Position numbers and translations under genes: made by a program. Positions 1 through 64,000 of a DNA stretch of 64,000 bases are shown piece after piece. Source of the DNA: an uncultured Alphaproteobacteria bacterium (GTDB lineage Bacteria; Pseudomonadota; Alphaproteobacteria; HIMB59; GCA-002718135); NCBI GenBank assembly GCA_902616075.1, contig CACMRK010000004.1, positions 22,346-86,345 on the forward strand, written 5' to 3'. Every line of letters starts with the position of its first letter. Positions within the stretch are counted from its first letter, which is position 1. Below the pieces are notes generated by a model. It was not told the DNA's origin and searched no databases. It worked only from the letters and a program-made list of their open reading frames with translations.

Positions 1-732
1 GTTAACGGCTTTGCTTAATAAATATGCAGTAACTGTGGAATCTACACCTCCAGATAAACCACAAATTATTTTTTTATTCTTAATTTCATTTTTTAATTCT
101 GATACTTTATTTTCAATAAATTTTTGAATTTTGAATTTATTTTTTATAGTTACAATATTGAAAACAAAATTATTAATTATTTTTAAGCCAAAATCTGTAT
201 GATAGACCTCAGGATGAAATTGAAGGCAATAAATTTTATTTTTATAATTTTCAATAGATGAAATAATTTTATTATTTGATAAAGAAGTTATTGAAAAAAG
301 TTTTGGTATTTTATTGATATTATCTCCATGAGACATCCATACTTTGATTTTTTGTTTCTTAATTCCTTTAAATAAAAGTGATTTTCTTTTAATATTTATA
401 ATAGTGTGACCATACTCTCTATGCGTGGAACGTTTTACTACACCTTTCAAATTTTTTGTTACTAATTGCATTCCATAGCAAATTGCTAAAACTGGTTTTT
501 TCATTTTTAAAATTTCTTGATTTAATTTAGGAGCATTTTTGTCTAGTACTGATCTAGGTCCTCCAGATAATATAAATGCCGATGGTTTGATTTCATTTAA
601 AATTTTTTTTGTAATTTTATTAAAAGGATAGACAAGACAGAAGACTTCTAACTCTCTGATTCTTCTTGCAATTAATTGTGTATATTGTGATCCATAATCT
701 ACAATTAAAATAGTTTCTAATTTACTCTTCAT
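1..732 (-). CDS. guaA: GMP synthase (glutamine-hydrolysing), N-terminal part; 3' end runs off the window
   Basis: Not in the ORF track because the window edge truncates it. In my own minus-strand translation, ATG at 732 gives MKSKLETILIVDYGSQYTQLIARR (GATase N-terminus of GuaA). The same frame at 60..1 reads GLSGGVDSTVTAYLLSKAVN (SGGVDS ATP-pyrophosphatase loop) near residue 225. Confidence 0.85.
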   Translation of the reverse strand, partial: MKSKLETILIVDYGSQYTQLIARRIRELEVFCLVYPFNKITKKILNEIKPSAFILSGGPRSVLDKNAPKLNQEILKMKKPVLAICYGMQLVTKNLKGVVKRSTHREYGHTIINIKRKSLLFKGIKKQKIKVWMSHGDNINKIPKLFSITSLSNNKIISSIENYKNKIYCLQFHPEVYHTDFGLKIINNFVFNIVTIKNKFKIQKFIENKVSELKNEIKNKKIICGLSGGVDSTVTAYLLSKAVN

Positions 733-1321
733 GCAATCTAAATCCTCTTGATATTATAAATATTTCACTTGATTCTTGTCTTGATGATTTTGGCTTAAAA
801 TACTCAACTTTATCAAAAATTTTTTTAAGCATCTTTATAATTTCCTTTTCTTCCTCTCCCTTCCAAATTTTGAATATAAATGATCCTTGTTTTTTTAATA
901 TTATTTCTAATCTGTCTATAACCTCATATATTAATTGACATATCCTGAGATGATCTGTTGATTGATGACCAGTTGTATTAGGAGCTACATCTGATAAAAC
1001 CAAATCAAATTTATTTTTTAAATTAGTAAAATTATATTTTAAAAAATCCTCTCTATAGAAAGCTATACTTTGATTATTAATTTTCATATCTAATAAATCA
1101 AAACAGGTTATATTAGTTTTTGAATTGTAATTTAAGATGACTTGAGTCCAACCTCCTGGAGAAGATCCAAGCTCTAGTATTTCTCTAGAGTGCTCAATTA
1201 TTTTATATTTTTGCTCAATCTCTTCTAGTTTAAACGCAGCTCGATTTATATACCCTAACTGTTTAGCTTTCTTTACAAACTGATCATTTTTTTGTCTATT
1301 AACCCAGTTTTTTGATTTCAT
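722..1321 (-). CDS. rlmE: 23S rRNA (uridine-2'-O)-methyltransferase RlmE/FtsJ
   Basis: Track ORF 722..1378. It has SAM-MTase motifs LGSSPGGWTQV and VLSDVAPNTTGH. The RlmE-like N-terminus begins at the internal Met (MKSKNWVNRQKNDQFVKKAK), so I place the start at 1321. Its stop overlaps the guaA start by 11 nt. Confidence 0.8.
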   Translation of the reverse strand: MKSKNWVNRQKNDQFVKKAKQLGYINRAAFKLEEIEQKYKIIEHSREILELGSSPGGWTQVILNYNSKTNITCFDLLDMKINNQSIAFYREDFLKYNFTNLKNKFDLVLSDVAPNTTGHQSTDHLRICQLIYEVIDRLEIILKKQGSFIFKIWKGEEEKEIIKMLKKIFDKVEYFKPKSSRQESSEIFIISRGFRLHEE

Positions 1322-1390
1322 AAAAGATAATAAAGTTAACAAAAAATTGTTTTTTAGTAACTTTAATATATATGACATGTACGATATTTA

Positions 1391-2632
1391 ATGAAAAGAT
1401 CAATATTTATAGCCTTTATAATACTTGCCGCTGTTGTTGGATGGATTGGTTCTGGTCAATTTACAAATAATGTTGTTGCGCAAGACGAAGATACAGAAAC
1501 TAGCACTGAAACAGAAACTTCTTATTCTGGAGATACAGAAAATAATGATAATGAAGAATTTACATTTTCTGTTGAAACAAAGGTATTTACTTCCAGTTTA
1601 ATTGATCAATCTATTGAATTACAAGGTCAAACTATTCATAATAAAAAAATTGATGTTAAATCTGAAACATCTGGCAACATAGATAATATAGAATTCGCAA
1701 GAGGAGATAGAGTATCTCAAAATGCTGAAATGATTACAATCTCACTAGAGGATAGAAATGAAAAGCTTTCTAGTGCAAAAAAAGATTTAGAAAGACTCAA
1801 TAAAGAACTAATTTTAAATGAAAAAAACAGAGATAATCTACTTAGACAAAATGTTGAAAGAATTGAATTGTATGAAATTGAATATGCATCTGCAAAACAA
1901 CTTATTGATAAAGGTTTAAGTTCAAAATCAAAATTAAGTTTAGCATCTTTTAATCTTGCCAATGCTCAAGCGGATAGAGAAGATATTAAAATAAAATTTG
2001 AATCTACATTAGCAAACCTTGAGGCTCAAATTTCAAATGTAAAATCAATTTTAAAGAACATAAAACTCGATATAGAAAAAACTACTATCAAGGCGCCATT
2101 TGATGGAATTATTTCAGAAAAAATGGTTGAGCAAACTGAATTCATCTCAATAGGCACTCCCCTATTTACTATAATTGATTTAGACCCTATCAAGATTGAA
2201 GGATATTTATCTGAATTTGATGTAAATAAAGTAAGTGTTGGTACTAAAGCTTTAATCGAAGATAGTAATGGTATTAAAAAAAATGGAATAATTTCTTTTA
2301 TTTCTCCATCAGCTGAAACTAGTACTAGAACATTCGAAATTACTATTGAAGCTGATAACAAAGATCTCTCTTATAAAAGCGGCATAACAACTAAAATTGT
2401 TATCAAAGGCTCAGAACTTAAAGCTCACAAAATACCACCATCTATATTAACTTTATTAGACGATGGGACTGTAGGTGTTAAAGCTGTAGATAATGATAAT
2501 AAAGTTACTTTCTATCCAACCAAAACAATCAAGGATACAATAGATGGCATGTGGGTTTCTGGATTACCCGAGACAGTCAATTTAATTGTAAGTGGACAAG
2601 AATATATAAGTATTGGTGAAACAATAAACTAA
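1391..2632 (+). CDS. efflux RND transporter periplasmic adaptor subunit (MFP/HlyD family)
   Basis: N-terminal membrane anchor, a coiled-coil middle region and the barrel-sandwich motif TIKAPFDGIISEK. It lies 5 nt upstream of an RND pump gene. Confidence 0.8.
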   Translation: MKRSIFIAFIILAAVVGWIGSGQFTNNVVAQDEDTETSTETETSYSGDTENNDNEEFTFSVETKVFTSSLIDQSIELQGQTIHNKKIDVKSETSGNIDNIEFARGDRVSQNAEMITISLEDRNEKLSSAKKDLERLNKELILNEKNRDNLLRQNVERIELYEIEYASAKQLIDKGLSSKSKLSLASFNLANAQADREDIKIKFESTLANLEAQISNVKSILKNIKLDIEKTTIKAPFDGIISEKMVEQTEFISIGTPLFTIIDLDPIKIEGYLSEFDVNKVSVGTKALIEDSNGIKKNGIISFISPSAETSTRTFEITIEADNKDLSYKSGITTKIVIKGSELKAHKIPPSILTLLDDGTVGVKAVDNDNKVTFYPTKTIKDTIDGMWVSGLPETVNLIVSGQEYISIGETIN

Positions 2633-2637
2633 TCTAA

Positions 2638-5600
2638 ATGAAAATTAATATTATAGACTATGCAATAAGCCATTCCCGAGTTTTCATGGGAATACTTATT
2701 TTTATTATTTTTTCAGGTGCATCTACTTACATCACAATGCCCAAAGAATCATCTCCTGATGTAAGCATACCAATAGTTTATATTTCACTAAGTCAAAATG
2801 GTATTTCTGCACAAGACTCTGAAAGGCTTTTAGTTAAACCAATTGAAGACGAAGTTAAAACTGTTGAAGGAGTAAGAGAAGTAAGATCAACAGCTTATTC
2901 AGGTGGAGGTAATGTTTTATTAGAATTTGATGCTGGATTTGATTCTGATCAAGCTATGGTTGATATTAGGGATAAAGTTGATAGAGCTAAGGGTGATTTA
3001 CCTAGTGAAGCAGATGAACCAACAGTTAACGAAGTTAACATAAGTACATTTCCTATCTTATCCATTTCTTTAAGTGGAGATGTGCCTAATAGAACTCTTC
3101 AGGATTTAGCTGACATTTTGCAAGATGATATTGAAACAATTCCTAGTGTTTTAGAAGCTAAAATAGGCGGTAAAAGAAATGAACAGGTTGACATATTAAT
3201 TAATCCAACTGCAGTTGATAGCTATGGTATCAATCTTGAGAGTCTTATTAATATTGTTAGAGAAAATAATAAAATGGTATCTGCTGGTGGTCAAGACACT
3301 GGTGACGGAAGTTTTGATATTAAAGTTCCAGGTTTATACGAAACTATTGAAGATGTATTAAATACTCCTGTTAAAACTAACGGAGACTCAGTTATTACTT
3401 TCAGAGATATAGCTGAAGTTAAAAGAACATTCGAAGATAGGCAATCTTATGCAAATGTAAATGGATCTAATTCAATAACTATTGATGTTTCCAAAAGAAT
3501 TGGTGAAAATATTATAAATACTATTGAAGAAGTAAAAAGAATAACTGCAATTACTGCTAAAAGTTTTCCTGAAAATGTTGAAATCTCTTTTGGAAATGAT
3601 CAATCAAAAGGAATTAAAACTATGTTAAATAGTCTGCAAAATAACGTCATAGCAGCTATAATCCTTGTTTTAATTATTATTTTAGGAGCATTAGGTGTTA
3701 GATCTGGTTTATTAGTTGGTGTATCTATTCCAGGATCGTTTTTATCAGGTTTATTAGCTCTGTCTGTAATGGGCTTTACTATTAATATAGTAGTATTATT
3801 TGCTCTAATTTTATCTGTAGGACTATTAGTCGATGGAGCAATTGTTGTTGTTGAATATGCAGATAGAAAAATGAAAGAAGGTCTTGGTGTAAAAGATGCT
3901 TTCGCAAACGCATCAAAAAAAATGTCACTACCAATTATATCATCGACTGCAACTACCCTAGCGGCCTTTTTACCTTTAATATTCTGGCCTGGTATAGCTG
4001 GTGAATTTATGAAATATTTACCAATTACACTTATATGTGTTCTTATATCTTCTTTGTTTATGGCATTACTGTTTGTCCCAGTTTTAGGATCTATTTTAAA
4101 TACTGTTTCAAGAATACTTCTCCAATTTATTGTACCATTACTAATATCATTAATTTTTTACAATCTATTATCTTATGGATTTGGATTATTAAATCTTGAA
4201 AGTTATAGTTTATTTATAACAATTGGAAAATATTTACTGAGCTTCGCTTTATTTATATTTGTATTTATAAGAATTATACCAAGAGTTTATAAAATTTCAG
4301 AAAATGTAAATTCTACAGATAAATTAGTTTCTAAAAATGCAAAAATTTTATCTTCAGAATCAAATGAACCTGTTTTAAACGTAACTGGTTTTGTTGGATT
4401 TTATGCAAAAGTATTAAACTTCTTATTATTTCATCCTTTAAAGGTGATGATTAGTGCTTTAGTAATATTAGTTGCTGTAAACTTCACCTATACTAAAGTT
4501 GGAGAAGGTGTAGAATTTTTCCCAGATGTTGAACCAGATCTTGCAAAAATTGTAGTCTTTGCAAGAGGTAATCTCTCAGTTGAAGAGAAAAAAGATTATG
4601 TATCAAGAGTTGAGAATATTATTTTAAAGCTTCAATCGGAAAGACAAGAATTTAAAAATATTTATTCTTTAAGTGGAAATGTAAGTGAACAATCAGAGGC
4701 ATCAGAAGACTTTATTGGATCAATAAGTTTGGAATATACAGATTGGGATAAAAGAAGAAAATCAAAAGTAATTCTTGCAGAAATTTTGGAAGCCACAAAA
4801 AGCATCAATGGTATTAAAGTAGAGTCAAGAGAACAACAAGGTGGTCCTGGTGAAGGTAAACCAATTAACATTAAATTAACCAGTGATAATAAACAACTTT
4901 TAATTGCTGAAGGAATTAAGCTTAAAAAATTTATGGATAGTTATCCAAAGTTAATGAATGTAGAAGATAATTTACCAGCACCTGGGATAGAATGGGAAAT
5001 TAATGTAGATAGAAAACAAGCTTCTAAGTTTGGAGCTAACATTACATCAATTGGTAATGTAATTAAACTTGCAACAAACGGTCTTAAACTTGGTGAATAT
5101 AGACCTGATGATAGTAATGAAAGTATACCACTTTATCTTCGCTATCCAAACGAAGGAAGAACATTGGATAGAATTGATAACTTAAGAGTAACTACTTCAA
5201 ATGGTTTAGTTCCAATATCCAATTTTGTAGAAATTGTTCCAAATAGCAGAACAGGAAATATAATTAGAGTAGATTCAAAAAATGCTATAAATATTCAGGC
5301 AGATGTAGAGCCTGGAACTTATCCTGACGGAAAAGTAAAAGAACTTGAGTACGTATTAGGAATTTCAGATACTGCTCCGTCTTGGAGAGGAAGAACAATA
5401 GATTTACCTCGTTATGAATTGGACAACAAAGTAAGGGCTGAACTTATTGGCGAAAATGAAGACCAAAAAGAAGCTCAAGAATTTTTAACAGGAGCTTTTG
5501 GTGTAGCTTTATTTTTAATGCTAATGATACTTCTATTGCAGTTTAATAGCTTTTATAGTGCATTCTTAATTCTTTTTGCAGTAGTAATGTCCACAGCCGG

Positions 5601-6033
5601 TGTTTTTATAGGATTAATGGTAACAGCACAGCCATTTGGTATTGTTATGTCAGGAGTTGGAGTAATTGCTCTTGCTGGAATAGTTGTAAATAATAATATT
5701 ATATTGATTGATACATTTGATTTTTTAAAGACTAAAACATCTAGTATAAGAGAAGCCATTATCAAAACAGGAGCCCAGAGACTTAGACCAGTTTTACTTA
5801 CAACAACTACAACAGTACTAGGATTATTACCAATGGTTACAATGACAAATGTTGACTTCATATCTAGAGAAATAACCAGAGGTTCGCCAGATACCCAGTG
5901 GTGGGTTCAATTATCAACAGCTATAGTATTTGGGCTACTTTTTGCTACATTTCTTACATTAGTTGTAACACCATCAGCATTAATGTTTAGAGAAAACATT
6001 AAGAATTGGTATAAGAAGAAAATTTCTAGTTAA
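2638..6033 (+). CDS. RND efflux transporter permease (AcrB/HAE-like), 1131 aa with an extra hydrophobic insert in the central loop
   Basis: Typical AcrB architecture: TM1, large periplasmic loop, a TM2-6 block, a second periplasmic loop and a TM8-12 block. It sits downstream of the MFP gene. About 95 extra residues lie between TM6 and TM7 (see findings). Confidence 0.85.
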   Translation: MKINIIDYAISHSRVFMGILIFIIFSGASTYITMPKESSPDVSIPIVYISLSQNGISAQDSERLLVKPIEDEVKTVEGVREVRSTAYSGGGNVLLEFDAGFDSDQAMVDIRDKVDRAKGDLPSEADEPTVNEVNISTFPILSISLSGDVPNRTLQDLADILQDDIETIPSVLEAKIGGKRNEQVDILINPTAVDSYGINLESLINIVRENNKMVSAGGQDTGDGSFDIKVPGLYETIEDVLNTPVKTNGDSVITFRDIAEVKRTFEDRQSYANVNGSNSITIDVSKRIGENIINTIEEVKRITAITAKSFPENVEISFGNDQSKGIKTMLNSLQNNVIAAIILVLIIILGALGVRSGLLVGVSIPGSFLSGLLALSVMGFTINIVVLFALILSVGLLVDGAIVVVEYADRKMKEGLGVKDAFANASKKMSLPIISSTATTLAAFLPLIFWPGIAGEFMKYLPITLICVLISSLFMALLFVPVLGSILNTVSRILLQFIVPLLISLIFYNLLSYGFGLLNLESYSLFITIGKYLLSFALFIFVFIRIIPRVYKISENVNSTDKLVSKNAKILSSESNEPVLNVTGFVGFYAKVLNFLLFHPLKVMISALVILVAVNFTYTKVGEGVEFFPDVEPDLAKIVVFARGNLSVEEKKDYVSRVENIILKLQSERQEFKNIYSLSGNVSEQSEASEDFIGSISLEYTDWDKRRKSKVILAEILEATKSINGIKVESREQQGGPGEGKPINIKLTSDNKQLLIAEGIKLKKFMDSYPKLMNVEDNLPAPGIEWEINVDRKQASKFGANITSIGNVIKLATNGLKLGEYRPDDSNESIPLYLRYPNEGRTLDRIDNLRVTTSNGLVPISNFVEIVPNSRTGNIIRVDSKNAINIQADVEPGTYPDGKVKELEYVLGISDTAPSWRGRTIDLPRYELDNKVRAELIGENEDQKEAQEFLTGAFGVALFLMLMILLLQFNSFYSAFLILFAVVMSTAGVFIGLMVTAQPFGIVMSGVGVIALAGIVVNNNIILIDTFDFLKTKTSSIREAIIKTGAQRLRPVLLTTTTTVLGLLPMVTMTNVDFISREITRGSPDTQWWVQLSTAIVFGLLFATFLTLVVTPSALMFRENIKNWYKKKISS

Positions 6034-6059
6034 ATTTTTTCTAATAAACATTTAAATAT

Positions 6060-6611
6060 ATGACGATTAAATCTATTACTGTCTATTGCTCATCTTCAGA
6101 TAAATTAAGTAATAAATATTATCAAGATGCAGAAGAAATTAGCAAATTAATATCATCATTGAAAATAAATATTGTCTACGGTGGGGCAAAAGTTGGTATT
6201 ATGGGTGTGGTTGCTAAGACAGCAAAAAAATATAAAAATATAGTTACTGGAGTTATTCCAAATTTTTTATCTGAGAGAGAAATAATTTTTGAAAATATAG
6301 ATGAATTAAAAATAGTGGATAATATGTCTGAAAGAAAAAAATTACTATTTGAGTTAGGTGATGCGTATTTAGCATTACCAGGAGGAACAGGTACTTTAGA
6401 AGAAATAGTAGAAGTTGTATCTTGGAAAGTAATGGGGATTCATAATAAGCCAATAATATTTTTTAATAAAAATAATTTCTGGGATAATCTATTTCAGCAA
6501 TTTAAATTTTTTGAAGATGAAAATTTTTCAAATAAAAATTTACAAAACAGTTTTCACATTATAGATACGGTTGATCAATTAAAAAATATATTAATTAAAT
6601 GGCAAAAATAA
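6060..6611 (+). CDS. LOG family protein (TIGR00730; cytokinin riboside 5'-monophosphate phosphoribohydrolase-like)
   Basis: Motifs GGAKVGIMG and PGGTGTLEE; length 183 aa. Confidence 0.8.
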
Positions 6612-7807
6612 AAGTTAAAAACCCTGTAGTTGAAATGGATGGAGATGAAATGACCAGAATCATCTGGGAGTACATCAAAGAACAATTAATTTTGCCATAT
6701 ATTGATATAGATATCAAATATTTTGATCTTGGGGTGATTAAAAGAGATGAGACAAATGATCAAATCACAATAGATGCTGCCGAGGCAGTGAAAAAATATG
6801 GTGTAGGAATAAAATGTGCAACAATTACTCCTGATGAAAATCGAGTAGAGGAATTCAAATTAAAAGAAATGTGGCGTTCTCCCAATGGAACAATAAGAAA
6901 TATACTGGGAGGAACAATATTTAGACAGCCAATTATATGCAAAAATGTTCCAAGAATAATTACAAACTGGAATCATCCAATTGTAGTTGCTAGACATGCC
7001 TTTGGTGATCAATATAGAGCGACTGACACATTAATTAATAAACCAGGAACTCTTAAAATGGTTTTTGAACCTAAAGATGGATCTGAAGGATTTACAAAAG
7101 ATGTATATGAATTTGAAAAACCTGGTGTGGCCCTATCAATGTATAATTTAGATAATTCAATTAAAGACTTTGCTAGAGCTTGTTTTAATTATGGACTTAA
7201 CCTTGGTTGGCCAGTTTACCTTTCTACTAAAAATACTATTTTAAAAATCTATGATGGAAGATTTAAAGATTTATTTCAGGATGTATTTGATACAGAATTT
7301 AAAAATAAGTTTAAAGAAAAAGATATAGTTTATGAACACAGATTAATCGATGATATGGTGGCCTCAGCATTAAAATGGGAAGGTAATTTTATATGGGCTT
7401 GTAAAAATTATGATGGAGATGTTCAATCAGATTCTGTAGCTCAAGGATTTGGATCACTAGGTTTAATGACAAGTGTGTTAATGACCCCAGATGGTAAAAC
7501 AGTAGAAGCTGAGGCTGCACATGGAACTGTTACAAGACATTATAGAAATCATCAGAAAGGTATAGAAACTTCAACTAATCCTATTGCATCAATCTTTGCT
7601 TGGACAAGAGGTTTAAGTTTTAGAGGAGAATTTGATGGTAATAATGAATTAATTAATTTTGCTAAAAAATTAGAAGAAACGTGTATCAAAACTGTAGAAA
7701 GTGGTGAAATGACAAAAGATCTAGCAATATTAATCAACAAAGATCATAAATGGTTAAACACTCAAGATTTTTTAAGCGCAATAAAAAACAATTTTCAAAT
7801 TAACTAA
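6599..7807 (+). CDS. icd: NADP-dependent isocitrate dehydrogenase (402-aa eukaryote-like homodimeric type)
   Basis: Full-length similarity pattern to IDH1-type enzymes ([34 protein letters not shown]). Overlaps the LOG gene by 13 nt. Confidence 0.9.
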
Positions 7808-10472
7808 TAGAGTTTAATTTATCTTCTACGTATTTTATACTTTCATTAATTTGACTAACATCTGATCCTCCTCCTTGAGCAAGATCTTTTCTACCACCCC
7901 CACCCTTGCCACCTAGAATAATCGAAATTTCTTTTATTTCTTTTGAAGCATCAAAAAGGTCTGTAATATCTTCAGTAACTCCTAGCACTATAGATAGTTT
8001 TTTATTATTATTTGAAATTATTAACGAAACACTATTTTTGTTATATTGTTTTTTTTGCTCATCAATAAATGTTTTCAAAGATTTATTAGGGTAGTCTTCA
8101 GCAATCAAGTATATGAAATTTAATTCTTTGATTTTTTTTACAACAATATTATCAATATTTTTTGATATAGACATATTTTGTTTTAATTTTTCGTGTATCT
8201 GAATTAATTCTTTAATTAACAAACCTTTGTCTTCAGATTGATTTTTAAAATTATAATCAGCATTAATCTTTTTAATTTTATTCTTTAAATCTTCAATTTG
8301 ATTATCTTGGTTTTTATTTTTTTCTAATAAATTTCTATCTATTTCTTTAATATATTTATCCACTGCAACATTAGATACAGCCTCTATTCTTCTTATTCCA
8401 GACGCAACACTAGATTGATTAGTTATTTTAAATTTACTTATTTCCCCTAATTTAACTACATGAGTTCCTCCGCATAATTCTTTTGAAAAGAATGATTGAT
8501 TTTCTTGACCCATTGTTACTACTCTTACTTCATCGCTATATTTTTCTCCAAACAATGCCATCGCACCTTCTTCAATAGCTTTTTTTTGATCCACAAATTT
8601 AATTTCAACAATTCCATTTTTTTGAATTTGATCATTTACAATTTCTTCAATATTCATGAGTTGATCTTTTTCAATTGGATTATTGTGACTAAAATCAAAT
8701 CTAAGTTTTTCTGAATTTACAAGTGAGCCCTTCTGCGTGACATGCTTGCCCAGTATTTTTCTAAGAGCAGCATGTAATAAATGAGTTGAAGAATGATTAT
8801 ATTTAATAAAATCTCTATTCAATGTATTAATTCTTGCTTTAATAGTATCTTCAATTTTACATTCACCACTAATTACTTTACCTATGTGAAGAAAATAGTT
8901 TCCAAATATTTTTGTAGTATTCATAACTTCAAACTTAAAGCTATCATTTTCAAAAAAACCATGATCTCCCACCTGACCACCACTTTCTCCATAAAAAGGT
9001 GTTTGATTTAATATTATAATTGCTTCTTGATCTTTTTTAATTTTATCTACTGGCTTACTTTCAGATATGATTGAAATTATTTTACAATCAGCTTCCATAT
9101 CAGAATATCCTAAAAATTCTGTTGGATCTATTTTAGAAGTTATTTCAAACCAAATGCGTTCATCCTCGATGTCTCCTGTACCTTTCCAACTTTGTCTTGC
9201 TCTTTCCTTTTGATCTAACATTTTTTGTTCAAATGTTTTTATATCGACTTCAATATTTTTACTTTTCAAATAATCTTGTGTTAAATCTAAGGGAAATCCA
9301 TAGGTGTCGTATAATTTAAATGCTACTTCTCCATTAAATATATTTGTTGAGTTAGAAATTTCCTCATCTAAAATTTTAATTCCTTTTTCAACAGTTTCCT
9401 TGAATTTAGTTTCTTCATTCATTAATGTATTAGTGATCAGATCTTTTGCTCTATCTAATTCAGGATATGAATTTTTAATTCCATCTAAAAAAATAGGAAA
9501 TAGCTTATGAAATATAGGCTCTTTATTACCTAAAGAATGAGCGTGTCGCATTCCCCTTCTCATTATTCTTCGTAAGACGTATCCTCTACCTTCATTTGAA
9601 GGCATTACTCCATCGGCAATTAAAAAAGAGGATGATTTTAAGTGATCTGCAATTACTCTGTGACTAGGATTTGTTATTGAACTTTCATCACCACATAGTT
9701 TTGTTGATTCATTTATAATTGGTTGAAATAAATCTGTTGAATAATTATCATTAGAACCATCTAGAAGAGCTGTCATTCTCTCTAATCCCATTCCAGTATC
9801 AATGGATGGTTTTGGTAGATTTATTCTCTCAGATTTAGATATTTGCTCATATTGCATAAATACTAAATTCCATATTTCTATAAATCTATCACCATCTTCG
9901 TTTGGAGAACCTGGAGGGCCTCCTTCGTATTTATCACCATGATCATAAAATATTTCAGAACATGGACCGCAAGGACCAGTTTCACCCATTGACCAAAAAT
10001 TATCTGAAGTACTTATTTTAATAATTTTATTTTCAGACAATCCAGCTATTTTTTTCCATAAATCAAAAGCTTCCTGATCATCAGAATAAACAGTTACTAA
10101 TAGTCTATCTTTATTTATTGCGTATTCTTTAGTAATTAGATTCCATGCTAGTTCTATGGCCAACTCTTTAAAATAATCTCCAAAAGAGAAATTTCCTAAC
10201 ATTTCAAAAAAAGTATGGTGTCTTGTGGTGTATCCTACATTTTCTAAATCATTGTGTTTTCCGCCTGCTCTTACACATTTCTGAGCAGTAGTTGCTCTAT
10301 TATATTCTCTTATTTCTTTACCTGTAAAAATATTTTTAAATTGTACCATTCCAGAGTTAGCAAACATTAGAGTAGGATCATTATCTGGCACTAAAGAGCT
10401 AGAATGAATAACCTCATGTCCATTTTTTTTAAAATAATTGAGAAATATTGACCTAATCTGATTTGAATTCAT
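7800..10472 (-). CDS. alaS: alanine--tRNA ligase
   Basis: 890 aa with class II AlaRS core motifs, an editing-domain HxxxH ([12 protein letters not shown]) and a C-terminal GGKGGGG(R)KDLAQGGG. Confidence 0.95.
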
Positions 10473-10510
10473 GAAAAGGTATTATAACTTGAAAACTCTA
10501 TTGTCTAAAT

Positions 10511-10538
10511 AAAAAAGCGCCTATTTTGAAATAGGCGC
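10511..10538 (-). terminator. rho-independent terminator downstream of recA
   Basis: GCGCCTAT (10517-10524) pairs with ATAGGCGC (10531-10538) around a 6-nt loop. On the minus strand the hairpin is followed by a T6 run (10511-10516). It lies 20 nt after the recA stop. Confidence 0.8.
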
Positions 10539-10557
10539 CAAACAAAAATAATATTTA

Positions 10558-11670
10558 CTATTCTTTTATTTCTTCAGCTTCTTTAGCTTCTTTTTCTTTT
10601 TCTTTATTCTCTACTTTTCCTTCCATCATAGCTTTTTCAACTATTCCAGCATTTTGTAGAATTTGATTTTCAATTTCTTTAGCTATAGTTGGATTGTCGT
10701 TAAGAAAGTTTTTAACGTTTTCTCTACCTTGTCCTATTTTAGTATTTTTGTAAGCAAACCATGATCCAGATTTATCAATAATTTCTGCTTTGACACCTAA
10801 ATCAACTAATTCACCTAATTTAGATATACCCTCTCCGTACATTATATCAAATTCAACAACTTTGAATGGAGGTGCAACTTTATTTTTAACTATTTTTACT
10901 CTAGTTTGATTTCCAATGATTTCATCTTTATCTTTAATTGCTCCAATTCTTCTAATATCCATTCTTACAGAAGAATAAAACTTTAAAGCATTACCGCCTG
11001 TAGTTGTCTCAGGACTACCAAACATAACGCCAATTTTCATTCTAAGTTGATTTATGAATACAACTAGAGTGTTTGATTGAGCGATAGAGCTTGTGAGTTT
11101 TCTTAAAGCCTGACTCATCAATCTAGCTTGTAAACCAGGTAATGAATCTCCCATATCGCCTTCTAGTTCAGCTCTTGGGACAAGTGCCGCAACTGAGTCA
11201 ATAATTAGCACATCAATACCCCCAGATTTAATTAAAGAATCAGCAATTTCTAAACCCTGCTCACCTGTATCAGGCTGGGAAATTAATAATTCTTCTAAAT
11301 TTACACCTAATTTTTTTGCATATGCTGGATCTAGAGCATGCTCTGCATCTATAAATGCGCAATTACCGCCTTGTTTTTGTGACTCAGCAACAATATGAGT
11401 AGCTAAAGTAGTTTTACCAGAACTTTCAGGTCCATAAATTTCAATAATTCTCCCCTTTGGAACTCCGCCAATACCAAGGGCAATATCAAGCCCTAATGAA
11501 CCAGTAGATATTGCTTCAATATCTACGTTTGTTTTAGAGCCCAATTTCATTATTGAGCCTTTTCCATAATTTTTCTCTATTAGGCTGACAGCAGCTTCTA
11601 GAGATTTACTTCTGTTTTCTTTATCCATTGAATTTTCGTTATTTACTACTTTTAATTTAGCTTGAGACAT
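10558..11670 (-). CDS. recA: recombinase RecA
   Basis: Walker [10 protein letters not shown], the conserved RecA core, and an acidic KE-rich tail. Confidence 0.97.
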
Positions 11671-11755
11671 TACATTTCTCCATTAATTTCCTATGTTTTT
11701 ATTAAGATTCTTGCAAATCATGTTTACTTGTACACGTTTTGTTCTATTTTTAAAA

Positions 11756-11770
11756 GTTCTATTTTTGTTC
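11756..11770. promoter_or_regulatory. candidate alphaproteobacterial-type SOS (LexA) box GTTC-N7-GTTC upstream of recA
   Basis: GTTCtatttttGTTC sits 86-100 nt upstream of the recA ATG and reads GAAC-N7-GAAC on the recA strand. It is part of a direct repeat of GTTCTATTTTT (11741-11751 and 11756-11766). Confidence 0.35.
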
Positions 11771-11884
11771 TTTTATAAAAATATAATTAAATTATTGAAA
11801 ATTATGAATTATTTATAATTAATAAAATTTCAATATTGCTTGAATAAATAAAATCATTTGATAAATCAGCAGCGTTTTAAAATT

Positions 11885-12292
11885 ATGACAAAATTACCTA
11901 AAAATTATAAACCAACTCAGAAAGAAAAATTCATGAATGCCAAAATGAAAGAATATTTTAGGCAAAAATTAGTAAGTTGGAAACAAGATTTACTCAAGGA
12001 GTCATCTCAAACTTTAAATAATCTTCAAAATGAGAATGAAGCAAAACCAGATATAACTGATAGAGCGTCTGAAGAAATAGATAGATCTTTCGAACTTCGA
12101 ACAAGAGATAGAGAAAGAAAATTAATTAATAAAATTGATGCGGCCCTTCAAAGAATTGAAGATGGATCTTATGGGTATTGTGATGAAACAGGTGATCCAA
12201 TTAGTATTAAAAGATTAGAAGCAAGACCAGTTGCAACGTTGAGTTTAGAAGCTCAAGAAATGCATGAAAAAGCAGAAAAAAGAATTAGTTAA
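11885..12292 (+). CDS. dksA: RNA polymerase-binding transcription factor DksA (zinc-finger-degenerate type)
   Basis: Track ORF starts at a TTG (11858); I prefer ATG 11885 (MTKLPKNYKP). Conserved DksA coiled-coil tip DxxDxA-like region (DITDRASEE) and the C-terminal YGYCDETGDPISIKRLEARPVATLSLEAQE. Confidence 0.85.
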   Translation: MTKLPKNYKPTQKEKFMNAKMKEYFRQKLVSWKQDLLKESSQTLNNLQNENEAKPDITDRASEEIDRSFELRTRDRERKLINKIDAALQRIEDGSYGYCDETGDPISIKRLEARPVATLSLEAQEMHEKAEKRIS

Positions 12293-12302
12293 TTTTTTTT
12301 AA

Positions 12303-12500
12303 ATGTCAGATTTTTATATAGGTGATCTTACACCAGGTACTTTTGTTGTAAATGTCAGCAAAGAAAAAGAATGGGGAATTGGCCAAGTACAATCATGTAT
12401 TAATAATATCGTTACAATTAATTTTGAAAATGTTGGAAAAAAAACTATTAACCCTAGAGAAGTTGAATTAAAAATAATTAATATAAATGCAACTAATTGA
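12303..12500 (+). CDS. small conserved protein, DUF3553-like
   Basis: 65 aa. The WGIGQVQS...VTINFE..GKK pattern matches my recollection of the DUF3553 family of alphaproteobacteria. Confidence 0.5.
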   Translation: MSDFYIGDLTPGTFVVNVSKEKEWGIGQVQSCINNIVTINFENVGKKTINPREVELKIININATN

Positions 12501-13479
12501 TCAGTATTTAAGAAAAGTAAATTATCTAAGAGTATCTGTTACAGATAGATGTGATCTGAGATGTGTTTATTGTATGAAAGAAAAAATGCAATTTCTCCCA
12601 CGAAAAGACATACTCACTTTAGAAGAAATTGAAAGATTATGTGACAACTTTATAGAACTCGGAGTTGAAAAAATTAGATTAACTGGGGGTGAGCCTTTGG
12701 TAAGAAATGATATTATAAAATTAATTGAAAAACTTAATACCAAAAAAGAAAAAACAAATCTAAAGGAAATAACAGTGACAACAAATGGTACATTATTAAA
12801 AAAATATGCCAAACTTCTGAAGCTAAATGGTATTAATAGAATTAATGTTTCTCTAGATACAATTAATCCTGAAAAATATAATAAAATAACAAGATTTGGA
12901 AATATTGAAAAAGTCTTTGATGGAATTAATGAAGCACTTGATAACAACATAAAAATTAAAATTAATACTGTAGTAATTAAAGATTTTAATGAAAATGAAA
13001 TTGAAGAATTAATAAATTGGACTAGTAATAAAAAAATTGATCTTACATTTATCGAAGTAATGCCAATGGAAGAAACAGATATATCAAGAGAATATCAGTT
13101 TATCTCATTATCTGATACTTTTTCAAAACTAGACAAAATATATAAATTTTCTAAAATTGATTATAGTACTGGAGGTCCAGCAAGATTTTATACTAGTGAT
13201 TTAGTTTCTAATAAAATTGGGTTTATAAGTCCTTTAACAAATAATTTTTGTGCCTCTTGCAATAGAGTAAGAATATCTAGCACTGGTAAACTTTTCATGT
13301 GCCTTGGTCAGAATGACTTTGTTGATTTTAGAGAAATAATGAGAAAAGATTATAGTGATGATTATATAAAAGAAAAAATTAAGTTTGCTCTTAAAATTAA
13401 ACCAAAACAACATGATTTTATGATTGGAGAAAAAATTAATAAATATATGAAAAGACATATGAATGTAACAGGTGGATAA
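12487..13479 (+). CDS. moaA: GTP 3',8-cyclase MoaA (radical SAM, molybdenum cofactor biosynthesis)
   Basis: CDLRCVYC radical-SAM cluster motif, a C-terminal second Cys cluster (CASCNRVRISSTGKLFMC) and a terminal GG. Confidence 0.9.
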   Translation: MQLIDQYLRKVNYLRVSVTDRCDLRCVYCMKEKMQFLPRKDILTLEEIERLCDNFIELGVEKIRLTGGEPLVRNDIIKLIEKLNTKKEKTNLKEITVTTNGTLLKKYAKLLKLNGINRINVSLDTINPEKYNKITRFGNIEKVFDGINEALDNNIKIKINTVVIKDFNENEIEELINWTSNKKIDLTFIEVMPMEETDISREYQFISLSDTFSKLDKIYKFSKIDYSTGGPARFYTSDLVSNKIGFISPLTNNFCASCNRVRISSTGKLFMCLGQNDFVDFREIMRKDYSDDYIKEKIKFALKIKPKQHDFMIGEKINKYMKRHMNVTGG

Positions 13480-14237
13480 TGAAATTTCATTTTTTATCAT
13501 CAAACAATCCTGAGGCAAAAAATACAGAAAAAAAACTAACAGAATTATTTGGACAAAACTCTGTGGAAGATGCCGACTACATTATTCCAATTGGAGGCGA
13601 CGGATTACTTTTAAAATCACTTCATAATTTTAATAAACTAAACAAACCATTTTTTGGAATAAACTTTGGTTCAATTGGGTTTTTAATGAATAATCTTAGT
13701 AATGAAAATTTAAATGACATGATTATCAATGCTAAAAAATCTACTTTTAAACCATTAAAAATGACTGCAAAAAGTGTTAATAATGAAATCTTTGAGGCAT
13801 ATGCATATAATGAAGTTTCTCTTATGAGGCAGACTCATTTGGCATCAAAAATTAAAATCAAAATAAATGAGAAAGTAAAAATGGAAGAATTGATATGTGA
13901 TGGCGTTTTGTTATCTACATCAGCTGGAAGTACAGCTTATAATCTATCCGCACATGGTAGCATTCTACCTTTAGACTCAAATATACTTGCATTAACTCCA
14001 ATTAGTGCCTTTAGACCAAGGAGATGGAGAGGTGCTCTGTTATCTGAAATTAGTAAAATTGATTTTGAAGTACTAAATAATGATGAACGCTCATCTAGCG
14101 TAACAGCAGACAATGTTGAATTTAGAGATATTAGTAAAGTGAATATTGTTTCTTCAGATGAAAATAAATGCACTGTATTATTCGATAGTAAGCACTCTAT
14201 TGAAGATAAAATTTTGAATGAGCAATTTAATTATTAA
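13479..14237 (+). CDS. nadK: NAD kinase
   Basis: GGDGLLL motif and a conserved C-terminal NAD-kinase beta domain. Its ATG shares one base with the moaA TAA (TAATG). Confidence 0.85.
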   Translation: MKFHFLSSNNPEAKNTEKKLTELFGQNSVEDADYIIPIGGDGLLLKSLHNFNKLNKPFFGINFGSIGFLMNNLSNENLNDMIINAKKSTFKPLKMTAKSVNNEIFEAYAYNEVSLMRQTHLASKIKIKINEKVKMEELICDGVLLSTSAGSTAYNLSAHGSILPLDSNILALTPISAFRPRRWRGALLSEISKIDFEVLNNDERSSSVTADNVEFRDISKVNIVSSDENKCTVLFDSKHSIEDKILNEQFNY

Positions 14238-14239
14238 GA

Positions 14240-14614
14240 TCAAATTTTTTTAAAAATACAAATCTTGTTACCATCTAAATCCCTTAAATATGCATAATAA
14301 TCTTTACCATGTCTGGGGCCAGGCATTCCTTCATCTTTTGCTCCAAGACTAATTCCAATTTTATAAAATTCATTAACAGTTTTTTTAGAATTAGCTTTAA
14401 AAGTAATCATTGTACCATTTCCTATGGTTGCTTTTTTTTTGTTATGAGGTCTAATCAAGTATAATTCTATTTTTTTAGGTGTTTCTTTTTTAGCATAACC
14501 AAAATAACGATGATGAGATAATACTTTTTTAATTTTTAGAGGTTTTAAAATTTTAGTATAAAATGCAGATGATTTTTTTAAATTATTTGTTCCAATAGTA
14601 ATAAAAGCAAACAT
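14240..14614 (-). CDS. VOC (glyoxalase/bleomycin-resistance/dioxygenase) family protein
   Basis: 124 aa with a VOC-fold pattern (ITIGTNNLKKSSAFY ... YYAYLRDLDGNKI). Confidence 0.6.
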   Translation of the reverse strand: MFAFITIGTNNLKKSSAFYTKILKPLKIKKVLSHHRYFGYAKKETPKKIELYLIRPHNKKKATIGNGTMITFKANSKKTVNEFYKIGISLGAKDEGMPGPRHGKDYYAYLRDLDGNKICIFKKI

Positions 14615-14625
14615 AATTTAATGAT

Positions 14626-14710
14626 TGGTAGCCTCGGCCGGACTTGAACCGGCACTCCCAAAAGGGCAAGGATTTTAAGTCCTTTGTGTCTACCATTCCA
14701 CCACGAGGCC
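14626..14710 (-). tRNA. tRNA-Leu (anticodon UAA), CCA encoded
   Basis: Hand-folded minus strand: GGCCTCG-TG-GTGGAATGGTAGACAC-A-AAGGA-CT[TAA]AA-TCCTT, then a long variable arm GCCCTTTTGGGAGT, then GCCGG-TTCAAGT-CCGGC-CGAGGCT-A-CCA. 85 nt with a G1:U72 pair. Confidence 0.9.
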
Positions 14711-14726
14711 TATTTCTGGACTAATA

Positions 14727-15473
14727 TCAAACTATAGAACTTTTTCCACCATTTAATTCAATCATCATAGTTATATCATCAACTATTGGTTGAATAGATG
14801 TCATCTCCCATGATGAAACAACTATGTTAACACCACCTGTTTTAGCTGCAAGATTAAAATAGGGGTAACTACCGATTGAAGCATTTGTATAATTGTTTTG
14901 AATATTTTTTAAATTTTTTGCAATTTTACTTTCGTATAAATTAGTATTAATTGTTGTAACAAGTTTTGGCTTACCTTTTTTAATTTTTTTCATTAATTCC
15001 TCGAACATAACTTGCATTATTTCTGGCACACCAGGTAAAACATAAATATTTTTTACAATAAATCCTGGTGCAGCGGTTATTGGATTTAAAATAAGCTCTG
15101 AGCCAAATGGCATTTTGGCCATTCTTTGCCTGCTTTCATTAAATTCACCTTTTGGATAATAATTTTCAAGAATCTCAAAAGCCATTTTATTTGTTTCATA
15201 TTGTAAATTAAAGGCTTCAGATATACTTTCTGAAGTTATATCATCATGAGTTGGCCCAATTCCTCCAGTAGTAAAAACATAAGAATATTTTGAGCTATAT
15301 TTTAGAACGTTTTCTATTATTATTTTTTTATCATCCTGGATAACAATGACTTCTTCTAACTTAATACCAGCTTCTAATAATTTTTTTGCAATATAATTTG
15401 AGTTGGTATCTTGGGTTCTACCAGAAAGTATTTCATCACCAATAACGATAACTCCTGCAGTAAAAGAACTCAT
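14727..15473 (-). CDS. CinA-like molybdopterin-binding (MoCF_biosynth) domain protein
   Basis: N-terminal IVIGDEILSGRTQDTNSNYIAKKL and TTGGIGPTHDDIT motifs of the CinA/MoaB-fold domain. Confidence 0.7.
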   Translation of the reverse strand: MSSFTAGVIVIGDEILSGRTQDTNSNYIAKKLLEAGIKLEEVIVIQDDKKIIIENVLKYSSKYSYVFTTGGIGPTHDDITSESISEAFNLQYETNKMAFEILENYYPKGEFNESRQRMAKMPFGSELILNPITAAPGFIVKNIYVLPGVPEIMQVMFEELMKKIKKGKPKLVTTINTNLYESKIAKNLKNIQNNYTNASIGSYPYFNLAAKTGGVNIVVSSWEMTSIQPIVDDITMMIELNGGKSSIV

Positions 15474-15530
15474 ATGATTAATTGATATTTTCTATATATT
15501 ATTTATTAATCATAAGTAATTATTTTTTAA

Positions 15531-16325
15531 ATGAGAAACAACAATATCCCAATACATACGAAAAAAGATTTTGAGGGCATGAGGGAGGCTGGTTCTTTAG
15601 CTGCTGATGTTCTAGACTCTTTAAGTGAAAAGATTGTTCCAGGAATAAGTACTCAAGAAATAAATGACATATGTCATGATCAAATTATTCAAAACAAAGC
15701 AATACCAGCTCCTTTAAATTATAAAGGTTTCCCAAAATCAGTTTGTACATCTGTAAATCATGTTGTTTGTCATGGAATTCCTTCTGAAAGAAAAATTCTA
15801 TCTGAGGGTGATATAGTAAATGTAGATGTAACAGTTATTCTAAATGGTTGGCATGGTGATAGTTCAAGAATGTTTATTGCGGGCAAGACAAATAAAAAAA
15901 ATTATGAATTTTTAAAAACAACTTATGAATCTTTATTAATTGGTATTAGTGAAGCGAAACCTGGTAAGCATATTGGCGATATTGGAAATAAAATTCAGAA
16001 ACTTGCAGAAGGAAAAGGTTATTCTGTAGTAAGAGATTTTTGTGGTCATGGAATTGGAAAAGAATTTCATACACCACCCAGTGTTTTACACTTTGGAGAA
16101 CCAGGTGAAGGACCAATGTTAGAGCCTGGAATGTTTTTAACAATTGAGCCAATGATAAATTTAGGTGGATGGCAAACAAAAATACTAAATGATGGATGGA
16201 CAGCTGTAACAAAAGATAAATCTTTATCTGCTCAATTCGAGCATACAATTGGAATAACAGAAGAAGGAAATGAAATATTTACATTATCTAAAAATAATAC
16301 AGCTTTTCCAATAAAGGATGTATAA
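15531..16325 (+). CDS. map: type I methionyl aminopeptidase
   Basis: VCHGIP, DIVNVDVT, HGIG and EHT metal-ligand motifs; 264 aa. Confidence 0.92.
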   Translation: MRNNNIPIHTKKDFEGMREAGSLAADVLDSLSEKIVPGISTQEINDICHDQIIQNKAIPAPLNYKGFPKSVCTSVNHVVCHGIPSERKILSEGDIVNVDVTVILNGWHGDSSRMFIAGKTNKKNYEFLKTTYESLLIGISEAKPGKHIGDIGNKIQKLAEGKGYSVVRDFCGHGIGKEFHTPPSVLHFGEPGEGPMLEPGMFLTIEPMINLGGWQTKILNDGWTAVTKDKSLSAQFEHTIGITEEGNEIFTLSKNNTAFPIKDV

Positions 16326-16334
16326 GTAGAAAAA

Positions 16335-17627
16335 ATGATACCTAGATACAATAGGCCTAAAATTGAAAAGATTTGGTCATTAGAAAATAAATTTACAATT
16401 TGGACAGAGATTGAGTGTTTGATTGCAGAAAAACAAGCAAGTCTCGGCGTTATTCCAAAAAAAGCAGCAAAAGAAATAAGAAATAAAGCAAAATTTAATA
16501 TTAAAGAAATAGAAAAAATTGAAAAAGAAACAAAACATGATGTTGTTGCTTATATTAATAATGTAAGCAAATATATTGGCGACTCATCAAAATATTTTCA
16601 TTTTGGTGTAACATCAAGTGATATTATTGATACTTCATTTTCTGTACAACTAAAGCAAACCTCTGAAATAATAAGAAAAAGCTTAGTAGAATGTATTCAA
16701 AGTTTAAAAATCAAATCTAAAAAATATAAAGACACATTAATGATTGGAAGGAGTCATGGTATACATGCTGAACCTATTACTTTTGGATTAAAATTATCTT
16801 CCTTTTATTTTGAGTTTAAAAGAAATTTAGAAAGGCTTGATCAAGCGATCAACGAAATATCTGTTTGTGCTATTTCTGGACCTGTTGGAACATTTAATTC
16901 TATAGACCCACGAGTTCAAGATTATGTAGCAAAAAAACTTAAACTAAATTCTGAAGATGTATCAACTCAAGTAATTCCAAGAGATAGGCATGCGTATTTT
17001 TTCTCAGTACTAGGAATTTTAGCATCTTCTATTGAGAGGTTTGCTGTGGAAATTCGAAATTTACAAAAAACAGAGGTGTTAGAAGTTGAAGAAAGTTTTT
17101 CTTCTAAGCAAAAGGGTTCTTCTGCAATGCCTCACAAACGTAATCCAGTATTAAGTGAGAACTTAACAGGTATCTCACGTTATATTAGAAGTGGTGTAAT
17201 ACCTTCACTAGAAAATGTCGTACTTTGGCACGAGAGAGATATTAGTCATTCTAGTGTTGAAAGAATTACGACTCCAGATATTACAATTGCAACTGATTTT
17301 GCACTGAGTCGTTTAAATGGCATTATAAAGAATTTAAAAGTCTATCCAAAAAATATGTTGAAAAATTTGAATATGCTTGGGGGTTTACATAGAACTCACA
17401 ATATTATGTTAAAACTAATTGAAAAAGGATTGAAAAGACAACAAGCCTATAAAATTGTTCAAGAAAGTGCCATGGAAACATGGAATAATAATAAGAATTT
17501 TTCTCAAGTTTTACAAAAAAATAAAGAATTAAACAAAAAATTAAATTCAAAAGAAATCGAAAAAATCATTAAAGATGATAACGATCTAAAGAAAATAGAT
17601 TGGATTTTTAAAAATAAAATTAAATAG
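16335..17627 (+). CDS. purB: adenylosuccinate lyase
   Basis: Fumarate-lyase signature SSAMPHKRNP; 430 aa. Confidence 0.92.
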   Translation: MIPRYNRPKIEKIWSLENKFTIWTEIECLIAEKQASLGVIPKKAAKEIRNKAKFNIKEIEKIEKETKHDVVAYINNVSKYIGDSSKYFHFGVTSSDIIDTSFSVQLKQTSEIIRKSLVECIQSLKIKSKKYKDTLMIGRSHGIHAEPITFGLKLSSFYFEFKRNLERLDQAINEISVCAISGPVGTFNSIDPRVQDYVAKKLKLNSEDVSTQVIPRDRHAYFFSVLGILASSIERFAVEIRNLQKTEVLEVEESFSSKQKGSSAMPHKRNPVLSENLTGISRYIRSGVIPSLENVVLWHERDISHSSVERITTPDITIATDFALSRLNGIIKNLKVYPKNMLKNLNMLGGLHRTHNIMLKLIEKGLKRQQAYKIVQESAMETWNNNKNFSQVLQKNKELNKKLNSKEIEKIIKDDNDLKKIDWIFKNKIK

Positions 17628-17664
17628 TCTTTATTTTTTTTAATATCTGAACTATTTTATAGGT

Positions 17665-17895
17665 ATGCCAATGACTGTTGAACAAATTGAACAATTTATT
17701 AAAGAAGCTATACCAGATGCAACTGTTGAAATTGAAGATCTTAAAGGAGACGGTGATCATTACAGTGCTACAGTGACGTCAAAATCCTTTTCTGGAAAAA
17801 CAAGAGTTCAACAACATAAGATGGTTTATGATTCTTTTAATGGTAAAATGGGTAGTGATTTGCACGCACTTAAGCTAAAAACTGTATCGGAGTAA
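17665..17895 (+). CDS. bolA: BolA family protein
   Basis: 76 aa with GDGDHY...VSxxFxGKxRVxQHKMVY...LHAL. Adjacent to the monothiol glutaredoxin gene. Confidence 0.85.
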   Translation: MPMTVEQIEQFIKEAIPDATVEIEDLKGDGDHYSATVTSKSFSGKTRVQQHKMVYDSFNGKMGSDLHALKLKTVSE

Positions 17896-17897
17896 TA

Positions 17898-18239
17898 ATG
17901 AATAATAACGACCATGTATCTCAAAATATAGAAAATGAAATTAACTCAAATGATGTAATGCTTTTCATGAAGGGCACCCCTGTATTTCCTATGTGTGGAT
18001 TTTCTGCAAGAGTAGTTGAAATATTAAATAAAGTAGGTGTTAAATTTGGAAGTGTGAATGTGTTAGAGAGTGACGAAATGAGAGAAGGTATTAAAACATA
18101 TTCTAATTGGCCAACCATACCACAACTTTATGTTAAGAAAGAATTTATAGGTGGTTGTGACATTATAACTGAAATGTTTGAAAGTGGCGAATTGTTAGAA
18201 TTATTAAACACAAATGGAATAGACGTAAACCCTTCATAG
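17898..18239 (+). CDS. grxD: Grx4-family monothiol glutaredoxin
   Basis: CGFS active site (PMCGFSARV) and WPTIPQLYV motif. Confidence 0.92.
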   Translation: MNNNDHVSQNIENEINSNDVMLFMKGTPVFPMCGFSARVVEILNKVGVKFGSVNVLESDEMREGIKTYSNWPTIPQLYVKKEFIGGCDIITEMFESGELLELLNTNGIDVNPS

Positions 18240-18240
18240 A

Positions 18241-19140
18241 TTGTTAAATAATAGTTTTTCAAAAGGTGTAATATTTTCTTGTATTGCATCAATTTTTTGG
18301 GGGCTTCCACAACCCCTTTTTTTTAATGAATTAAATCACGTTGAGACTATTGAAGTTGTAGCTCATAGAGGTTTCTGGTCGTTTATTTTTCTATTTTTAT
18401 TATTAATTTTAGTTTCAAACTTAAGTGATTTTATTGAAATATTTAAATCTAGAAAAAGAATTTTTATTTTAACAATTACAGCTTTTCTTATTGCAGGTAA
18501 CTGGGCAGGTTTTATTTATTCTGTAGGGCAAGAAAGAGTTCAGGATGCATCAATGGGTTACTTTATTACTCCAATGATCAGTATTATTTTAGGTTATTTT
18601 TTTTTAAATGAAAAAATAACTAAGCCTAAATTTGCATCTGTATGTTTTATGTTCTTAGGTATATTATTCTTATTTATTAACCTGAATCAATTTCCATTCC
18701 TAATAATTTGGATTGGAACCTCATGGGCAATATATGGATTATTAAGAAAACAAGTTAATGTTAATCCTTCAATTGGTTTACTTTATGAAACTTTCATAAT
18801 ATCTTTAATATCTATCCCGTATTTAGCTTATTTATTTTGGCAAAATGAAAATAGTATTTTTAGTATTGATTTGAAGACATCATTATTTTTAATTCTAACA
18901 GGAGCTGTAACAATTTTTCCATTATTTTTTTTTAATTTGGGTTTGAAATTTATTCAATTAGGTCTTGCTGGAGTTTTATTTTACTTAGCACCAACATTTC
19001 ATTTTATAACTTCAGTATTTATTCTTAATGAAGAAATTTTACAAATTAAGTTAATATCATTTATAATTATTTGGATAGGAATAATAATTTATATTTATGA
19101 TAGTTATAAAAAAGAAATTATCTTGAATAATACTCAATAA
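18241..19140 (+). CDS. rarD: EamA/RarD family permease
   Basis: About 10 hydrophobic segments and a RarD-like N-terminus. TTG start per the ORF track. Its 3' end overlaps the rpsD 3' end by 23 nt. Confidence 0.65.
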
Positions 19141-19738
19141 CTAAATTAGGTTCCATAGTTACAGGATAAGGAACATCATGAATTAGAGGTGCTCTTAAAA
19201 AACGACCTTTTAACTCTTTTACATCAACTTCTAGGTATTCTGGAATTTCTCTTTCTTGAGAACTAACTGATTCTACAATTATGTTAATTTCTTTACTTTT
19301 ATCTCTTATTGAGATTTCATCCCCGTCACTTACACTATATGATGGAATATTAACTCTTTTACCATTAACCTTAACATGACCATGATTAACTAACTGTCTT
19401 GCAGAAAAAATTGTAGGTACAAATTTCATTCTATAAACTGTAGCATCTAATCTTCTTTCTAAAAGTTCAATTAAAATCTGACTTGTATCACCTTTAATAT
19501 TAGAGGCTTTTTTAAAAATATTTCTAAATTGTCTTTCAGTTAAATCACCGTAATAAAATTTAAGTTTTTGCTTAGCAAATAACTGATTACCATAGTCTGA
19601 AAGTTTTTTTCTTTGACCTTGAACGCCATGCTGACCAGGCTTTGAGTTTCTTCTATTAAAGGGGCTTTTAGGTCTACCCCACAAGTTAACACCTAGCCTT
19701 CTATCAATTTTGTATTTAGCGTTATGTCTTTTTGTCAT
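19118..19738 (-). CDS. rpsD: 30S ribosomal protein S4
   Basis: 206 aa. N-terminal [19 protein letters not shown], an S4 RNA-binding domain and C-terminal IEYYSR. Confidence 0.97.
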
Positions 19739-19801
19739 TATTATGAGGGCTATATAGTGATTTAAAGTACTATGTCAAATTTAATATGCTCAATTTTTGG
19801 C

Positions 19802-20512
19802 TTATTTGTTAAGTTTTTTAGTAATTCCCCATAAAGTTTGCAATTCTTTCTTTGTGAGAGGAATTTTTGTAAAAATACTGTAAATATTATTCTTCATACT
19901 TTCCTTTTTTTCTCTTGGTGTAAAAAAATTCTTATTTTCAAGATTTTCAAATATATAATTTAAGAATTTAGATAATTGGCGTTTACTAATATTATTTTTT
20001 TCAACGGTAGTCGAATTTGTATTTTTAAAATTATTCAATTCAAATAATTTATGACATAAAATGGTAACTGCGTGAGAAAGGTTTAATGAATTACTTTTAC
20101 TACTTGTTTCAATAGTAAAAATTATATCAGATAATCTCAAATCTTCATTTGAAAGTCCTGAATTTTCAGGACCAAAAAGTATTGCTGTTTTTTTATTAAC
20201 AATAATTTTTCTTTTAATAAATTTAAAATTGTTAGTAGAATTTTTTTCTAAATATCTTTTTCTATTAGTCGTGGCCACAACATAAGTAAAGTTAGAGAGT
20301 GCAATTTCTAAATCATCAAATACTTTAATATTCTCAATAATTTTCGTTGCTTTTTTTGCTGCATTTATTGATTTATTGTTTAACCAGTTATCTCTTGGCG
20401 AAACAACAATTAGATCTTTTATACCAAAATTGTGCATTACACGAGCAACCATTCCAATATTTTCTGGAAGTTGAGGTCTAACTAAAATTATGCTTGGATT
20501 TTTTGGAGTCAA
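19802..20512 (-). CDS. SpoU/TrmJ-family RNA 2'-O-methyltransferase
   Basis: N-terminal LVRPQLPENIGMVARVMHNFG and SpoU knot motifs (FGPENSGLSNE, LNLSHAV). Confidence 0.75.
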   Translation of the reverse strand: MTPKNPSIILVRPQLPENIGMVARVMHNFGIKDLIVVSPRDNWLNNKSINAAKKATKIIENIKVFDDLEIALSNFTYVVATTNRKRYLEKNSTNNFKFIKRKIIVNKKTAILFGPENSGLSNEDLRLSDIIFTIETSSKSNSLNLSHAVTILCHKLFELNNFKNTNSTTVEKNNISKRQLSKFLNYIFENLENKNFFTPREKKESMKNNIYSIFTKIPLTKKELQTLWGITKKLNK

Positions 20513-22095
20513 TTTTTATTCTTTAAATCATTAAATAACTTAAAAGTAATACTATCAAAAATAGCGCTATAAGATGCATCAATGATATTTGGAGATACAC
20601 CAATAGTTGTCCAGTGTGTATTGGTAGAATCAGAAGATTCAATTAATACTCTTGTTATAGCACCTGTACCTTTTTCTGATGAAAGAATCATAACTTTGTA
20701 ATCAGTTAGCTTTAAATCTTTTAGATCAGGATAATAATCAATAAGAGCTTTTCTTAATGCACTATCAATAGCATTAACTGGACCATTTCCAGTACCCACT
20801 GTCATCATATTAGAATCTTTAACTTTTAAAAATATTGTAGCCTCTGCTTCAGTAACAATTTCACCTTTAGCATTCCATCTTCTTTCATCTGTGACTCTAA
20901 ATTTTTCTAAGTTATAAAAATCCTCAAAATGACCAAGGTGACGTCTTACTAATAATTCAAAACTAGCTAAAGCAGTATCAAATGAATATCCTTCTGATTC
21001 TTTTTCCTTAATAATCTCTAAAATATTATTGATTTCATTTTTAGGTAGATCAATATTAATCTTATTTAATTGATTTAATATATTAGATCTTCCTGCCTGA
21101 TTAGAAATTACGACGTTTCTAGAATTACCAACTATTTCTGGTTCAATATGTTCATAAGTTGAAGAATTTTTTTCTATTGCGGATGCATGCAATCCACCTT
21201 TATGAGAAAAAGCATGATCTCCAACATATGGAGCATTTTTTCTTGAAGGCATGTTAAGAATATCATTCAAGGTTCTAGAAATGTGAATTAAATTTTTTAA
21301 TTTATCTTTTGAAATGTTTGTTTTATATTTTGTTTTTAAAACCAAAGATGGAATTAAGGAAATTAAATTAGTATTTCCACATCTTTCTCCTAAACCGTTA
21401 ATCGTTCCCTGTATCTGTCTTGCTCCAGCATTAATAGCTGCTAATGCATTTGCAACTGCATTATCAGTATCATTGTGAGCATGTATACCAACATTTTGAC
21501 CTGGTATAACTTTTACTACTTCTGAAACAATATTGTAAATTTCATCAGGAAGAGTTCCCCCATTTGTATCACAAAGAACAACCCATCTTGCACCAGCCTC
21601 ATACGCTGCTTTAATACAATTCAATGCAAACTCTTTATTTTCTTTAAAGCCATCAAAAAAATGTTCTGCATCAAAAATTGACTCTTTGTTTTTATTTTTT
21701 ATTGATTGAATACTATCACTGATCATTTTTAAATTTTCATCTTCAGATATTTCTAAAGCATTTTTTACATGAAATGATGATGATTTACCTACAATACAAA
21801 CACAACTTGCGCTTGAATTAATAAGTGCATTTAATCCTGGATCGTTATCTGCACTTCTCCCTGGTCTTCTTGTCATACCAAAGGCAGTTAATTTACTTTT
21901 TGAAAATTTTGTATTTCTTGAAAAAAAATCATTATCGGTAGGATTTGCTCCCGGCCATCCACCTTCAATGTAATCTATTCCTAAATCATCAAGATGTTGA
22001 GATATATTCATTTTGTCACTAACAGAAAAATTAACTCCTGTTGTTTGCTGACCATCTCTAAGTGTGGTATCGAATAAATATACTTTATCTTCCAT
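20509..22095 (-). CDS. cimA: citramalate synthase (LeuA-related, TIGR00977-like)
   Basis: TTLRDGQQ, the GGWPGANPTD motif typical of CimA-type enzymes and a C-terminal LeuA-dimer regulatory domain; 528 aa. Confidence 0.7.
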   Translation of the reverse strand: MEDKVYLFDTTLRDGQQTTGVNFSVSDKMNISQHLDDLGIDYIEGGWPGANPTDNDFFSRNTKFSKSKLTAFGMTRRPGRSADNDPGLNALINSSASCVCIVGKSSSFHVKNALEISEDENLKMISDSIQSIKNKNKESIFDAEHFFDGFKENKEFALNCIKAAYEAGARWVVLCDTNGGTLPDEIYNIVSEVVKVIPGQNVGIHAHNDTDNAVANALAAINAGARQIQGTINGLGERCGNTNLISLIPSLVLKTKYKTNISKDKLKNLIHISRTLNDILNMPSRKNAPYVGDHAFSHKGGLHASAIEKNSSTYEHIEPEIVGNSRNVVISNQAGRSNILNQLNKINIDLPKNEINNILEIIKEKESEGYSFDTALASFELLVRRHLGHFEDFYNLEKFRVTDERRWNAKGEIVTEAEATIFLKVKDSNMMTVGTGNGPVNAIDSALRKALIDYYPDLKDLKLTDYKVMILSSEKGTGAITRVLIESSDSTNTHWTTIGVSPNIIDASYSAIFDSITFKLFNDLKNKN

Positions 22096-22133
22096 AATTA
22101 CTAGATCGCTAATAGAGTATAAATTTAAATTTA

Positions 22134-23468
22134 CTAGATTTTTCCAAGTTTTTGCAAGATTTCGTCTCTATCAAATAATGGTAGTAGATATTTTAATTCG
22201 GGTCCATGAGATTTTCCTGTCAAAATCAACCTCAAAGGCATAAATAAATCTTTTCCTTTAAGCCCAGTTTTTTTGTTAATTTTTGATGTCCAATGATCCC
22301 ATGTTGTTTCATCAAAAGGATCCTCAGGTAATTCATCAACTGCCGTATTAATAAAATTATCATCAATATTTAAATCTTTAGCATTATTTATTTTTGTAAT
22401 TACTTCTTCCCATTCTTTAGCTTGTTTAATAAATGAAATATTATTTTTAATAAAACGCCAAAAACTCTCTTTTTGAAAATTTGATTTTATATTTTTTAAC
22501 TTATGACTAATCTCATTATAACTAAATAATTTAATGGTATTTTCATTAAGATTTCTTAAGGATTCAATTGAAAATTTAGCAGAAGATCTAGATAAGCTTT
22601 GAATATCAAATTTTTTTACTATTTCATTTAAATCTTTGATTGGATCAATATTACTGCTCGAACCAATAAATAGAAAATAATTAAGTAACGATATATTTTC
22701 ATATCCTTCGTCTCTAAAATTTTCAATTGAAAGACTTCCAAGTCTTTTGCTAAAACCCTTACCAGTTTCATCAACTAAGAATGGATGATGAGCAAATGAT
22801 GGAATAGAAGATTCAAGAGCCTTAAAAATTTGAATATGATAGGCAGTATTAGCTATGTGATCCTCCCCTCTAATAATATGTGTAATTTTTTCTTCAATAT
22901 CATCAATGACTGAAGGTAAATGGTATAACAATGTTCCATCAGCTCTAATTAAAACAGGATCACTCAAATTTTTTGCATCAAATGTAACATCTCCTTTAAT
23001 AATATCTTTCCAACTAATATTTTCATGATCTAATTTGAATCTCCAATGGGGTTGGATTCCTGATTCTATTTTTTTTTCTACTTCTTCATCACTTAGATTT
23101 AATGATGATCTATCATAAATAGGTGGTTTTCCAGATGATAACAAAGATTTTTTCTTTAAAGCTAATTCCTCTTCTGTTTCAAAACATGGATAAAGTCTTT
23201 TCTTTTGTTTTAGAATTTGGATTTTCTCATTGTAAATATGTTGTCTAGAGGACTGATTAAAAGTGTAACTCCAATTTAATCCAAGCCATTTAAGATCATC
23301 TTTGATACTTGTCTCAAATTCTTTAGAACTCCTATTGGCATCAGTATCATCAATTCTTAATACAAACTCACCTTGATTTTTATGACAAAAAATCCAATTC
23401 AAAATTGCTGATCTAGCATTACCGATATGTATTTTTCCTGTAGGGCTAGGAGCGAACCTACACTTCAT
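22134..23468 (-). CDS. gltX: glutamate--tRNA ligase
   Basis: RFAPSPTGKIHIGNARSA (HIGH) and GFSKRLGS (KMSKS-like); 444 aa. Confidence 0.9.
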   Translation of the reverse strand: MKCRFAPSPTGKIHIGNARSAILNWIFCHKNQGEFVLRIDDTDANRSSKEFETSIKDDLKWLGLNWSYTFNQSSRQHIYNEKIQILKQKKRLYPCFETEEELALKKKSLLSSGKPPIYDRSSLNLSDEEVEKKIESGIQPHWRFKLDHENISWKDIIKGDVTFDAKNLSDPVLIRADGTLLYHLPSVIDDIEEKITHIIRGEDHIANTAYHIQIFKALESSIPSFAHHPFLVDETGKGFSKRLGSLSIENFRDEGYENISLLNYFLFIGSSSNIDPIKDLNEIVKKFDIQSLSRSSAKFSIESLRNLNENTIKLFSYNEISHKLKNIKSNFQKESFWRFIKNNISFIKQAKEWEEVITKINNAKDLNIDDNFINTAVDELPEDPFDETTWDHWTSKINKKTGLKGKDLFMPLRLILTGKSHGPELKYLLPLFDRDEILQKLGKI

Positions 23469-23469
23469 A

Positions 23470-24210
23470 TTATTCTTTAGGAATTTCGCAAACGGGAATA
23501 GGCTTCATCTTATGAAGATTTGGCTTTCTAATTTCTTCGTATCTACTGTAATATTCACTAGACTTATTATCCATTGCTTCTTCTAATTGCTTATATGAAA
23601 GACCAAGCTGGCTTTCATCATTTCTACTATCATCCCATAAACCATCTGTCGGTGCTGCGCTAATAATATCTTTTATAACCCCAATTTCTTCGGCTAATTC
23701 CCACACCTCAGTTTTAGTACAATCTGCTATTGGCGATATATCTACACCTCCATCACCATATTTTGTATAAAATCCAACACCAAAATCTTCAACTTTATTT
23801 CCAGTACCGACAACTATACCATTATTACTTTGAGCTATTTGGTATAGAGTTACCATTCTTAGTCTAGATCTTGAATTTGCAAAAGCTAACTCACTATCAA
23901 AATTTTGCATTGTATTTTGAAATGTTTTAAAAACATTATCTAGCTCGATTATTTTTGTTTCTACATTTGGGTAATTTTGCTCTAAAAATTCTAAATGTCT
24001 TAAACTTAAATCATGTTGTGATGAATTTTGCTTAATTGGCATTGAAACAGCTATAGTTTTTAAACCAGTTTGAGCACATAAGGTGCTAGTAAGAGCTGAG
24101 TCAACTCCTCCTGACACTCCTATTACTAGTGTAGTTGGATTATTATTTATAGATTTAGCGTAATCTTTAATCCAATTGGTAATGTATACGATTTTATCTT
24201 TTGAATTCAT
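23470..24210 (-). CDS. nadE: NH3-dependent NAD+ synthetase
   Basis: GVSGGVDSALT PP-loop; 246 aa. Confidence 0.88.
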   Translation of the reverse strand: MNSKDKIVYITNWIKDYAKSINNNPTTLVIGVSGGVDSALTSTLCAQTGLKTIAVSMPIKQNSSQHDLSLRHLEFLEQNYPNVETKIIELDNVFKTFQNTMQNFDSELAFANSRSRLRMVTLYQIAQSNNGIVVGTGNKVEDFGVGFYTKYGDGGVDISPIADCTKTEVWELAEEIGVIKDIISAAPTDGLWDDSRNDESQLGLSYKQLEEAMDNKSSEYYSRYEEIRKPNLHKMKPIPVCEIPKE

Positions 24211-24231
24211 AAGTATTATATAAATATAAAT

Positions 24232-25605
24232 TTATAAATTTGAAGATTGCTTTGAGAGCAATTTTTCTTCTTTTAAAAAATCTGATAATAAAAAAGCCAA
24301 TTCTAGAGACTGCGAGGCATTTAGTCTCGGATCACAATATGTATGATATCTATTTTTTAAATCTTCATCTGTTATTTCTTGAAGACCTCCCATACATTCT
24401 GTAACATCTTGACCAGTCATTTCTAAATGGACGCCGCCTGGATATGTTCCTTCGCTTCTATGAATTTGAAAAAATTGCTGAATTTCAGAAATTATATCTT
24501 TTAATGGCCTAGTTTTAAAACCCGTGTTAGATTTGATAGTATTTCCATGCATGGGGTCACAAGTCCAAACAACATTTTTACCAGCTGAATTAATTGATCT
24601 AATTATTTTTGGAAGTATTCCACTAACTTTTTCATGACCCATTCTGCATATCAGCGTTATTTTTCCAGCTTCATTATTTGGATTCAACACATCTAATATC
24701 TTTAATAGTTCTTCTGTCTTTGTGCTTGGACCTACTTTAATACCTATAGGGTTCTCAATACCTCTTAAAAATTCAATATGTGCTCCATCAAGTTGTCGTG
24801 TTCTGTCACCTACCCACAACATATGAGCTGAAACATCGTACCACTTACCTGAAGTACTATCTATTCTTGTTAATGCTTCCTCATATTGAAGAAGTAAAGC
24901 TTCATGACTTGTAAAGAAGTCTGTTTCATTTAATTGTCTTACACTGTTTCCATTTATTCCACATGCCTCCATAAAAGATAAGCATTCGTCAATTCTAGAA
25001 GATATCTCTCTAAATTTAGCAGCATTCTCACCTTTGACAAAATTTAGGTTCCATTGATGTATTTTATTTAAATTGGCAAAACCGCCCTGAGAAAAAGCTC
25101 TTAAAAGATTAAGTGTAGATGCAGACTGATTGTAGGCCTGAATTAATCTATCTGGATTAGGATCTCTGTCTTTTTGATTGAAGTCTATCCCATTAATTAT
25201 ATCGCCTTTATAAGACTCAAGTTCTAAATCATTAATAACTTCTGTTGCAGATGATCTTGGCTTTGCAAACTGTCCAGCAATTCTTCCTACTTTAACAATT
25301 GGACAAGAAGCGCCAAACGTTAATACAACAGCCATTTGTAAAATAACTTTAAATGTATCTCTAATATTATCTGGATGAAAATCTGCAAAACTTTCTGCAC
25401 AATCTCCACCTTGTAATAAAAAAGCATTTCCGTTTGAAACTTCTCCAAGTTTCTTTTTTAATAGTCTCGCTTCTCCAGCAAAAACTAAAGGTGGATATTT
25501 GGAAATTTCATTTAGAGTTTTATTTAGATGATCTTCATTCTGATAGTTAGGCATATGAAGAGCATTTTTATTTCTCCAACTATTTGGTGACCATTTATCG
25601 CTCAT
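24232..25605 (-). CDS. class II (plant-like) 3-deoxy-7-phosphoheptulonate (DAHP) synthase
   Basis: 457 aa. N-terminal WSPNSWRNK..A.HMPNY, plus IAGQFAKPRS and DPMHGNT motifs of AroA(II). Confidence 0.88.
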   Translation of the reverse strand: MSDKWSPNSWRNKNALHMPNYQNEDHLNKTLNEISKYPPLVFAGEARLLKKKLGEVSNGNAFLLQGGDCAESFADFHPDNIRDTFKVILQMAVVLTFGASCPIVKVGRIAGQFAKPRSSATEVINDLELESYKGDIINGIDFNQKDRDPNPDRLIQAYNQSASTLNLLRAFSQGGFANLNKIHQWNLNFVKGENAAKFREISSRIDECLSFMEACGINGNSVRQLNETDFFTSHEALLLQYEEALTRIDSTSGKWYDVSAHMLWVGDRTRQLDGAHIEFLRGIENPIGIKVGPSTKTEELLKILDVLNPNNEAGKITLICRMGHEKVSGILPKIIRSINSAGKNVVWTCDPMHGNTIKSNTGFKTRPLKDIISEIQQFFQIHRSEGTYPGGVHLEMTGQDVTECMGGLQEITDEDLKNRYHTYCDPRLNASQSLELAFLLSDFLKEEKLLSKQSSNL

Positions 25606-25652
25606 AATTTGAAAAGGCTCATAAACCCTAATATATCTTGAAACAAGGGTTA

Positions 25653-26951
25653 TTATTTAGATCTTTTATTTCTTAGAATTTTTAAGGCTGATCTTTCAAT
25701 AGCAAGTGAATTTTTGGGAATATTTTTAGTGATAACACTACCTGCGCCAATTCTAGATTTAGACTCAATTACAACTGGAGCAATGAGTGATGTGTTTGAA
25801 CCTATAAATACATTATCTTTTATTATCGTTTTGTGTTTTTTCTTTCCATCATAGTTACAAGTTATAGTGCCGGCACCTATATTCACATTATTTCCTATTT
25901 CTGAATCTCCAACATATGAAAGATGAGCAATAGAAACATTATTTCCAATTTTAGAATTTTTTATTTCAACAAAGTTACCAATCCTTGATTTTTTTCCGAT
26001 TTTTGTTTTTGGCCTTAATCTAGCACTTGGACCAATATGTGAATTTTCATCTATTGTAACCTCTTCTAAGTATGAATTACTTTTAATTATTGAACCTTTT
26101 TTTATAATTGTTTTTTCCTTTATTGTAACATTGCTTTCAATTGTAACAGTAGGTTCAATTTTGGTGTCATAGCTTAAATAACAAGTATTGGGTTTTAAAA
26201 AATTGACTCCATTTTTTATAAAATTTTTTACGTATTTTTTTTGCAAGATATTTTGTACAACATTAAAATCATCCAATGTATTTATGCCCAACATTGTTTC
26301 TTTGTTGCACTCAATATAATTAATAGGAATATTTTTTTTTGAAAAAATTTTGCATATATCAGGAAGATATCTTTCTTTTTTAATTTTATTTTCTTTAATA
26401 TTTTTTAAATTATCAAATAATAATTTAGTATTTGCTATCAAAATACCAGAATTACATAAATTAATTTTTTTTTGTTCAGGTTTTAAATTGATTTGCTCAA
26501 TTATTTCTTCAACGTAGTTGTTATTCAATAATAACCTACCATAACCATGTGGCTCTGAGGTATTAAATGCAATTAATGAAGCTTTCGCTTTACTTTTTTT
26601 AAATTTACTTACTAGTTTTCTTATATCTTTAATTTCAACTAAAGGTGTATCACCAAATAAAATTAAAATATTTTTTGATTTAACATATTTTTTAACTTGC
26701 TCAATTGCATCAGCGGTTCCTTTTTGTTTTTTTTGAACAACTAACTTTGAAGTATTTAATATTAATTTTAATTCTTCTTTATTTTTTTCATTAGATACAA
26801 CTAATATATTTTTACCAGATATTTTTTTTGCAATATTAAAAATATGTGAAACAATTGGTAACCCGCATAATTGATAAACAAGCTTTGATTTACTTGCTTT
26901 AAATCTCGTACTATTGCCTGCAGCAAGTATAACAGTTGTAATATCAGACAT
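25653..26951 (-). CDS. glmU: bifunctional UDP-N-acetylglucosamine pyrophosphorylase / GlcN-1-P N-acetyltransferase
   Basis: N-terminal LAAGNSTRFKS nucleotidyltransferase motif and C-terminal hexapeptide-repeat (LbH) domain. Confidence 0.88.
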   Translation of the reverse strand: MSDITTVILAAGNSTRFKASKSKLVYQLCGLPIVSHIFNIAKKISGKNILVVSNEKNKEELKLILNTSKLVVQKKQKGTADAIEQVKKYVKSKNILILFGDTPLVEIKDIRKLVSKFKKSKAKASLIAFNTSEPHGYGRLLLNNNYVEEIIEQINLKPEQKKINLCNSGILIANTKLLFDNLKNIKENKIKKERYLPDICKIFSKKNIPINYIECNKETMLGINTLDDFNVVQNILQKKYVKNFIKNGVNFLKPNTCYLSYDTKIEPTVTIESNVTIKEKTIIKKGSIIKSNSYLEEVTIDENSHIGPSARLRPKTKIGKKSRIGNFVEIKNSKIGNNVSIAHLSYVGDSEIGNNVNIGAGTITCNYDGKKKHKTIIKDNVFIGSNTSLIAPVVIESKSRIGAGSVITKNIPKNSLAIERSALKILRNKRSK

Positions 26952-26955
26952 TAAG

Positions 26956-27594
26956 TTAGAAATTTCTTAAAATTTCGTTTCCAACATTAATTATTTCTTT
27001 TGAAGCATCTGATGTAACACTTATATCTACTACACCCCTTCCAACTGAGAATGTTTCTGCAAATAATACTTTGCTCGACAGTCGGGAGCGAGCAATTTTA
27101 GCACCAGCGTATCTTAAACGCAAAATCATTGCGTCAGTTAATTTTGCTCTCGGCATCACTCTATTAAGAATAATTATTGGATTTTTTCTTTCTTGTTTTG
27201 CAATTTTTAAAAAAGGAAGTGTAGCCATTAAGTCTACTGGACTTGGTTGTACTGGAACAAATACTCTATCAGAAGCTTTTACAACCTGCATTGTTTCAAA
27301 AGTTATAGATGGAGGGCTATCAATTATTATAAAGTCGTACTTTCTTTTTATGGCTTTAATTTCATCTATTAAATTCCTTATATCAAAATTTAATTGAGTT
27401 ATTCCAATATCATCTTCACCATAATAAGATTTTCTTGCTTCAAGCCAATATGATAGACTTTTTTGTGCATCAGCATCTATAACAGCTACTTTGTAACCAC
27501 TATTGCTCCACAAAACTGATAAATTTGCTGAAAGAGTTGATTTACCTGAACCACCTTTTTGATTCGAAAATGCTATAACTTTTCCCATATACAA
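26956..27594 (-). CDS. orphan ParA/MinD-like P-loop ATPase (no ParB partner nearby)
   Basis: Deviant Walker A NQKGGSGKST; 212 aa. The start may be Met3 (27588). Confidence 0.75.
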   Translation of the reverse strand: MYMGKVIAFSNQKGGSGKSTLSANLSVLWSNSGYKVAVIDADAQKSLSYWLEARKSYYGEDDIGITQLNFDIRNLIDEIKAIKRKYDFIIIDSPPSITFETMQVVKASDRVFVPVQPSPVDLMATLPFLKIAKQERKNPIIILNRVMPRAKLTDAMILRLRYAGAKIARSRLSSKVLFAETFSVGRGVVDISVTSDASKEIINVGNEILRNF

Positions 27595-27645
27595 GTATTG
27601 ATAATAACTATTTTAAAGATAGATGGAAACATTTTATAAAAAAAT

Positions 27646-28563
27646 ATGAAAAAAAATAAGTTAGATATTGCAAAAAATTTATTAAGCAGTGGAGAACTTG
27701 TAATATTTCCCACAGAAACAGTATTTGGTCTTGGAGCAGATGCAACAAATGATGAGGCTGTAAAATCTATTTTTAAAGTAAAAAAAAGACCAAGAAGTAA
27801 TCCAATTATCTGTCACTTTAAAAGTATTAAACAAATAGAAAAATATTTTATTTTAAATAAATTTGAAAAAAAATTAGGTTCAAAATTCTGGCCTGGTCCT
27901 TTGACAATAATATTAAAAAAAAAGAAAAATTCTAAAATATCAAAATTAGTCTCTAATAACTCAACTTTAGTTGGCTGCAGAATTCCTGGTAATAAATTGG
28001 CTAAAAAATTAATTACTTTATTTGACCTACCTATTGCAGCCCCTAGTGCTAATCTGTCAGAAAGAACTTCCGTAACCAATATTATGGATATTGATCCTAT
28101 TCTAGTAAAAAAAATATTTGTTTTAAAAGATAAACAGTCTTCTCATGGACTAGAGTCCACAGTTGTTAGAATTGATACCAATAATGAAATTGAAGTATTA
28201 AGATATGGCAGCATAACTGTTGAAGAGCTAAATAAATATGCAAAAGTAAAAATTAAAAAGAAATCATCTATTTCTCCTGGTAATTTAAAAAAACATTATT
28301 CAACTTTAAAGCCAATAAGAATGAATGCTAAGAGAATACTAAAAAATGAAGGTTTATTAAATTTTGGTAATAATAAATTAAAGTCTAAAATAATTAATTT
28401 AAATTTGAGTAATAAAAAAAATTTAAATGAAGCAGCAAAAAATTTTTATCATTATCTTCATAAATTAGATCAAAGTAGATGCAAAAAAATTGCTGTAGTA
28501 GAAATACCTGATAAAGGGCTTGGCAAAACTATAAATGACAGATTAAGAAGAGCAATTAAGTAA
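27646..28563 (+). CDS. tsaC: L-threonylcarbamoyladenylate synthase (Sua5/YrdC type)
   Basis: YrdC-domain motif FPTETVFGLGADA, SANLS, and a C-terminal Sua5 domain. Confidence 0.8.
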   Translation: MKKNKLDIAKNLLSSGELVIFPTETVFGLGADATNDEAVKSIFKVKKRPRSNPIICHFKSIKQIEKYFILNKFEKKLGSKFWPGPLTIILKKKKNSKISKLVSNNSTLVGCRIPGNKLAKKLITLFDLPIAAPSANLSERTSVTNIMDIDPILVKKIFVLKDKQSSHGLESTVVRIDTNNEIEVLRYGSITVEELNKYAKVKIKKKSSISPGNLKKHYSTLKPIRMNAKRILKNEGLLNFGNNKLKSKIINLNLSNKKNLNEAAKNFYHYLHKLDQSRCKKIAVVEIPDKGLGKTINDRLRRAIK

Positions 28564-29886
28564 TTACAATCTATTTAAATAATCCATTAACCTATAATAA
28601 ATAATGGCTGAAGAATACAATGGTCTTCTAAACATGTTGCCACCTGGAATTTTAAAATGATTAATTTGCTCAAACATATCAAAATTATTTGATTTATTTA
28701 AAATTTTTTCAGCTACCATTTTTCCTCCCATAATACTCATAGCTAAACCATGCCCAGAGTAAGCATGAGCATAATATAACTTTTGATTCATTATAGTTCC
28801 AAAAATAGGCAATCTATTAATCGATATTGCCAAGGTACCTCCCCAAGAAAATTCAATTTTAAATTTTTTTAATTCAGGAAAAACTTTATACATTCGTTTA
28901 GAAACAAAACTCTTTGCATCTTTTACAAAATGAGATGTAATTGTTTCAGGTCCTCCAAAAAGAAGTCTGTAGTCTTCTGAAAATCTATAATAATCAATCA
29001 TAAATCTAGAATCTATTACGCCACAATTTCTTTTGATTAATTTAGTTGCCAGATTTTTTCCGAGAGGTTCAGTTGCAATAATATAATTGTTTATAGGCAT
29101 AAAATAATTTCTTTTTGATCCTAAAAGATTATCAAGATAACCATTACAACCAATAATTACTTTCTTCGCTTTAATAATATTTTTTCCAGAATGAATTATA
29201 ACTTCTTTTTGATTATCAATAATTTTATCAGCTGGAGAATTTTCATATATATTTATACCATTTGCTAAACACTGTTCTGCTAAGCCATATGTTAGTTTTA
29301 ATGGGTTCAAATGATAAGAATCCTTTAAAAGCATCCCAGAAAAATATCTGTCACTATTAACTTCATCTCTTATTGAATTGTGATCAAAGTATTCATAGTT
29401 ATTATAATTATAATTCTTCTGCATATGCTCAATTTCATCTTCAAAATACTTATAATCTTTTTTTGTGTTGCCAACATGAAGAACACCTTGTCTAAGAGCA
29501 CAATCAATTTTGTATTTTTCAATTAAATTAACTACATTTGACACAGCATCTAATCCAACTTTCCAAAAAAAGTTTGATTTTTCAATACCAAATTTTTTTT
29601 CCAGGTAGAACTGATCCTTTCTCATACCAATTCCTAGTTGACCACCATTCCTACCAGAGGCACCAGATCCAACTTTGTTTGCTTCCAAAATAGTTATTGA
29701 TAAACCTTGATTAGATAAATTTAATGCAGAAGAAATACCTGTTAAACCACCTCCAATAATACATACATCAGTTGAAATATTCTCATTTAATTTAATTTGA
29801 TTAGGAAAATTAGGTGCCGAAAATTTATAAAAACTCTCTTTTTCATTATCATGTTGATTAAAGGTCCTTTTTTTTGTAGTAAACAT
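28564..29886 (-). CDS. FAD-dependent oxidoreductase (DAO family; gamma-glutamylputrescine oxidase PuuB-like)
   Basis: Dinucleotide fold VCIIGGGLTGISSAL. Divergent from a PuuA-like gene and next to pot/agu genes. Confidence 0.65.
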   Translation of the reverse strand: MFTTKKRTFNQHDNEKESFYKFSAPNFPNQIKLNENISTDVCIIGGGLTGISSALNLSNQGLSITILEANKVGSGASGRNGGQLGIGMRKDQFYLEKKFGIEKSNFFWKVGLDAVSNVVNLIEKYKIDCALRQGVLHVGNTKKDYKYFEDEIEHMQKNYNYNNYEYFDHNSIRDEVNSDRYFSGMLLKDSYHLNPLKLTYGLAEQCLANGINIYENSPADKIIDNQKEVIIHSGKNIIKAKKVIIGCNGYLDNLLGSKRNYFMPINNYIIATEPLGKNLATKLIKRNCGVIDSRFMIDYYRFSEDYRLLFGGPETITSHFVKDAKSFVSKRMYKVFPELKKFKIEFSWGGTLAISINRLPIFGTIMNQKLYYAHAYSGHGLAMSIMGGKMVAEKILNKSNNFDMFEQINHFKIPGGNMFRRPLYSSAIIYYRLMDYLNRL

Positions 29887-29936
29887 TAACTTATCTTTAA
29901 TGGTTTAATAATAATTAGTAAACAAACAGTCTCAAT

Positions 29937-31304
29937 ATGATTGAAAAATTTCAAAATTGGTTTCATGAAAACTCTATTACAGAAGTTGAATGTTTAGTTC
30001 CAGATCTTGGAGGTATAGCAAGGGGAAAAATTTTACCAACTAATAAATTTTTAAAAGGACTGGAAGATGAAAGTCACAGATTACCACAGTCAACTTTTAT
30101 TCAAACAATATCAGGAGATTATGCAACTGAGGACTCTGCCGGTGCTTTACCAAGAAGTGTTTACAATCCAACTGACATTGATGTAATTTTAAAACCAGAT
30201 TTTAATACAATGAGAGTAGTGCCATGGTACGAAGACCCTACTGCACAAATTATCTGCGATGCAATAAATCTTAACGGAGATGATGTTATAAATTCTAGTA
30301 GGAATGCTCTAAAAAATATTCTTAAACTTTATAAAAAAGATAAATTAACTCCAATTGTTTCACCAGAGTTAGAATTTTATTTAGTAAAACCTAATGCTGA
30401 CTCAGATTATCCTCTTGAAGTGCCAGTGGGTCAATCAGGTAGACAAGAAACAGGTAAGCAAGCCTTGGGTATAGATGCTGTTAACGAATTTGATCATCTT
30501 TTTGAAGATGTATATAATTATTGTGAAGCACAAAATATTGAAATTGATACTATTAACCATGAATCTGGTTCAGCTCAGATGGAAATTAATTTTCAGCATG
30601 GTGATCCTTTAGATCTAGCAGATCAGGTATTTTTATTTAAACGAACTCTAAGACAGTCGGCTTTGAAACATAAACTTCATGCAACATTTATGGCAAAACC
30701 TATGGAGAACCAACCAGGTAGTGCAATGCACATACATCAATCGATATATAATGAAAAAAATAAAAATATTTTTTTTAATCAATCATCTAAAATTTCAAAA
30801 AAAATGAAAAATTATTTAGGTGGGTTGGAAAAATATACTCCATTATTAATGCCTATATACGCTCCAAATATAAATTCATTTAGAAGATTGTTTGCAACTT
30901 GGGGTGCTCCTAAAAATGTTAAATGGGGAATAGGTAATAGAAGTTGTGGTTTTAGAATTCCATCAATTGAGGAAAGGAATATACGTATTGAAAATAGAAT
31001 TCCTGGATCTGATACAAATCCATATCTTGTTTTTGCAGCTAATTTAGCTTCAGGATATTTAGGAATGAAAAACAATTTAAAACCAAATCCAGAAACTAAA
31101 GATAGTGCATTTAAAGATAAAAATTCTAATTTACCTAAAAATATGGATGAATCGTTAACTCTCTTTGAAAATGATGAAGATATAAAATCTATATTTAACG
31201 AAAAATTTGTGAGGTCGATTGCTGCGATAAGAAGAGTTGAGTATCAAGCTTATTTATCAGTAATAAGTTCTTGGGAGCGAGAATATTTATTACTTAATGT
31301 TTAA
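29937..31304 (+). CDS. glutamine synthetase family protein (gamma-glutamyl-polyamine synthetase PuuA-like)
   Basis: GS catalytic-domain motifs (PELEFYL, NHESGSAQMEINF, KPMENQPGSAMHIHQS, NRSCGFRIP). Confidence 0.7.
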   Translation: MIEKFQNWFHENSITEVECLVPDLGGIARGKILPTNKFLKGLEDESHRLPQSTFIQTISGDYATEDSAGALPRSVYNPTDIDVILKPDFNTMRVVPWYEDPTAQIICDAINLNGDDVINSSRNALKNILKLYKKDKLTPIVSPELEFYLVKPNADSDYPLEVPVGQSGRQETGKQALGIDAVNEFDHLFEDVYNYCEAQNIEIDTINHESGSAQMEINFQHGDPLDLADQVFLFKRTLRQSALKHKLHATFMAKPMENQPGSAMHIHQSIYNEKNKNIFFNQSSKISKKMKNYLGGLEKYTPLLMPIYAPNINSFRRLFATWGAPKNVKWGIGNRSCGFRIPSIEERNIRIENRIPGSDTNPYLVFAANLASGYLGMKNNLKPNPETKDSAFKDKNSNLPKNMDESLTLFENDEDIKSIFNEKFVRSIAAIRRVEYQAYLSVISSWEREYLLLNV

Positions 31305-32088
31305 ATTTTTTATTAAAATAAAAATAAAATAAACCAATTATTATTAAAGCAAACATTAAAATTGCTGATAATGCGTTTACTTCAGGACTCAATCCTAATC
31401 TAACTTTAGAAAAAACTACAATTGGCAATGTGTTAGCTCCAGGCCCAGTAGTAAAACTTGCAACAACTAGATCATCTAAAGAAATTGTAAAAGCTAATAA
31501 CCAACCAGCAATAATAGAAGGCAAAATTATTGGTAAAGTTATCTTATAGAGTACCTTTGTATAATTATAGCCTAGATCCATCGCAGCTTCCTCAATATTT
31601 TTGTTAAAGTCAGTTAATCTTGCTTGAATAATAATTGCGACAAATGCAATACAAAAAGTAACGTGCGATATAAAAATAGTTAATTGTCCTCTAGATGATG
31701 GAAATCCAATTACATTATTTAAGCTTATAAAAAAAAGTAACATTGAAAGACCTAAAATTAATTCTGGTAAAACCAAAGGTGTTGAAGAAAGAAAAATATA
31801 GAATGATTTAAAAGGAATTTTTCTTATTCTTACAAGTGAATATCCAATCATAACTCCTAAAATTGTAGCAAAAGTTGCAGACAAAGCTGCAATTTTAATA
31901 CTAATAATAAATGCCTCAATTATTTGTTCATTATTAAATAATTCATTGTACCATCTTAAAGAAAATCCTTTCCAAACCATTACTCTCTTATTTTCATTAA
32001 ATGAGTAAAAAATTAAAACTAAAATTGGGAAATATAAAAAAAATAAACCTAAAAAAATAACTGTACTTTTGATTAAACTAGATTTCAT
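31294..32088 (-). CDS. potC: spermidine/putrescine ABC transporter permease PotC
   Basis: Track ORF 31294..32157. Alignment to the PotC N-terminus favours Met24 (MKSSLIKSTVIF), with ATG at 32088. This overlaps the potB stop by 11 nt. Confidence 0.8.
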   Translation of the reverse strand: MKSSLIKSTVIFLGLFFLYFPILVLIFYSFNENKRVMVWKGFSLRWYNELFNNEQIIEAFIISIKIAALSATFATILGVMIGYSLVRIRKIPFKSFYIFLSSTPLVLPELILGLSMLLFFISLNNVIGFPSSRGQLTIFISHVTFCIAFVAIIIQARLTDFNKNIEEAAMDLGYNYTKVLYKITLPIILPSIIAGWLLAFTISLDDLVVASFTTGPGANTLPIVVFSKVRLGLSPEVNALSAILMFALIIIGLFYFYFNKKFKH

Positions 32089-32965
32089 TTTTTTGACTCC
32101 AACGAGAATAAAGTATTTGAAAAATAACAATTGGCAAAACCAAAATAATAATTCCACTAAAAGCTAAAGCACTAGCACCGGGCCAATTTCTATTAACAAA
32201 GAATTCCTCCCATAATATTTTTCCATAATACAATCTATCACTACCACCTAACATTTCAGGTATAATAAATTCTCCAACAACAGGTATAAAAACTAATAAA
32301 GATCCGGCAACAATTCCTGGAACAGACAAAGGAAGAATAACTTTAAAAAAGGTTTTAATACGATTTAATCCTAAATCTTTTGATGCTTCAATTAAATTTA
32401 AGTCAAATTTATTTAAGTATCCATAGAGCGGTAAAATCATCAAAGGTAAATAAGTGTATACAATTCCCATGATGACAGCATATTGATTGTATAATAATTG
32501 AAGTGGTTCTGATATTATGCCTAGATTTAGAAGTATTACATTTAAAATTCCATTATTCTGTAAAATTATTTTCCATGCATATACTCTTAATAAAAATGAT
32601 GACCAAAATGGAATTACTACTAAAACTAATAGGATATTTCTTAATCTGATATTTGAAGTCGCAATATAAAAAGCTAATGGGAACCCAATAAGTAAACAAA
32701 AAAAAGTAGATATTAGAGCTAGTATCAAAGAGTTTACAAAAGATCCAATGTAGTAATAATCACTAAATATATAAACATAGTTTTCAAATGTAGTATTGAT
32801 CTTAAATCCATTATCAAAAAGAAAAATATCTTGATAAGGAGGCATACCCCATTCTGATACCGAAATTGATATTTTAAAAATTATAGCTAATGGTATAAAA
32901 AAAAATAGAACAAGCCAAAAATAAGGACTAAAAACAAAATATTTTTCAAATAATTTATTTTTCAA
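32078..32965 (-). CDS. potB: spermidine/putrescine ABC transporter permease PotB
   Basis: Six TM segments and the EAA-loop motif IEASKDLGLNRIKTFFKVILP. Confidence 0.8.
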   Translation of the reverse strand: MKNKLFEKYFVFSPYFWLVLFFFIPLAIIFKISISVSEWGMPPYQDIFLFDNGFKINTTFENYVYIFSDYYYIGSFVNSLILALISTFFCLLIGFPLAFYIATSNIRLRNILLVLVVIPFWSSFLLRVYAWKIILQNNGILNVILLNLGIISEPLQLLYNQYAVIMGIVYTYLPLMILPLYGYLNKFDLNLIEASKDLGLNRIKTFFKVILPLSVPGIVAGSLLVFIPVVGEFIIPEMLGGSDRLYYGKILWEEFFVNRNWPGASALAFSGIIILVLPIVIFQILYSRWSQKNEI

Positions 32966-34033
32966 TTAATCCTCTAAAGCCTTAATTGATTCACTTTCCC
33001 AAGTACAAATGACTTTCTCCCCTTTTGGGAAATTATAATTTGAGTTGGAGTTAAAATTCTGATCTAAAACTGAAATTATCATATTTTTAATTTTAATTTC
33101 ATAACGTGTAAAGCTTCCCAAATATGATTTTTCTAAAATTTCTCCACTAAAGGAATTAAATAAACTTGTTTTCAAATTATTTATTGATTGTATTTTTATT
33201 TTCTCTGGTCTTAGTAAAATATTAGTTTTTGTATTTTTTAATTCTTTGTTTAATTTAAAATTTATACCTAAATCATCAGAATAAAAATTTTCATCTTTCT
33301 TATAAATCTCAATTATATTTGCAATTCCTATAAAATTGGCAGTATAAAGACTTTTAGGATTTTCATAAATCTCTTCAGGGCTAGAACATTCCAAAATAAG
33401 ACCATTCTTCATTATTGCCATTCTATCAGATAAGGACATTGCTTCTTCCTGATCATGGGTGACAAAAACAAATGTAATTTTTAGTTTCTTTTGGAGTGTT
33501 GTTAACTCTAATTGTGTTTTTGATCTTAGTTTTTTATCTAGTGCCGCAAGAGGCTCATCTAATAATAATAACTTAGGTTTTTTTATTAAGCACCTTCCAA
33601 GGGCAACTCGTTGCTGCTCTCCCCCTGATAATTGCTTAATTCTTCTATTTAATAAATGTTCAATAGATAAAAGTTCGGCGATATTTCTTACGTTTATTTC
33701 AATTTCTTTTTGAGTAAAATTTTCTTTTATTCCAAAAGCTAAATTATTAAATACATTTAAATGAGGAAATAAAGCATACGATTGAAACATATAGTTTAAT
33801 GGCCTATCAAAAGGCTCAAGGTTTGTTATGTCAATTCCATCGAGTATTATACGTCCTGTATCCGGCTTCTCAAATCCGCCTAATATTCTTAGTAAGGTAG
33901 TTTTGCCTGAACCAGAAGATCCTAAGAGACCAAAAAATTCAGATTTTGATATATTTAAATTAATATTTTCTAAAACTTTGTTATCTCCAAAGGATTTAGA
34001 AATATTTTCAATTACAAGAAAATTATTATCCAT
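32966..34033 (-). CDS. potA: spermidine/putrescine ABC transporter ATPase PotA
   Basis: Walker A GSSGSGKTT, signature LSGGEQQR, Walker B LLLLDEP and a C-terminal TOBE-like domain. Confidence 0.85.
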   Translation of the reverse strand: MDNNFLVIENISKSFGDNKVLENINLNISKSEFFGLLGSSGSGKTTLLRILGGFEKPDTGRIILDGIDITNLEPFDRPLNYMFQSYALFPHLNVFNNLAFGIKENFTQKEIEINVRNIAELLSIEHLLNRRIKQLSGGEQQRVALGRCLIKKPKLLLLDEPLAALDKKLRSKTQLELTTLQKKLKITFVFVTHDQEEAMSLSDRMAIMKNGLILECSSPEEIYENPKSLYTANFIGIANIIEIYKKDENFYSDDLGINFKLNKELKNTKTNILLRPEKIKIQSINNLKTSLFNSFSGEILEKSYLGSFTRYEIKIKNMIISVLDQNFNSNSNYNFPKGEKVICTWESESIKALED

Positions 34034-34039
34034 CTTAAA

Positions 34040-34069
34040 TCAGCACTAATATTAATATATTAGTGCTGA
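34040..34069 (-). promoter_or_regulatory. perfect 12-bp intercistronic hairpin between potD and potA
   Basis: TCAGCACTAATA (34040-34051) pairs with TATTAGTGCTGA (34058-34069) around a 6-nt loop. On the minus-strand mRNA it lies between the potD stop and the potA ATG and is followed by only a short U-run. Confidence 0.6.
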
Positions 34070-34084
34070 AATGAAGTATATTTT

Positions 34085-35131
34085 TTAATTTGATTTAAAT
34101 TTATTAAAATATTTAGTTGATAATTGTGCTTTTTTAGGTGAGTCAGCAGTATCAGCAAATAGCATACTTAAAGTTGCTTCATCTGGATAAATAGCTGGGT
34201 CTCCTAAAATTTCTGGGTCAACTAGCTCATTAGCTGCTTTGTTTGGGTTAGAATACCAAACATAGTTAGTAATATCTGCAGCAACTTCAGGGCGCAAAAT
34301 ATAATTTATAAACTTATGTGCATTTAAAACATTTTTTGCATCAGCTGGAATTGCCATCATATCAAACCAAATTACTGTTCCTTCTGAAGGTATAGAATAC
34401 CAAACTGGTTCTATTTCTTCGTAAGCAGCAATAAAAACATCACCTGACCATCCCATAGCTAGACAAATTTCACCATTAGCGAGATCATCAATATATTGAG
34501 AGGAATCAAAATACCTAATGAAAGGTCTAATTTCCTGCAACATTGAAAGAGCAGCCTTATAATCATTTTCGTCTTCAGTATTAGGATCTTTACCTACATA
34601 TTTTAAGGCAATTTCCATTACTTCAGATGGTGCATCTAACATTGCTATACCACAATCCTCATATTTAGAAGCTATAGCTGGGTCAAATAATACACTCCAA
34701 CTAGTAACTTCATCTTCATCTACCTTATCAGTATTGTAACCAATGCCAGTTGTGCCGTACATGTAGTTTACTGAATACTGACCGCCTGGATCATGAGCAT
34801 CTATCTTTGATAAAACTTCAGGATCTAAATTTCCTAAGTTCGATAATTCAGATTTATCAAGTTTTTGAAAAACTCCTGCCTTGATTTGGTTTTCTAAAAA
34901 AGAACCAGAAGGCACGACAATATCATAGCCAGACCCACCAGCTAAAAGTTTAGCTTCAAGAACTTCGTTAGAATCAAAAACATCATAAGTTACATCAATG
35001 CCAAATTCATTTTCGAAATTTTCAATTGTATCTTCGGCAATATAGTCAGACCAATTGTAAATAAATAATTCTTCTTTAGCCTGAGCTGAAAAAGAAATTA
35101 AAACTAATAGAGATATAAAATACTTAAGCAT
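34085..35131 (-). CDS. potD: polyamine ABC transporter periplasmic substrate-binding protein (PotD/PotF family)
   Basis: Sec signal MLKYFISLLVLISFSAQA and PotD/F-like sequence throughout. A strong SD, GGAGGGG, lies 4 nt (AATA) before the ATG. Confidence 0.85.
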   Translation of the reverse strand: MLKYFISLLVLISFSAQAKEELFIYNWSDYIAEDTIENFENEFGIDVTYDVFDSNEVLEAKLLAGGSGYDIVVPSGSFLENQIKAGVFQKLDKSELSNLGNLDPEVLSKIDAHDPGGQYSVNYMYGTTGIGYNTDKVDEDEVTSWSVLFDPAIASKYEDCGIAMLDAPSEVMEIALKYVGKDPNTEDENDYKAALSMLQEIRPFIRYFDSSQYIDDLANGEICLAMGWSGDVFIAAYEEIEPVWYSIPSEGTVIWFDMMAIPADAKNVLNAHKFINYILRPEVAADITNYVWYSNPNKAANELVDPEILGDPAIYPDEATLSMLFADTADSPKKAQLSTKYFNKFKSN

Positions 35132-35171
35132 TATTCCCCTCCTAAATAAAAATTACATTAAATAAAATAAA

Positions 35172-36029
35172 TTAAAAATCGAGAATTTTTTTATATAGAT
35201 CGGGTCTTCTGTCTCTAAAGTTACCCCATAATTTTCTATATTCTCTTGAAATTAACAAATCTAAAGTCGCAGTTATTATTCCCTCATCCTTATCATTCAT
35301 ACGGTTTATTACATTTCCAAGATGATCCAGTATAAAAGAATTACCATAAAAATTTAATTCAATATCTGCTTCGACCTCCTTCCCTATTCTATTCGAGGTT
35401 ATTATAGGAATTTGATTTGCAGCAGCATGTCCTACCATTGTATTAATCCAATGATCCCTGGAATTTAGTTCAGGCATGTGTGGCTCAGAGCCAATTGCTG
35501 ATGGATAAAAAATTAAATCTGCTCCTTTCAATGTTAGTATTCTTGCACATTCAGGAAACCACTGATCCCAACAAATTGCACAGCCAACTTTTGCCAGAGG
35601 GGTGTCAAAAACCATAAAACCTGTATTGCCTTTTTCAAAATAATACTTTTCATTATATCCAGGCCCTTCAGGGATGTGAGATTTATTATAAACTTCACTT
35701 ATTTTACCGAAAGAATCAATCATAACTAGAGAGTTAAAAAACTTATTTTCCTTTTTTTGAAAAAAACTAATTGGTAATGAAATCTTTTTATCTTTACAAA
35801 TATTAGATAATTTTTCGAACATTGGATGGGAAGGAAAATCAATTGCAAGATCAAAAAATTTATCATTTTTTGTTGAACAAAAATAATAATCTTGAAATAA
35901 TTCTTGCAGAAGTAAAATATCAACATTCTCATTTGAAGCTTTTTCAACTAAACTAATTGCTTTGTTTAAATTAGCTTCAAAGTCTCCTTTAAAAGCCTTA
36001 AATTGTGATGTTGCTACTTTTACCTTCAT
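35172..36029 (-). CDS. aguB: N-carbamoylputrescine amidase (CN-hydrolase family)
   Basis: Nitrilase-superfamily E-K-C triad context (ICWDQWFPE). The track start is 36056; I prefer Met10 (MKVKVATSQF), whose ATG at 36029 forms an ATGA overlap with the aguA stop. Confidence 0.8.
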   Translation of the reverse strand: MKVKVATSQFKAFKGDFEANLNKAISLVEKASNENVDILLLQELFQDYYFCSTKNDKFFDLAIDFPSHPMFEKLSNICKDKKISLPISFFQKKENKFFNSLVMIDSFGKISEVYNKSHIPEGPGYNEKYYFEKGNTGFMVFDTPLAKVGCAICWDQWFPECARILTLKGADLIFYPSAIGSEPHMPELNSRDHWINTMVGHAAANQIPIITSNRIGKEVEADIELNFYGNSFILDHLGNVINRMNDKDEGIITATLDLLISREYRKLWGNFRDRRPDLYKKILDF

Positions 36030-37009
36030 ATTTTTGGTACATTCATTGTTATACAATGAATATTTCCTCCACCATAATTTATATTTTCTGTTTCCAACAT
36101 TATAATCTCTCGATTTGGGAATAAATTTTCAAAAGTTAATTTTACCTCATTGTCTTCCTTAACATTGAATTTAGGTAAGATAATTTTATTTTTACTGAAA
36201 TAGAAATTTATATATGAGCTAATAATATTCTTATTATTAATCTTTTTTCTTGTAGGTAAAGGAACTTCAATTAAATCAAATGTCTGATTAGTATCTTTAA
36301 AAAATTTAATAAGATCAGATTTGTTTTTTTCTAATATTTCAAAATTAGGATCTAATTTGTGAGTTGTAGCAATTAAATATTTATTTTTTCCTATTGGGCA
36401 TAATAAATTATCTACATGACCATCTGTGTCATCCTCCATTAGTCCATTTTCAAAGAAAAAAATATAATTTAAGTCAAACAATAGCTTTAATTTTTCAATT
36501 ATATATTCACTATTATGTTTTTGTTTTCTATTTTTATTAAATATTACATTTTTAGTGCTAAATAAATTTTTTTTATCATCATAAGTTATTGCTCCTCCTT
36601 CAATGACTAAGTCAGAAGTTATTGTTGGGATATTTAAATAGTTTGAAATAAATTTTGATATTTTATTATCATTTAAATAACCTGGATACTTTCCATAACC
36701 ATTAAATTCAAAGCTAATTGATTTTAATTTTTCATCTTCGTTATAAAAAATTGGTGCAATATCTCGCATCCAAGAATCATCTAATTTACATTCTACAATA
36801 TCTATATTTTTATGATCAGTTTTATTTAGAATTTCATTTATGTCTTCTTTATTTGACAAAACAATAACATGCTCAGTTTTTGCAATTTCATTAATTACAT
36901 TTGCAACTTCATCTCTGGCCTTATTAATAATTTTACCATAAAGATCTTTATTACATGGCCAAGCAATCAAACAATATTGGTGTTCATACCATTCAGGAAT
37001 TAGTTTCAT
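36026..37009 (-). CDS. aguA: agmatine deiminase
   Basis: Peptidyl-arginine-deiminase-fold motifs (WMRDIAPIF, DGHVDN) and the C-terminal catalytic GGGNIHCIT. Confidence 0.88.
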   Translation of the reverse strand: MKLIPEWYEHQYCLIAWPCNKDLYGKIINKARDEVANVINEIAKTEHVIVLSNKEDINEILNKTDHKNIDIVECKLDDSWMRDIAPIFYNEDEKLKSISFEFNGYGKYPGYLNDNKISKFISNYLNIPTITSDLVIEGGAITYDDKKNLFSTKNVIFNKNRKQKHNSEYIIEKLKLLFDLNYIFFFENGLMEDDTDGHVDNLLCPIGKNKYLIATTHKLDPNFEILEKNKSDLIKFFKDTNQTFDLIEVPLPTRKKINNKNIISSYINFYFSKNKIILPKFNVKEDNEVKLTFENLFPNREIIMLETENINYGGGNIHCITMNVPKI

Positions 37010-37022
37010 AAAATTTAAAAAT

Positions 37023-37601
37023 ATGTATAATTATTTCATGTCTAAAGATGAAGTAAAATTCACTGAAATGAAACATGGTGATAAAGAGGATTATGAACTT
37101 CTTGCTAATTTTGAAGATAAATTTATTGAAGGTACAGCTGATAGAATAGTAAGAGTGCTAGAAAGTTTAGACAATTCTTTAGGTGGCTATAAGGTATCGA
37201 GACTAGAACACTCACTTCAAACTGCATCAAGGGCGTTACGTGAACAAGCTTCTGAAGAAATGGTGGTAGCTTCCTTATTGCATGATATAGGTGATGAAAT
37301 TGCACCACTTAATCATTCTGAACTTGCAGCTGCAGTATTAAAACCTTTTGTTTCTGAAAAAACAAGATGGATTGTAGAACAACACGGTTTGTTTCAAGCC
37401 TACTACTATAATCATTATTATGGAAAAGATAGAAATCTAAGAGATAAATTCAAAGGTCATGAATTCTTTAAGGACACTATAGATTTTTGTGAAAGATGGG
37501 ATCAAGCATCATTTGATCCAAATTATGATACAATTCCTTTAAAAGAATTTGTTCCAATGGTTCAAAGAATATTTAATAGAACACCTTATAGAAATTTATA
37601 A
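37023..37601 (+). CDS. HD-domain protein, PhnZ/TmpB/MIOX-like (candidate mixed-valent diiron oxygenase)
   Basis: 192 aa. Candidate metal ligands by eye are H63 (LEHSLQTA), H87-D88 (LLHDIGD), H98, H121 (EQHG) and D160 (ERWDQASFD). The size and the RWD..A..D tail resemble PhnZ-type HD oxygenases rather than phosphohydrolases. Confidence 0.55.
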   Translation: MYNYFMSKDEVKFTEMKHGDKEDYELLANFEDKFIEGTADRIVRVLESLDNSLGGYKVSRLEHSLQTASRALREQASEEMVVASLLHDIGDEIAPLNHSELAAAVLKPFVSEKTRWIVEQHGLFQAYYYNHYYGKDRNLRDKFKGHEFFKDTIDFCERWDQASFDPNYDTIPLKEFVPMVQRIFNRTPYRNL

Positions 37602-38069
37602 TTATTTTTTTAGCTTATTGATTAGTGTAAGGTTACCTGGATCAAAATTATTTTTATTTTCTTGAATAAATTTATCTATATCTTTTTGCTTTTCTAATTC
37701 TAATTCAGAAACTTTTCTAATATTTAAATCAACATACAAAGAACAAACCTCTGTTGTTGCTGCTCTATAACCTTCAAGCTTATGTGTCATTTCTAATTTA
37801 TAAATTAATCTTTTTTTATCCCTATCAAGAAATAACAAATTAATATCTACTTCATCACCCTCTTTCACTTCTTTGTCATAAGTTGTGTGTGACTCTACGG
37901 CAAAAGTAGTTTTCTTCTCTGTTTTTGCAGAAGTTTCACCCATATTAAATTTTTGTAAAAGAACTTCCCATCCAGCATCAAAAAGATGAATATAAAATGC
38001 CAAATTCATATGACCATTGTAATCGGTCCATTCTTTTTTCACTTTTCCTGAATTTAAATATATCTTCAT
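37602..38069 (-). CDS. hotdog-fold acyl-CoA thioesterase (betainyl-CoA thioesterase-like)
   Basis: 155 aa of the 4HBT-type hotdog fold (EWTDYNGHMNLAFY). Divergent from the BKACE + carnitine dehydrogenase genes, as in known carnitine clusters. Confidence 0.6.
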   Translation of the reverse strand: MKIYLNSGKVKKEWTDYNGHMNLAFYIHLFDAGWEVLLQKFNMGETSAKTEKKTTFAVESHTTYDKEVKEGDEVDINLLFLDRDKKRLIYKLEMTHKLEGYRAATTEVCSLYVDLNIRKVSELELEKQKDIDKFIQENKNNFDPGNLTLINKLKK

Positions 38070-38111
38070 TGTTTTTCTTTATTAATTCAAAAAATATAGT
38101 AGTTTAAATTA

Positions 38112-39002
38112 ATGAATAATGAAGTAATAATTTCGTGTGCTGTAACTGGATCAGGAGATACAGCAGGCAAACATCCTGAATTACCTATAACACCAAAACA
38201 AATTGCTGATGCTTCAATTGAAGCTGCCAAAGCGGGTGCAGCAATAGCTCATTTACATGTAAGGGAACCTGATGGCAAACCTTCTAGAAATTTAAGTTAT
38301 TATAAAGAAGTGGCAGATAGAATTCGCTCTTCTGATACTGATGTAGTTTTAAATTTTACTACAGGTATGGGTGGTGATTTTGAAGTTGGAACAGGTAAAG
38401 ATCCTTTAAATCCCGTGGGAGCAAATACAGATATGATCGATGCATTAAGCAGATTAGAACATGTTGAAGAGTTATTGCCAGAAATTTGTACTTTAGACTG
38501 CGGATCACTAAATTTTGGTGACTCAAACATGACATTTATTCATACACCGATACAACTAAGAACTGCAGCAAAAAAAATGCAGGAGCTTGGAGTGAAACCA
38601 GAAATGGAAGCTTTTGAAATGGGTCATTTATGGTTTGCTAACCAACTTTATAAAGAAGGTTTAATTGATGGTCCTCCTTTTTATCAAATATGCCTTGGCA
38701 TACCTTGGGGATCACCTGCAACAACGAGCGCAATGAAAGCAATGGCTGAAATGGTACCTACTGAAGGTATTTGGTCTGGATTTGGAATAGGAAGATCACA
38801 AATGCCCATGGCTGCACAAGCAGTTATTTTAGGAGGAAATGTTCGTGTGGGACTTGAAGATAATCTTTATTTAAAGAAAGGAGTTTTTGCATCAAATGCA
38901 CAGTTAGTTGAAAAAGCAAGATGCATTGTTGAAGATATGGGGGCTTCTATTTTATCCCCTCAACAGACTAGAGAGAAATTAAAACTAAAAAAACATTTTT
39001 AA
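38112..39002 (+). CDS. BKACE (DUF849) family beta-keto acid cleavage enzyme, dehydrocarnitine-cleaving type by context
   Basis: BKACE pattern [10 protein letters not shown]...[27 protein letters not shown]...NFTTGMGG. It lies 1 nt upstream of a carnitine-dehydrogenase-like gene. Confidence 0.7.
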
Positions 39003-39003
39003 T

Positions 39004-39924
39004 TTGAAAAATATTGCTGTCATTGGAACTGGTGTAATTGGTACCGGCTGGATACTTAGATTTCTCGCTAATGGTATAAAAGTCAAAGCATTTGATAAAA
39101 ATTCTCAGCAATTACATTTTCTAAAAGAAGAAATAACAAGAACAAACTTAATTATAAAGAAATTATATAATACAAAAATCAATTTCAAAAATTTGGAAAT
39201 CGTAGACAGTATTGAAGAAGCAGTAAAAAATGCAGAGTTAATTCAGGAAAATGTCCCCGAACGATTAACTTTAAAAAAAGATGTTATAAAAAATATAAGT
39301 AAATATTCACCCTCAAATTCAATAATTGCTTCAAGTTCATCTGGTTTACTTCCATCAGATTTACAATCAAAATGTATTAATCCAAAAAGATTAATCATAG
39401 CTCATCCATTTAACCCTGTATATATTCTCCCTTTGGTTGAAATTGTAAAAGGTAAAAAAACTACAAATTTATATCTAAATAAAGCAAAAAAATTTTATCA
39501 AAAAATTAAAATGAAGACATTATCGGTAGAAAAAGAATTACCAGGCTTTTTATCTGATAGATTGCAAGAAGCTTTGTGGAGAGAGGGGTTACATATTGTA
39601 AATGATGGATATGCTTCAACAAAAGATTTAGATGAAGCAATCACTTATGGGCCTGGTATGAGGTGGGCTTTAATGGGAACTTTTCTTACTTTTCATCTTG
39701 CTGGAGGAGAAATGGGTATGAAACACATGTTAGATCAATTTGGACCAGCATTAAAACTTCCATGGACTAAACTGAAATCTCCAAAATTGACAAAAAAGCT
39801 TAAAGAAAAAATCATCAAAGGAACAAAAAAACAATCAAATAATCATTCTATAAAAGATTTAAGTAACATAAGAGATAATTTCTTAATAGATTTGCTAGAA
39901 TTAAAGAAAAAATATAAATTATAA
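39004..39924 (+). CDS. L-carnitine dehydrogenase-like 3-hydroxyacyl-CoA dehydrogenase family protein
   Basis: Rossmann motif IAVIGTGVIGTGW and 3HCDH N- and C-terminal domains. TTG start per the track. BKACE and thioesterase gene context. Confidence 0.65.
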   Translation: MKNIAVIGTGVIGTGWILRFLANGIKVKAFDKNSQQLHFLKEEITRTNLIIKKLYNTKINFKNLEIVDSIEEAVKNAELIQENVPERLTLKKDVIKNISKYSPSNSIIASSSSGLLPSDLQSKCINPKRLIIAHPFNPVYILPLVEIVKGKKTTNLYLNKAKKFYQKIKMKTLSVEKELPGFLSDRLQEALWREGLHIVNDGYASTKDLDEAITYGPGMRWALMGTFLTFHLAGGEMGMKHMLDQFGPALKLPWTKLKSPKLTKKLKEKIIKGTKKQSNNHSIKDLSNIRDNFLIDLLELKKKYKL

Positions 39925-39926
39925 TT

Positions 39927-40934
39927 ATGACAATAATCTCAAAATATGTAGCTTTAAAAAATTATATACCAACTGGCTTACCCAAAGAAGAGGATTTTGA
40001 AATTAAATCTAAAACTTTAGAATTAGATGAAACAAATAATATTCATGTTCTTAATTCATGGATATCTGTTGATCCGTATATGAGAGCAAGAATGACAGAA
40101 CGTAAAAATTATAAACCACCCTTTTTACTAGGCGAGGAAATGGAAGGTTATGCAATTGGGTCAGTACAAAAATCAAAAGATTCACAATTTAAAGAAGGAG
40201 ATGTTGTTTTCAGTAATTTTGGAATGAGAGATAACTTCATTTGCAAAGGCGGTGATTTAAAAAAAATAAAAAATTCCAATCTTCCATTGCAAACTTATCT
40301 AGGACCTTTAGGAATGACAGGTCAAACAGCATATATTGGTCTTTTTAATCATGGAAATATACAAAAGGGACAAAGTATTCTTGTATCTTCAGCAGGTGGA
40401 AGTGTTGGATCAACAGTTTGTCAAATTGCAAAAAATTTAGGATGTAAAGTTTATGCTAGTACAGGATCAGATGAAAAAGTTGATTGGTTAAAAAATGAAT
40501 TAAATGTTGATGTGGCATTTAATTATAAAAAAATTGATAACCTTGTTCTTCACTTAAAAGAAATTTGTCCTGAAGGATTTGACTTATATTTTGATAATGT
40601 TGGGGGTGATTTTTTAGAGTCTGCGATTTTTCGAATGAAAAATTTTGGAAGAATTATTATTTGTGGAAGAATATCTCAGATGAATTCAACTTCTACTCCT
40701 GCTGGACTAAAAAATATGGCTCACGTATTAGTAAAAAGATTAACAATAAAAGGTTTTTTAATTTTTGATCATGAAAATGATAATGAGCCTTTTGAAACTG
40801 ATATGCGAAATTGGATTTCAGAAGGAAAAATAAAATTTAAAGAAACAATTTATGAAAATATAGAAAATGCTCCTAAAGCATTTATAGATTTACTTAATGG
40901 TAAAAATTTAGGCAAAATGTTAGTTAAAATTTAA
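39927..40934 (+). CDS. NADP-dependent oxidoreductase, MDR superfamily (alkenal/enone reductase, PTGR1/YncB/CurA-like)
   Basis: SVDPYMRARM and AGGSVGSTVCQIAK motifs; 335 aa. Begins 2 nt after the dehydrogenase gene. Confidence 0.7.
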   Translation: MTIISKYVALKNYIPTGLPKEEDFEIKSKTLELDETNNIHVLNSWISVDPYMRARMTERKNYKPPFLLGEEMEGYAIGSVQKSKDSQFKEGDVVFSNFGMRDNFICKGGDLKKIKNSNLPLQTYLGPLGMTGQTAYIGLFNHGNIQKGQSILVSSAGGSVGSTVCQIAKNLGCKVYASTGSDEKVDWLKNELNVDVAFNYKKIDNLVLHLKEICPEGFDLYFDNVGGDFLESAIFRMKNFGRIIICGRISQMNSTSTPAGLKNMAHVLVKRLTIKGFLIFDHENDNEPFETDMRNWISEGKIKFKETIYENIENAPKAFIDLLNGKNLGKMLVKI

Positions 40935-42374
40935 CTAAATTGTAACGTAGGGAGACGTCCCTCGATATTTTATATCTAATTTAAGTTCTTTATCAATTGG
41001 AGGAAAAGCTCTTTGCTGACATTCCACTCTAGGGCATATCCTACACGAAACTCCAATTGGCATTTGTAATTTTTTATTATTAAGATCAATTCCTTCAGAA
41101 TAAATTAGATCTTTAGCGTATTTCATATCACAACCTAAACCAATCGAAACAAAACTTTTAGGCATTCCATGTTTTTCAATTCCTTTCTCAAAAGCTCTTG
41201 CTATACAAAAATATACTCGTCCATCAGGCATTTTAGATATTTGAGGATGAATTTTTCCAGGATTTAAAAAAGCAGTATACACATTCCATCTAGGACAAGA
41301 ACCTCCATGTCTTGGTATATGAATACCAGATAAAGAAAATCGCTTTGACACATTTCCAGCAATATCTGTTTTTAAAAAATGAAATGGCACTCCTTCGTTT
41401 CCAGGTCTTTGAAGATTTGTTAATCTATGTGTAACTTGTTCAAAACTACAAGCATAATGATGCATCAAAATTTCTACATCATATTTATGTAATTTAGCAC
41501 TCTTTAAAAAATCGTTATAAGGCATCATAAAAGCAGCAGCATAATAATTTAGTAAAGATAGTTTAAGCAAAGGTTCTACTTCTTCTGATTCGACGTTATT
41601 ATCTTTAATAACTTTATTGATAACATCATTAGCCTCTAAATAAGCAACTTGTGATGCTAAATGAAAGTTTCTTGATGTGTAAGTTAACATTTCAGAAAGA
41701 TAAAAAATCTTGGATTTTTCATCAAATCTTTTAACTATTTTTTCATCTTCGTTTATGGTCACTATTTTAACTTCAATTCCATGTTTTTCTTTAAGATAAA
41801 GTGATAATTTAGATCCAGAACCAATGTTAGGTCCAGTTTCAAGACCTATTTCTTTTCTTAGATTTTCAGAACTTACTTCTAAATCATGAAAATAATTTTT
41901 ATTTTCTTGAAGAATATCTGAAACGATTTCTACAGGTAATCTTGTTGGTTTTTCAATTTGATTTGCATTGACATCCATCGTTTCAAGTCGATTTTGCATA
42001 TCTTCTTTAAAACTTTTAAAAGAATCATTTATTGTCAGTAATGCCTTAGCTATGTTAGGATTTGAACCAATAAAGTCACTTGTGTCATAATTGGTTATCT
42101 TTAAATCATCAAAAATCTCATTGCTTAAAACATCCATTACGTCTGAAAGTAGTCGTTTACTAGATTCTGTTGAGAAGTCTTTAATTGATAAATCTAATTT
42201 ATCAGCTGCTTTAATTAGTAAGGAAAGTGGTATTTTTCTTTTTCCACTTTCAATTAAATTTAAATAACTAGGAGATATACCAATAGTTTTTGATAATTCA
42301 GCTTGTGAAAAACCTTTGCTTATCCTTTGTTTTTTTAACCTTGGGCCAAAATTTATGTCAGATTCAATATTCAT
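40935..42374 (-). CDS. ScfR/RamB/PrpR-family transcriptional regulator (XRE HTH + DUF955-like + DUF2083 Cys-rich domain)
   Basis: N-terminal XRE HTH (FSQAELSKTIGISPSYLNLIESGKR). Central degenerate ImmA/IrrE-like region (NFHLASQVAYLE). C-terminal GGSCPRWNV ... CRICPRVECQQRAFPP cysteine pattern typical of the family. Confidence 0.8.
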   Translation of the reverse strand: MNIESDINFGPRLKKQRISKGFSQAELSKTIGISPSYLNLIESGKRKIPLSLLIKAADKLDLSIKDFSTESSKRLLSDVMDVLSNEIFDDLKITNYDTSDFIGSNPNIAKALLTINDSFKSFKEDMQNRLETMDVNANQIEKPTRLPVEIVSDILQENKNYFHDLEVSSENLRKEIGLETGPNIGSGSKLSLYLKEKHGIEVKIVTINEDEKIVKRFDEKSKIFYLSEMLTYTSRNFHLASQVAYLEANDVINKVIKDNNVESEEVEPLLKLSLLNYYAAAFMMPYNDFLKSAKLHKYDVEILMHHYACSFEQVTHRLTNLQRPGNEGVPFHFLKTDIAGNVSKRFSLSGIHIPRHGGSCPRWNVYTAFLNPGKIHPQISKMPDGRVYFCIARAFEKGIEKHGMPKSFVSIGLGCDMKYAKDLIYSEGIDLNNKKLQMPIGVSCRICPRVECQQRAFPPIDKELKLDIKYRGTSPYVTI

Positions 42375-42390
42375 TTACAAAATTTACAAA
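42374..42390. promoter_or_regulatory. tandem octamer element A: TTTACAAA-a-TTTACAAA (candidate ScfR-type operator)
   Basis: Read directly from the sequence. On the regulator's strand it is TTTGTAAA-t-TTTGTAAA, ending in the A of the regulator ATG. Confidence 0.45.
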
Positions 42391-42464
42391 AATAATAAAT
42401 TCGAAGTAATTTTCTTTACATTAAAACTAAGAAAAACTCTAGTTTTTTTTCATTTTTTTATGTA

Positions 42465-42481
42465 TTTGTAAAATCTGTAAA
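42465..42481. promoter_or_regulatory. tandem octamer element B: TTTGTAAA-a-TCTGTAAA (inverted copy of element A)
   Basis: Read directly from the sequence. It is the reverse complement of element A at 16/17 positions and ends 1 nt before the ATG of the 59-codon ORF. Confidence 0.45.
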
Positions 42482-42482
42482 T

Positions 42483-42662
42483 ATGAACAGTAAATTAACA
42501 GAAAATATTAACAACCAAAAAGACAGCCTAGAGCAGAGTTCTATTGAGAAGAAGGTTCTTGAAGGATCTATAGACTCAAATTATGACCTTAATCTTGCTG
42601 ATGGTATCGAAGCATACTACAGCGAAAGATACGGTTGGACTCTTAGAAGAAAAACGATCTAA
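42483..42662 (+). CDS. unannotated 59-aa hypothetical protein (below the ORF-track size cut-off)
   Basis: My translation is MNSKLTENINNQKDSLEQSSIEKKVLEGSIDSNYDLNLADGIEAYYSERYGWTLRRKTI*. It is the only open frame in the largest gap of the window, has a G+C-enriched 3' half, and is followed by a hairpin + T-run. Confidence 0.4.
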   Translation: MNSKLTENINNQKDSLEQSSIEKKVLEGSIDSNYDLNLADGIEAYYSERYGWTLRRKTI

Positions 42663-42678
42663 TTAAATTAGATTTTTT
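42657..42678. terminator. weak AT-rich bidirectional hairpin terminator between the mini-ORF and the GMC oxidoreductase gene
   Basis: ATCTAAT (42657-42663) pairs with ATTAGAT (42667-42673). A T-run follows at 42673-42678 on the plus strand, and CGTTTT follows on the minus strand. The stem has only one G:C pair, so it is weak. Confidence 0.35.
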
Positions 42679-42682
42679 CTCT

Positions 42683-44284
42683 CTAACTAACGGTACTATT
42701 TATTTGGTCGTAAGCTTTTTCAGCAATCATAATAGTTGTTGCATTTAAATTAGCACTAACAATATCTGGCATTACAGAAGCATCAATAACTCTTAAATTT
42801 TGAATTCCATGAACCCTTAGGTCTTGGTCTACAACTGAAGTTTTGTCCTCACCCATTTTATTAGTGCATGACGGATGATACGCAGATTCAGATGTATTTT
42901 TAATAACTTCATTTAATTCATTTTGATTAGATACATTTTTCCCAGGCCTAATTTCTTTACCGAGATACTCTTTAAGTGGTTTTTGAGACAAAATTTTTCT
43001 AGCAATTCTTACACCTTCTCTCATTTGTTTTAAATCATCCTCATGCTTAAGGTAATTAAATTGAATTTTAGGATCATCTTTATAGTTATTTGTTTTAATT
43101 TTAATAAAACCTCTGCTTTTTGGTCTATTTGGACATACATGAAATTGAAAAGCTTCAAACTTAGGATTTTCTAAACCATGATTAATAACTAAGTACGGAA
43201 AAAAATGAAATTGTAAGTTTGGATGACTATATGATTTGTCAGATTTAACAAACCCTCCTAATTCTAAATGTGAGTTTGCTAATCTACCTTTTTTAAATAA
43301 AAACCATTTTGATCCCTCAATAGCTTGATAAAGATAATTCGTTGCTAGAGTATGTAATGTTTCATTTTTTTTAGATTTATACTGAATGTACATCTCTAAA
43401 TGATCTTGTAAATTTTCTCCCACCCCAACTAAATTATTAATAACTTCTATTCCCAAGCTTTTAAGATACGTTTCATTACCTATTCCGGATAGTTGAAGAA
43501 TTTTAGGTGAATTAATTGAACCAGCACAAAGTATAACTTCTTTATTGGCTAAATAATTATTGGTTATATTTTTTTTAATCGTTTCAACACCAATTGCAGT
43601 TTTATTTTTAAAAAGAATTTTTTTAACATCAATATTATTTATTATTCTTAGATTTTTTCTATTTTGGATTGGCTCTAAATATGCCTTAGCAACACTTTGC
43701 CTAACACCATTGTTTATTGTTACATCAAAAGTTCCAAAACCTTCCTTATCAATACTGTTAGAGTCATTAAATATTTTATATCCAGCTTCTTGTGCAGCTT
43801 CTAAAACTTTTTTAAATAGAGGATATTTTTTATCTATGTTTGATTTATTTACTTTTAATGGCCCCTCTTTACCTCTTACATTACTATCATGAGACCAAGT
43901 TTCTAATTTTTTAAAAAAAGGTAAAACTTTTTCATATGACCAATTAGTTAAACCACTTGAAGACCATCTATCAAAATCCTCTTTATGACCTCTAGCGAAA
44001 ACCATTCCGTTATGCGAAGAGCATCCCCCGATCATTTTACCTCTTGGACAATATAAAGATCTATTATTTAGAAACGGCTCAGGCTCAGTATAATATTTCC
44101 AATTATATTTTGGATCATGCATTGCATATAGAAGTGCACTTGGCATATCAACTTTCCAGGTTTTACTGGATGGGCCAGCTTCTAATAAAATTACAGAATT
44201 CTTTGATTGTGAAGACAATCTGTTAGCTAAAACACAACCTGCTGACCCTGCTCCAACAATGATGTAGTCAGCGTTTTTATCCAC
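42683..44284 (-). CDS. GMC family oxidoreductase (choline dehydrogenase-like), copy 1
   Basis: FAD fold DYIIVGAGSAGCVLANRLS and a GMC C-terminal substrate domain with AYHPSCT and VIDASVMP. Confidence 0.85.
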   Translation of the reverse strand: MDKNADYIIVGAGSAGCVLANRLSSQSKNSVILLEAGPSSKTWKVDMPSALLYAMHDPKYNWKYYTEPEPFLNNRSLYCPRGKMIGGCSSHNGMVFARGHKEDFDRWSSSGLTNWSYEKVLPFFKKLETWSHDSNVRGKEGPLKVNKSNIDKKYPLFKKVLEAAQEAGYKIFNDSNSIDKEGFGTFDVTINNGVRQSVAKAYLEPIQNRKNLRIINNIDVKKILFKNKTAIGVETIKKNITNNYLANKEVILCAGSINSPKILQLSGIGNETYLKSLGIEVINNLVGVGENLQDHLEMYIQYKSKKNETLHTLATNYLYQAIEGSKWFLFKKGRLANSHLELGGFVKSDKSYSHPNLQFHFFPYLVINHGLENPKFEAFQFHVCPNRPKSRGFIKIKTNNYKDDPKIQFNYLKHEDDLKQMREGVRIARKILSQKPLKEYLGKEIRPGKNVSNQNELNEVIKNTSESAYHPSCTNKMGEDKTSVVDQDLRVHGIQNLRVIDASVMPDIVSANLNATTIMIAEKAYDQINSTVS

Positions 44285-45066
44285 TAATTCATTCTTTCAG
44301 TGTTTCCATCAACAGTCATGATTTGACCAGATACATTTTCTGAAGCATCGCTCAATAAAAATAATGCCATTGATGCAATATCTTCTTTTTCTACAAATGT
44401 GTTTAATGAAACCATTGACTCTAATTCTTTTCTTACTTTTTTATTTGAAGAATTTATTAATTTAGCTTTTGCATTTATTACCCTATCCATTCTATCGCCA
44501 TTAACAGAACCAGGACAAATTGCATTCACACGTATTTTAAATTTTCCTAATTCAACTGCTAATGTTTTAGTTAATCCAATTACTGCCCATTTACTTGATG
44601 CATATGGTGAACGTTGAGCAAAACCATATAATCCTGCAGTTGAAGATAAATTAATAATAGATCCTTTTTTAGCATTTTTTAAAAATGGAATAGCAAATTT
44701 TGTGAAATAAAAATGTGAACTTAAATTGGTTTTAATCGTGTTATCCCATTCATCTATTGAAATATTTTGAAGATACTTTGTAGGTCCTGCAATGCCTATA
44801 TTATTTATTAATCCATCTATTTTTTTTAAGTTAGATAGAGACTTAAAATATTCTTTAATGTCTTTTGGATTTGTGCAGTCTAAGTGTTTAGCAAATATTT
44901 TATTACGATATTTTTTGTTTAAATTTATTTTATCAATTTTTGATTTATTTATATCAGATAAATATACTTTTCCACCAGAACTGATTATTTTATTTGCTAT
45001 AGCAAAACCTAAGCCATCTGCACCAGCAGAAATAATATAATTTTTTTTACTAAGGTTAATTTTCAT
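44284..45066 (-). CDS. SDR family oxidoreductase
   Basis: 260 aa with the catalytic YASSKWAV (YxxxK), NNIG and a PG motif. Shares 1 nt with the GMC gene start. Confidence 0.8.
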   Translation of the reverse strand: MKINLSKKNYIISAGADGLGFAIANKIISSGGKVYLSDINKSKIDKINLNKKYRNKIFAKHLDCTNPKDIKEYFKSLSNLKKIDGLINNIGIAGPTKYLQNISIDEWDNTIKTNLSSHFYFTKFAIPFLKNAKKGSIINLSSTAGLYGFAQRSPYASSKWAVIGLTKTLAVELGKFKIRVNAICPGSVNGDRMDRVINAKAKLINSSNKKVRKELESMVSLNTFVEKEDIASMALFLLSDASENVSGQIMTVDGNTERMN

Positions 45067-45333
45067 TTATTGAATATTATCTATCTCTTTTTTAGAAATA
45101 TATCCAATAGTTTTACCTTTATTGTCAGTAACTACTATTGTTAAGTTGTCTTCAAGAATTTTATTTTTAAAATTTTTTAGTTTTATATTTTGGTTTACTT
45201 TGTAAATAGAACCTAATGTTAAATTATCTTTATTAAAACTGTTCTCAATTATCATTATATTTTTTGCTTCTAGATTATCTATTCTATTTTCTTTGCTAGA
45301 AAAAATATTAAGTAAAAATTTAAATATATTCAT
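45067..45333 (-). CDS. 88-aa protein with a single CBS-like motif
   Basis: The C-terminal NLTIVVTDNKGKTIGYISKKEIDNI resembles the beta2-beta3-alpha2 end of a CBS domain. It is packed with 0 nt to the SDR gene and 18 nt to the ABC ATPase gene. Confidence 0.45.
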   Translation of the reverse strand: MNIFKFLLNIFSSKENRIDNLEAKNIMIIENSFNKDNLTLGSIYKVNQNIKLKNFKNKILEDNLTIVVTDNKGKTIGYISKKEIDNIQ

Positions 45334-45351
45334 TATTTAAAATATAGATTA

Positions 45352-46965
45352 CTAGGAAGATCTTTTATTCAGAAGATTGGTTAGCCAATCAGGATCCATT
45401 TCTGGGACTGAAGACAATAAAAGTTCTGTATAATCAGGATATGGCGGATTCAAAATTTTACTTTTCAAACCCTGTTCCACTACCTCACCTTGATACATAA
45501 CAACTATTTCATCTGAGATTGCTTTAACCGTTGCTATATCATGTGTTATAAAAATATAAGTAACACCAAGATCTTTTTGTAATTTTTGGAGTAATTTTAA
45601 TATTCCTTCTTGAACAATTTGATCTAGCGCTGATGTTACTTCATCACAAATAATTAAATCTGGGTTAGCCGCTAAAGCTCTTGCAATGCATATTCTCTGT
45701 TTTTGACCTCCAGATAATTCGGATGGTAATCTATCTAAAAAAGTTTCATCTAGTTCAATCATTTTTAATAATTCAATAACTTTTGCTTCTCTTTCTTTCC
45801 CTTTTATACCTTGATAAAATTCTATTGGCCTTCCTATTATTTCATCAACAGTTTGACGGGGGTTCATTGCAGTATCAGGCATTTGAAAAATTATTTGAAT
45901 TCTTCTTAATTCTTCTTTTGACCTTTGTTCAAGTTTTGGAGACAATTTTTTTCCATCAAAAATTATTTCTCCTTTTAATTGAGGAAGTAAGCCTGTAATT
46001 ACTCTTGCTGTTGTTGATTTTCCTGATCCACTTTCGCCAACTATAGCTACTGTTTTACCTTTAGGAATATCTATAGAAACATTGTGTAAGACCTTAGATG
46101 AGCCATATGCTGCATCAATATTTTTAATGGACAACATATAATCTTCATTTGTTTCTTCAGGCTTGATCAGTGATCTTACTGACCATAGAGATTTAGTGTA
46201 TTCTTCTTTTGGGTTTGATAGCATATCTCTTGTTTCAGCTTCTTCAACTTCTTCACCGTATCGCAAAACTTTTATTCTATCAGCCATTTGAGCAACTACG
46301 GCTAAATCATGAGTAATATAAATTGCTGCTGTATTAAATTTGTCTACTATAGATCTCATAGCAGATAATACTTCTACTTGAGTAGTTACATCTAAGGCAG
46401 TAGTTGGTTCATCAAATATTATTAACTCTGGTCTTGGGGACATAGCCATAGCAGTCATTATTCTTTGAAGTTGGCCTCCTGATACTTGGTGCGGGTATCT
46501 ATCTCCTATATTTTCCGCATCTGGAAGCTGTAGTGATTCATAAAGTTGTACAGCATCTTTTTTTAATACATCCGTGGGATTTATCTTTAATCTATTAGCG
46601 GCACTTATTGTTTGATCCATTAATCTATGAGCAGGATTAAAAGATGCTGCTGCTGATTGAGCAACATAAGATATTTTAGTTCCCCAAATCTTTCTCTTTT
46701 CAAATTCAGTTAGTTTAGCGAGGTCTATGCCGTTAAAATTAATTTCTCCCTTTATAATCTTACAACCAGGTTGGGTATAGCCCATTGCAGCTTTACCCAT
46801 AGTAGATTTTCCGGCACCACTCTCTCCTATTAATCCTAGTATTTCTCCTCTGTGTAAAGTCAAATCTACACCTTTTAAAATTTTATGCCATCTCTCATCT
46901 GAAAATCCATCAATATGGATATTTTTCATTTCAAGTAGGAGTTCTTTTGATTTATTTGACGTCAT
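45352..46965 (-). CDS. ABC transporter ATP-binding protein, fused double ATPase (DppD-DppF/GsiA-like)
   Basis: Two Walker A sites (GESGAGKST, GESGSGKST), two signatures (VSGGQLQR, LSGGQKQR) and two Walker B sites. Confidence 0.9.
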   Translation of the reverse strand: MTSNKSKELLLEMKNIHIDGFSDERWHKILKGVDLTLHRGEILGLIGESGAGKSTMGKAAMGYTQPGCKIIKGEINFNGIDLAKLTEFEKRKIWGTKISYVAQSAAASFNPAHRLMDQTISAANRLKINPTDVLKKDAVQLYESLQLPDAENIGDRYPHQVSGGQLQRIMTAMAMSPRPELIIFDEPTTALDVTTQVEVLSAMRSIVDKFNTAAIYITHDLAVVAQMADRIKVLRYGEEVEEAETRDMLSNPKEEYTKSLWSVRSLIKPEETNEDYMLSIKNIDAAYGSSKVLHNVSIDIPKGKTVAIVGESGSGKSTTARVITGLLPQLKGEIIFDGKKLSPKLEQRSKEELRRIQIIFQMPDTAMNPRQTVDEIIGRPIEFYQGIKGKEREAKVIELLKMIELDETFLDRLPSELSGGQKQRICIARALAANPDLIICDEVTSALDQIVQEGILKLLQKLQKDLGVTYIFITHDIATVKAISDEIVVMYQGEVVEQGLKSKILNPPYPDYTELLLSSVPEMDPDWLTNLLNKRSS

Positions 46966-47872
46966 CTTTTAATCCGCTAGTAATGTAAAGATACCAATCA
47001 ACAACAAAATTAATTGATACACAAAGCAAAGCAATTGCAGCAGCTGGAATTAATGGTGTTAAACCTGCTGTTATATCATATTGTGCATATTGAATAAGTA
47101 TTGCATTTTCCCTCACCATTGATGCCCAATCTGCTGAAGGGGGTTGAATTCCAATTCCTAAAAAACTTAAACTAGATATTGTAAAAATTATAAATATGAA
47201 CCTTAAACCAAACTCAATAATCAAAGGTGAAGCTATATTAGGAAGTATTTCTCTGAAAATAATATATGATAAATTTTCACCTCTTAGCCTCGCGACCTCA
47301 ACATATTCTAGAACAACTTGACCAACAGCAACTGATCTTGATATTCTAAAAAATCTAGTTGATTCCAAAATTCCTAAAATGACAATTAAATTAAAATTAG
47401 TAGGTCCAAAAACTGATAAAAGTATAAATGTAAAAATCATTACAGGTATAGCCATAAGCGTGTCTACTATTCTACTTAATAGTTGATCTAAATACCTTCT
47501 ATCCAAAGCAGCTATAATTCCAAATACTGTTCCAATTCCTAAAGCAATAAAAGTAGCCAATAAACAAATACCAATTGTATTTCTTGCAGCATAGATAATG
47601 CGAGAAAAAATATCTCTTCCAATTTGATCAGTACCAAATATATGGCCATCACCCCAAGGAGCATAAGCTACTGGGAATATTTCTGCTTCTCCATGTGGAG
47701 CAATTAAGGGAGCAAATATTGCAGCAAAAAAATATATGAATAGTACAATCATACCAAACCAAGCTGAGATTGGAGCTTTTGATAAGGCAATTTTTAATCT
47801 TTCTAATCTAGTTCTTCTTTTGATTAAATTTGCAACTTCACTTTTTGCAGAATAAGATAAATTTTCGCTCAT
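46952..47872 (-). CDS. ABC transporter permease (DppC/OppC-like)
   Basis: Six TM segments. N-terminal extension followed by the GTDQIGRDIFSRIIYAARN motif typical of the DppC family. Confidence 0.85.
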   Translation of the reverse strand: MSENLSYSAKSEVANLIKRRTRLERLKIALSKAPISAWFGMIVLFIYFFAAIFAPLIAPHGEAEIFPVAYAPWGDGHIFGTDQIGRDIFSRIIYAARNTIGICLLATFIALGIGTVFGIIAALDRRYLDQLLSRIVDTLMAIPVMIFTFILLSVFGPTNFNLIVILGILESTRFFRISRSVAVGQVVLEYVEVARLRGENLSYIIFREILPNIASPLIIEFGLRFIFIIFTISSLSFLGIGIQPPSADWASMVRENAILIQYAQYDITAGLTPLIPAAAIALLCVSINFVVDWYLYITSGLKDDVK

Positions 47873-48867
47873 TTTGGGTATAGTAACCTTGGGTTAGAAA
47901 TAATGCCGATCAAGTCAGCAATTAAATTTAATATTACATATGTTGATGCAAAAATTAATGCACAAGCTTGAACAACAGGTAAATCTCGATTATAGACTGA
48001 TCCGACCATCAACCTACCAATACCTTGATAGTTAAAAACATATTCAACAACAACTGAGCCAATCAACATATAAGCTAAGTTTATTGCAATTACTTGAGAA
48101 ATAGGTGCCCAAGCATTTGGAAGTGCATGTTTAACAATTACCTCGTATCTAGAAGCTCCCGATAATTTTGCCATTTCAATATATTCACTTGATAAGATAT
48201 TTATTATCGCTGACCTTGTCATTCTCATCATGTGACCCATAGTAATTAATGTCAAAGTAAAAACTGGAAGAGCAGTCCTGTAAAATCTTTCAGCCAAAGT
48301 TGAAGCTTCATCCACATTAGAAATAGTTGGAAAAACTGGAAACAGTGTCGCTAGTAAAAGAATAAAAATATAGGCTGTAAAAAATTCTGGTGAAGATACG
48401 GTTACTAAGCTAACTCCAGTTGCTGACCTATCATAATAAGAGTTTCTGTATAATGCTGCTGAAATACCTAAGATTAAAGATAGAGGAATAGCCAACATGG
48501 CGGCAACCCCTGTTAAAAATAATGTATTCTTTAATCTGGGTACAATTAAACCAACAACTTCTCTGGACCTATCACCTTGATCCCCTTGAACTTTAGATCT
48601 TCCAGAGAAAGAACTACCAAAATCTCCTTGAAAAACATTTCCTAACCAATCAAAATATCTTGTGACTGGAGGTTTATCTAAACCCAATTCTGCTCTTAGA
48701 GCTTTTACTGCAGATTTTGTTGCACTTTGACCTAATATTTCCGTAGCAAAGTCTCCCGGTAAAAAAGAGAATGTACTAAATATTATTACCGAAAATGCAA
48801 AAACTGTAACGAGACCAAGACTAAGCCTTAACAAAATTGTTCTAAATATTGGATGAATTCTAGTAAT
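47869..48867 (-). CDS. ABC transporter permease (DppB/OppB-like); probable non-canonical ATT start
   Basis: The track ORF starts at TTG 48834, but the frame stays open upstream to 48891. A strong SD, AAGGAGG (48879-48873), lies 5 nt before ATT 48867-48865. A DppB-like N-terminus (…IFRTILLRLSLGLV) would be truncated by the TTG start. Confidence 0.7.
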   Translation of the reverse strand: MTRIHPIFRTILLRLSLGLVTVFAFSVIIFSTFSFLPGDFATEILGQSATKSAVKALRAELGLDKPPVTRYFDWLGNVFQGDFGSSFSGRSKVQGDQGDRSREVVGLIVPRLKNTLFLTGVAAMLAIPLSLILGISAALYRNSYYDRSATGVSLVTVSSPEFFTAYIFILLLATLFPVFPTISNVDEASTLAERFYRTALPVFTLTLITMGHMMRMTRSAIINILSSEYIEMAKLSGASRYEVIVKHALPNAWAPISQVIAINLAYMLIGSVVVEYVFNYQGIGRLMVGSVYNRDLPVVQACALIFASTYVILNLIADLIGIISNPRLLYPK

Positions 48868-49009
48868 ATTACCCTCCTTAAAGATACAATCTTAATTCTT
48901 AAAGTTTTGTCTAAATTAGGTCAACATGTAAGCTAAAATTAATAATTTATACGTTGAATTAAAACGTTATATATGTTTTTATATATTAACTTAAGTTTGT
49001 TTTTTGTTA

Positions 49010-49023
49010 AATTTCTAGAAATT
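49010..49023. promoter_or_regulatory. perfect 14-bp palindrome AATTTCTAGAAATT in the divergent transporter control region
   Basis: Read directly from the sequence. It lies 46 nt upstream of the SBP ATG (49069). Confidence 0.3.
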
Positions 49024-49025
49024 AT

Positions 49026-49050
49026 GAACAAAAATCTTAGGTTTTTGTTC
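49026..49050 (+). promoter_or_regulatory. 5'-UTR hairpin immediately upstream of the SBP Shine-Dalgarno
   Basis: GAACAAAAAT (49026-49035) pairs with GTTTTTGTTC (49041-49050) as 9 Watson-Crick pairs plus 1 G:U, with a 5-nt loop. The SD GGGAGG follows at 49059-49064. Confidence 0.4.
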
Positions 49051-49068
49051 AAGTATAAGGGAGGACAA

Positions 49069-50697
49069 ATGAAAAATAAGAAAATAGACAAATACATTGA
49101 AGAACAGTCTTCAAAGCTAACAAAAGGGCTTATTGATAGAAGACAGTTTATGATGTCTGTCCTTGCTACTGGGGTCACGCTTCCAATTGCATTATCATTA
49201 GCAGATAAAGCAGTTGCAGCTACACCAAAAAAAGGTGGACATTTAAGATGGGGTAATAGTGCAGCAGATGCAACTGATACTCTTGATCCAGCAACTTATC
49301 AGAGCTCATTTATGCAAGCTACTGCTTGGTCATATCAGAACTGTCTAACTGTTGTTGATTCTGATCACACAATTGTTGGAGAGCTTGCTGAGTCAATTGA
49401 ATCAGATGATGCTCAAACTTGGGTATATAATCTTCGCAAAGGTGTTGAATTCCATAATGGTAAATCAATGACAGCAGAAGATGTTGTGCTCAACTACCAG
49501 TATCATATGAATCCAGATACTGCTTCGGCAGCAGGCGGACTGTTATCTCAAATTGAGACAGTTTCTGCTGATGGAAATGACAGAGTTATTTTTAAGCTAA
49601 AAGGTGCAAATGCCGATTGGCCTGCAATAACTACTGACTATCATATTATGATTAAACCAACAAAAGATGGAGTTGTTGATGCTCAATCAACGATTGGAAC
49701 TGGTCCATATATTATGGATGAATTCAATCCTGGTGTTGGTGCAAAATTTGGAAAAAGAAATCCAAATTATTTCAAAGGTGATAGTGTTGCACACTTTGAT
49801 TCAGTTGAAGTAATTGGTATTAATGATCCTGCTACTAGACAAGCAGCATTATTAAACGGTGAAATTGATTGGATGAATGGTGTTGATCTTAGAACTGCTA
49901 ATCTATTAACTAGAAATCCTAGTGTAGAAATTACAGCAGCTTCTGGTTACGCTCACTATACAGCTCCAATGCGATTGAACGTTCCACCGTTTGATAACTT
50001 TGATGTACGTATGGCAATGAAGTTTGCAATTAAAAGACAGGAAATTGTTGATAAGATTATGCTTGGATATGGTACTGTTGGTAATGATCATCCGATCTCT
50101 ACTGCTCACCCATATCACAATAGCGCTTTAGAGCAGAGAGAGTTTGATGCTGATAAAGCTGCATATCACTGGAAAAAATCTGGTGTAAGTGGACCAATTG
50201 AAATTAGTACTTCAGAGGTTCCTTATGCAGGATGTACAGATGCAACAAACTTGATTGCAGCATCTGCCCAAGAATGTGGTATCGATCTTAGAGTTAAAAA
50301 AGAGCCTGAAGATGGTTACTGGAGTAACGTATGGAACACAAAAGGTTTCAGTATGAGTTCTTGGGGTGGAAGACCTACAGAGGATATGATGTGGTCTGCT
50401 GCATTCACAGATGACACTGAATGGAACGAAGCTGCATGGGGTAATCTAGTTCAAACTGATTCAACTGTTCGTTTCAATGAACTTGTTAGATCTGCTAGAT
50501 CAGAACTTGATGCAGAAAAAAGAAAATCAATGTACTGGGAAGCACAAGCACTTTGTAACTACGATGGTGGTGCAATTGTTTATGCATTTAACCAATACGT
50601 TGGTGCTGGTTCTAAAAAACTTGCTCACGGTGAAGATGTTGCTGGTAACTGGGAAAGTGACGGTAACAAACTTTCTGAACGTTGGTGGTTTGCATAA
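49069..50697 (+). CDS. ABC transporter substrate-binding protein, family 5 (DppA/OppA-like) with twin-arginine signal peptide
   Basis: I place the start at ATG 49069 (SD GGGAGG 4 nt upstream) rather than the track's 48973. Tat motif DRRQFMMSVLATGVTLPIALSLADKAVA|A. Family-5 SBP body. Visibly higher G+C and codon bias than its neighbours. Confidence 0.85.
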   Translation: MKNKKIDKYIEEQSSKLTKGLIDRRQFMMSVLATGVTLPIALSLADKAVAATPKKGGHLRWGNSAADATDTLDPATYQSSFMQATAWSYQNCLTVVDSDHTIVGELAESIESDDAQTWVYNLRKGVEFHNGKSMTAEDVVLNYQYHMNPDTASAAGGLLSQIETVSADGNDRVIFKLKGANADWPAITTDYHIMIKPTKDGVVDAQSTIGTGPYIMDEFNPGVGAKFGKRNPNYFKGDSVAHFDSVEVIGINDPATRQAALLNGEIDWMNGVDLRTANLLTRNPSVEITAASGYAHYTAPMRLNVPPFDNFDVRMAMKFAIKRQEIVDKIMLGYGTVGNDHPISTAHPYHNSALEQREFDADKAAYHWKKSGVSGPIEISTSEVPYAGCTDATNLIAASAQECGIDLRVKKEPEDGYWSNVWNTKGFSMSSWGGRPTEDMMWSAAFTDDTEWNEAAWGNLVQTDSTVRFNELVRSARSELDAEKRKSMYWEAQALCNYDGGAIVYAFNQYVGAGSKKLAHGEDVAGNWESDGNKLSERWWFA

Positions 50698-50713
50698 AAT
50701 ATTAATTTTCTTT

Positions 50714-50735
50714 GTGGCGCATTTAAATGCGCCAC
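50714..50735 (+). terminator. GC-rich hairpin (terminator/attenuator) after the SBP gene
   Basis: The 22-nt perfect palindrome GTGGCGCATTTAAATGCGCCAC sits 16 nt after the SBP stop, followed by a T-containing tract (ACTATTTCT). The next gene starts 26 nt downstream. Confidence 0.65.
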
Positions 50736-50761
50736 ACTATTTCTACTAATCTTCCAAAAAA

Positions 50762-51685
50762 ATGTTTTTAAAAAATAAGAAATACCTCTTTGATGGAGGT
50801 TCCGGTCAAACTTTAATGGAGATGGGTTTAGAGACAACAGGCGATCTTTGGTCAGCACAAGCTTTATTAAATGAAAATAATCACCAAATGGTCTTAGAAA
50901 TGCATAAAAATTTTATAAATGCTGGATCACAATTAATAGTCACTTCAAATTTTAGTGTTAGAAGGAGGCTATTAAAAAAATATAATTTACTTGATAAATT
51001 TGAATTTGGAATAAGATCTGCTGGATCACTAGCATTAAAAGCAAAAAATGAAAGTGATAAAAAAGTTATTGTTGCTGGCTCATTGCCAAATCAAGGTAAT
51101 ACATATTCCCCAATACATTTTGAAACTGATGAAACAATGTTTAATTATTTTCATGAAATTGCAAAAATATTAAATGATTATGTCGATATATTTTACTTAG
51201 ATGTTTTGTGTTCCATCAAAGAAATAAAAATTGCTCTAGAAGCTTCAAAAGAATTTAATAAACAAGTTCTTGTAGGTGTACACTTACGTTATGATGGAAA
51301 ATTACCATCTGGAGAAAGTCTTGATGAACTTTTTGAAACTATTCAAAAATTTAATTGTTGCGGCATAGTATCAGCCTGTGTATCGCCTGAAATTGTTAAT
51401 TTGAGTATTCCTATATTTAATAAACAAAAGCTTCCTTTTGGTTATAAAATGAATTTATTTAAAGAACTGCCTACTAGTAATAAAGAAAAATTTAATTCAG
51501 AGGGCTTTGAAGGACATTATGATTATATTGATCCCGTTGAGTTACTTGGAACTCGAAATGAAGAATTTGGAGAAGATAAATATAAAAAGTTTGTTTTAAA
51601 ATCTTTAAATGAAGGTGTTACTCTAGTTGGTGGATGCTGTGAAGTGAAGCCACGACATATTGAAGCTATTAAGAATTTATTTTAA
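50762..51685 (+). CDS. homocysteine S-methyltransferase family protein (BHMT/MmuM-like)
   Basis: Pfam S-methyl_trans pattern, including an N-terminal LFDGGSGQTL and the C-terminal zinc-ligand GGCCEVKPRHI. Confidence 0.75.
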   Translation: MFLKNKKYLFDGGSGQTLMEMGLETTGDLWSAQALLNENNHQMVLEMHKNFINAGSQLIVTSNFSVRRRLLKKYNLLDKFEFGIRSAGSLALKAKNESDKKVIVAGSLPNQGNTYSPIHFETDETMFNYFHEIAKILNDYVDIFYLDVLCSIKEIKIALEASKEFNKQVLVGVHLRYDGKLPSGESLDELFETIQKFNCCGIVSACVSPEIVNLSIPIFNKQKLPFGYKMNLFKELPTSNKEKFNSEGFEGHYDYIDPVELLGTRNEEFGEDKYKKFVLKSLNEGVTLVGGCCEVKPRHIEAIKNLF

Positions 51686-51726
51686 AATTTTTTTTTCATT
51701 ATTTTGTGATAAGTTGAATAAATTTT

Positions 51727-52956
51727 ATGGGAGATTTAATTAGTAATTACAGATTTGTCGTTAAGCCAGTTATTAAGGAAACTGGTAGATCTTTGGATTT
51801 GGCTAGGCCCATGAAAATACATCCTCTCACTTATCAAGAGTTACCACTCAACCCAGAATATACTAACTACGCCGATGGAAGATTTACGCTTGAAAAATTA
51901 TCTCATGCTACAGCAGATGAAATGTATTGGAAAGCTAGACAAGAAATAATTTTAAGACATACGGGCGAGCATCCATACGAAATTTCTGGTCCGGATGCTG
52001 AAAATTTACTTCAACAAATATTTCCTAGAGATATTTCAAAAGTAAAAATAGGACGATGTTCTTATCAATTTGCTTGTTATCATGATGGAGGAATGATTTC
52101 AGATGGATTATTATTAAGACTAGAAAAAAATAAATTTTGGTTTGCACAAGGTGATGGACATTTATACAGTTGGTACAAAGCTCATTCGAAAAATTTAGAT
52201 GTTGAAATTAAAGATCCAAATGTTTGGGTAAGTCAAATACAAGGACCTAAATCTCTAAAATTGTTAGAGAAACTAATTGATCAACCATTAAAAAATAATT
52301 TTAATTACTTTGATTGGATTGAAACTTCAATTGCTTCAGAAAAAGTAATTATAAGTAGAACAGGGTTTACGAATGAACTAGGTTGGGAAATTTATTTAAG
52401 GCCAGAAAATAATTCCAAAAAAATTGGGGACTTAATACTCAGTAAGGGTGAAGAAATGGGAATGATCCTAACAGCCTCTCCAGGGTTTAGATGTAGAAGA
52501 ATTGAGGCAGGTCTCTTATCTGCAGGGAGAGATTTTACAAGAGACAGATCTCCATTTGCTGTTGGATTAGGAAAATTTATAGATTTTAATAAGGGAGATT
52601 TTATTGGAAGAGATTATTTACTAAATACAAGCAAAGATTGTTTAACATGGGGTATGAGAGTGGAAAATAGTTTTGCATTGGTTGATTCTGAAATTTCTAT
52701 TAATAATAAAAAAGTTGGAATTGTAACTTCAAGTACATGGTCGCCATTTCAAGTTTGTGGTGTTGCTATAGTTCATATGGATAAAGCAGAATTTGGACCA
52801 GATACAATAGTAGATGTTAGATGCGATGATGGTACTTTACAAAAAGGTGAAATATGTACTTTACCAATGTATGATGAGAAAGGAGAAATACAAAGAGGTT
52901 TAAAAGAAAATATTCCATCTAGCCCTATACCTTGGAAGGGTATTTCAAAAAACTAA
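51727..52956 (+). CDS. GcvT-family (aminomethyltransferase fold) protein, LigM/DesA-like putative THF-dependent demethylase
   Basis: 409 aa with GcvT-fold motifs (ISGPDAENLL, VSQIQGPKS, ISRTGFTNELGWEIY, RIEAGLLSAGRDF). The N-terminal PEYTNY...W region resembles LigM-type demethylases, from my recollection. Confidence 0.6.
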   Translation: MGDLISNYRFVVKPVIKETGRSLDLARPMKIHPLTYQELPLNPEYTNYADGRFTLEKLSHATADEMYWKARQEIILRHTGEHPYEISGPDAENLLQQIFPRDISKVKIGRCSYQFACYHDGGMISDGLLLRLEKNKFWFAQGDGHLYSWYKAHSKNLDVEIKDPNVWVSQIQGPKSLKLLEKLIDQPLKNNFNYFDWIETSIASEKVIISRTGFTNELGWEIYLRPENNSKKIGDLILSKGEEMGMILTASPGFRCRRIEAGLLSAGRDFTRDRSPFAVGLGKFIDFNKGDFIGRDYLLNTSKDCLTWGMRVENSFALVDSEISINNKKVGIVTSSTWSPFQVCGVAIVHMDKAEFGPDTIVDVRCDDGTLQKGEICTLPMYDEKGEIQRGLKENIPSSPIPWKGISKN

Positions 52957-53004
52957 TATATTTTGTAATAGAATTATAAATTATATTAGAATACAAATAT
53001 TAAA

Positions 53005-54168
53005 ATGAATGATCTCATTAAACCTAGCAATAAAATCCATACAATAGATGATGCAATAAGATTATCTAAAAAAAGATTACCAAAATTAGTCTTTGACTTT
53101 ATTGATGGAGCATCAGGAGATGACAAACTTGCAGAAATTAATAGTACAGCATTAGATCAAATTAGACTTGAGCCTAAGGTTTTTAGAAATGTTGAGAATA
53201 GAAATTTAAGTAAAAAAATATTTGATTTTCATTTTGATTATCCATTTGGATTTGCACCAATGGGAATGACAAATCTTTCATGGCCTGATGCAGATAAAAT
53301 GATAGCAAAAGAAAGTGCGTATAATAATATTCCAACATGTGTTTCAATGGCTTCTAGTACTACGTTAGAAGATATGTTTACTTTTTCAGAAGGTCATTCG
53401 TGGATGCAAATATATATTTTTCAAAGTGAAGAATTTATTATGGAATTATTAAAAAGAGCAGAAAGTATTGGATACAAGGTCTTGATCCTCACTGTTGATG
53501 TTCCAATTCTTTCAAGAAGAGCTAGAGATGATAGAAATGGCTTTGGTTATCCATTTAAAATTGGCCCAAAACAATTTTTAGATTTTGCACTACATCCTCA
53601 ATGGAGTTTAACAACTTTGTTTAAAGGCGCTCCACAACCAATGAATTATGTTACCTCTAAAAGTGGTGATCAAATTTTTAGACGAAAAGAAAGTAGAGGA
53701 GCAACTGATTGGAGTACTCTAAAAAGGGTTCGAGAGGCTTGGAAAGGAAAATTAATAATCAAAGGAGTAATGAATTCTGAAGATGCTTTGAAAATTAAAG
53801 AGGCTGGTGCTGATGCAATTCAAGTATCAAATCATGGTGGAAGGCAATTAGATAGTGCTACTGCTTCTATTAATGCTTTGCCATTAATACGAAAAGCTTT
53901 GGGAGACGATTTTCCAATACTTTTTGATAGTGGCATTAGAAGTGGTAGTGATATTTTACGAGCATTAGCTCTGGGAGCTAACTTTGTTATGTTTGGCAGA
54001 CCTTTAATGTATGCTATTGGAGCAGATGGTGCAAGAGGTCTTAGAAGAATCATTAACCTAATTAAAGAAGAGTTAAGTACAAATCTTGGCTTAGTGGGAT
54101 TAACCGATATAAATGAAGTTGATAAAAAAATTATAGCAGAGAAATTTTTTAAGGATATAAAGTACTAA
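53005..54168 (+). CDS. FMN-dependent alpha-hydroxy acid dehydrogenase/oxidase (LldD/glycolate oxidase/MdlB family)
   Basis: TIM-barrel FMN motifs (LTVDVPILSRRARD, SNHGGRQLD, GIRSGSDILRALALGA). Confidence 0.85.
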   Translation: MNDLIKPSNKIHTIDDAIRLSKKRLPKLVFDFIDGASGDDKLAEINSTALDQIRLEPKVFRNVENRNLSKKIFDFHFDYPFGFAPMGMTNLSWPDADKMIAKESAYNNIPTCVSMASSTTLEDMFTFSEGHSWMQIYIFQSEEFIMELLKRAESIGYKVLILTVDVPILSRRARDDRNGFGYPFKIGPKQFLDFALHPQWSLTTLFKGAPQPMNYVTSKSGDQIFRRKESRGATDWSTLKRVREAWKGKLIIKGVMNSEDALKIKEAGADAIQVSNHGGRQLDSATASINALPLIRKALGDDFPILFDSGIRSGSDILRALALGANFVMFGRPLMYAIGADGARGLRRIINLIKEELSTNLGLVGLTDINEVDKKIIAEKFFKDIKY

Positions 54169-54169
54169 G

Positions 54170-55912
54170 ATGGGAGATAAAAAGATTAGAGGTGGGGCAT
54201 TAGTTGCAAGAGCTCTTAGAGACAAAGGTATTGATAATGTTTTTACACTTTCTGGAGGTTTTTGTAATCCGGCACTTGAAGGATTTATGGAGTGTCAAAT
54301 TAATGTAATTAATTGTCCTCATGAACAAATTGCTGGTCATTTAGCTGATGGTCATACCAGAATATCAAGAAAACCATCCGTTTGTATTGTGGGGCCCGAA
54401 GGTTTTGCAAATGCAGTACCCTCAATGATGGAAGCTTGGGGTGAAAGATCACCTGTTATTTTTATAACTGGATCAAGTAGTTTAAAAAGACAAGGAGCAG
54501 GCGGTTTTAAGGAAATAGATGATGTATCTATTGCAGCACCGTTAACAAAATACAGTGCAAGTATAACAGATGGCAACAGAATAAGAGAGTTCGTAGATAA
54601 AGCATATAGAATTGCAACAAATGGCTATCCTGGTGCAGTACATTTAAGTGTACCAGTAGATATAATGTTTTCATCATTTGCAGATGATGCAGGTTTAGAA
54701 GAAAGACCTTTTACTCATCAAAAGAAACCTTTAGCAAAAGCTTGGCCTGATCCTGAGAGTTTAAATGAAATATTTGATCTAGCAATTAGTGCACAAAAAC
54801 CTGTTTTTATAGGAGGGCATGGAGTTTGGTGGTCTAGTGCGGAACAAAAATTAGAACAAGCTGGGTTTGAATTAAATATTCCAATATTTAATATACCATA
54901 CCACCAAAAACTTTTAGGTGAAGAGGCAAATACATATATGGGTCTTGCAGATATTCATCAATACCCTCCATCAAAAATGGCTCTTCATGAATCAGATTTG
55001 GTTCTTATGATTGGTGCACGTCTTGATAATCAAATGAATTTTGGTAATCCTCCACTTTTTCCAAAAAGCACAAAGCTTGTTTGTATTAATGGATCACATG
55101 AAGAAATAGAATTAAATAGAGCTGCAGATATTAATTTACTTTGTGACCCTGGAGTCTTTTTGGATAAACTCTTAGAATTAAAGAAAAATAGTAAATGGAA
55201 ATTAAATAATGAATGGTTTGATAAGAATAAAAAAGAGAAAAAAAATTGGATTGATAAAACATTAGATGATTTAAATAAAGAAACTGAAGAGGCTAAAAAA
55301 AAAGGTGGAAAAATTCATCCTCTTCAGTTAGCTTTAGATGTTCAAGAAGTATTAACTGAAAATGATTGGTTAGTTATTGATGGTGGAAACACACATTTCT
55401 GGTCTGAGATTGCAATTAATATTGCTGGATCAAAAGGTAAAAAACTTGGAGGAATATTACATCCAGGTACTTTTAGTATGTTAGGTGTTGGAGTTCCTTT
55501 TGCAGTATCAGCGAAAAATCTTAATCCTAAATCTAATGTTGTTTTAATAAGTGGAGATGGTGCATTTTTATCTGGCGGATTATCAATTGAAGCTGCATTT
55601 CAAGAAAAAAAACCTATTGTTGTAGTTATCGATAACAATGGAGGTCTTGACTGTATTTCTCAACAACAAGAAAGGTTGTTTGAAAGTGGGAAACACTTTG
55701 CAACTGATTTTAGAGATATTCCATTTCATTCAATTTTTGAGGGTTTTGGAGGACATGGAGAATTAGTTACTAAAAGAGAAGATTTAGGCCCCGCTTTAAA
55801 AAGAGCGTTAAAAAGTGGTAAAACTGCATGTGTAAATGTTAAGGCTAAAGGTGTTATAAGTCCAATAGTTGCTGCAGTTAGTGATAAAAGAGATAAAGCG
55901 TCTATAGAGTAG
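54170..55912 (+). CDS. thiamine-diphosphate-dependent enzyme (ALS/BFD/Oxc superfamily; 2-oxoacid decarboxylase or 2-hydroxyacyl-CoA lyase-like)
   Basis: N-terminal PYR domain with catalytic HEQ, a GGFKEID motif, and the ThDP-binding motif GDGAFLSGG...NNGG. Starts 1 nt after the FMN enzyme gene. Confidence 0.8.
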   Translation: MGDKKIRGGALVARALRDKGIDNVFTLSGGFCNPALEGFMECQINVINCPHEQIAGHLADGHTRISRKPSVCIVGPEGFANAVPSMMEAWGERSPVIFITGSSSLKRQGAGGFKEIDDVSIAAPLTKYSASITDGNRIREFVDKAYRIATNGYPGAVHLSVPVDIMFSSFADDAGLEERPFTHQKKPLAKAWPDPESLNEIFDLAISAQKPVFIGGHGVWWSSAEQKLEQAGFELNIPIFNIPYHQKLLGEEANTYMGLADIHQYPPSKMALHESDLVLMIGARLDNQMNFGNPPLFPKSTKLVCINGSHEEIELNRAADINLLCDPGVFLDKLLELKKNSKWKLNNEWFDKNKKEKKNWIDKTLDDLNKETEEAKKKGGKIHPLQLALDVQEVLTENDWLVIDGGNTHFWSEIAINIAGSKGKKLGGILHPGTFSMLGVGVPFAVSAKNLNPKSNVVLISGDGAFLSGGLSIEAAFQEKKPIVVVIDNNGGLDCISQQQERLFESGKHFATDFRDIPFHSIFEGFGGHGELVTKREDLGPALKRALKSGKTACVNVKAKGVISPIVAAVSDKRDKASIE

Positions 55913-55915
55913 GTT

Positions 55916-56251
55916 ATGGCAATTTTTTCTACACATTTACTAAACTCAATAGATGGCACGCATGCGAGTGATGTAGAAATTGTTATTTATAAAGTAAATA
56001 ATAATAACAAAGTTGTATTTCTAGAAGATAAAACAGATAGTTCTGGAAGAATGCTTAAAGAATTTGAATTAACGAAAGAAGATTGTGAAAGTGATTATGA
56101 AATGATAATTAATTCTGGTAAATATTTTAGAAATACTAGTGAAATAATTAATTCAATCAGTGTTAAATTTAAAATGAAAGATCCTCTTAAAAAATATCAC
56201 ATACCTTTAATTGTTTCTCCAAATGGATACTCAATATGGTGGTCTAAATAA
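55916..56251 (+). CDS. transthyretin-like protein (HIU-hydrolase fold) lacking the C-terminal YRGS signature
   Basis: 111 aa aligning to the HIUase pattern: STHLLN (cf. THILD), SSGR (cf. DGR) and KYHIPLIVSPNGY (cf. HYHIPLLLSPFGY). It ends in SIWWSK instead of (T/V)YRGS. Confidence 0.7.
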   Translation: MAIFSTHLLNSIDGTHASDVEIVIYKVNNNNKVVFLEDKTDSSGRMLKEFELTKEDCESDYEMIINSGKYFRNTSEIINSISVKFKMKDPLKKYHIPLIVSPNGYSIWWSK

Positions 56252-56252
56252 A

Positions 56253-57374
56253 ATGAGTAATTCAGGATTAAACATGTCTAGACGCATTAGGAGGACTCCC
56301 TATACCGAGAAAGTAATTGAGGCTGGTGTAAGTGGTTTTACTGTAGTTAATCATATGCTTCTTCCAAAATCATATAAAGCAACAGTTGAAGAAGATTATT
56401 GGCACTTATCTAAAAATACTCAAATTTGGGATGTTTCATGTCAACGACAGGTTCAAATAATAGGAGAAGATGCTACAGAATTAATACAACTCATGTCTCC
56501 AAGGTCAATAAAAGATATGCCTATTGGTAAATGTTACTATTATCCAATGATAGATGAAAATGCAGGGATGATAAATGATCCTGTACTTTTAAAATTAAGT
56601 GAAAATAAATATTGGCTATCAGTTGCAGATTCAGATGTCCTTCTTTGGTCAAAAGGATTGGCTGTAGGAAGAAATTTTAAAGTTGATATTATAGAGCCAG
56701 ATATTTATCCCTTAGCAATTCAAGGTCCAAAATCTGAAAAATTAATGTCATCAATATTTGGAGAAAAAATTAAAAAATTAAAATTCTTTCATTTTTCTTT
56801 TTTTGAATTTGAAGGAACAAAACAGATAATTGCAAGATCAGGATATAGCAAACAAGATGGTTTTGAGATTTACCTTAAAGGTTTTAGTTTAGGAAAAAAA
56901 CTTTGGGAAACTATTTGGGAAGCAGGAAAAGATTTTAATATTTCACCTGGATGTCCAAATTTAATTGATAGAATAGAAGGTGGTTTATTATCCTATGGTA
57001 ATGAATTTACTTTAGAAAATAATCCAATTGAATGTGGATTTGATAATTATTGTAACAATTTATCTCATGATTTCATTGGAAAAAATGCATTAAAAAAAAT
57101 ATTAAAAAATGGAATAGAAAAAAAAATAAAAGGAATTACTTTTGATGGGTCCCCGACTCCTTCGTGTACAATACCTTTTCCTGTATACTCAAAAAATAGA
57201 TTTCAAATTGGTAATATCACCTCTGGTATTTATTCACCATTTTTAAAAACCAATATTGGGCTATCAATGGTTGATAGAGACTATTGGAATGATGGGCAGG
57301 ATGTTATCGTATTAACACCAGACAACATTGAGAGAAAAGGTAAAGTGTGCTCACTACCTTTTAATTATTCTTAA
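56253..57374 (+). CDS. dmdA: DMSP demethylase-like GcvT-family protein (DmdA-like)
   Basis: Start set at ATG 56253 (MSNSGLNMSRRIRRTPYT), 1 nt after the previous stop. DmdA-like blocks from my recollection of SAR11 DmdA are NHMLLP, EEDYWHL, QIWDVSCQRQVQIIG, GKCYYYPMIDENAGMINDPVLLKL, ARSGYSKQDGFEIY and PGCPNLIDRIEGGLLSYGNEF. Confidence 0.65.
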   Translation: MSNSGLNMSRRIRRTPYTEKVIEAGVSGFTVVNHMLLPKSYKATVEEDYWHLSKNTQIWDVSCQRQVQIIGEDATELIQLMSPRSIKDMPIGKCYYYPMIDENAGMINDPVLLKLSENKYWLSVADSDVLLWSKGLAVGRNFKVDIIEPDIYPLAIQGPKSEKLMSSIFGEKIKKLKFFHFSFFEFEGTKQIIARSGYSKQDGFEIYLKGFSLGKKLWETIWEAGKDFNISPGCPNLIDRIEGGLLSYGNEFTLENNPIECGFDNYCNNLSHDFIGKNALKKILKNGIEKKIKGITFDGSPTPSCTIPFPVYSKNRFQIGNITSGIYSPFLKTNIGLSMVDRDYWNDGQDVIVLTPDNIERKGKVCSLPFNYS

Positions 57375-57375
57375 A

Positions 57376-57822
57376 ATGAGTCATTCAATCGAATTAAAGT
57401 GGGAATTAGGAGATCAAAAACTCGAATTTGGAAAATACTTAACTGATCACACAGTAATGCTTAATGAAAATGTATCTATTGATGCAGGATCATCTCCAGA
57501 TTATGGAGGAAGCGAAACTAATATTAATCCAGAGCAAAAACTAGCTGCAGCTGTAAGTAGTTGTTTTATGATGACGTTTTTAGCTTTAGCTGCAAAAATG
57601 AAATGGCCAGTTATTAATTACAAAGATAAAGCAATTTCGTATTTAGGAAAAAATGCAGAGGGGAGAATGTACGTTAACAAAATAGAGCTAAATCCAGCTA
57701 TAGTATTTGAAGATAATTTTAATATTTCTGATGAAGAAATGAAAAAGATGAAAGAGAGATCACATAAGTATTGTTTTATAGCTAATTCACTATCCAAAGA
57801 TGTTGAAATTCAAATCAATTAA
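57376..57822 (+). CDS. OsmC/Ohr family protein
   Basis: Start set at ATG 57376 (MSHSIELKW). OsmC-fold pattern with two Cys (AAVSSCFMMTF, HKYCFIANS). Confidence 0.7.
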   Translation: MSHSIELKWELGDQKLEFGKYLTDHTVMLNENVSIDAGSSPDYGGSETNINPEQKLAAAVSSCFMMTFLALAAKMKWPVINYKDKAISYLGKNAEGRMYVNKIELNPAIVFEDNFNISDEEMKKMKERSHKYCFIANSLSKDVEIQIN

Positions 57823-58614
57823 ATGAATTTTAATCTAATATTAAACGAAAAAAATAATAATATTTTTAATATTATTCTTAATGACCAGAGAAACCAAAAT
57901 ACTTTAAGCGAAAACATGATCAATGAATTAACATCAGCACTAGACATCGCTGATAAAGATAATGATGTAAAAGTAATTATTTTATCATCAAACGGTAATA
58001 TTTTTTGTGCAGGACATAATTTAAAAGATTTAAATTCACAAAGATTGCAAAATGACAAAGGTGAAAGCTATTTTAAAAAAATATTTCAAATGTGCTCTCA
58101 ACTTATGCTGAAAATTAATAAAAATAATAAACCAGTTATAGCTATGGTTGATGGTATTGCTACTGCAGCAGGCTGTCAGTTAATTTCTAGCTGTGATTTA
58201 GCTTACTCAAGTAACAGAGCAAAATACGCAACCCCTGGTGTTAATATTGGATTATTTTGTTCTACACCAATGGTTCCATTATCAAGAACTGTAGGGAAAA
58301 AGCAAGCAATGGAAATGCTTCTCACTGGAGATCTTATAGATGCAAATAAAGCATTAAGGATTGGTTTAATAAATGATGTCTTTGAAGAAGATAGTTTAAA
58401 AGAAAATGTATTTCAAATTGCTAAAAAAATATCATCTAAATCTTCTAATACTATTAAAATTGGTAAAGAAGCTTTTTACAAACAAAAAGATATGAATTTA
58501 GAAGATGCATATACTTTTACTTCAAATGTAATGACGGAAAATATGCTAAATGATGATTCCAAGGAAGGTATTGAAGCTTTTTTAGAAAAAAGAGAGCCAA
58601 ACTGGAAAGAATAA
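57823..58614 (+). CDS. enoyl-CoA hydratase/isomerase (crotonase) family protein, ECHDC3-like
   Basis: Crotonase motifs (FCAGHNLKDL, VIAMVDGIATAAGCQL, EGIEAFLEKREPNW). It has 0 nt spacing to the OsmC-like gene. Confidence 0.8.
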   Translation: MNFNLILNEKNNNIFNIILNDQRNQNTLSENMINELTSALDIADKDNDVKVIILSSNGNIFCAGHNLKDLNSQRLQNDKGESYFKKIFQMCSQLMLKINKNNKPVIAMVDGIATAAGCQLISSCDLAYSSNRAKYATPGVNIGLFCSTPMVPLSRTVGKKQAMEMLLTGDLIDANKALRIGLINDVFEEDSLKENVFQIAKKISSKSSNTIKIGKEAFYKQKDMNLEDAYTFTSNVMTENMLNDDSKEGIEAFLEKREPNWKE

Positions 58615-58621
58615 TTACTTC

Positions 58622-60094
58622 TTAAAATGGGTTTGGTTGTGATGGATTGGTTGCTAACCATGTAGATTTAGTTTGCATGTAACTTTGCATTCCCTCCCAT
58701 CCATTTTCACGACCGTATCCTGATTGCTTAAAACCTCCAACTGGAGATTGAGTAGAAGCATTAAAATAATTATTTATATAAACAGTTCCAGCCTCTATCT
58801 TATCTGCTAAACGTATAGCTTTATTAGTATCCTTAGTCCAAATACCTGCCGCAAGTCCATAAATAGTATCGTTTGCAATTTTAATTACTTCATCTTCATT
58901 ATCCCAAGATTGTATTGAGGCGACAGGTCCAAATACTTCATTTTGAGCTAAATCATCTTCATTTGGAACATTATCAAAAATAGTTGGTCCAATATAGTAC
59001 CCTTCAGATTTTTGTTCTTTTCTTCCATCAATTAATAATTTTAAACCTCTTTTTTCAGCCGCTTCTATCTTAGATAAAATAAAATCATATTGCTCTTTAT
59101 TTGCTATAGGTCCTATTTGTGTTGCAACATCATTTGGGTGACCAACTTTAGCCTTTTTAACAACTTCTAATAAATTATGAGTAAATTTATCTTTTATATC
59201 TTTATGCACTAGTATCCTTGATCCTGAAATACAACTATGGCCTGAAACTGGAAATATACCTGAAACAACTCCATTTACTGATAAAGTTAAATCAGCATCT
59301 TTAAATATAATTTGTGGTGATTTACCCCCTAACTCCATAATAATAGGTTTAACATTTTTTGATGCACTTAAACTTGCTGCACTCCCCCCTTTTGTTCCAC
59401 CTGTAAAACTTATCATTCTAACATCTTGGTGTTCAATAAGAGGTGCTCCGGTTGTAGGACCAAAACCAGTAACAACATTAATCAAACCTTCTGGAAGATC
59501 CGCTTCTTCTAAAATTTTCATTAACTCTAATGTAGAGCATGATGCTCTTTCTGAAGGTTTAATTACAACAGTATTACCTGCTGCTATTGCCGGTGCTAAT
59601 TTCCAGATTAATGTTCCAATTGGTGAGTTCCAAGGTAGAATGAGTGCAACAACTCCAAATGGTTCCCATTTTAAATAATTATGCATATTTGGAACTTCGG
59701 AAGGTATCAGTCTACCTTCATACTTGTCACACATGCCTGCATAATAATAAAAACTCTCAGTCTGCCAGCTGGTTAAAGAAGGAGTGATATTTTTTGGAAG
59801 TTTGCCGTTATCTTTAGTTTCTATTTGCCCAATACGTTCTGCATTTTTAGCAATAATATCTCCAATTCTAGTTAACGTTCTCCCTCTTTCTGCTGGATGC
59901 ATTTTACCATAAGGACCATCATAATAAGCCTGTTTAGCAGATGATACCGCGAGATTAATATCTTTTTCATTACAATCAGGAACCTTTGCCCATACTTTAC
60001 CTATAGATGGATCCTCACTTTCAAAATATTTTTCAGAAGAAGGGTCATGCCATTTATTTCCTGCATAAAATTTGTAGGTTTGAGTTTCAGACAT
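58622..60094 (-). CDS. NAD(P)-dependent aldehyde dehydrogenase (betaine-aldehyde dehydrogenase-like)
   Basis: ALDH motifs ELGGKSP, FTGGTKGG, a catalytic Cys context (GHSCISGSRILV) and EVFGPV. Confidence 0.88.
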   Translation of the reverse strand: MSETQTYKFYAGNKWHDPSSEKYFESEDPSIGKVWAKVPDCNEKDINLAVSSAKQAYYDGPYGKMHPAERGRTLTRIGDIIAKNAERIGQIETKDNGKLPKNITPSLTSWQTESFYYYAGMCDKYEGRLIPSEVPNMHNYLKWEPFGVVALILPWNSPIGTLIWKLAPAIAAGNTVVIKPSERASCSTLELMKILEEADLPEGLINVVTGFGPTTGAPLIEHQDVRMISFTGGTKGGSAASLSASKNVKPIIMELGGKSPQIIFKDADLTLSVNGVVSGIFPVSGHSCISGSRILVHKDIKDKFTHNLLEVVKKAKVGHPNDVATQIGPIANKEQYDFILSKIEAAEKRGLKLLIDGRKEQKSEGYYIGPTIFDNVPNEDDLAQNEVFGPVASIQSWDNEDEVIKIANDTIYGLAAGIWTKDTNKAIRLADKIEAGTVYINNYFNASTQSPVGGFKQSGYGRENGWEGMQSYMQTKSTWLATNPSQPNPF

Positions 60095-60143
60095 AATTTA
60101 TTTAAACTTAAATATTTTCATTGGTCAACTTATTTGTGATTAA

Positions 60144-61781
60144 TTAATTTTTTAATATCAAATCTGATGCTTTTTCTGCTAACATAATTACAGATGCATT
60201 TATATTTCCACTTATCATATCTGGAAAAGAAGAAGCATCTACTACTCTCAGATTGTCTATTCCTCTAACTTTAAGCTGATTATCAAGTACAGCCATTTTG
60301 TTATTACTTGAACCCATTGCGCAAGTAGATGCAGGATGATGACCTGTTTGTACATGATTTCTAACTGACTCTTTTAAATCTTGGTCACTTTTGATTTTTT
60401 TTCCTGGAAGTAATTCTTCCGAAACAATTTTAGCTAAACTGGGTTTTGACAATACTTCTCTTGTATGCTTCATCCCTTCTATCATATCTTCCATATCAGA
60501 TGGATCGATGAACCAATTTGGATTTATATTAAGTTCATCATTTGGATTTGAGCTTTTAAGTTTTACACTTCCTGTGCTCTTTGGTCTTAGTAAATTAATT
60601 TGAAAGTGTAATCCTGGAAAAGCTTTTTTACCTCTAGAAAAAAATAATGAACCAAAATTTAATAAATTGTCTAAACTCATAGACCAATTATCTTTTTCTT
60701 CTTTAAAACACATAGGTGTCATGAATACTTGTATTTCAGGCATATCTTTTTCTCTTATTGCATGAAATAGATTTGTTGACCAAAAAGGAGCTGCGGCTAA
60801 TCCCTGTTTAAATAAAATATATTTTAATCCCACAATAATAGCTCTATCGATCCTTTGATATTTAGAGAAACTTAAATTGTTATTTTGAAAAGCCCAATTC
60901 ATTGGCATAACAGGATGATCGTGAAGGTTTTCACCTACTCCAGGTAATTTAATTAATAATTCTATATTTTTTTCTTTTAAATGTGACTCTGGACCAATTC
61001 CTGACAACATTAAGCATTTGGGACTACCGAATGCCCCTAAAGATAATATTACCTCTGATGATGCATAAACTTCACCATTTGATAAAAGCAATCCTTTAGC
61101 TTTATTTTTCTCAATTAAAATTTTTATTACAGATGTATTTTTATAAATTGTTAAGTTGTTAGGTTTAAATTTCAAATAAGCTTCTGCAGATGATTGTCTT
61201 TTTCCATTCCATACTTTAACATCATATCGGCCTACTCCATTTAGATTGCCATTATAAAAATCATCATTAATTTCTGCCCCAGCCTCAACACATGCATCAA
61301 TAAATGCTTTATCGATAGAATTGTAGTTACCAGCTGGTGTAAGTTTTAAAGGACCTGAATGTGAGTGAAATTCATTTTTTTCTCTATGAAAAGCTGAAGC
61401 AGATCTTTTGAAATATGGTAATACATCATTATATGACCAACCCTCTAAGCCCTTTTGTCTCCACCTATTAAAATCACCTGGAGCACCTCTCATGTAAATC
61501 ATACCATTTAAAAGAGAAGATCCTCCTAGTCCTTTACCTCTAGGATATAAAATTTTTCTGTTATTTAAAGAAGGTTGAGGTATTGACTCAAAACCCCAAT
61601 CAAATTTAGGGTTTCCAAAAATGTATCCGTTACCACCAGGCATTTGAGTGAATAAACTTTTTCCTGACCCCCCTGCTTCTATTAGTAATACCTTTATATC
61701 TTTATTTTCAGATAATCTTGAGGCTAAAGTACAGCCAGCAGAACCTCCGCCTGCAATTATATAGTCAAATGTTTTTTTCAT
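60144..61781 (-). CDS. GMC family oxidoreductase (choline dehydrogenase-like), copy 2
   Basis: DYIIAGGGSAGCTLASRLS, GGSSLLNGM, HHPASTCAMG and VVDASSFP. Directly upstream (same strand) of the ALDH gene, in a betA-betB-like arrangement. Confidence 0.85.
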   Translation of the reverse strand: MKKTFDYIIAGGGSAGCTLASRLSENKDIKVLLIEAGGSGKSLFTQMPGGNGYIFGNPKFDWGFESIPQPSLNNRKILYPRGKGLGGSSLLNGMIYMRGAPGDFNRWRQKGLEGWSYNDVLPYFKRSASAFHREKNEFHSHSGPLKLTPAGNYNSIDKAFIDACVEAGAEINDDFYNGNLNGVGRYDVKVWNGKRQSSAEAYLKFKPNNLTIYKNTSVIKILIEKNKAKGLLLSNGEVYASSEVILSLGAFGSPKCLMLSGIGPESHLKEKNIELLIKLPGVGENLHDHPVMPMNWAFQNNNLSFSKYQRIDRAIIVGLKYILFKQGLAAAPFWSTNLFHAIREKDMPEIQVFMTPMCFKEEKDNWSMSLDNLLNFGSLFFSRGKKAFPGLHFQINLLRPKSTGSVKLKSSNPNDELNINPNWFIDPSDMEDMIEGMKHTREVLSKPSLAKIVSEELLPGKKIKSDQDLKESVRNHVQTGHHPASTCAMGSSNNKMAVLDNQLKVRGIDNLRVVDASSFPDMISGNINASVIMLAEKASDLILKN

Positions 61782-61840
61782 TTTTAAAAATATAAATTAT
61801 ACTAATTATTAATTTATAAGTAAACTCGAGTATATTAAAT

Positions 61841-62659
61841 ATGAAAAATTACGAAGATTGGATTGGAAAGAAAATTTCAAGAAGTGAGATTATTACTCCT
61901 CGATTAGTTGATCATTTAAAAAAAACAATCGATCAAAAATGTTTAAGTGATCAAACTGTACCTGAGGGAATTTTTTTATGCTTATGCGCAGATGTAGCTT
62001 CGATAAATGATCTAGATAAAGATGGAAATACAAAATTAGGAATTTTCTTACCTGAGTTACCTTATAAAATTAGAATGTGGGCTGGTGGTAAAATAAAAAT
62101 ATTTGATGAATTTGAAATTGGATCTGAAATTAAAAAAAATTCAACAATTTCAAGTATTGAATTTAAAGAAGGTAGATCAGGCAAACTATGTTTTGTTAAT
62201 ATTAATAATGAATATTTAAATAAAAATAAATTAATAATATCAGAAATTCAAACTGCTGTTTATAGAGAAAAAATAAATAAAAACTCCATTACTCCTAAAA
62301 TAAAAGATGAACTAAAATTAATTGATAAAGTAGAAATTTTTAGTTCATCAACTTTGCTATTCAGATATTCTGCTTTAACTTTTAATGGACATAAGATTCA
62401 TTATGATAATGATTATACAAAAAATTATGAGGGCCATATGGGATTATTAGTCCATGCGCCTCTTCAAGCAACTTATCTTTTAAATCTTGCAAGAAAAAAT
62501 GAGATTGAGTTCAATTCTTTTGAATATAAAGCTACAGCTCCTCTTGTATATAACCATAATTTTTTTATAGAAATTGGTGAAAATCAAGATGATGAAATTA
62601 TTGGAAGGATTCTTAATGAAAAAAAAGAAATTACAATGATTGCAAAATATAAAAAATGA
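61841..62659 (+). CDS. MaoC-N/FAS1-like dehydratase family protein (HTD2 / mesaconyl-C4-CoA hydratase-like)
   Basis: The LFRYSALTFNGHKIHYD...EG..GLLVHAPL motif is characteristic, by my recollection, of the HTD2/Meh hydratase family; 272 aa. Confidence 0.55.
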   Translation: MKNYEDWIGKKISRSEIITPRLVDHLKKTIDQKCLSDQTVPEGIFLCLCADVASINDLDKDGNTKLGIFLPELPYKIRMWAGGKIKIFDEFEIGSEIKKNSTISSIEFKEGRSGKLCFVNINNEYLNKNKLIISEIQTAVYREKINKNSITPKIKDELKLIDKVEIFSSSTLLFRYSALTFNGHKIHYDNDYTKNYEGHMGLLVHAPLQATYLLNLARKNEIEFNSFEYKATAPLVYNHNFFIEIGENQDDEIIGRILNEKKEITMIAKYKK

Positions 62660-63981
62660 GTTTTCATAAAAAATTTTGTAATTGGGCATCACAAAAAAAA
62701 ATTAATATCAATAAGGTAACTTATAAAAGAGCAGAAAATGCATTCATAGATACCCTAGCTTGTATATTATCAGGTGTTAAAGAAAAACAATCAAAGGTTG
62801 CTTTAAAATATTGTTTAGAAAATAATAATTCAGGAAAAATTATGGTTTTTGGAGGAGGAAAAAAATTATCTATTTCTGCAGCGTGTTTTTTACATGGTGT
62901 CAGATCAGCATCTATAGACTTTGATGATTACGAATACGTTGCAGGATCTCATCCTAGTGCGCCAATTTTTTCAGCCCTTATATCTATTGCTCAAATGAAA
63001 AACATCTCAATTGAGGAAATATATCAGGGGTGGTCAGTAGGATATGAATTAATAATAAAATTAGGACAAGCACTTAGCTATGATCATTATTATAAAGGAT
63101 GGCATTCAGCAAATACAATAGGCGTGATTGGAACTGCTGCAGCAGTATCTAAAGTGTTAAAATTAAATGCAGATCAAATGGCAAATGCAATTTCTATTGC
63201 AACAAGTTTTTCATCTGGATTAAAAGAGCAATTCGGCACAGATATAAAAGCTTTTCATATAGGGTTTGCTTCTCAAGCAGGGGTACAGTCAGCCTTACTT
63301 GCAAAAAATGGAGGGACAGCTAATCAAGATATTTGGAATATTGAGAGAGGATTTATTGAATTATATGGTAGTAAATTTTCTAAAAAATTAAATAATAATT
63401 TTAAAAGATCAGATTTAGGAAATGCAATAATTAAATTTCCAAATTTCATTAAGTTTTGGCCAGTTTGTAGTTATTCACAAAGAGTAATACAAGGAGGATT
63501 AATTTTAAATAAAAAAATTTTTATAAAAAAAAATATTAAATCTATTTCAATTGAGTTTCCAGAACCTTGGTCCAGAGTATCAAAATTTCATATACCTAAA
63601 AATTCCACTGAAGCTAGATTTTCATTGAGTTATTGTTTAGCAACTGCTCTCATTAATGGTAAATTTGATTTAAGTAGTTTAAATATTTCCAAAAATAAAA
63701 AAAGTTTAAATTTGGTTAAAAAAATTAAACTACTCAAGTACAAAGTGCCAAATAATTTTGAAGATTATGACCCTAAGTATCCTGACATAATTAAAGTAAT
63801 AATGAATGATGGAAGTATATTGATTGAAAAAATATCACATATTAAAGGAGGAAAAAATAACCCTTTAAAAGATGAAGATATTGATAATAAATTTTTAATG
63901 TGTGGAGGTAAAAAAAATATTTTAAATAAAATAAGAAATCAAAAATATAAGAAGAAAAATTTAAAAGAAATAATTTTTTAA
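62656..63981 (+). CDS. MmgE/PrpD family protein
   Basis: PrpD-family N-terminal pattern (AFIDTLACILSGV, HGVRSASIDFDD, SHPSAPIFSAL, GWHSANTIGVIGTAAA). Its ATG overlaps the previous stop (ATGA). Confidence 0.8.
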   Translation: MSFHKKFCNWASQKKININKVTYKRAENAFIDTLACILSGVKEKQSKVALKYCLENNNSGKIMVFGGGKKLSISAACFLHGVRSASIDFDDYEYVAGSHPSAPIFSALISIAQMKNISIEEIYQGWSVGYELIIKLGQALSYDHYYKGWHSANTIGVIGTAAAVSKVLKLNADQMANAISIATSFSSGLKEQFGTDIKAFHIGFASQAGVQSALLAKNGGTANQDIWNIERGFIELYGSKFSKKLNNNFKRSDLGNAIIKFPNFIKFWPVCSYSQRVIQGGLILNKKIFIKKNIKSISIEFPEPWSRVSKFHIPKNSTEARFSLSYCLATALINGKFDLSSLNISKNKKSLNLVKKIKLLKYKVPNNFEDYDPKYPDIIKVIMNDGSILIEKISHIKGGKNNPLKDEDIDNKFLMCGGKKNILNKIRNQKYKKKNLKEIIF

Positions 63982-64000
63982 TTTAGCTATTTTTTCTTTC

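Follow-up and report, generated by a model that had tools for sequence, protein, structure and literature searches.

Tandem TGTAA units as predicted operator boxes of a RamB-like ScfR regulator divergent from a 59-codon gene in SAR11

The stretch of DNA analyzed here (the window, 64,000 nucleotides in full length) carries a gene for a RamB-like regulator and, divergent from it, a mini-gene of 59 codons. Repeated TGTAA units lie in the spacer between the two start codons. The features of the locus are the following.

40935-42374, minus strand: regulator gene, 479 aa, ScfR-family, RamB-like
42374-42390: regulator-side 17-mer TTTACAAAATTTACAAA, from direct reading of the sequence
42375-42388, minus strand: proximal RamB-type box TGTAAATTTTGTAA, core of the 17-mer 42374-42390, abutting the regulator ATG (gap 0 nt)
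42407-42420, minus strand: distal box TGTAAAGAAAATTA, within the conserved block 42403-42421
42439-42450, plus strand: block CTAGTTTTTTTT, invariant in the close clade of the window (conservation profile, multi-clade alignment)
42465-42481, plus strand: mini-gene-side 17-mer TTTGTAAAATCTGTAAA, with the core pair TGTAAAATCTGTAA at 42467-42480, mirror of the proximal box
42483-42662, plus strand: mini-gene, 59 codons, protein-coding, of a SAR11-restricted family

The regulator has the domain order of ScfR proteins, namely an XRE-type HTH (Pfam HTH_3, 2e-13), an IrrE/M78-like domain (Peptidase_M78(-like), 8.5e-14) and the ScfRs C-terminal domain (E = 5.6e-62), the last of which bears out the ScfR-type assignment made in a first-pass annotation of this DNA. 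The top NCBIfam family is the RamB equivalog NF038139, with 412.1 bits (E = 2.6e-123), which is below the 700-bit cut-off. PrpR of Mycobacterium tuberculosis (6cz6) aligns over residues 67-476, and the cysteines of the cluster are retained. The Fe-S ligands of PrpR are the Cys in a GGSCP(L/R)W stretch and those of a C-X2-C-X4-C motif (PMC6765138). GGSCPRW and CRICPRVEC of the SAR11 regulator align to GGSCPLW and CKICNRTSC of PrpR (Cys360 plus C-X2-C-X4-C), and all four ligand positions are present in the alignment. The protein is predicted to belong to the acyl-CoA/CoA-sensing XRE-type repressors/activators with an Fe-S cluster. Its recognition helix reads SPSYLNLIE. A crude neighbor-joining tree with 11 sequences sets SAR11 on a branch of its own, whose closest neighbor is the aceA-linked protein of Azospirillum lipoferum (39% identity), and the class-2 RamB proteins of Rhodobacterales do not group with the SAR11 regulator. 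A literature search for RamB or ScfR proteins in SAR11 gave no relevant paper.

Judged by its conservation, which shows a period of 3 in the conservation profile, the mini-gene is a real, conserved protein-coding gene. Alignments of the product show an invariant C-terminal motif, A[YF]YS[ES]RYGWTL[RK][RK]. Word-index and exhaustive HMMER searches with the mini-protein returned short unnamed SAR11-like proteins, the matches to large proteins being of low complexity only. None of the 178 homologs is named, and among 1.84 billion representatives the relatives form, at 50% identity, about 20 short clusters. The mini-protein has no match in Pfam or NCBIfam, and its AF2 model (pTM 0.30) is confident only in a C-terminal beta-hairpin. 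Isocitrate lyase, the classical RamB target, follows the mini-gene on the same strand in 13 related SAR11 loci and is absent from the 64-kb window, where the gene facing the regulator is the 59-aa gene and not a glyoxylate-cycle operon (aceB and/or aceA).

Direct reading of the sequence confirmed the positions of both 17-mers, the 74 nt between them and the lack of a GGAG-like Shine-Dalgarno upstream of the regulator and mini-gene ATGs in the window, all as first described. T42374 complements the first base of the regulator ATG, and on the coding strand of the regulator the 17-mer reads TTTGTAAA-T-TTTGTAAA. The other 17-mer reads TTTGTAAA-A-TCTGTAAA on the coding strand of the mini-gene and is followed by T42482 and then by the ATG at 42483. 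Both have the format 8-N1-8, and the units TTTGTAAA and TCTGTAAA are non-palindromic. Read each on its own strand, the two match at 15 of 17 positions (15 of 16 inside the octamers) and not at the 16 of 17 that had been claimed for the reverse complements. A low-complexity repeat arisen by chance in 30% G+C DNA would fit the commonness of the single octamer, which is not enriched in the 64 kb (19 vs 14.6 expected), and the chance-level count of the 17-mer pattern with 2 mismatches in the window (2 vs 1.73 expected). Against it, the exact pattern TTTGTAAANTYTGTAAA was matched twice in the 64 kb with 0.01 expected, and no shuffle reached 2. Since the exact pair is enriched and the octamer is at chance, the signal is the pairing and not the word. 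TGTAA-N3-5-TGTAA does not occur again anywhere in the window, and no other paired site that would define a regulon was found there, including upstream of a BKACE/carnitine-type operon.

Within the spacer the proximal box at 42375-42388 (TGTAATTTTGTAA, i.e. TGTAAATTTTGTAA) consists of two TGTAA units with a 9-bp period. It is separated by 18 bp (42389-42406) from the distal box at 42407-42420, which gives a layout of 14-18-14. The first unit of the distal box is a canonical TGTAAA; the second is degenerate (AATTA) and forms, together with C42406, an inverted GTAA/TTAC. This box was absent from the elements listed in the first-pass annotation. The centers of the two end pairs are 91 bp apart (42382 to 42473). 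The block CTAGTTTTTTTT may belong to the promoter of the mini-gene, where TAGTTT would be the -10-like hexamer; in other clades a CAAT-N5-7-ATTG element replaces it (multi-clade alignment).

Orthologous loci of SAR11 were compared in 140 cases (regulator identity 67-100%), which are related sequences, so that counts over them are not independent. The TGTAA units are near-invariant across the 140 loci and the remaining spacer has diverged, in agreement with the retention upstream of orthologous regulators that had been proposed as a check. TTGTAAATTTTGTAAATG is unchanged in 65/65 loci, with variable spacer bases adjacent to it, and the proximal box is likewise the same in 65/65 loci and is retained in the clades of 67-75% identity. 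The 80 further loci (regulator identity down to 67%) have arrays of 2-6 regulator-oriented units plus the mirrored pair, most clades having 4-6 units, all A/T-rich. In 120 unique spacers GTAA is enriched about 5.7-fold over shuffles and TTAC about 4.9-fold. The spacer of about 110 bp accounts for 349 occurrences of the paired motif and the flanks (994 kb, about 1 Mb) for 4. The GTAA of the distal box at -45 and the TTAC at -35 are found in 100% of the clades with at least 85% identity, and the 32-bp unit offset (-45/-13) recurs in other clades as -48/-16 and -47/-15. On the side of the mini-gene, a TTAC-N4-5-TTAC pair is present in 118/120 unique spacers. Its span to the regulator-proximal pair, measured outer to outer, is 105-107 bp (106±1) in 117/118 spacers and is held although the spacer interior has been replaced between clades. 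In nearly all loci the last unit is 0-7 nt away from the regulator ATG. The distance from the mirrored pair to the mini-gene ATG varies among loci from 0 to 51 nt, and some clades (ICL-type SAR11) have a GGAG Shine-Dalgarno in between. The mirrored pair by the mini-gene at a fixed span looks like a SAR11-specific feature. Chance as the origin of the repeats is refuted by these conservation data, the units being invariant across clades within a diverged spacer and found in GC-rich genomes too; we give it next to no credence.

The RamB boxes of Paracoccus denitrificans Pd1222 (Pden_1365) are arranged as AGTCAGTATTGTCA, 18 bp, TGTAAGGTTTGTCA, C and the ATG of ramB (PMC10370305). Their function has been validated by mutagenesis and binding assays: with mutated boxes, binding is lost in vitro and ms-icl is no longer activated in vivo (PMC10370305). 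The units are at 17, 26, 49 and 58, again with a 32-bp offset. TGTAAGGTTTGTCA is identical at 11/14 positions to the proximal box of the window. In both organisms the box is made of two (A/T)GT(A/C)A units 9 bp apart, two such boxes are separated by an 18-bp gap with a 32-bp unit offset, the regulator is a ScfR-family protein encoded divergently from its target, and the divergent gene has the site about 80-90 bp upstream. Between the proximal box and the regulator ATG there is no nucleotide in the window, one in P. denitrificans and two in Rhodovulum. The two systems differ in the target, which is malate synthase-isocitrate lyase in P. denitrificans and the 59-aa gene in the window, isocitrate lyase being the next gene in some SAR11 clades only. 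They also differ in the number of units (4-6 and A/T-rich in most SAR11 clades vs 4 in P. denitrificans), in the degenerate second unit of the distal box in the window, and in the extra mirrored pair of SAR11 at the far end, with its 106-bp span. The SAR11 regulator is about 34% identical to the aceB-linked RamB-type regulators of Paracoccaceae. On sequence comparison the closest known relative of the window site is the class-2 RamB box of P. denitrificans and not TTTGCAAA.

The repeats could instead be mainly core-promoter elements, the penultimate unit serving as the -10 (TAAATT in front of the regulator, TAAAAT in front of the mini-gene) of leaderless or near-leaderless mRNAs. A transcript start at or within a few nucleotides of the ATGs would also account for the absent Shine-Dalgarno. 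The end of TAAATT is 6 nt from the A that opens the regulator ATG, that of TAAAAT (42469-42474) is 8 nt from the ATG of the mini-gene, the last unit keeps close to the start codon of the regulator in nearly all loci, and a consensus scan lists TTTTCA-16-TAAAAT with its end at 42474. However, the promoter/terminator scan is uninformative, as its 3 promoter-like sites compare with 2.5 expected, and a -10 has no need of 4-6 copies in tandem, each preceded by an invariant TGT. The penultimate unit of one locus (L067) is TAAAAG, without the key final T. In the GC-rich Azospirillum the units are at least 22 nt from the ATG with a GGAG-like stretch between, the ICL-type SAR11 clades have their Shine-Dalgarno between the pair and the mini-gene ATG, and the homologous box of Paracoccus is a proven protein-binding site. 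We regard the promoter explanation as unlikely. The units may well have a promoter role in addition, with the operator overlapping the promoter, but not instead. Part of their conservation could be promoter constraint, given the -10-like TAAATT and TAAAAT at leaderless-compatible distances.

Another proposal places the function in the RNA, UGUAAA-N3-UGUAAA in the 5' UTR providing translational control or ribosome loading independent of a Shine-Dalgarno, possibly bound by a protein. The first-pass annotation had allowed such a role from the position of the repeats flush with the ATGs. In the window the units read in the sense direction of each gene and adjoin the two ATGs, both of which lack a Shine-Dalgarno, and on the regulator side the flush position holds in nearly all loci (0-7 nt). 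It fails on the mini-gene side, where the distance of 0-51 nt, together with the GGAG Shine-Dalgarno lying between in some clades, argues against an RNA-level role; the span that stays fixed, at 106±1 bp, is that of the DNA. The distal box and the further units are too far upstream for a short leader, and the spacer folds on both strands like shuffles (z = -1.05 and -1.35). At the locus Rfam yields no match, whether 42200-42800 is scanned by E-value or the window in full by gathering threshold. The sole Rfam match in the window is a tRNA. The homologous elements of Paracoccus act as DNA sites, and a general ribosome-loading signal of SAR11 would not be missing, as the paired motif is, from the other gene starts of about 1 Mb. 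An RNA-level function is considered highly improbable.

Carter and Alber are said to have described in 2015 the classes of ScfR proteins and a PccR site with N4 spacing. Regulators linked to aceA/aceB have TGTAA/TGTCA units upstream and N/T-L-I-E in the recognition helix. Upstream of the aceA-linked ScfR gene of A. lipoferum a run of 62 bp has 5 GTAAA, where 2.06 would be expected over all 7.4 kb of the locus; here the units lie at least 22 nt before the ATG. Rhodovulum has its sole TGTMA-N4-TGTMA match in 6.4 kb just before the regulator ATG, also with the 32-bp offset, and P. alcaliphilus has TGTMA-type units upstream of its aceA/aceB-linked ScfR gene. The helix is SYLNLIE in SAR11, like that of the A. 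lipoferum aceA-linked protein, and SYITLIE in Rhodovulum and P. alcaliphilus. Regulators adjacent to pccB, acnA or metE have TTGCRAA boxes, 1-5 per 170 nt upstream vs 0 for three aceA/aceB-linked ones, and the helix SYLNQ[LI]E. This comparison, from a small sample of 9 types in all (SAR11 and non-SAR11), suggests that ScfR proteins use two operator dialects, TGTMA and TTGCRAA, that track a single Q/L position of the recognition helix, which is a testable specificity rule.

The TTTGCAAA-like consensus to which the repeats were first referred is consequently the wrong motif, since TTGCRAA goes with SYLNQ[LI]E and the SAR11 regulator has SYLNLIE. Compared with the TTTGCAAA type (PrpR, PccR, class-1 RamB), the window shares the 8-N1-8 format and lacks the palindromic core and the SxSYLNQ[LI]E helix. 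The N1 spacing of the half-sites, first taken as a departure, is not one: the PrpR footprint of M. tuberculosis comprises two 8-mers with one nucleotide between (PMC3420887). The PrpR/RamB operator of that organism, TTTGCAAA-N1-TTTGCgAA, has 17 bp and a 9-bp period in the 8-N1-8 format, as in the window (PMC3420887, PMC6765138), and lies in a short divergent spacer adjoining the regulator gene, as it does here. PrpR is itself a tetrameric ScfR protein with the C-X2-C-X4-C Fe-S motif, conserved in the SAR11 regulator. The mycobacterial 8-mer is palindromic with a central GC, whereas the SAR11 unit TTTGTAAA is directional; the alphaproteobacterial regulators with TTGCRAA boxes have Q where the SAR11 regulator has L, and the targets of PrpR are methylcitrate and icl1 genes. 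PccR-type operators (TTTGCAAA-like, upstream of pccB) belong to the same protein family and are paired near-identical boxes facing a divergent acyl-CoA metabolism operon, as seen in A. thermophilum, S. meliloti pSymB and Bartonella; they differ in the TTGCRAA box, the SYLNQ[LI]E helix and the target, propionyl-CoA carboxylase.

The units might also be sites of some other DNA-binding protein, a global regulator or a nucleoid protein preferring phased A/T-rich repeats, which lie beside a ScfR gene by chance. The spacer does have further conserved blocks, CTAGTTTTTTTT in the window clade and CAAT-N5-7-ATTG elsewhere. But the motif is confined to the spacer (349 vs 4, and none elsewhere in the window), accompanies aceA/aceB-linked ScfR genes in SAR11, Rhodospirillales and Rhodobacterales across GC contents, and co-varies with the HTH recognition helix, and RamB of Paracoccus has been shown to bind such boxes. 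A protein other than the ScfR regulator is very unlikely.

The repeats are real, strongly conserved and matched by the proven RamB sites of Paracoccus, and the spacer is for these reasons a genuine control region of a known kind. Sequence, conservation, exclusivity to the spacer, homology to a validated site and fixed geometry are all direct observations. The tandem TGTAA(A) units are accordingly best read as predicted operator boxes for the RamB-like ScfR regulator encoded next to them, with a probability of about 0.8. The original proposal of operator sites for the adjacent regulator appears sound on this evidence, the sites being conserved in every ortholog examined, confined to the spacer and similar to a validated RamB site. 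SAR11 cells have very few transcription factors, and to our knowledge almost none of these has an assigned binding site. The SAR11 regulator now has a well-supported predicted operator (TGTAA units, 9-bp period, 14-18-14 layout), which ties it to the RamB branch governing the glyoxylate shunt in other Alphaproteobacteria. A small protein is identified as its constant partner, and its regulon becomes searchable in complete genomes; the known working of such regulators is unchanged by the finding.

For binding by the regulator, the sign of regulation, the looping and the ligand we infer the following scheme. The control region would combine a Paracoccus-type two-box site (42407-42420, 18 bp, 42375-42388) with the SAR11-specific mirrored pair at 42467-42480. 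The regulator on the proximal box would cover its own core promoter or transcript 5' end, giving autoregulation. With the mini-gene start about 60-110 bp downstream, the two-box site would have roughly the geometry from which RamB of P. denitrificans activates the divergent ms-icl operon. The mirrored pair, over the promoter or 5' end of the mini-gene, would offer a second contact, probably repressive. A tetramer could join both ends into a loop, and binding of CoA esters, by which the RamB tetramer of P. denitrificans becomes a dimer, would open it. Control of both genes with looping, as first suggested, is compatible with the 106±1 bp span and with the nature of ScfR proteins, which are tetramers, usually with paired boxes (PMC6765138, PMC10370305).

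The LacI O1-O3 repression loop is formed by a tetramer on operators about 92 bp apart, center to center. The SAR11 locus resembles it in the tetrameric regulator, the 91 bp and one operator over a promoter or transcript start. LacI is of an unrelated protein family, and a loop in SAR11 is suggested by the constant spacing and by homologs being tetramers. A more speculative and rather doubtful extension is that the regulator, the mirrored pairs at the 106-bp span and the SAR11-only 59-aa protein with its beta-hairpin constitute a self-contained module, in which an acyl-CoA-responsive tetramer loop shuts both promoters and the mini-protein is the regulated effector. The mini-protein could then modulate the glyoxylate shunt or RamB itself. 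Such a module would explain why the pair of regulator and mini-gene is kept where the adjacent isocitrate lyase has been lost.

The repeats lie in the divergent region between the starts of the 479-aa ScfR-family, RamB-like regulator and the 59-codon mini-gene.

Features of the divergent region (window coordinates)
40935-42374, minus strand: regulator ORF, 479 aa
42374-42390: regulator-side 17-mer TTTACAAAATTTACAAA, from direct sequence reading
42375-42388: proximal box
42389-42406: 18-bp spacer between the boxes
42407-42420: distal box TGTAAAGAAAATTA, the invariant middle block
42465-42481: mini-gene-side 17-mer TTTGTAAAATCTGTAAA, followed by T and the mini-gene ATG, from direct sequence reading
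42483-42662, plus strand: mini-gene ORF, 59 codons

The initial A of the regulator ATG pairs with T42374, 74 nt separate the two 17-mers, and no GGAG-like sequence precedes the regulator or mini-gene ATG in the window. Direct reading bears out the first-pass annotation on the 17-mer positions, the 74-nt gap and the missing Shine-Dalgarno; its 16/17 agreement between the 17-mers was a miscount for 15/17: read on their own coding strands, the two have different spacer bases and one mismatch within the octamers. The pattern stands out from chance, the exact TTTGTAAANTYTGTAAA occurring twice in 64 kb (0.01 expected). In the same window the octamer taken singly shows no enrichment (19 vs 14.6 expected), the pattern count falls to chance when two mismatches are allowed, and the relaxed pair TGTAA-N3-5-TGTAA has no match elsewhere. 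Since the octamer is at chance and the exact pair far above it, the pairing and placement are unusual, not the word itself.

Orthologous loci were collected by a scan of species-representative genomes (66 loci, 65 with the regulator upstream region; all SAR11 single-cell or metagenome-assembled genomes, with regulators 89-100% identical), a metagenome scan with the regulator alignment (80 further loci, down to 67% identity) and individual homolog look-ups (six more). Conservation upstream of orthologs was confirmed: TTGTAAATTTTGTAAATG is invariant in 65/65 loci, and the adjoining spacer positions are variable. In 120 unique spacers GTAA is enriched ~5.7-fold and TTAC ~4.9-fold over shuffles. 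The paired motif was counted 349 times inside this spacer versus 4 times in 994 kb of flanks (~9 expected by chance). The loci are related to one another, so none of these counts represents independent events. The units are kept although the spacer interior is replaced between clades. The repeats are a genuine, functionally constrained feature.

Spacer plan in all SAR11 clades (regulator orientation)
1: mini-gene start (CAT)
2: 0-51 nt, with a GGAG Shine-Dalgarno in some clades
3: ATTTACAnnATTTAC
4: CAAT-N5-7-ATTG at the spacer centre (most clades)
5: GGTAAAttaTGTAAA
6: TGTAAAaaaTGTAATtt-TGTAAAnnTTGTAAA
7: 0-12 nt
8: regulator ATG

The clade of the window has a reduced plan, consisting of the two terminal pairs and the invariant middle block ATGTAAAGAAAATTACTT. 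The central near-palindrome of most SAR11 clades, (G/T)CAAT-N5-7-ATTG(A/C) (e.g., ~3921-3936 of SAR11 locus L070, also L148 and L150), reads TGCAAATATTTATTGCA in the most distant clades, resembling TTGCAA, and is replaced by an invariant CTAGTTTTTTTT at 42439-42450 in the clade of the window; the central element could be the site of a second factor or a promoter element. An A before several units creates repeated ATGTAA, a start followed by a stop (L067 3967-3997, L070 3968-3998 and most 67-75% clades); this is likely a by-product of the TGTAA core.

The closest parallel is the site of Paracoccus denitrificans RamB, for which the oligonucleotides used in the binding proof were published (PMC10370305). 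Comparison of wild-type and mutant oligonucleotides gives, in ramB orientation, AGTCAGTATTGTCA, 18 bp, TGTAAGGTTTGTCA, C and ATG; this ATG is the ramB start, and the 'no-start' cloning primer opens with the next codons (PMC10370305). Each box consists of two (A/T)GT(A/C)A units with a 9-bp period, the proximal box is identical to SAR11 TGTAAATTTTGTAA at 11/14 positions, and both abut the regulator start codon. With the boxes mutated, binding was lost in vitro, and so, in vivo, was activation of the malate synthase-isocitrate lyase operon that diverges from ramB (PMC10370305). The whole two-box layout is also found in the window, and the 32-bp unit offset recurs in every SAR11 clade and in Rhodovulum. 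The main proposal of the first-pass annotation, that the repeats are operator sites, was very probably right; that they bind the adjacent regulator is put at a probability of roughly 0.8. The feature is no new kind of element; it represents, in SAR11, an operator type whose description and validation date from 2023. The N1 spacing, previously taken as a departure from known sites, is already known, because the footprinted site of Mycobacterium tuberculosis PrpR also has two 8-mers one nucleotide apart, TTTGCAAA-N1-TTTGCgAA (PMC3420887); this spacing and the position against the regulator ATG are common to known systems. Two features, both deserving of follow-up, look peculiar to SAR11: a second, mirrored pair kept at constant span, and a conserved small protein as the presumed target.

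The outer-to-outer span from the mirrored pair to the regulator-proximal pair is 105-107 bp in 117/118 unique spacers. The last unit lies 0-12 nt (mostly 0-3) from the regulator ATG and the mirrored pair 0-51 nt from the mini-gene ATG; it is the geometry of the DNA that is conserved, and not adjacency to the start codons. An RNA-level role, also suggested earlier, is disfavoured on the mini-gene side by this variable distance and because the pair lies upstream of the Shine-Dalgarno in the clades that have one. Rfam gave no match at the locus, and RNA folding of the spacer was indistinguishable from shuffles.

The sites are directly established, as are their homology with a validated site, their restriction to the spacer and their geometry; the mechanism is proposed. 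The proximal box would overlap the regulator's own promoter or transcript 5' end and so provide autoregulation; autorepression, reported for mycobacterial RamB (PMC3420887), is here about an even prospect. RamB of P. denitrificans activates ms-icl from 82 bp, and the two-box site here is at a similar distance, ~60-110 bp ahead of the mini-gene start; the mirrored pair would lie over the mini-gene promoter or 5' end and offer a second contact. Homologs are tetramers that dissociate to dimers upon CoA-ester binding (PMC10370305, PMC6765138), which makes it plausible that a loop, 91 bp from centre to centre, is released by ligand; such a loop, if real, would account for the constant distance, and looping across the spacer is regarded as possible and rather doubtful. 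In the main rival explanation the units also serve as -10 elements, the promoters being leaderless or near-leaderless. The hexamer distances are compatible with this reading, which cannot explain the 4-6 tandem units, the GC-rich homologs or the Paracoccus data. A -10 role probably coexists with the operator role and does not replace it.

The GC-rich homologs came from tblastn against plasmid and chromid sequences, which yielded 248 records with ScfR homologs, the nearest at 39% identity. The closest homolog, from Azospirillum lipoferum, is divergent from aceA, and a 62-bp stretch of its upstream region holds five GTAAA in regulator orientation, where 2.06 are expected for the whole 7.4-kb locus. 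Six of the eight GTAAA of this GC-rich locus (L153) lie in the aceA-regulator spacer; one, at 2855-2859, is inverted and lies on the aceA side, ~65 bp ahead of the forward array, and may be a rudiment of the SAR11 mirrored arrangement. The aceB-icl-linked regulator of Rhodovulum sulfidophilum has TTGTAAGGTTTGTCA 2 nt ahead of its ATG, the sole TGTMA-N4-TGTMA match in 6.4 kb, and the aceB-linked regulator of Paracoccus alcaliphilus has similar upstream units. TTGCRAA boxes were found at regulators beside pccB (A. thermophilum, S. meliloti pSymB, Bartonella), acnA (Novosphingobium) and metE (A. argentinense); their spacers contain no TGTMA units in regulator orientation except in Bartonella, whose AT-rich spacer has two TGTAA words. 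Regulators with TGTMA units have the recognition helix S-x-S-Y-[LI]-[NT]-L-I-E (SPSYLNLIE in SAR11; HTH residues 34-42, window 42249-42275, minus strand, compared with L153 and the other regulator loci L155-L161), and those with TTGCRAA boxes S-x-S-Y-L-N-Q-[LI]-E. The Q/L position, which we take, as a lead only, to match the base-contacting glutamine of 434 repressor helix 3, may be what sets the specificity for one or the other of two ScfR operator dialects, judged from a small sample of ~nine regulator types. Because box type and helix split by regulator group, the earlier derivation of the motif from TTTGCAAA points to the wrong family branch; the aceA/aceB-linked regulators and their helix go with TGTMA units.

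The expected ScfR-type architecture was recovered in the regulator, with HTH_3, M78-like and ScfRs C-terminal domains. Residues 67-476 align with M. tuberculosis PrpR, and the Fe-S ligands (identified in PMC6765138) are conserved. The protein is RamB-like by operator, HTH and context; class-2 membership is not claimed as proven, because the best NCBIfam match, RamB, scores 412 bits, under the equivalog cut-off of 700, and in a crude NJ tree the SAR11 proteins form a separate branch, whose nearest neighbour is the aceA-linked Azospirillum protein and which stands apart from Rhodobacterales RamB.

The mini-gene is a real gene, with period-3 conservation in its alignment. It has 178 homologs, none named; among 1.84 billion representatives searched exhaustively, only ~20 short clusters and low-complexity noise turned up. 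The C-terminal motif A[YF]YS[ES]RYGWTL[RK][RK] does not vary even in homologs with as little as 34% identity, and AF2 predicts a confident beta-hairpin at this motif and little else (pTM 0.30). The small-protein family is SAR11-restricted, with the invariant hairpin motif AYYSERYGWTLRRK (window 42483-42662, L070 3676-3873 and others). In 140/151 loci the mini-gene was recognised in divergent orientation to the regulator; several of the remaining 11 are on contigs that end within ~100 nt upstream of the regulator.

Next gene after the mini-gene (five of the 140 contigs are too short to show it)
86 loci: convergent GMC oxidoreductase, as in the window
26 loci: aldo-keto reductase, same strand
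13 loci: isocitrate lyase, same strand
10 loci: others

The isocitrate lyase linkage fits RamB ancestry; the 64-kb window has no isocitrate lyase. A conserved cluster (window 37602-40934) runs convergently to the regulator; it looks like a carnitine-type catabolic cluster and has no TGTAA pair ahead of it.

Genes of the cluster and its divergent neighbour
37602-38069: divergent thioesterase, matching the C-terminal part of carnitine 3-dehydrogenase
38112-39002: BKACE
39004-39924: 3-hydroxyacyl-CoA-dehydrogenase-type enzyme
39927-40934: ADH_N_2 oxidoreductase

Elsewhere in the window, an 88-aa ORF (45067-45333, minus strand) without a Pfam or NCBIfam match lies between SDR and ABC ATPase genes, and tRNA-Leu(TAA) (14626-14710, minus strand) is the sole Rfam/ARAGORN match in the 64 kb.

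What the first reader, a model, noticed from the sequence alone, without database searches (positions are those of the whole stretch)
42483..42662. Unannotated 59-codon gene divergent from the regulator, in the largest otherwise empty gap of the window
Seen: ATG 42483 to TAA 42660-42662 encodes MNSKLTENINNQKDSLEQSSIEKKVLEGSIDSNYDLNLADGIEAYYSERYGWTLRRKTI. It falls one codon short of the supplied track's apparent 60-aa threshold. The 3' half (GCTGATGGTATCGAAGCATACTACAGCGAAAGATACGGTTGGACT) is conspicuously less AT-rich than the flanking spacer, as expected for constrained codons. A hairpin plus T-run follows at 42657-42678. The tandem octamer element sits 1 nt before the ATG.

Inference: in a genome this compact a 308-nt gap is unlikely to be idle. 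The ORF may be a real small protein under control of the ScfR-type regulator, or the transcript may be a regulatory RNA.
Basis: partly seen in the sequence, partly recalled or inferred. Interest (0 to 1): 0.55.

Follow-up and report, generated by a model that had tools for sequence, protein, structure and literature searches.

The report
Conserved small protein beside ScfR regulator
The 59-codon ORF is a real, strongly conserved small-protein gene of SAR11 marine bacteria that always sits head-to-head with an acyl-CoA-sensing (ScfR/RamB-type) regulator and carries that regulator family's binding site just before its start codon. Its function is unknown, and public databases already list it as a "hypothetical protein".

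Summary
ATG 42483 to TAA 42662 encodes 59 aa in the window's largest ORF-free gap (308 nt).

It is a protein-coding gene, not an RNA:
- All 65 related SAR11 genomes with this spacer keep the ORF intact.
- Variable sites by codon position are 20/12/50.
- dN/dS is 0.02-0.09 with synonymous sites saturated.
- Invariant Ser, Leu and Arg residues switch between codon families.
- There is no Rfam hit and no covarying RNA structure.

It belongs to an undescribed family of more than 2,000 sequence clusters. Members are 55-65 aa, with a variable acidic N-terminus and an invariant C-terminus, AYYSxRYGWTLR[RK]. AlphaFold predicts that C-terminus as a β-hairpin (pLDDT about 90). No Pfam, NCBIfam or PDB relative was found.

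In 66 of 66 metagenomic loci with upstream sequence, the gene is divergent from a 479-aa ScfR regulator 100-130 nt away. Downstream neighbours vary: a GMC oxidoreductase, an aldo/keto reductase or isocitrate lyase.

Both start codons abut a 17-bp tandem octamer, TTTGTAAA-N-TTTGTAAA. This has the architecture of the M. tuberculosis PrpR operator (TTTGCAAA-N-TTTGCgAA).

The gene is most likely a direct ScfR target whose product acts in that circuit. The exact sequence is already in NCBI as a hypothetical protein. Interest is moderate.

The parts
42483..42662 (+). Small protein-coding gene: 59 aa, 6.8 kDa, pI 4.9, no Cys, hydrophilic. The start is fixed at this ATG.
   Evidence: In diverged relatives an in-frame stop lies just upstream of the ATG, so 59 aa is the conserved product.
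42603..42659 (+). Codons 41-59, encoding the invariant family motif (G)IEAYYSERYGWTLRRK. It is predicted to form a beta-hairpin (E42-47, E51-56).
   Evidence: Conservation. AF2 with the diverse alignment gives pLDDT 92 and 87 for the last two 10-residue blocks.
42465..42481 (+). 17-bp tandem octamer TTTGTAAA-A-TCTGTAAA, a ScfR/PrpR-type operator-like site, one base before the small gene's ATG.
   Evidence: two exact core matches in 64 kb against 0.08 expected. The TGTAAA cores are 5/6 invariant across 66 sequences. Tandem boxes are present in 64 of 66 unique family upstream regions. PrpR operator layout from PMC6765138.
42374..42390 (-). Second 17-bp tandem octamer TTTGTAAA-T-TTTGTAAA on the minus strand. 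Its last A is the A of the regulator's ATG.
   Evidence: 16 of 17 positions are invariant across 66 sequences, while the adjacent spacer has 0 of 13 invariant.
42404..42420 (.). Central conserved element AAGTAATTTTCTTTACA (GTAA...TTAC inverted half-boxes). Other subclades carry TTTACAnnnTTTACC here.
   Evidence: 12 of 17 positions invariant. Family comparison.
42437..42449 (.). Conserved block ACTAGTTTTTTTT of unknown role, possibly a promoter element.
   Evidence: 9 of 13 positions invariant.
42643..42686 (.). A-tract, AT-rich hairpin (stem 42656-42663/42667-42674) and T-tract: a bidirectional terminator-like structure between the convergent small gene and the GMC gene. It contains the stop codon.
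   Evidence: dG -4.4 for the core, -11.7 and -12.6 extended. Not called by the consensus scan.
40935..42374 (-). Divergent 479-aa ScfR/RamB-type regulator (HTH_3 + degenerate Peptidase_M78 + ScfRs C-terminal domain).
   Evidence: ScfRs 5.6e-62. (RamB model 412 bits, below its 700-bit cut-off).

Best explanation
42483-42662 is a genuine gene for a 59-aa soluble cytoplasmic protein. It is the founding example in this window of an uncharacterised family restricted to Pelagibacterales.

The gene forms a fixed divergent pair with the ScfR/RamB-type acyl-CoA-sensing regulator.

Shown:
- The protein sequence is under strong purifying selection.
- Its C-terminal 19 residues are almost invariant and are predicted to form a beta-hairpin.
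- The 108-bp divergent spacer holds two footprinted 17-bp tandem-octamer sites, one abutting each start codon, plus a conserved central element.

Inferred:
- The ScfR tetramer binds these boxes. They overlap the core promoters, because the -10-like TAAAAT lies inside box 1, so the mRNA would be leaderless or nearly so. ScfR would thereby control its own gene and the small gene together, in response to a CoA-thioester signal.
- Transcription ends at the AT-rich bidirectional hairpin shared with the convergent GMC oxidoreductase gene.
- The product uses its conserved amphipathic, basic hairpin to bind a conserved partner in the same circuit. The regulator itself is the most likely partner (feedback modulation). 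The next candidate is an enzyme of the ancestral regulon, because isocitrate lyase directly follows the small gene in deeper-branching lineages.
For: Coding status:
- The 59-aa ORF is intact at the same place in 65 of 65 SAR11 genomes found through the regulator, a search not biased by the ORF.
- Variable columns by codon position are 20/12/50. In codons 22-59 they are 9/3/33.
- Pairwise pS is 0.39-0.83 against pN 0.02-0.10.
- Across 68 distinct motif sequences, Ser47 uses AGY and TCN codons, Leu54 uses CTN and TTA, Arg uses AGR and CGG, and Gly uses all four codons.

Family:
- 178 close clusters, mostly exactly 59 aa.
- 36 representatives among 1.84 billion proteins.
- 2,231 and 2,247 clusters found with family profiles.

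Linkage:
- 66 of 66 metagenomic loci with upstream sequence have the divergent ScfR gene 100-130 nt away. The downstream gene varies: GMC convergent, aldo/keto reductase co-directional, or ICL co-directional.
- Between the window and its most diverged genome-scan relatives the small protein stays about 85-90% identical. The regulator stays 89-92%, but the GMC and SDR neighbours drop to about 70-75%.

Operator:
- The exact TGTAAAN3TGTAAA pattern occurs only at these two sites in 64 kb, against 0.08 expected.
- Footprinting: O1 16/17 invariant, O3 cores 5/6 each, spacers 0-4 invariant.
- 64 of 66 unique family upstream regions carry the tandem boxes. In 60 of them the second box ends 0-6 nt before the ATG.
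- The layout equals MtPrpR's TTTGCAAA-N1-TTTGCgAA (PMC6765138). Paired boxes are typical of ScfR sites (PMC10370305).

Structure:
- The hairpin has pLDDT about 90.
- The protein is hydrophilic, with an acidic N-terminal part and a basic C-terminal part.
Against: - No expression, transcription-start or binding data exist here. Literature searches found nothing on this gene.
- The boxes differ from characterised ScfR boxes by C to T at position 5, and binding is untested.
- In one distant member (L075) no regulator gene is adjacent, although boxes are present.
- The proposed partner is pure inference. AF2 gives only pLDDT 53-67 for residues 1-40. Foldseek and PDB searches gave nothing.
Confidence: 0.7

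Rival explanations
1. The region is a non-coding regulatory RNA (an sRNA or a 5'/3' UTR element), and the ORF is incidental.
For: The folding z-score of 42460-42690 is -1.87, but most of that comes from the terminator hairpin. The nucleotide sequence of the 3' half is fairly conserved.
Against: - Substitutions concentrate at third codon positions, and dN/dS is 0.02-0.09.
- Codon-family switches occur at invariant Ser, Leu and Arg residues.
- The ORF length is conserved in every relative.
- No Rfam hit reaches even half its gathering score.
- RNAalifold gives -12.95 kcal/mol, a covariation term of -0.79, and 1 of 31 pairs compensatory; that pair is broken in 4 of 12 sequences.
Confidence: 0.02
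2. It is a real small protein, but functionally unrelated to the regulator. The boxes would serve only the regulator's autoregulation. The small gene would keep its place because breakpoints inside the compact divergent promoter are not tolerated.
For: - No direct evidence of interaction or co-regulation exists.
- Downstream neighbours change freely, which shows the locus is rearranged often.
- One distant member lacks an adjacent regulator.
Against: - A second, separately footprinted 17-bp site sits next to the small gene's own ATG, 91 bp from the regulator-proximal site.
- That site follows the small gene even in L075, where no regulator gene is adjacent.
- In a streamlined genome, association in 131 of 131 loci across 58-, 59- and 65-aa subfamilies is hard to explain by inertia alone.
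Confidence: 0.15
3. It is a precursor peptide of a ribosomally made cofactor or natural product (like PqqA or MftA). The conserved C-terminus would be the modified core, processed with help from the neighbouring GMC oxidoreductase, which resembles MftG.
For: - The C-terminus is invariant, rich in Tyr and Trp, and follows a variable 'leader'.
- The GMC neighbour hits the MftG model at 310.7 bits.
Against: - The GMC protein is below the MftG cut-off (387) and passes the choline dehydrogenase subfamily model instead (705 against 605).
- It is convergent with the small gene and is replaced by other genes in many loci.
- No radical-SAM, peptidase or chaperone (MftB/MftC/PqqD-type) gene appears in any locus examined.
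- The motif is predicted as a folded hairpin.
Confidence: 0.02
4. It is a leader or upstream ORF whose translation, rather than its product, tunes expression of the downstream gene (ICL or the aldo/keto reductase).
For: In some lineages a co-directional gene follows 36-98 nt downstream with no evident terminator.
Against: - In this window and 45 other loci the next gene is convergent, so there is nothing to attenuate.
- Selection acts on the amino-acid sequence itself.
Confidence: 0.03

Closest known systems
PrpR/RamB (ScfR-family) operators and their divergently transcribed targets, e.g. M. tuberculosis prpR-prpDC and ramB-icl1
   Same: - The regulator has the same domain architecture: HTH_3, degenerate M78, and the ScfRs domain with its Cys cluster.
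- The operator has the same layout: two 8-bp boxes separated by one base pair, 17 bp in all, in a divergent promoter region (PMC6765138).
- In deeper Pelagibacterales lineages the regulated side includes isocitrate lyase.
   Different: - The boxes read TTTGTAAA, not TTTGCAAA.
- They abut both start codons, and extra boxes at 9-10 bp spacing flank them.
- The first, and in this window the only, divergent target is a 59-aa protein with no counterpart in the described ScfR systems.
Small bacterial proteins that modulate a regulator or enzyme encoded or controlled nearby (general class, recalled from general knowledge; e.g. MgrB acting on PhoQ)
   Same: The size is about 60 aa. The gene appears to be controlled by the regulator it sits next to. 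A short, extremely conserved interaction-type motif is joined to a variable remainder.
   Different: There is no sequence or fold relationship to any such protein. The protein is soluble, not membrane-bound. No interaction has been demonstrated.
Public 'hypothetical protein' gene calls in Pelagibacteraceae (MDC3022354.1, MDC3017131.1, OUW96711.1)
   Same: MDC3022354.1 is identical in sequence to the window's product. The exact sequence was seen on at least 1,000 contigs.
   Different: These records carry no family, domain, function or regulatory context.

Membership tests
Genuine protein-coding gene | Reading frame intact and of the same length in orthologues | tested here: met
   65 of 65 genome loci have the 59-aa ORF. 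96 of the 120 listed protein clusters are exactly 59 aa.
Genuine protein-coding gene | Three-base periodicity of substitutions and dN/dS well below 1 | tested here: met
   Variable columns 20/12/50 by codon position. dN/dS 0.018-0.085. Synonymous codon-family switches at invariant residues.
Genuine protein-coding gene | Evidence of transcription and translation | not testable with these tools
   No RNA-seq, Ribo-seq or proteomic data are available here. Literature searches found nothing specific.
ScfR/PrpR-type regulon member (operator-controlled gene) | Two near-identical 8-bp TTTGCAAA-like boxes separated by 1 bp upstream of the gene | tested here: met
   TTTGTAAA-A-TCTGTAAA at 42465-42481, with one C-to-T change per box relative to MtPrpR. 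Enriched and footprinted.
ScfR/PrpR-type regulon member (operator-controlled gene) | A ScfR-family regulator encoded in the genome, typically adjacent and divergent | tested here: met
   Regulator at 40935-42374 (-) has the ScfRs domain at 5.6e-62. It is adjacent in 65 of 65 and 66 of 66 loci.
ScfR/PrpR-type regulon member (operator-controlled gene) | The regulator binds the site and changes transcription in response to acyl-CoA | not testable with these tools
   Needs EMSA, DAP-seq or reporter assays.
Structured regulatory RNA (Rfam family or novel) | Match to a covariance model, or a conserved structure supported by compensatory changes | tested here: not met
   The best Rfam hit scores 23.7 bits against a gathering score of 55, E = 7. 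RNAalifold covariation term is -0.79, with 1 of 31 pairs compensatory.
Any described protein family (Pfam-A, NCBIfam; including hemP, MazE, DUFs) | Profile match at or near the curated threshold | tested here: not met
   No Pfam family for the query. Only scattered hits with E above 0.008 for 78 family members. The NCBIfam MazE hit scores 12.5 bits against a cut-off of 108. PDB sequence and fold searches were null.
RiPP or peptide-cofactor precursor (PqqA/MftA-like) | Co-located maturase genes (radical SAM, RRE/chaperone, peptidase) | tested here: not met
   None in the window neighbourhood or in related loci.
Intrinsic (rho-independent) terminator | G+C-rich stem-loop followed by a T-run | tested here: inconclusive
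   The stem-loop and six-T run are present, but the stem has only one G-C pair and dG is -4.4. The consensus scan found none. The sequence differs in diverged relatives.

The most novel reading that the evidence does not exclude
The 59-aa protein is a dedicated protein partner of the ScfR/RamB circuit in the ocean's most abundant bacteria. It could be a small co-regulator that binds the ScfR tetramer through its invariant beta-hairpin and closes a feedback loop. Alternatively it could control the isocitrate branch point (ICL or IDH), replacing the AceK-type control that these genomes are not known to have. That last point is my recollection and was not tested here. Either way it would be a new class of small-protein modulator attached to a widespread family of acyl-CoA-sensing transcription factors.
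Probability: 0.2. Interest if true: 0.7.

Novelty: new member of a known kind. Interest (0 to 1): 0.4.

Why it matters
SAR11 cells are known for streamlined genomes with few transcription factors (general knowledge, not tested here). In this study one such regulator is always accompanied by a tiny gene.

- That gene is conserved more strongly than its enzyme-coding neighbours.
- It is represented by thousands of sequence variants in ocean metagenomes.
- It is apparently wired directly to the regulator's operator.

If the protein modulates the regulator or the glyoxylate branch point, it would be a missing piece in how these cells decide what to do with acetyl-CoA and other small organic acids. 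That decision matters for marine carbon cycling. At the least, the family deserves a name and a profile model so that gene callers using a 60-aa cut-off stop missing it.

Tried and rejected
Searches that found nothing:
- Rfam scan of 42200-42900 at E up to 10: only chance-level hits.
- Pfam and NCBIfam scans of the peptide, and Pfam scans of 78 family members: nothing.
- PDB sequence profile search: only antibody heavy-chain chance matches.
- Foldseek against PDB: best E = 2.1.
- The first AF2 run, with 97 close homologues, gave a low-confidence two-helix model (pLDDT 64.5). A run with a diverse alignment superseded it.
- Consensus promoter and terminator scan: promoter-like hits no more frequent than in shuffles, and no terminator called.

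Hypotheses rejected:
- One-mismatch operator matches at 28913 and 47180 lie inside ORFs and are treated as chance.
- A second copy of the gene, or ICL or the aldo/keto reductase, elsewhere in the window: none found.
- RiPP precursor, toxin-antitoxin, leader-peptide and sRNA readings (see rivals).

- I prepared paired regulator+peptide concatenations for a fused AF2 run.
- Carter & Alber 2015 (PMC4560284), the paper that defined ScfR classes, is not held.
- Literature searches for SAR11 with RamB or ScfR, leaderless transcripts, or small proteins found nothing relevant.

Full report
**Observation.** The ORF is exactly as described. ATG 42483 to TAA 42660-42662 on the + strand encodes MNSKLTENINNQKDSLEQSSIEKKVLEGSIDSNYDLNLADGIEAYYSERYGWTLRRKTI.
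- It lies between a 479-aa regulator on the minus strand (40935-42374) and a convergent 533-aa GMC oxidoreductase (42683-44284).
- The regulator carries HTH_3, a degenerate Peptidase_M78 domain and the ScfRs C-terminal domain (5.6e-62). It scores 412 bits on the NCBIfam RamB model, below that model's 700-bit cut-off.
- The GMC protein passes the choline dehydrogenase subfamily model (705 bits against a cut-off of 605).
- The 308-nt stretch 42375-42682 is the largest part of the window without an ORF of at least 60 aa. The next largest is 187 nt.
- The hairpin and T-run exist: stem 42656-42663/42667-42674, then T6 at 42673-42678. The stem is weak (-4.4 kcal/mol). With the upstream A-run it extends to -11.7 on the + strand and -12.6 on the - strand. 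That is the shape of a bidirectional terminator serving both convergent genes. The consensus scan did not call it.
- The tandem octamer TTTGTAAA-A-TCTGTAAA occupies 42465-42481, one base before the ATG.
- ORF length alone proves nothing in this AT-rich sequence, because many spurious ORFs of similar size overlap real genes.

**Coding or RNA?** I fetched relatives through the regulator protein, so the sample is not biased toward loci that keep the ORF.
- The scan returned 66 SAR11 single-cell or metagenome-assembled genomes with regulators 89-100% identical.
- All 65 that include the spacer have an intact 59-aa ORF at the same position.
- In the more diverged genomes an in-frame stop lies just upstream of the ATG, which fixes the start.
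- Variable alignment columns by codon position are 20/12/50 of 59. In codons 22-59 they are 9/3/33 of 38.
- Against the diverged genomes the proportion of synonymous differences is 0.39-0.83, which is saturated. The non-synonymous proportion is 0.02-0.10. Where it can be computed, dN/dS is 0.018-0.085.
- Across 68 distinct DNA versions of the C-terminal motif, invariant residues are written with different codon families. Ser47 uses AGY and TCN, Leu54 uses CTN and TTA, Arg uses AGR and CGG, and Gly51 uses all four codons.
- No Rfam family comes near its threshold.
- RNAalifold on 12 diverse orthologues gives -12.95 kcal/mol over 180 nt with a covariation term of -0.79. Only one of 31 pairs shows compensatory change, and that pair is broken in four sequences.

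The region therefore encodes a protein under strong purifying selection. The sRNA alternative is rejected.

**The family.**
- A first protein search found 178 clusters, nearly all exactly 59 aa and 81-100% identical, from marine metagenomes and Pelagibacteraceae.
- The exact window sequence is NCBI MDC3022354.1, 'hypothetical protein OA167_03610 [Pelagibacteraceae bacterium]'. It was seen on at least 1,000 contigs.
- A profile search of 1.84 billion representative proteins found only 36 hits. Apart from truncated, chimeric or long repetitive sequences, these are small proteins of about 53-65 aa.
- Family profiles then recovered 2,231 and 2,247 clusters.
- Members fall into 58-, 59- and 65-aa subfamilies. 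They share a variable, polar, acidic N-terminal two-thirds and an almost invariant C-terminus, [EN]AYYSxRYGWTLR[RK].
- No member matches any Pfam or NCBIfam model.
- There is no PDB sequence relative.
- AlphaFold2 with a diverse 78-sequence alignment predicts residues 42-47 and 51-56 as a beta-hairpin, with pLDDT about 90. Residues 1-40 form a low-confidence helix (pLDDT 53-67).
- Foldseek finds nothing significant.
- The protein is hydrophilic (GRAVY -0.95), has no Cys, and has pI 4.9. Its first 40 residues are acidic and its last 19 residues basic. It is therefore most likely soluble and cytoplasmic.

**Genomic association.**
- A metagenome scan with the motif YSxRYGWTL returned 80 loci.
- Together with contigs looked up by exact protein, every one of the 66 loci that extend upstream has a 479-aa ScfR regulator. 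It is divergently oriented, 100-130 nt away, usually 107-113 nt.
- The downstream neighbour is not fixed. It is the convergent GMC oxidoreductase in 45 loci. It is a co-directional 341-aa aldo/keto reductase 27-57 nt downstream in about 27 loci.
- In the 65-aa subfamily the downstream gene is isocitrate lyase, about 90-98 nt downstream with no evident terminator. That is the classical RamB-icl arrangement with the small gene inserted as the first gene of the regulated side.
- Between the window and its most diverged genome-scan relatives, the small protein stays about 85-90% identical and the regulator 89-92%. The GMC and SDR neighbours drop to about 70-75%.
- The window itself contains no ICL or aldo/keto reductase.
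- The genes on the far side of the regulator are a thioesterase, a beta-keto-acid cleavage enzyme (BKACE), a 3-hydroxyacyl-CoA dehydrogenase and a zinc-type dehydrogenase.

**The operator.**
- The core pattern TGTAAA-N3-TGTAAA occurs exactly twice in 64 kb, against 0.08 expected. Both copies lie in this 108-bp spacer.
- One copy is on the + strand at 42467-42481, ending one base before the small gene's ATG. The other is on the - strand at 42374-42388, with its last A being the A of the regulator's ATG.
- Written as 17-mers they are TTTGTAAA-A-TCTGTAAA and TTTGTAAA-T-TTTGTAAA.
- The published recognition sequence of M. tuberculosis PrpR is a 17-bp element, TTTGCAAA and TTTGCgAA separated by one base pair. 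TTTGC(A/G)AA also maps to RamB sites (PMC6765138).
- Pairs of near-identical boxes are described as common for ScfR sites (PMC10370305).
- Phylogenetic footprinting over 66 sequences supports function:

| Element | Invariant positions |
|---|---|
| Regulator-proximal site (42374-42390) | 16 of 17 |
| Each TGTAAA core of the small-gene site | 5 of 6 |
| Central element (42404-42420) | 12 of 17 |
| Intervening spacers | 0-4 of 13-16 |

- Across the whole family, 64 of 66 unique upstream regions carry the tandem boxes.
- In the 58- and 59-aa subfamilies the second box ends 0-6 nt before the ATG.
- In the 65-aa subfamily it lies 16-18 nt upstream and is followed by a Shine-Dalgarno sequence.
- One-mismatch matches elsewhere in the window lie inside genes and are taken as chance.

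**Mechanism.**
- Shown: a real, strongly constrained small protein gene; an obligate divergent pairing with a ScfR regulator; and two conserved PrpR-type operator-like sites that flank the shared promoter region and touch both start codons.
- Inferred, operator binding: the regulator binds these sites and co-regulates itself and the small gene in response to a CoA-thioester. By analogy with PrpR and RamB it would be a tetramer with a [4Fe-4S] cluster and a CoA-ester pocket.
- Inferred, transcript start: the -10-like hexamer TAAAAT (42469-42474) lies inside box 1, 8 nt before the ATG, and no Shine-Dalgarno sequence is present. The transcript is therefore probably leaderless or nearly so, and a bound regulator would occlude the promoter.
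- Inferred, partner: the product's invariant amphipathic, basic hairpin docks onto a conserved partner. I favour the regulator itself, because it is the only invariant neighbour. An enzyme of the ancestral regulon (ICL, or the isocitrate branch point) is the next candidate.
- The direction of regulation and the partner are not established.

**Comparison and novelty.**
- The regulatory design is a recognisable ScfR/PrpR-RamB divergent promoter.
- The small protein has no described relative.
- Its gene call already exists in public databases as a hypothetical protein, so the ORF itself is not a discovery.
- New here are the demonstration of selection, the family definition with its C-terminal hairpin motif, the invariable pairing with ScfR, and the operator placement.
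- I found no paper addressing any of this.
- I rate it a new member of a known kind: a small ORF-encoded protein in a transcription-factor regulon. Interest is moderate at 0.4. It would be higher if the protein proves to be a partner of the regulator or a controller of the glyoxylate branch point.

Noticed in passing
window 42374-42481 (whole 108-bp divergent spacer): The layout is symmetrical. PrpR-like 17-bp tandem octamers point outward and touch both start codons. A conserved central inverted half-box element lies at 42404-42420 and a conserved ACTAGTTTTTTTT block at 42437-42449. Other SAR11 subclades have up to four or five TTTACA boxes at 9-10 bp spacing on the regulator side.
   Followed up: partly
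window 37602-40934: The gene set is a 4HBT thioesterase (-), a BKACE beta-keto-acid cleavage enzyme, a 3-hydroxyacyl-CoA dehydrogenase and a zinc-type dehydrogenase (+). From memory, it resembles carnitine/beta-keto-acid catabolic clusters. It is syntenic with the regulator across SAR11 subclades. No ScfR boxes were seen at its promoter.
   Followed up: partly
window 45067-45333 (-): An 88-aa ORF with no Pfam hit lies between the SDR gene and the ABC-transporter ATPase gene. It may be another small gene. Its conservation was not examined.
   Followed up: no
window 60156-61781 (-): A second GMC oxidoreductase paralogue, 37% identical to the one at 42683-44284.
   Followed up: no
database proteins P0016, P0023, P0028, P0134: Several metagenomic 'proteins' are chimeras. 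Some join a ribosomal protein S15 N-terminus to this small protein at the shared LTE(N/R)IN stretch. One (P0134) joins the regulator's N-terminus to the small protein at ...YLNL/DLNL.... These are probably assembly or gene-calling artefacts.
   Followed up: no
database proteins P0001-P0011: Some gene callers extend the ORF to 77-89 aa from upstream in-frame starts inside the promoter region. In diverged relatives an in-frame stop excludes these extensions.
   Followed up: yes
L075 1-277: A distant family member (65 aa, P0147) has no adjacent regulator gene. It is still preceded by about eight TTTACA-type boxes and by a GC-rich terminator hairpin of the upstream gene. Downstream is a signal-peptide protein that may be porin-like. 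The organism is unknown.
   Followed up: partly
L104, L108, L111, L121 and others, downstream of the small gene: In about 27 metagenomic loci a 341-343-aa aldo/keto reductase follows the small gene co-directionally at 27-57 nt. From memory it resembles E. coli YghZ/Gpr. The two genes are probably one operon in those subclades.
   Followed up: partly

Follow-up and report, generated by a model that had tools for sequence, protein, structure and literature searches.

Carnitine uptake in Ruegeria pomeroyi has been assigned by mutant growth to CntTUVW (SPO2995-2998), a four-gene ABC system of the peptide/nickel/opine family (PMC10130141). In SAR11, a published Arctic island combines a betaine-type ABC transporter with CHDH, CDH, BKACE, BBOX and ACOT (PMC12421898), and carnitine metabolism has been reported to be specific to the offshore genera (PMC12636525). 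Here we analysed a 64,000-nucleotide stretch of DNA from an uncultured Alphaproteobacteria bacterium (GCA_902616075.1 CACMRK010000004.1:22346-86345; hereafter the window), in which a Dpp-type ABC importer is followed by two oxidoreductase genes, all of it set in a SAR11 supercluster of genes for the catabolism of methylated compounds. The central features are:

42683-44284, minus strand: GMC1, a choline-dehydrogenase-like GMC flavoprotein oxidoreductase (Pfam GMC_oxred_N and GMC_oxred_C), final gene of the minus-strand operon
44284-45066, minus strand: short-chain dehydrogenase/reductase, SDR (adh_short and adh_short_C2)
45067-45333, minus strand: 88-aa ORF (p88), by BLASTP a C-terminal regulatory (CBS-like) tail detached from a ProV/ChoV-type ABC ATPase
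45352-46965, minus strand: fused double-NBD ATPase of the peptide/nickel/opine ABC family (two ABC_tran stretches and oligo_HPY)
46952-47872, minus strand: DppC/OppC-type permease (OppC_N and BPD_transp_1)
47869-48858, minus strand: DppB/OppB-type permease (BPD_transp_1_N and BPD_transp_1)
48859-49068: divergent intergenic region, including a leader of ~100 nt 5' of the SBP gene, highly conserved throughout SAR11
49069-50697, plus strand: family-5 (cluster C) binding protein (SBP) with a twin-arginine-type signal peptide (SBP_bac_5, 228 bits)
50713-50736, plus strand: GC-rich, terminator-like hairpin (10 pairs, 6 G-C), 15 nt 3' of the SBP stop

ORF and family calls in the window gave the minus-strand order, in the direction of transcription, as permease, permease, fused ATPase, p88, SDR and GMC, with the SBP gene divergent on the plus strand, just as the initial annotation had described. 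Its overlaps or spacers of 0-18 nt likewise agree with the junctions read directly: the two permease genes overlap by 4 nt and the permease and ATPase genes by 14 nt, the ATPase TAG is followed after 18 nt by the ATG of p88, the p88 TAA directly abuts the SDR ATG, and the SDR TAG and GMC GTG overlap by 1 nt. With adjoining or overlapping start and stop codons, and with no terminator-like site found between the transporter genes and the oxidoreductases in a terminator scan of the minus-strand operon, the simplest reading is co-transcription of the transporter with both enzymes, the single operon first proposed. The block from GMC to permease is contiguous in 48 of the 49 SAR11 single-cell genome loci whose contigs reach that far, across GMC identities of 73-100% and with spacers of 0-19 nt.

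Two gene starts were revised. The SBP almost certainly begins at ATG 49069 (542 aa) instead of 48973, to judge from a AGGGAGGA ribosome-binding site just 5' of this ATG, the 542 aa given in public NCBI/JGI contig gene calls and the equivalent position at which homologues begin. The listed ORF of the DppB/OppB-type permease begins at TTG 48834, and its true start is probably the upstream ATT 48858: the in-frame codons IHPIFRTIL match homologue N-termini (MHPVLATVLQRL) and are preceded by a AAGGAGGG site. When 51 distinct SAR11 versions of the intergenic region were aligned, conservation reached at least 95% in most columns of the final 100 nt, the leader, and no Rfam family matched the intergenic region or leader. 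The hairpin, whose core GGCGCA..TGCGCC occurs in every SAR11 locus and whose outer stem shows compensatory changes, is probably an attenuator or 3' stabiliser.

In the transporter, dN/dS is 0.03 for the SBP, which occurs at 90-100% identity in ~65 SAR11 species representatives, and 0.036 for the ATPase, whose homologues in Hoeflea, Jhaorihella and an uncultured alphaproteobacterium share 73-75% identity with it. The DppC/OppC-type permease exists in two allelic versions (~82% and 100% identity) among otherwise near-identical SAR11 loci. The SBP carries DRRQFMM after a long polar n-region, with predicted cleavage between AVA and A. This signal had been taken as a hint of cofactor- or fold-dependent export, a suggestion that finds no backing: an RR-x-F-hydrophobic motif is present in 119/119 full-length SBP homologues, no cofactor is indicated, and because motif and n-region are invariant across the family they are uninformative on this particular operon. 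The AF2 model of the SBP (pLDDT 78.5) retrieved family-5 SBPs as the best of the Foldseek matches listed, and the closest solved proteins among them share 15-22% identity and have unrelated ligands.

GMC1 scores 705 bits against the NCBIfam choline-dehydrogenase subfamily model (cut-off 605) and 627 bits against the betA equivalog model, below its cut-off of 732; among solved structures its best match is choline dehydrogenase 9lq0 (450 bits). It thus belongs to the GMC enzymes that most resemble choline dehydrogenase, which makes an (amino)alcohol a plausible substrate. The SDR matched no specific NCBIfam equivalog above cut-off. GMC, SDR and p88 are each under purifying selection (dN/dS 0.13, 0.11 and ~0.20, respectively), and p88, intact in 53 loci or genomes, has only 20 relatives among 1.84 billion representative proteins. 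By BLASTP it aligns, at 37-42% identity, with residues ~253-336 of the 348-aa OpuA-type ATPases of two other SAR11 loci, L159 (E 4e-16) and L158 (E 2e-17), which themselves score 373 bits against the proV subfamily model (cut-off 326). On this homology, p88 is the leftover tail of a replaced ProV-type ATPase. The label CBS-like in the initial annotation draws little from the profile itself (Pfam CBS, E=0.045, 14.5 bits, cut-off 24) but is sensible because p88 is homologous to the ProV-type C-terminal tail. Sub-threshold Pfam CBS matches to p88 recur.

Beyond GMC1, the window continues into a flanking island whose carnitine-type catabolic genes (37602-40934) are named by their best NCBIfam matches:

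37602-38069, minus strand: thioesterase, matching the C-terminal domain of fused carnitine 3-dehydrogenase
38112-39002, plus strand: BKACE (best NCBIfam match 3-keto-5-aminohexanoate cleavage enzyme, below cut-off)
39004-39924, plus strand: L-carnitine-dehydrogenase-like 3HCDH (L-carnitine dehydrogenase model, 344 bits, cut-off 414)
39927-40934, plus strand: Zn-type oxidoreductase
40935-42374, minus strand: ScfR/RamB-type regulator with HTH, M78-like and ScfRs domains (Pfam ScfRs, 209 bits), downstream of GMC on the same strand
42483-42662, plus strand: conserved 59-aa ORF between regulator and GMC, with the C-terminal motif YYSERYGWTLR and no Pfam family

In SAR11 loci L162 and L163 the same flanks are found (PotD-like SBP 90% identical to the window, CN hydrolase 83%, HD protein 92%, thioesterase 82%, BKACE 85%, regulator 74%, 59-aa ORF 52%, GMC 67% and SDR 68%), and upstream of SDR-GMC lie an OpuAC binding protein, a permease and a ProV-type ATPase. 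Loci L158-L161 share this arrangement of OpuA-type cassette and SDR-GMC. Throughout L158-L163 carnitine-type catabolic genes adjoin SDR-GMC, the 1-nt SDR/GMC overlap is kept, and identities to the window are 61-68% for the SDR and 49-62% for the 59-aa ORF; GMC orthologues behind the OpuA-type transporter are 66-67% identical, and the regulator, in the same position, 63-74%. The pair is always accompanied by the regulator and carnitine genes in these SAR11 islands. Since an OpuA/ProU-type transporter precedes SDR-GMC at the same chromosomal site elsewhere, the Dpp-type cassette sits in the slot of a quaternary-amine importer, and the pair belongs to a quaternary-amine island and not to the Dpp system as such. 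SDR, GMC and p88 are thus most likely leftovers of a betaine/choline-type transporter that was replaced by the Dpp-type one.

Beyond the hairpin lie the following plus-strand genes:

50762-51685, plus strand: homocysteine S-methyltransferase-family protein, a BHMT-like paralogue (S-methyl_trans, 140 bits)
51727-52956, plus strand: GcvT-family (THF-dependent) methyltransferase/demethylase (GCV_T and GCV_T_C)
53005-54168, plus strand: FMN-dependent (S)-2-hydroxy-acid dehydrogenase/oxidase (NCBIfam L-lactate dehydrogenase subfamily, 270 bits)
54170-55912, plus strand: ThDP-dependent enzyme of the oxalyl-CoA decarboxylase / 2-hydroxyacyl-CoA lyase type
55916-56251, plus strand: transthyretin/hydroxyisourate-hydrolase-like (TTR-like) small protein (TIGR02962, 70.6 bits, below the cut-off of 87)
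56253-57374, plus strand: DmdA-family (DMSP demethylase-like) GcvT protein (NCBIfam DmdA equivalog, 531 bits, cut-off 410)

The BHMT-like paralogue retains the C-terminal GGCC motif and scores far below the BHMT and MmuM equivalog cut-offs; the first GcvT-family protein reaches 180 bits against each of the DmdA and TMAO-demethylase models, below cut-offs; solved relatives of the FMN dehydrogenase are L-lactate oxidase and mandelate dehydrogenase; and the DmdA-like protein matches the P. ubique DmdA structure 3TFH with 404 bits, from Met15 of the listed ORF. The FMN-dehydrogenase/ThDP/TTR/DmdA-like block stands beside the transporter family in 8-10 non-SAR11 loci of several lineages (FMN dehydrogenase in 9, a 66-96% identical ThDP enzyme in 8, the TTR-like protein within the block in 4), which supports the link to the adjacent plus-strand operon drawn in the initial annotation. 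The block also recurs in a SAR11 subclade without SDR-GMC: loci L061, L079 and L081 have the transporter, L061 and L081 also the BHMT-like and first GcvT genes, and L081 alone the full block, while p88, SDR, GMC, the regulator and the carnitine genes are absent from all three. The transporter and oxidoreductases, earlier called hard-wired, are therefore so within one SAR11 lineage, which keeps the full operon, but not in this other subclade, which has the transporter and plus-strand genes only, nor outside SAR11, where SDR and p88 occur in 0/83 loci and a distant GMC is nearby in only 2/83.

We favour, with moderate confidence, the reading that the Dpp-type importer carries a small methylated onium compound of the carnitine/choline kind and not peptides, and that SDR-GMC and p88 were inherited from the replaced OpuA/ProU-type system. 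The ligand would be a quaternary ammonium compound or sulfonium analogue bearing a hydroxyl, carboxyl or ester group, handed by the SBP, exported through its twin-arginine-type signal, to the two permeases, with the fused ATPase powering uptake. The older, family-wide partners of the transporter would be the plus-strand BHMT-like, GcvT-type, FMN dehydrogenase, ThDP, TTR-like and DmdA-like proteins. In this SAR11 lineage the cassette has taken the slot that belongs to the betaine/choline importer in other SAR11 genomes, in an island also bearing the ScfR-type regulator and carnitine-dehydrogenase/BKACE/thioesterase genes. Because that slot lies just upstream of the translationally coupled SDR-GMC pair, the pair would now be read from the Dpp-type operon, as would the last ~88 codons of the former ProV-type ATPase gene, which stand alone today as an ORF under selection. 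SDR-GMC probably oxidises hydroxyls on the imported compound, or on a near relative of it, toward glycine betaine, after which methyls would be stripped. Counting against an onium ligand, the carnitine-dehydrogenase-like, BKACE and betA-like GMC proteins are all below equivalog cut-offs, and the conserved hairpin stands between the SBP gene and the plus-strand enzymes.

SDR and GMC could owe their link to the transporter to a single recombination, passively retained through SAR11 synteny. Taken further, the juxtaposition would be accidental: the OpuA-type cassette was lost by deletion or recombination, p88, SDR and GMC are passengers whose substrates enter via the general SAR11 betaine transporter, and the Dpp-type transporter serves the plus-strand module alone with an unrelated substrate. 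Such a history would suit L061, L079 and L081, with their transporters but no p88, SDR or GMC, the lack of SDR and p88 outside SAR11 and the constant company of regulator and carnitine genes, but we consider it unlikely given the arrangement kept in nearly all informative single-cell loci, the purifying selection on all three genes and their lack of any recognisable promoter or terminator of their own. Moreover, the transporter family is independently tied to carnitine-type and methylated substrates, so both modules would concern the same chemistry regardless.

That this is simply an importer of peptides, amino-acid esters, opines or nickel with functionally unrelated neighbours, as automatic annotation has it, appears improbable. 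Family membership is clear, and among the 83 non-SAR11 loci S15/PepX-type hydrolases (S15/CocE) are the commonest neighbours (27 loci), which together with M81 peptidases (3 loci) would fit peptide-like or amino-acid-ester substrates and weigh against an onium ligand; the hydantoinase/oxoprolinase, racemase and aminotransferase genes of some loci would also fit peptide-like substrates. However, the SBP falls far below the cut-offs of the DppA, OppA, NikA, GsiB and CntA NCBIfam models, its best solved match by phmmer reaches just 85.6 bits, nickel enzymes are absent nearby, and the family recurs with carnitine operons and four kinds of demethylase, each with a different chemistry: among the 83 loci, methyl-group enzymes near the transporter are GcvT/DmdA-like in 8, MttB-type in 2 and TMADH-like in 3, and a Rieske protein adjoins in 1 (L075, Mesorhizobium). 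S15 and Abhydrolase_3 genes, the latter in 12 of the loci, are also found in a Rhizobium carnitine operon, which suggests the hydrolysis of esters, such as acylcarnitines, in preference to proteolysis. The import of an uncharged alcohol or polyol, oxidised at once by GMC and SDR and fed to the plus-strand operon, as first proposed, is more doubtful still. In its favour, GMC and SDR enzymes typically act on alcohols and here stand close behind the transporter genes, and some family-5 SBPs among the Foldseek matches listed bind sugars or their derivatives. However, sugar and polyol catabolic genes are absent from the window and 88 related loci, where the genes nearby encode demethylases, carnitine-type enzymes and esterases, and SDR-GMC, with its GMC closest to choline dehydrogenase, elsewhere follows a betaine/choline-family transporter. 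Of this proposal an (amino)alcohol stays plausible, but a methylated onium compound is more probable than a generic alcohol or polyol.

The methylated onium reading accords with other arrangements in which SBP relatives of 42-44% identity sit inside carnitine operons. On pRL10 of Rhizobium johnstonii, BKACE, carnitine 3-dehydrogenase, acyl-CoA dehydrogenase, CoA ligase and carnitinyl-CoA dehydratase precede the SBP, which is followed by two permeases, the fused ATPase, a CocE/NonD hydrolase and an alpha/beta hydrolase; in Limimaricola the order is BKACE, SBP, carnitine dehydrogenase, permeases and ATPase. By family membership, the SAR11 importer may likewise be compared with CntTUVW of Ruegeria pomeroyi, which belongs to the same broad ABC family.

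The operon lies on the minus strand of the window, whose G+C content is about 29%, and the region studied has a near-identical counterpart on a contig of the SAR11 single-cell genome AG-891-K19 (locus L012). Its genes, listed from the distal end towards the start, are:

42683-44284, minus strand: GMC oxidoreductase (GMC1), the operon's distal end
44284-45066, minus strand: SDR
45067-45333, minus strand: 88-aa ORF (p88)
45352-46965, minus strand: fused double-NBD ATPase of 537 aa, with two ABC_tran stretches and oligo_HPY
46952-47872, minus strand: permease with OppC_N and BPD_transp_1
47869-48834 as listed, minus strand: permease at the operon start, with BPD_transp_1_N and BPD_transp_1

Direct reading of each junction bore out the tight spacing described in the initial annotation: the ATPase and permease genes overlap by 14 nt and 4 nt, an 18-nt spacer separates the ATPase gene from p88, the TAA of p88 is directly followed by the ATG of the SDR gene, and the SDR and GMC1 genes overlap by 1 nt in TAGTG. 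No terminator or promoter stood out between the transporter genes and p88, SDR and GMC1, and promoter-like matches in the operon were no commoner than in shuffled sequence. The first permease probably starts at ATT 48858 and not at TTG 48834 (window 48835-48858, minus strand), since the eight additional in-frame codons (IHPIFRTI) match homologue N-termini and are preceded by a AAGGAGGG site. The transporter has both defining features of the PepT class (TC 3.A.1.5), a cluster C binding protein and DppB/DppC-type permeases together with an oligo_HPY ATPase. GMC1 is full-length and passes the cut-off of the PRK02106 choline-dehydrogenase subfamily (705 bits, cut-off 605), but it scores below the betA equivalog TIGR01810 (627 bits, cut-off 732) and its neighbour is an SDR instead of betB, ruling out a canonical BetA.

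Within SAR11, about 65 species-level genomes encode the divergent binding protein at 90-100% identity. All come from uncultured organisms, most of them are tropical single-cell genomes, and they share synteny from the carnitine-dehydrogenase-like gene through to the enoyl-CoA hydratase gene. The system is under very strong purifying selection, with a dN/dS of about 0.03 (binding protein 0.03, ATPase 0.04, SDR 0.11, GMC1 0.13, p88 0.20). Its 90%-identity clusters hold approximately 800-1250 sequences each in public collections, and the p88 cluster holds 80. The claim that the operon is hard-wired to its oxidoreductases holds within one SAR11 lineage, the block from GMC to permease genes being contiguous in 48 of the 49 SAR11 loci whose contig extends far enough, but fails for a SAR11 subclade (loci L061, L079 and L081) that kept the transporter, with a binding protein 90-91% identical to that of the window, and has no p88, SDR, GMC, regulator or carnitine genes. 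In this subclade, an EamA transporter and housekeeping genes lie downstream of the ATPase gene, and the plus-strand genes that follow the binding-protein gene in the window were kept in L061 and L081 (the full block was seen in L081). Synteny between the window and the flanks (pheT, lepA) of the SAR11 subclade lacking SDR-GMC was considered and rejected, as there is none. We also observed mosaic alleles: compared with L007-L030, the permeases of L034-L040, L047, L050-L054, L062 and L064 are only 82% and 88% identical to those of the window, with the flanking ATPase at 95-96% and the binding protein at 95-98%, which points to intra-operon recombination. Several versions of the BHMT-like gene also exist across SAR11 (about 68%, 77% and 95% identity).

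The nearest non-identical homologues of GMC1 are found in other SAR11 genomes (66-67% identity, about 543 aa). Six SAR11 islands (L158-L163) all carry the coupled SDR-GMC pair, a 59-aa ORF, the regulator and carnitine-type genes as in the window. Counting upstream genes only where the contig extends there (L158, L159, L160, L162 and L163), we found that the SDR gene is preceded in each case by genes for an OpuAC-type binding protein, a single permease and an ATPase of 348 aa that scores above the cut-off of the proV (betaine/proline/choline) subfamily; L159, L160, L162 and L163 additionally encode a gamma-butyrobetaine hydroxylase, an ALDH, a class II aldolase and EamA. The quaternary-amine island described in Arctic SAR11 isolates (PMC12421898) is the counterpart of this OpuA-type version. 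The window and L162/L163 have an outer flank in common, consisting of a polyamine-type binding protein (90% identity), a CN hydrolase (83%), an agmatine deiminase (70%) and an HD protein (92%), indicating that the site is the same and only the transporter differs. This gene order shows that a Dpp-type cassette replaced an OpuA-type cassette at the same chromosomal site, and the swap is a clean natural example of streamlined genomes exchanging transporter front-ends on a fixed catabolic back-end.

Two further features of the island were noted. A polyamine/agmatine cluster (31294-37009, minus strand), encoding a PotD-like binding protein, an ABC ATPase with TOBE, an N-carbamoylputrescine-amidase-like CN hydrolase and an agmatine-deiminase-like protein, adjoins it, and these genes also border the OpuA-type island of L162 and L163. 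The 59-aa ORF (42483-42662, plus strand) sits between the ScfR-type regulator and GMC1, convergent with GMC1; it carries the C-terminal motif (A/V)(Y/F)YSERYGWTL(R/K), occupies the same place in L158-L163 at 49-62% identity and matched no Pfam family.

The 88-aa ORF bears on the same exchange. p88 aligns to residues ~253-336 of the 348-aa ProV-type ATPases with 37-42% identity over 69-84 residues (E values of 4e-16 and 2e-17), and its first residues also correspond to the ATPase (MNIFKFLLNIF.SKENR versus MNPADDYVEAFVKDVNR). In canonical ProV and OpuAA, the region after the nucleotide-binding domain is the site of CBS regulatory domains. Against Pfam CBS, p88 scores 14.5 bits (E 0.045), below the cut-off of 24, and sub-threshold matches with E values of 0.01-0.1 recur in two divergent p88 variants and in one of two ProV-type tails. 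The earlier label 'CBS-like' is thus reasonable by these weak recurrent matches and the ProV-tail alignment, although the Pfam gathering score is not reached; an AF2 model from the single sequence (pLDDT 49) was unusable. The alignment makes the origin of p88 clear, as the last ~88 codons of the old OpuA-type ATPase gene, left when the Dpp-type cassette moved in. The fragment is not decaying, as it is intact in 53 loci (52 distinct nucleotide sequences) with a dN/dS of 0.20, and only 20 relatives were found among 1.84 billion representative proteins. In the window p88 is in frame with the ATPase gene, so we considered stop-codon read-through fusing the two proteins; it was rejected as unlikely because only a few SAR11 loci have an 18-nt spacer and most have one of 19 nt. 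p88 offers a small test case of how a domain fragment becomes a gene in its own right.

The binding protein most likely starts at ATG 49069 and comprises 542 aa, a start on which a strong ribosome-binding site before the ATG, public 542-aa gene calls and homologues agree. It matches PF00496 (SBP_bac_5) with 228 bits (cut-off 32), and its AF2 model (pLDDT 78.5) has DppA, YliB, NikZ and AapF as best Foldseek matches (TM 0.65-0.75). Solved structures yielded generic family-5 matches only (best by sequence 85.6 bits, Foldseek identity 15-22%), so that no ligand can be inferred from them. Among the invariant residues of the binding protein are five tryptophans (W418, W422, W432, W452 and W457) and Y417, aromatic side chains that could form a cage around an onium ligand. 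A peptide or nickel ligand would suit these family-level matches, but it is less likely: none of the cut-offs of the curated equivalogs DppA, OppA, NikA, GsiB and CntA was reached, with scores of 106 bits for Opp5A/NikA (cut-off 600), 92 for GsiB (594), 41 for DppA (1005) and 48 for OppA (947).

At the N-terminus of the binding protein, MKNKKIDKYIEEQSSKLTKGLIDRRQFMM leads into a hydrophobic stretch and AVA|A, and the predicted signal (DRRQFMM, a 19-residue h-region and AVA|A) conforms to the Tat consensus pattern; the expected mature protein spans residues 52-542. Tat-type signals on binding proteins are common in Alphaproteobacteria. The motif (I/L)(D/S)RR(Q/K)F(I/V/M) is present in 119/119 full-length homologues, which makes it a family trait and nothing particular to this operon; the twin-arginine signal proposed initially was upheld, while nothing points to the cofactor that it had been taken to hint at. 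A Pfam search of the N-terminal 62 residues (E<=10) returned no match, the curated Tat-signal profile included, and short Tat-signal models often overlook true signals. There are no tat genes within the 64-kb window; tatC occurs in all Rickettsiales surveyed, in a paper that places P. ubique in Rickettsiales (PMC3827258). Conservation across the family extends to the polar n-region, about 20 residues preceding the twin arginines (Q13, G20 and I22; alignment A1, residues 1-30), which is unusual for the n-region of a signal peptide and might mark a chaperone or targeting contact.

Two non-coding features flank the binding-protein gene. The ~100 nt 5' of its start (48960-49068) are at least 95% conserved among 51 distinct SAR11 versions, exceeding neighbouring wobble positions; a riboswitch search of 36-64 kb against Rfam gave no match, so this stretch may be an undescribed leader or operator. 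Fifteen nt past the stop codon, a GC-rich hairpin (50713-50736, plus strand; TGTGGCGCA-TTTAAA-TGCGCCACA) stands out in this 29% G+C genome; its core, GGCGCA..TGCGCC, occurs in every SAR11 locus, and its outer stem shows compensatory changes. The hairpin probably acts as an attenuator or stabilises the mRNA, setting how much binding protein there is relative to the downstream enzymes, and suggests that the binding protein would be made in excess over them.

The annotations place the operon in a supercluster for methylated compounds. On the plus strand, 3' of the binding-protein gene, follow genes for a homocysteine S-methyltransferase-family (BHMT-like) protein, a GcvT-family protein, an FMN-dependent 2-hydroxy-acid dehydrogenase, a ThDP enzyme nearest to oxalyl-CoA decarboxylase and 2-hydroxyacyl-CoA lyase, a transthyretin-like (TTR-like) protein, a DmdA-family protein, an OsmC-like protein and an enoyl-CoA hydratase. 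The DmdA-family protein (56253-57374) exceeds the DmdA equivalog cut-off (531 bits, cut-off 410) and scores 404 bits to P. ubique DmdA 3TFH; no dmdB or dmdC lies near its gene. On the other side of the operon are the ScfR/RamB-type regulator and the 59-aa ORF, then genes for a Zn-type oxidoreductase, an L-carnitine-dehydrogenase-like protein, BKACE (3-keto-5-aminohexanoate cleavage enzyme) and a thioesterase, the last three of which, at 37.6-39.9 kb, associate the system genomically with carnitine catabolism. These four make up the enzymes of the known L-carnitine-to-glycine-betaine route, although each scores below its own equivalog cut-off. The ScfR family senses short acyl-CoAs, and we infer that the regulator may respond to a CoA intermediate such as betainyl-CoA. 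Towards the right edge, a second GMC (545 aa; 60144-61781) and an ALDH (490 aa) directly after it (pair at 58622-61781, minus strand) are convergent with the DmdA-like, OsmC and enoyl-CoA-hydratase genes; this GMC is 37% identical to GMC1, below the choline-dehydrogenase cut-offs and even less BetA-like than GMC1, the ALDH is betaine-aldehyde-dehydrogenase-like, and together they form a predicted alcohol-to-aldehyde-to-acid pair. Divergent from the second GMC is an MmgE/PrpD-family gene (62656-63981, plus strand), preceded by one for a 272-aa protein with a weak dehydratase-like match (61841-62659, plus strand).

Outside SAR11, thousands of alphaproteobacterial binding-protein homologues, mostly marine, show 49-59% identity, and the ATPase reaches 75%. 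We compared 83 non-SAR11 loci, 57 of them of at least 6 kb, and recorded the genes near the transporter.

Genes accompanying the transporter in 83 non-SAR11 loci
S15/PepX (CocE/NonD) hydrolase: 27
Abhydrolase_3 esterase: 12
FMN dehydrogenase: 9
ThDP enzyme, 66-96% identical to that of the window: 8
GcvT/DmdA-like: 8
EamA: 8
TTR-like: 4
TMADH-like flavoprotein: 3
MttB-type methyltransferase: 2
GMC, 34-39% identity, non-adjacent in one: 2
SDR: 0
p88: 0

A Mesorhizobium plasmid copy adjoins a Rieske protein and a reductase, and relatives of the binding protein at 42-44% identity reside inside complete carnitine/gamma-butyrobetaine operons of Rhizobium johnstonii pRL10 and Limimaricola. In a neighbour-joining tree, the SAR11 binding proteins fall within the large 49-59% clade, where esterase contexts are interleaved with FMN-dehydrogenase/ThDP/TTR/GcvT contexts, and the carnitine-operon copies fall outside it.

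The best-supported reading is that the importer carries a small methylated onium compound of the carnitine/choline type, or an ester of such a compound. The plus-strand genes for demethylation and 2-hydroxy-acid oxidation would be the importer's partners of long standing; in the window lineage the importer would also drive expression of the SDR-GMC pair and of p88, the orphaned ATPase tail, both a legacy of the quaternary-amine island. The main rival holds that the SDR-GMC adjacency is a passive by-product of one recombination event; the SAR11 subclade with the transporter and without the pair accords with it, and the near-invariant contiguity elsewhere in SAR11 speaks for a kept association. 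A neutral-polyol ligand, which an alcohol-oxidising pair behind the transporter would permit, is less likely next to carnitine-type and DmdA-family genes. We also put forward, as a long shot, that the importer together with the FMN dehydrogenase, HACL/OXC-like ThDP enzyme, TTR-like and DmdA-like proteins (in SAR11 also the BHMT-like protein) might constitute an undescribed route for a phytoplankton-derived acid or ester that is hydroxylated and carries a sulfonium or ammonium group, with DMSHB, gonyol, homoserine betaine or an acyl ester as candidates. The products would be DMSP/MMPA or glycine betaine, and SAR11 would gain reduced sulfur as well as methyl groups; p88 would act as a free-standing ProV-derived sensor that regulates, in trans, an ABC ATPase that is not its cognate partner.

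SAR11 is the most abundant surface-ocean heterotroph, and its uptake shapes carbon, nitrogen and sulfur fluxes. The 'peptide/nickel' annotation probably hides an onium-compound importer, such that ocean metagenome and metatranscriptome reads labelled 'oligopeptide transporter' may be misassigned. Strain HTCC1062, source of the characterised SAR11 binding proteins, appears to be without this family: searching the text of the paper that characterised those proteins for a peptide/nickel-type binding protein gave nothing. PepT-family carnitine import in a roseobacter and the OpuA-type quaternary-amine island in Arctic SAR11 are already known, as are carnitine genes in offshore SAR11 (PMC12636525). 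In the searchable literature we found no report of this transporter family in SAR11, of a Dpp-type replacing a betaine-type cassette at the same site, of a surviving ATPase tail as an independent gene, or of a family-wide link to the FMN-dehydrogenase/ThDP/TTR/DmdA-like block.

Among known systems, DmpXWV, the DMSP-specific ABC importer of Roseobacters and SAR11 (PMC10030565), resembles the window system as an onium-compound ABC importer of abundant marine bacteria, and the window system is linked to a DmdA-family gene. However, DmpXWV is not clustered with DMSP catabolic genes and has one permease in place of two permeases and a fused ATPase. Because the DmpX tree uses TmoX as its outgroup and only one permease gene is present in DmpXWV (PMC10030565), the system is not Dpp-type; identity was ruled out, and it appears to be of unrelated fold and family. 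BetA of the bet regulon is the nearest solved structure to GMC1, a full-length member of its choline-dehydrogenase subfamily, but the partner of GMC1 is an SDR, in place of BetB and BetI, and the second GMC with its BADH-like ALDH sits 14 kb away.

CntTUVW (SPO2995-2998) of Ruegeria pomeroyi DSS-3, a four-gene ABC system of the 'peptide/nickel/opine uptake family', was found to be a carnitine importer by mutant growth and drawdown (PMC10130141). Compared by family name and gene make-up, it shares the four-component architecture and a marine alphaproteobacterial host, and it is assigned to a quaternary amine, not a peptide; the window system sits 5-11 kb from carnitine-type catabolic genes. To this make-up the SAR11 operon adds p88, SDR, GMC and the link to the FMN-dehydrogenase/ThDP/DmdA-like block. 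No R. pomeroyi protein was among the 120 best matches of the Limimaricola carnitine-operon binding protein. The R. johnstonii pRL10 and Limimaricola variabilis cassettes have the same binding-protein family, fused double ATPase and two permeases as the window, with adjacent esterases, and BKACE and carnitine dehydrogenase in the same cluster; they differ in their more distant tree branch, in having catabolic genes in the transporter operon itself, and in lacking the SDR-GMC pair, p88, BHMT-like and DmdA-like genes.

The Arctic OpuA-type island (PMC12421898; L158-L163) is like the window in its SDR-GMC pair, 59-aa ORF, ScfR-type regulator, carnitine-dehydrogenase-like gene, BKACE and thioesterase, and in L162 and L163 also in its flanks. 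It differs in its betaine/choline-family transporter (OpuAC binding protein, one permease and ProV-type ATPase) and adds gamma-butyrobetaine hydroxylase, ALDH, class II aldolase and EamA, whereas in the window a Dpp-type system occupies the slot and the ATPase tail alone survives, as p88.
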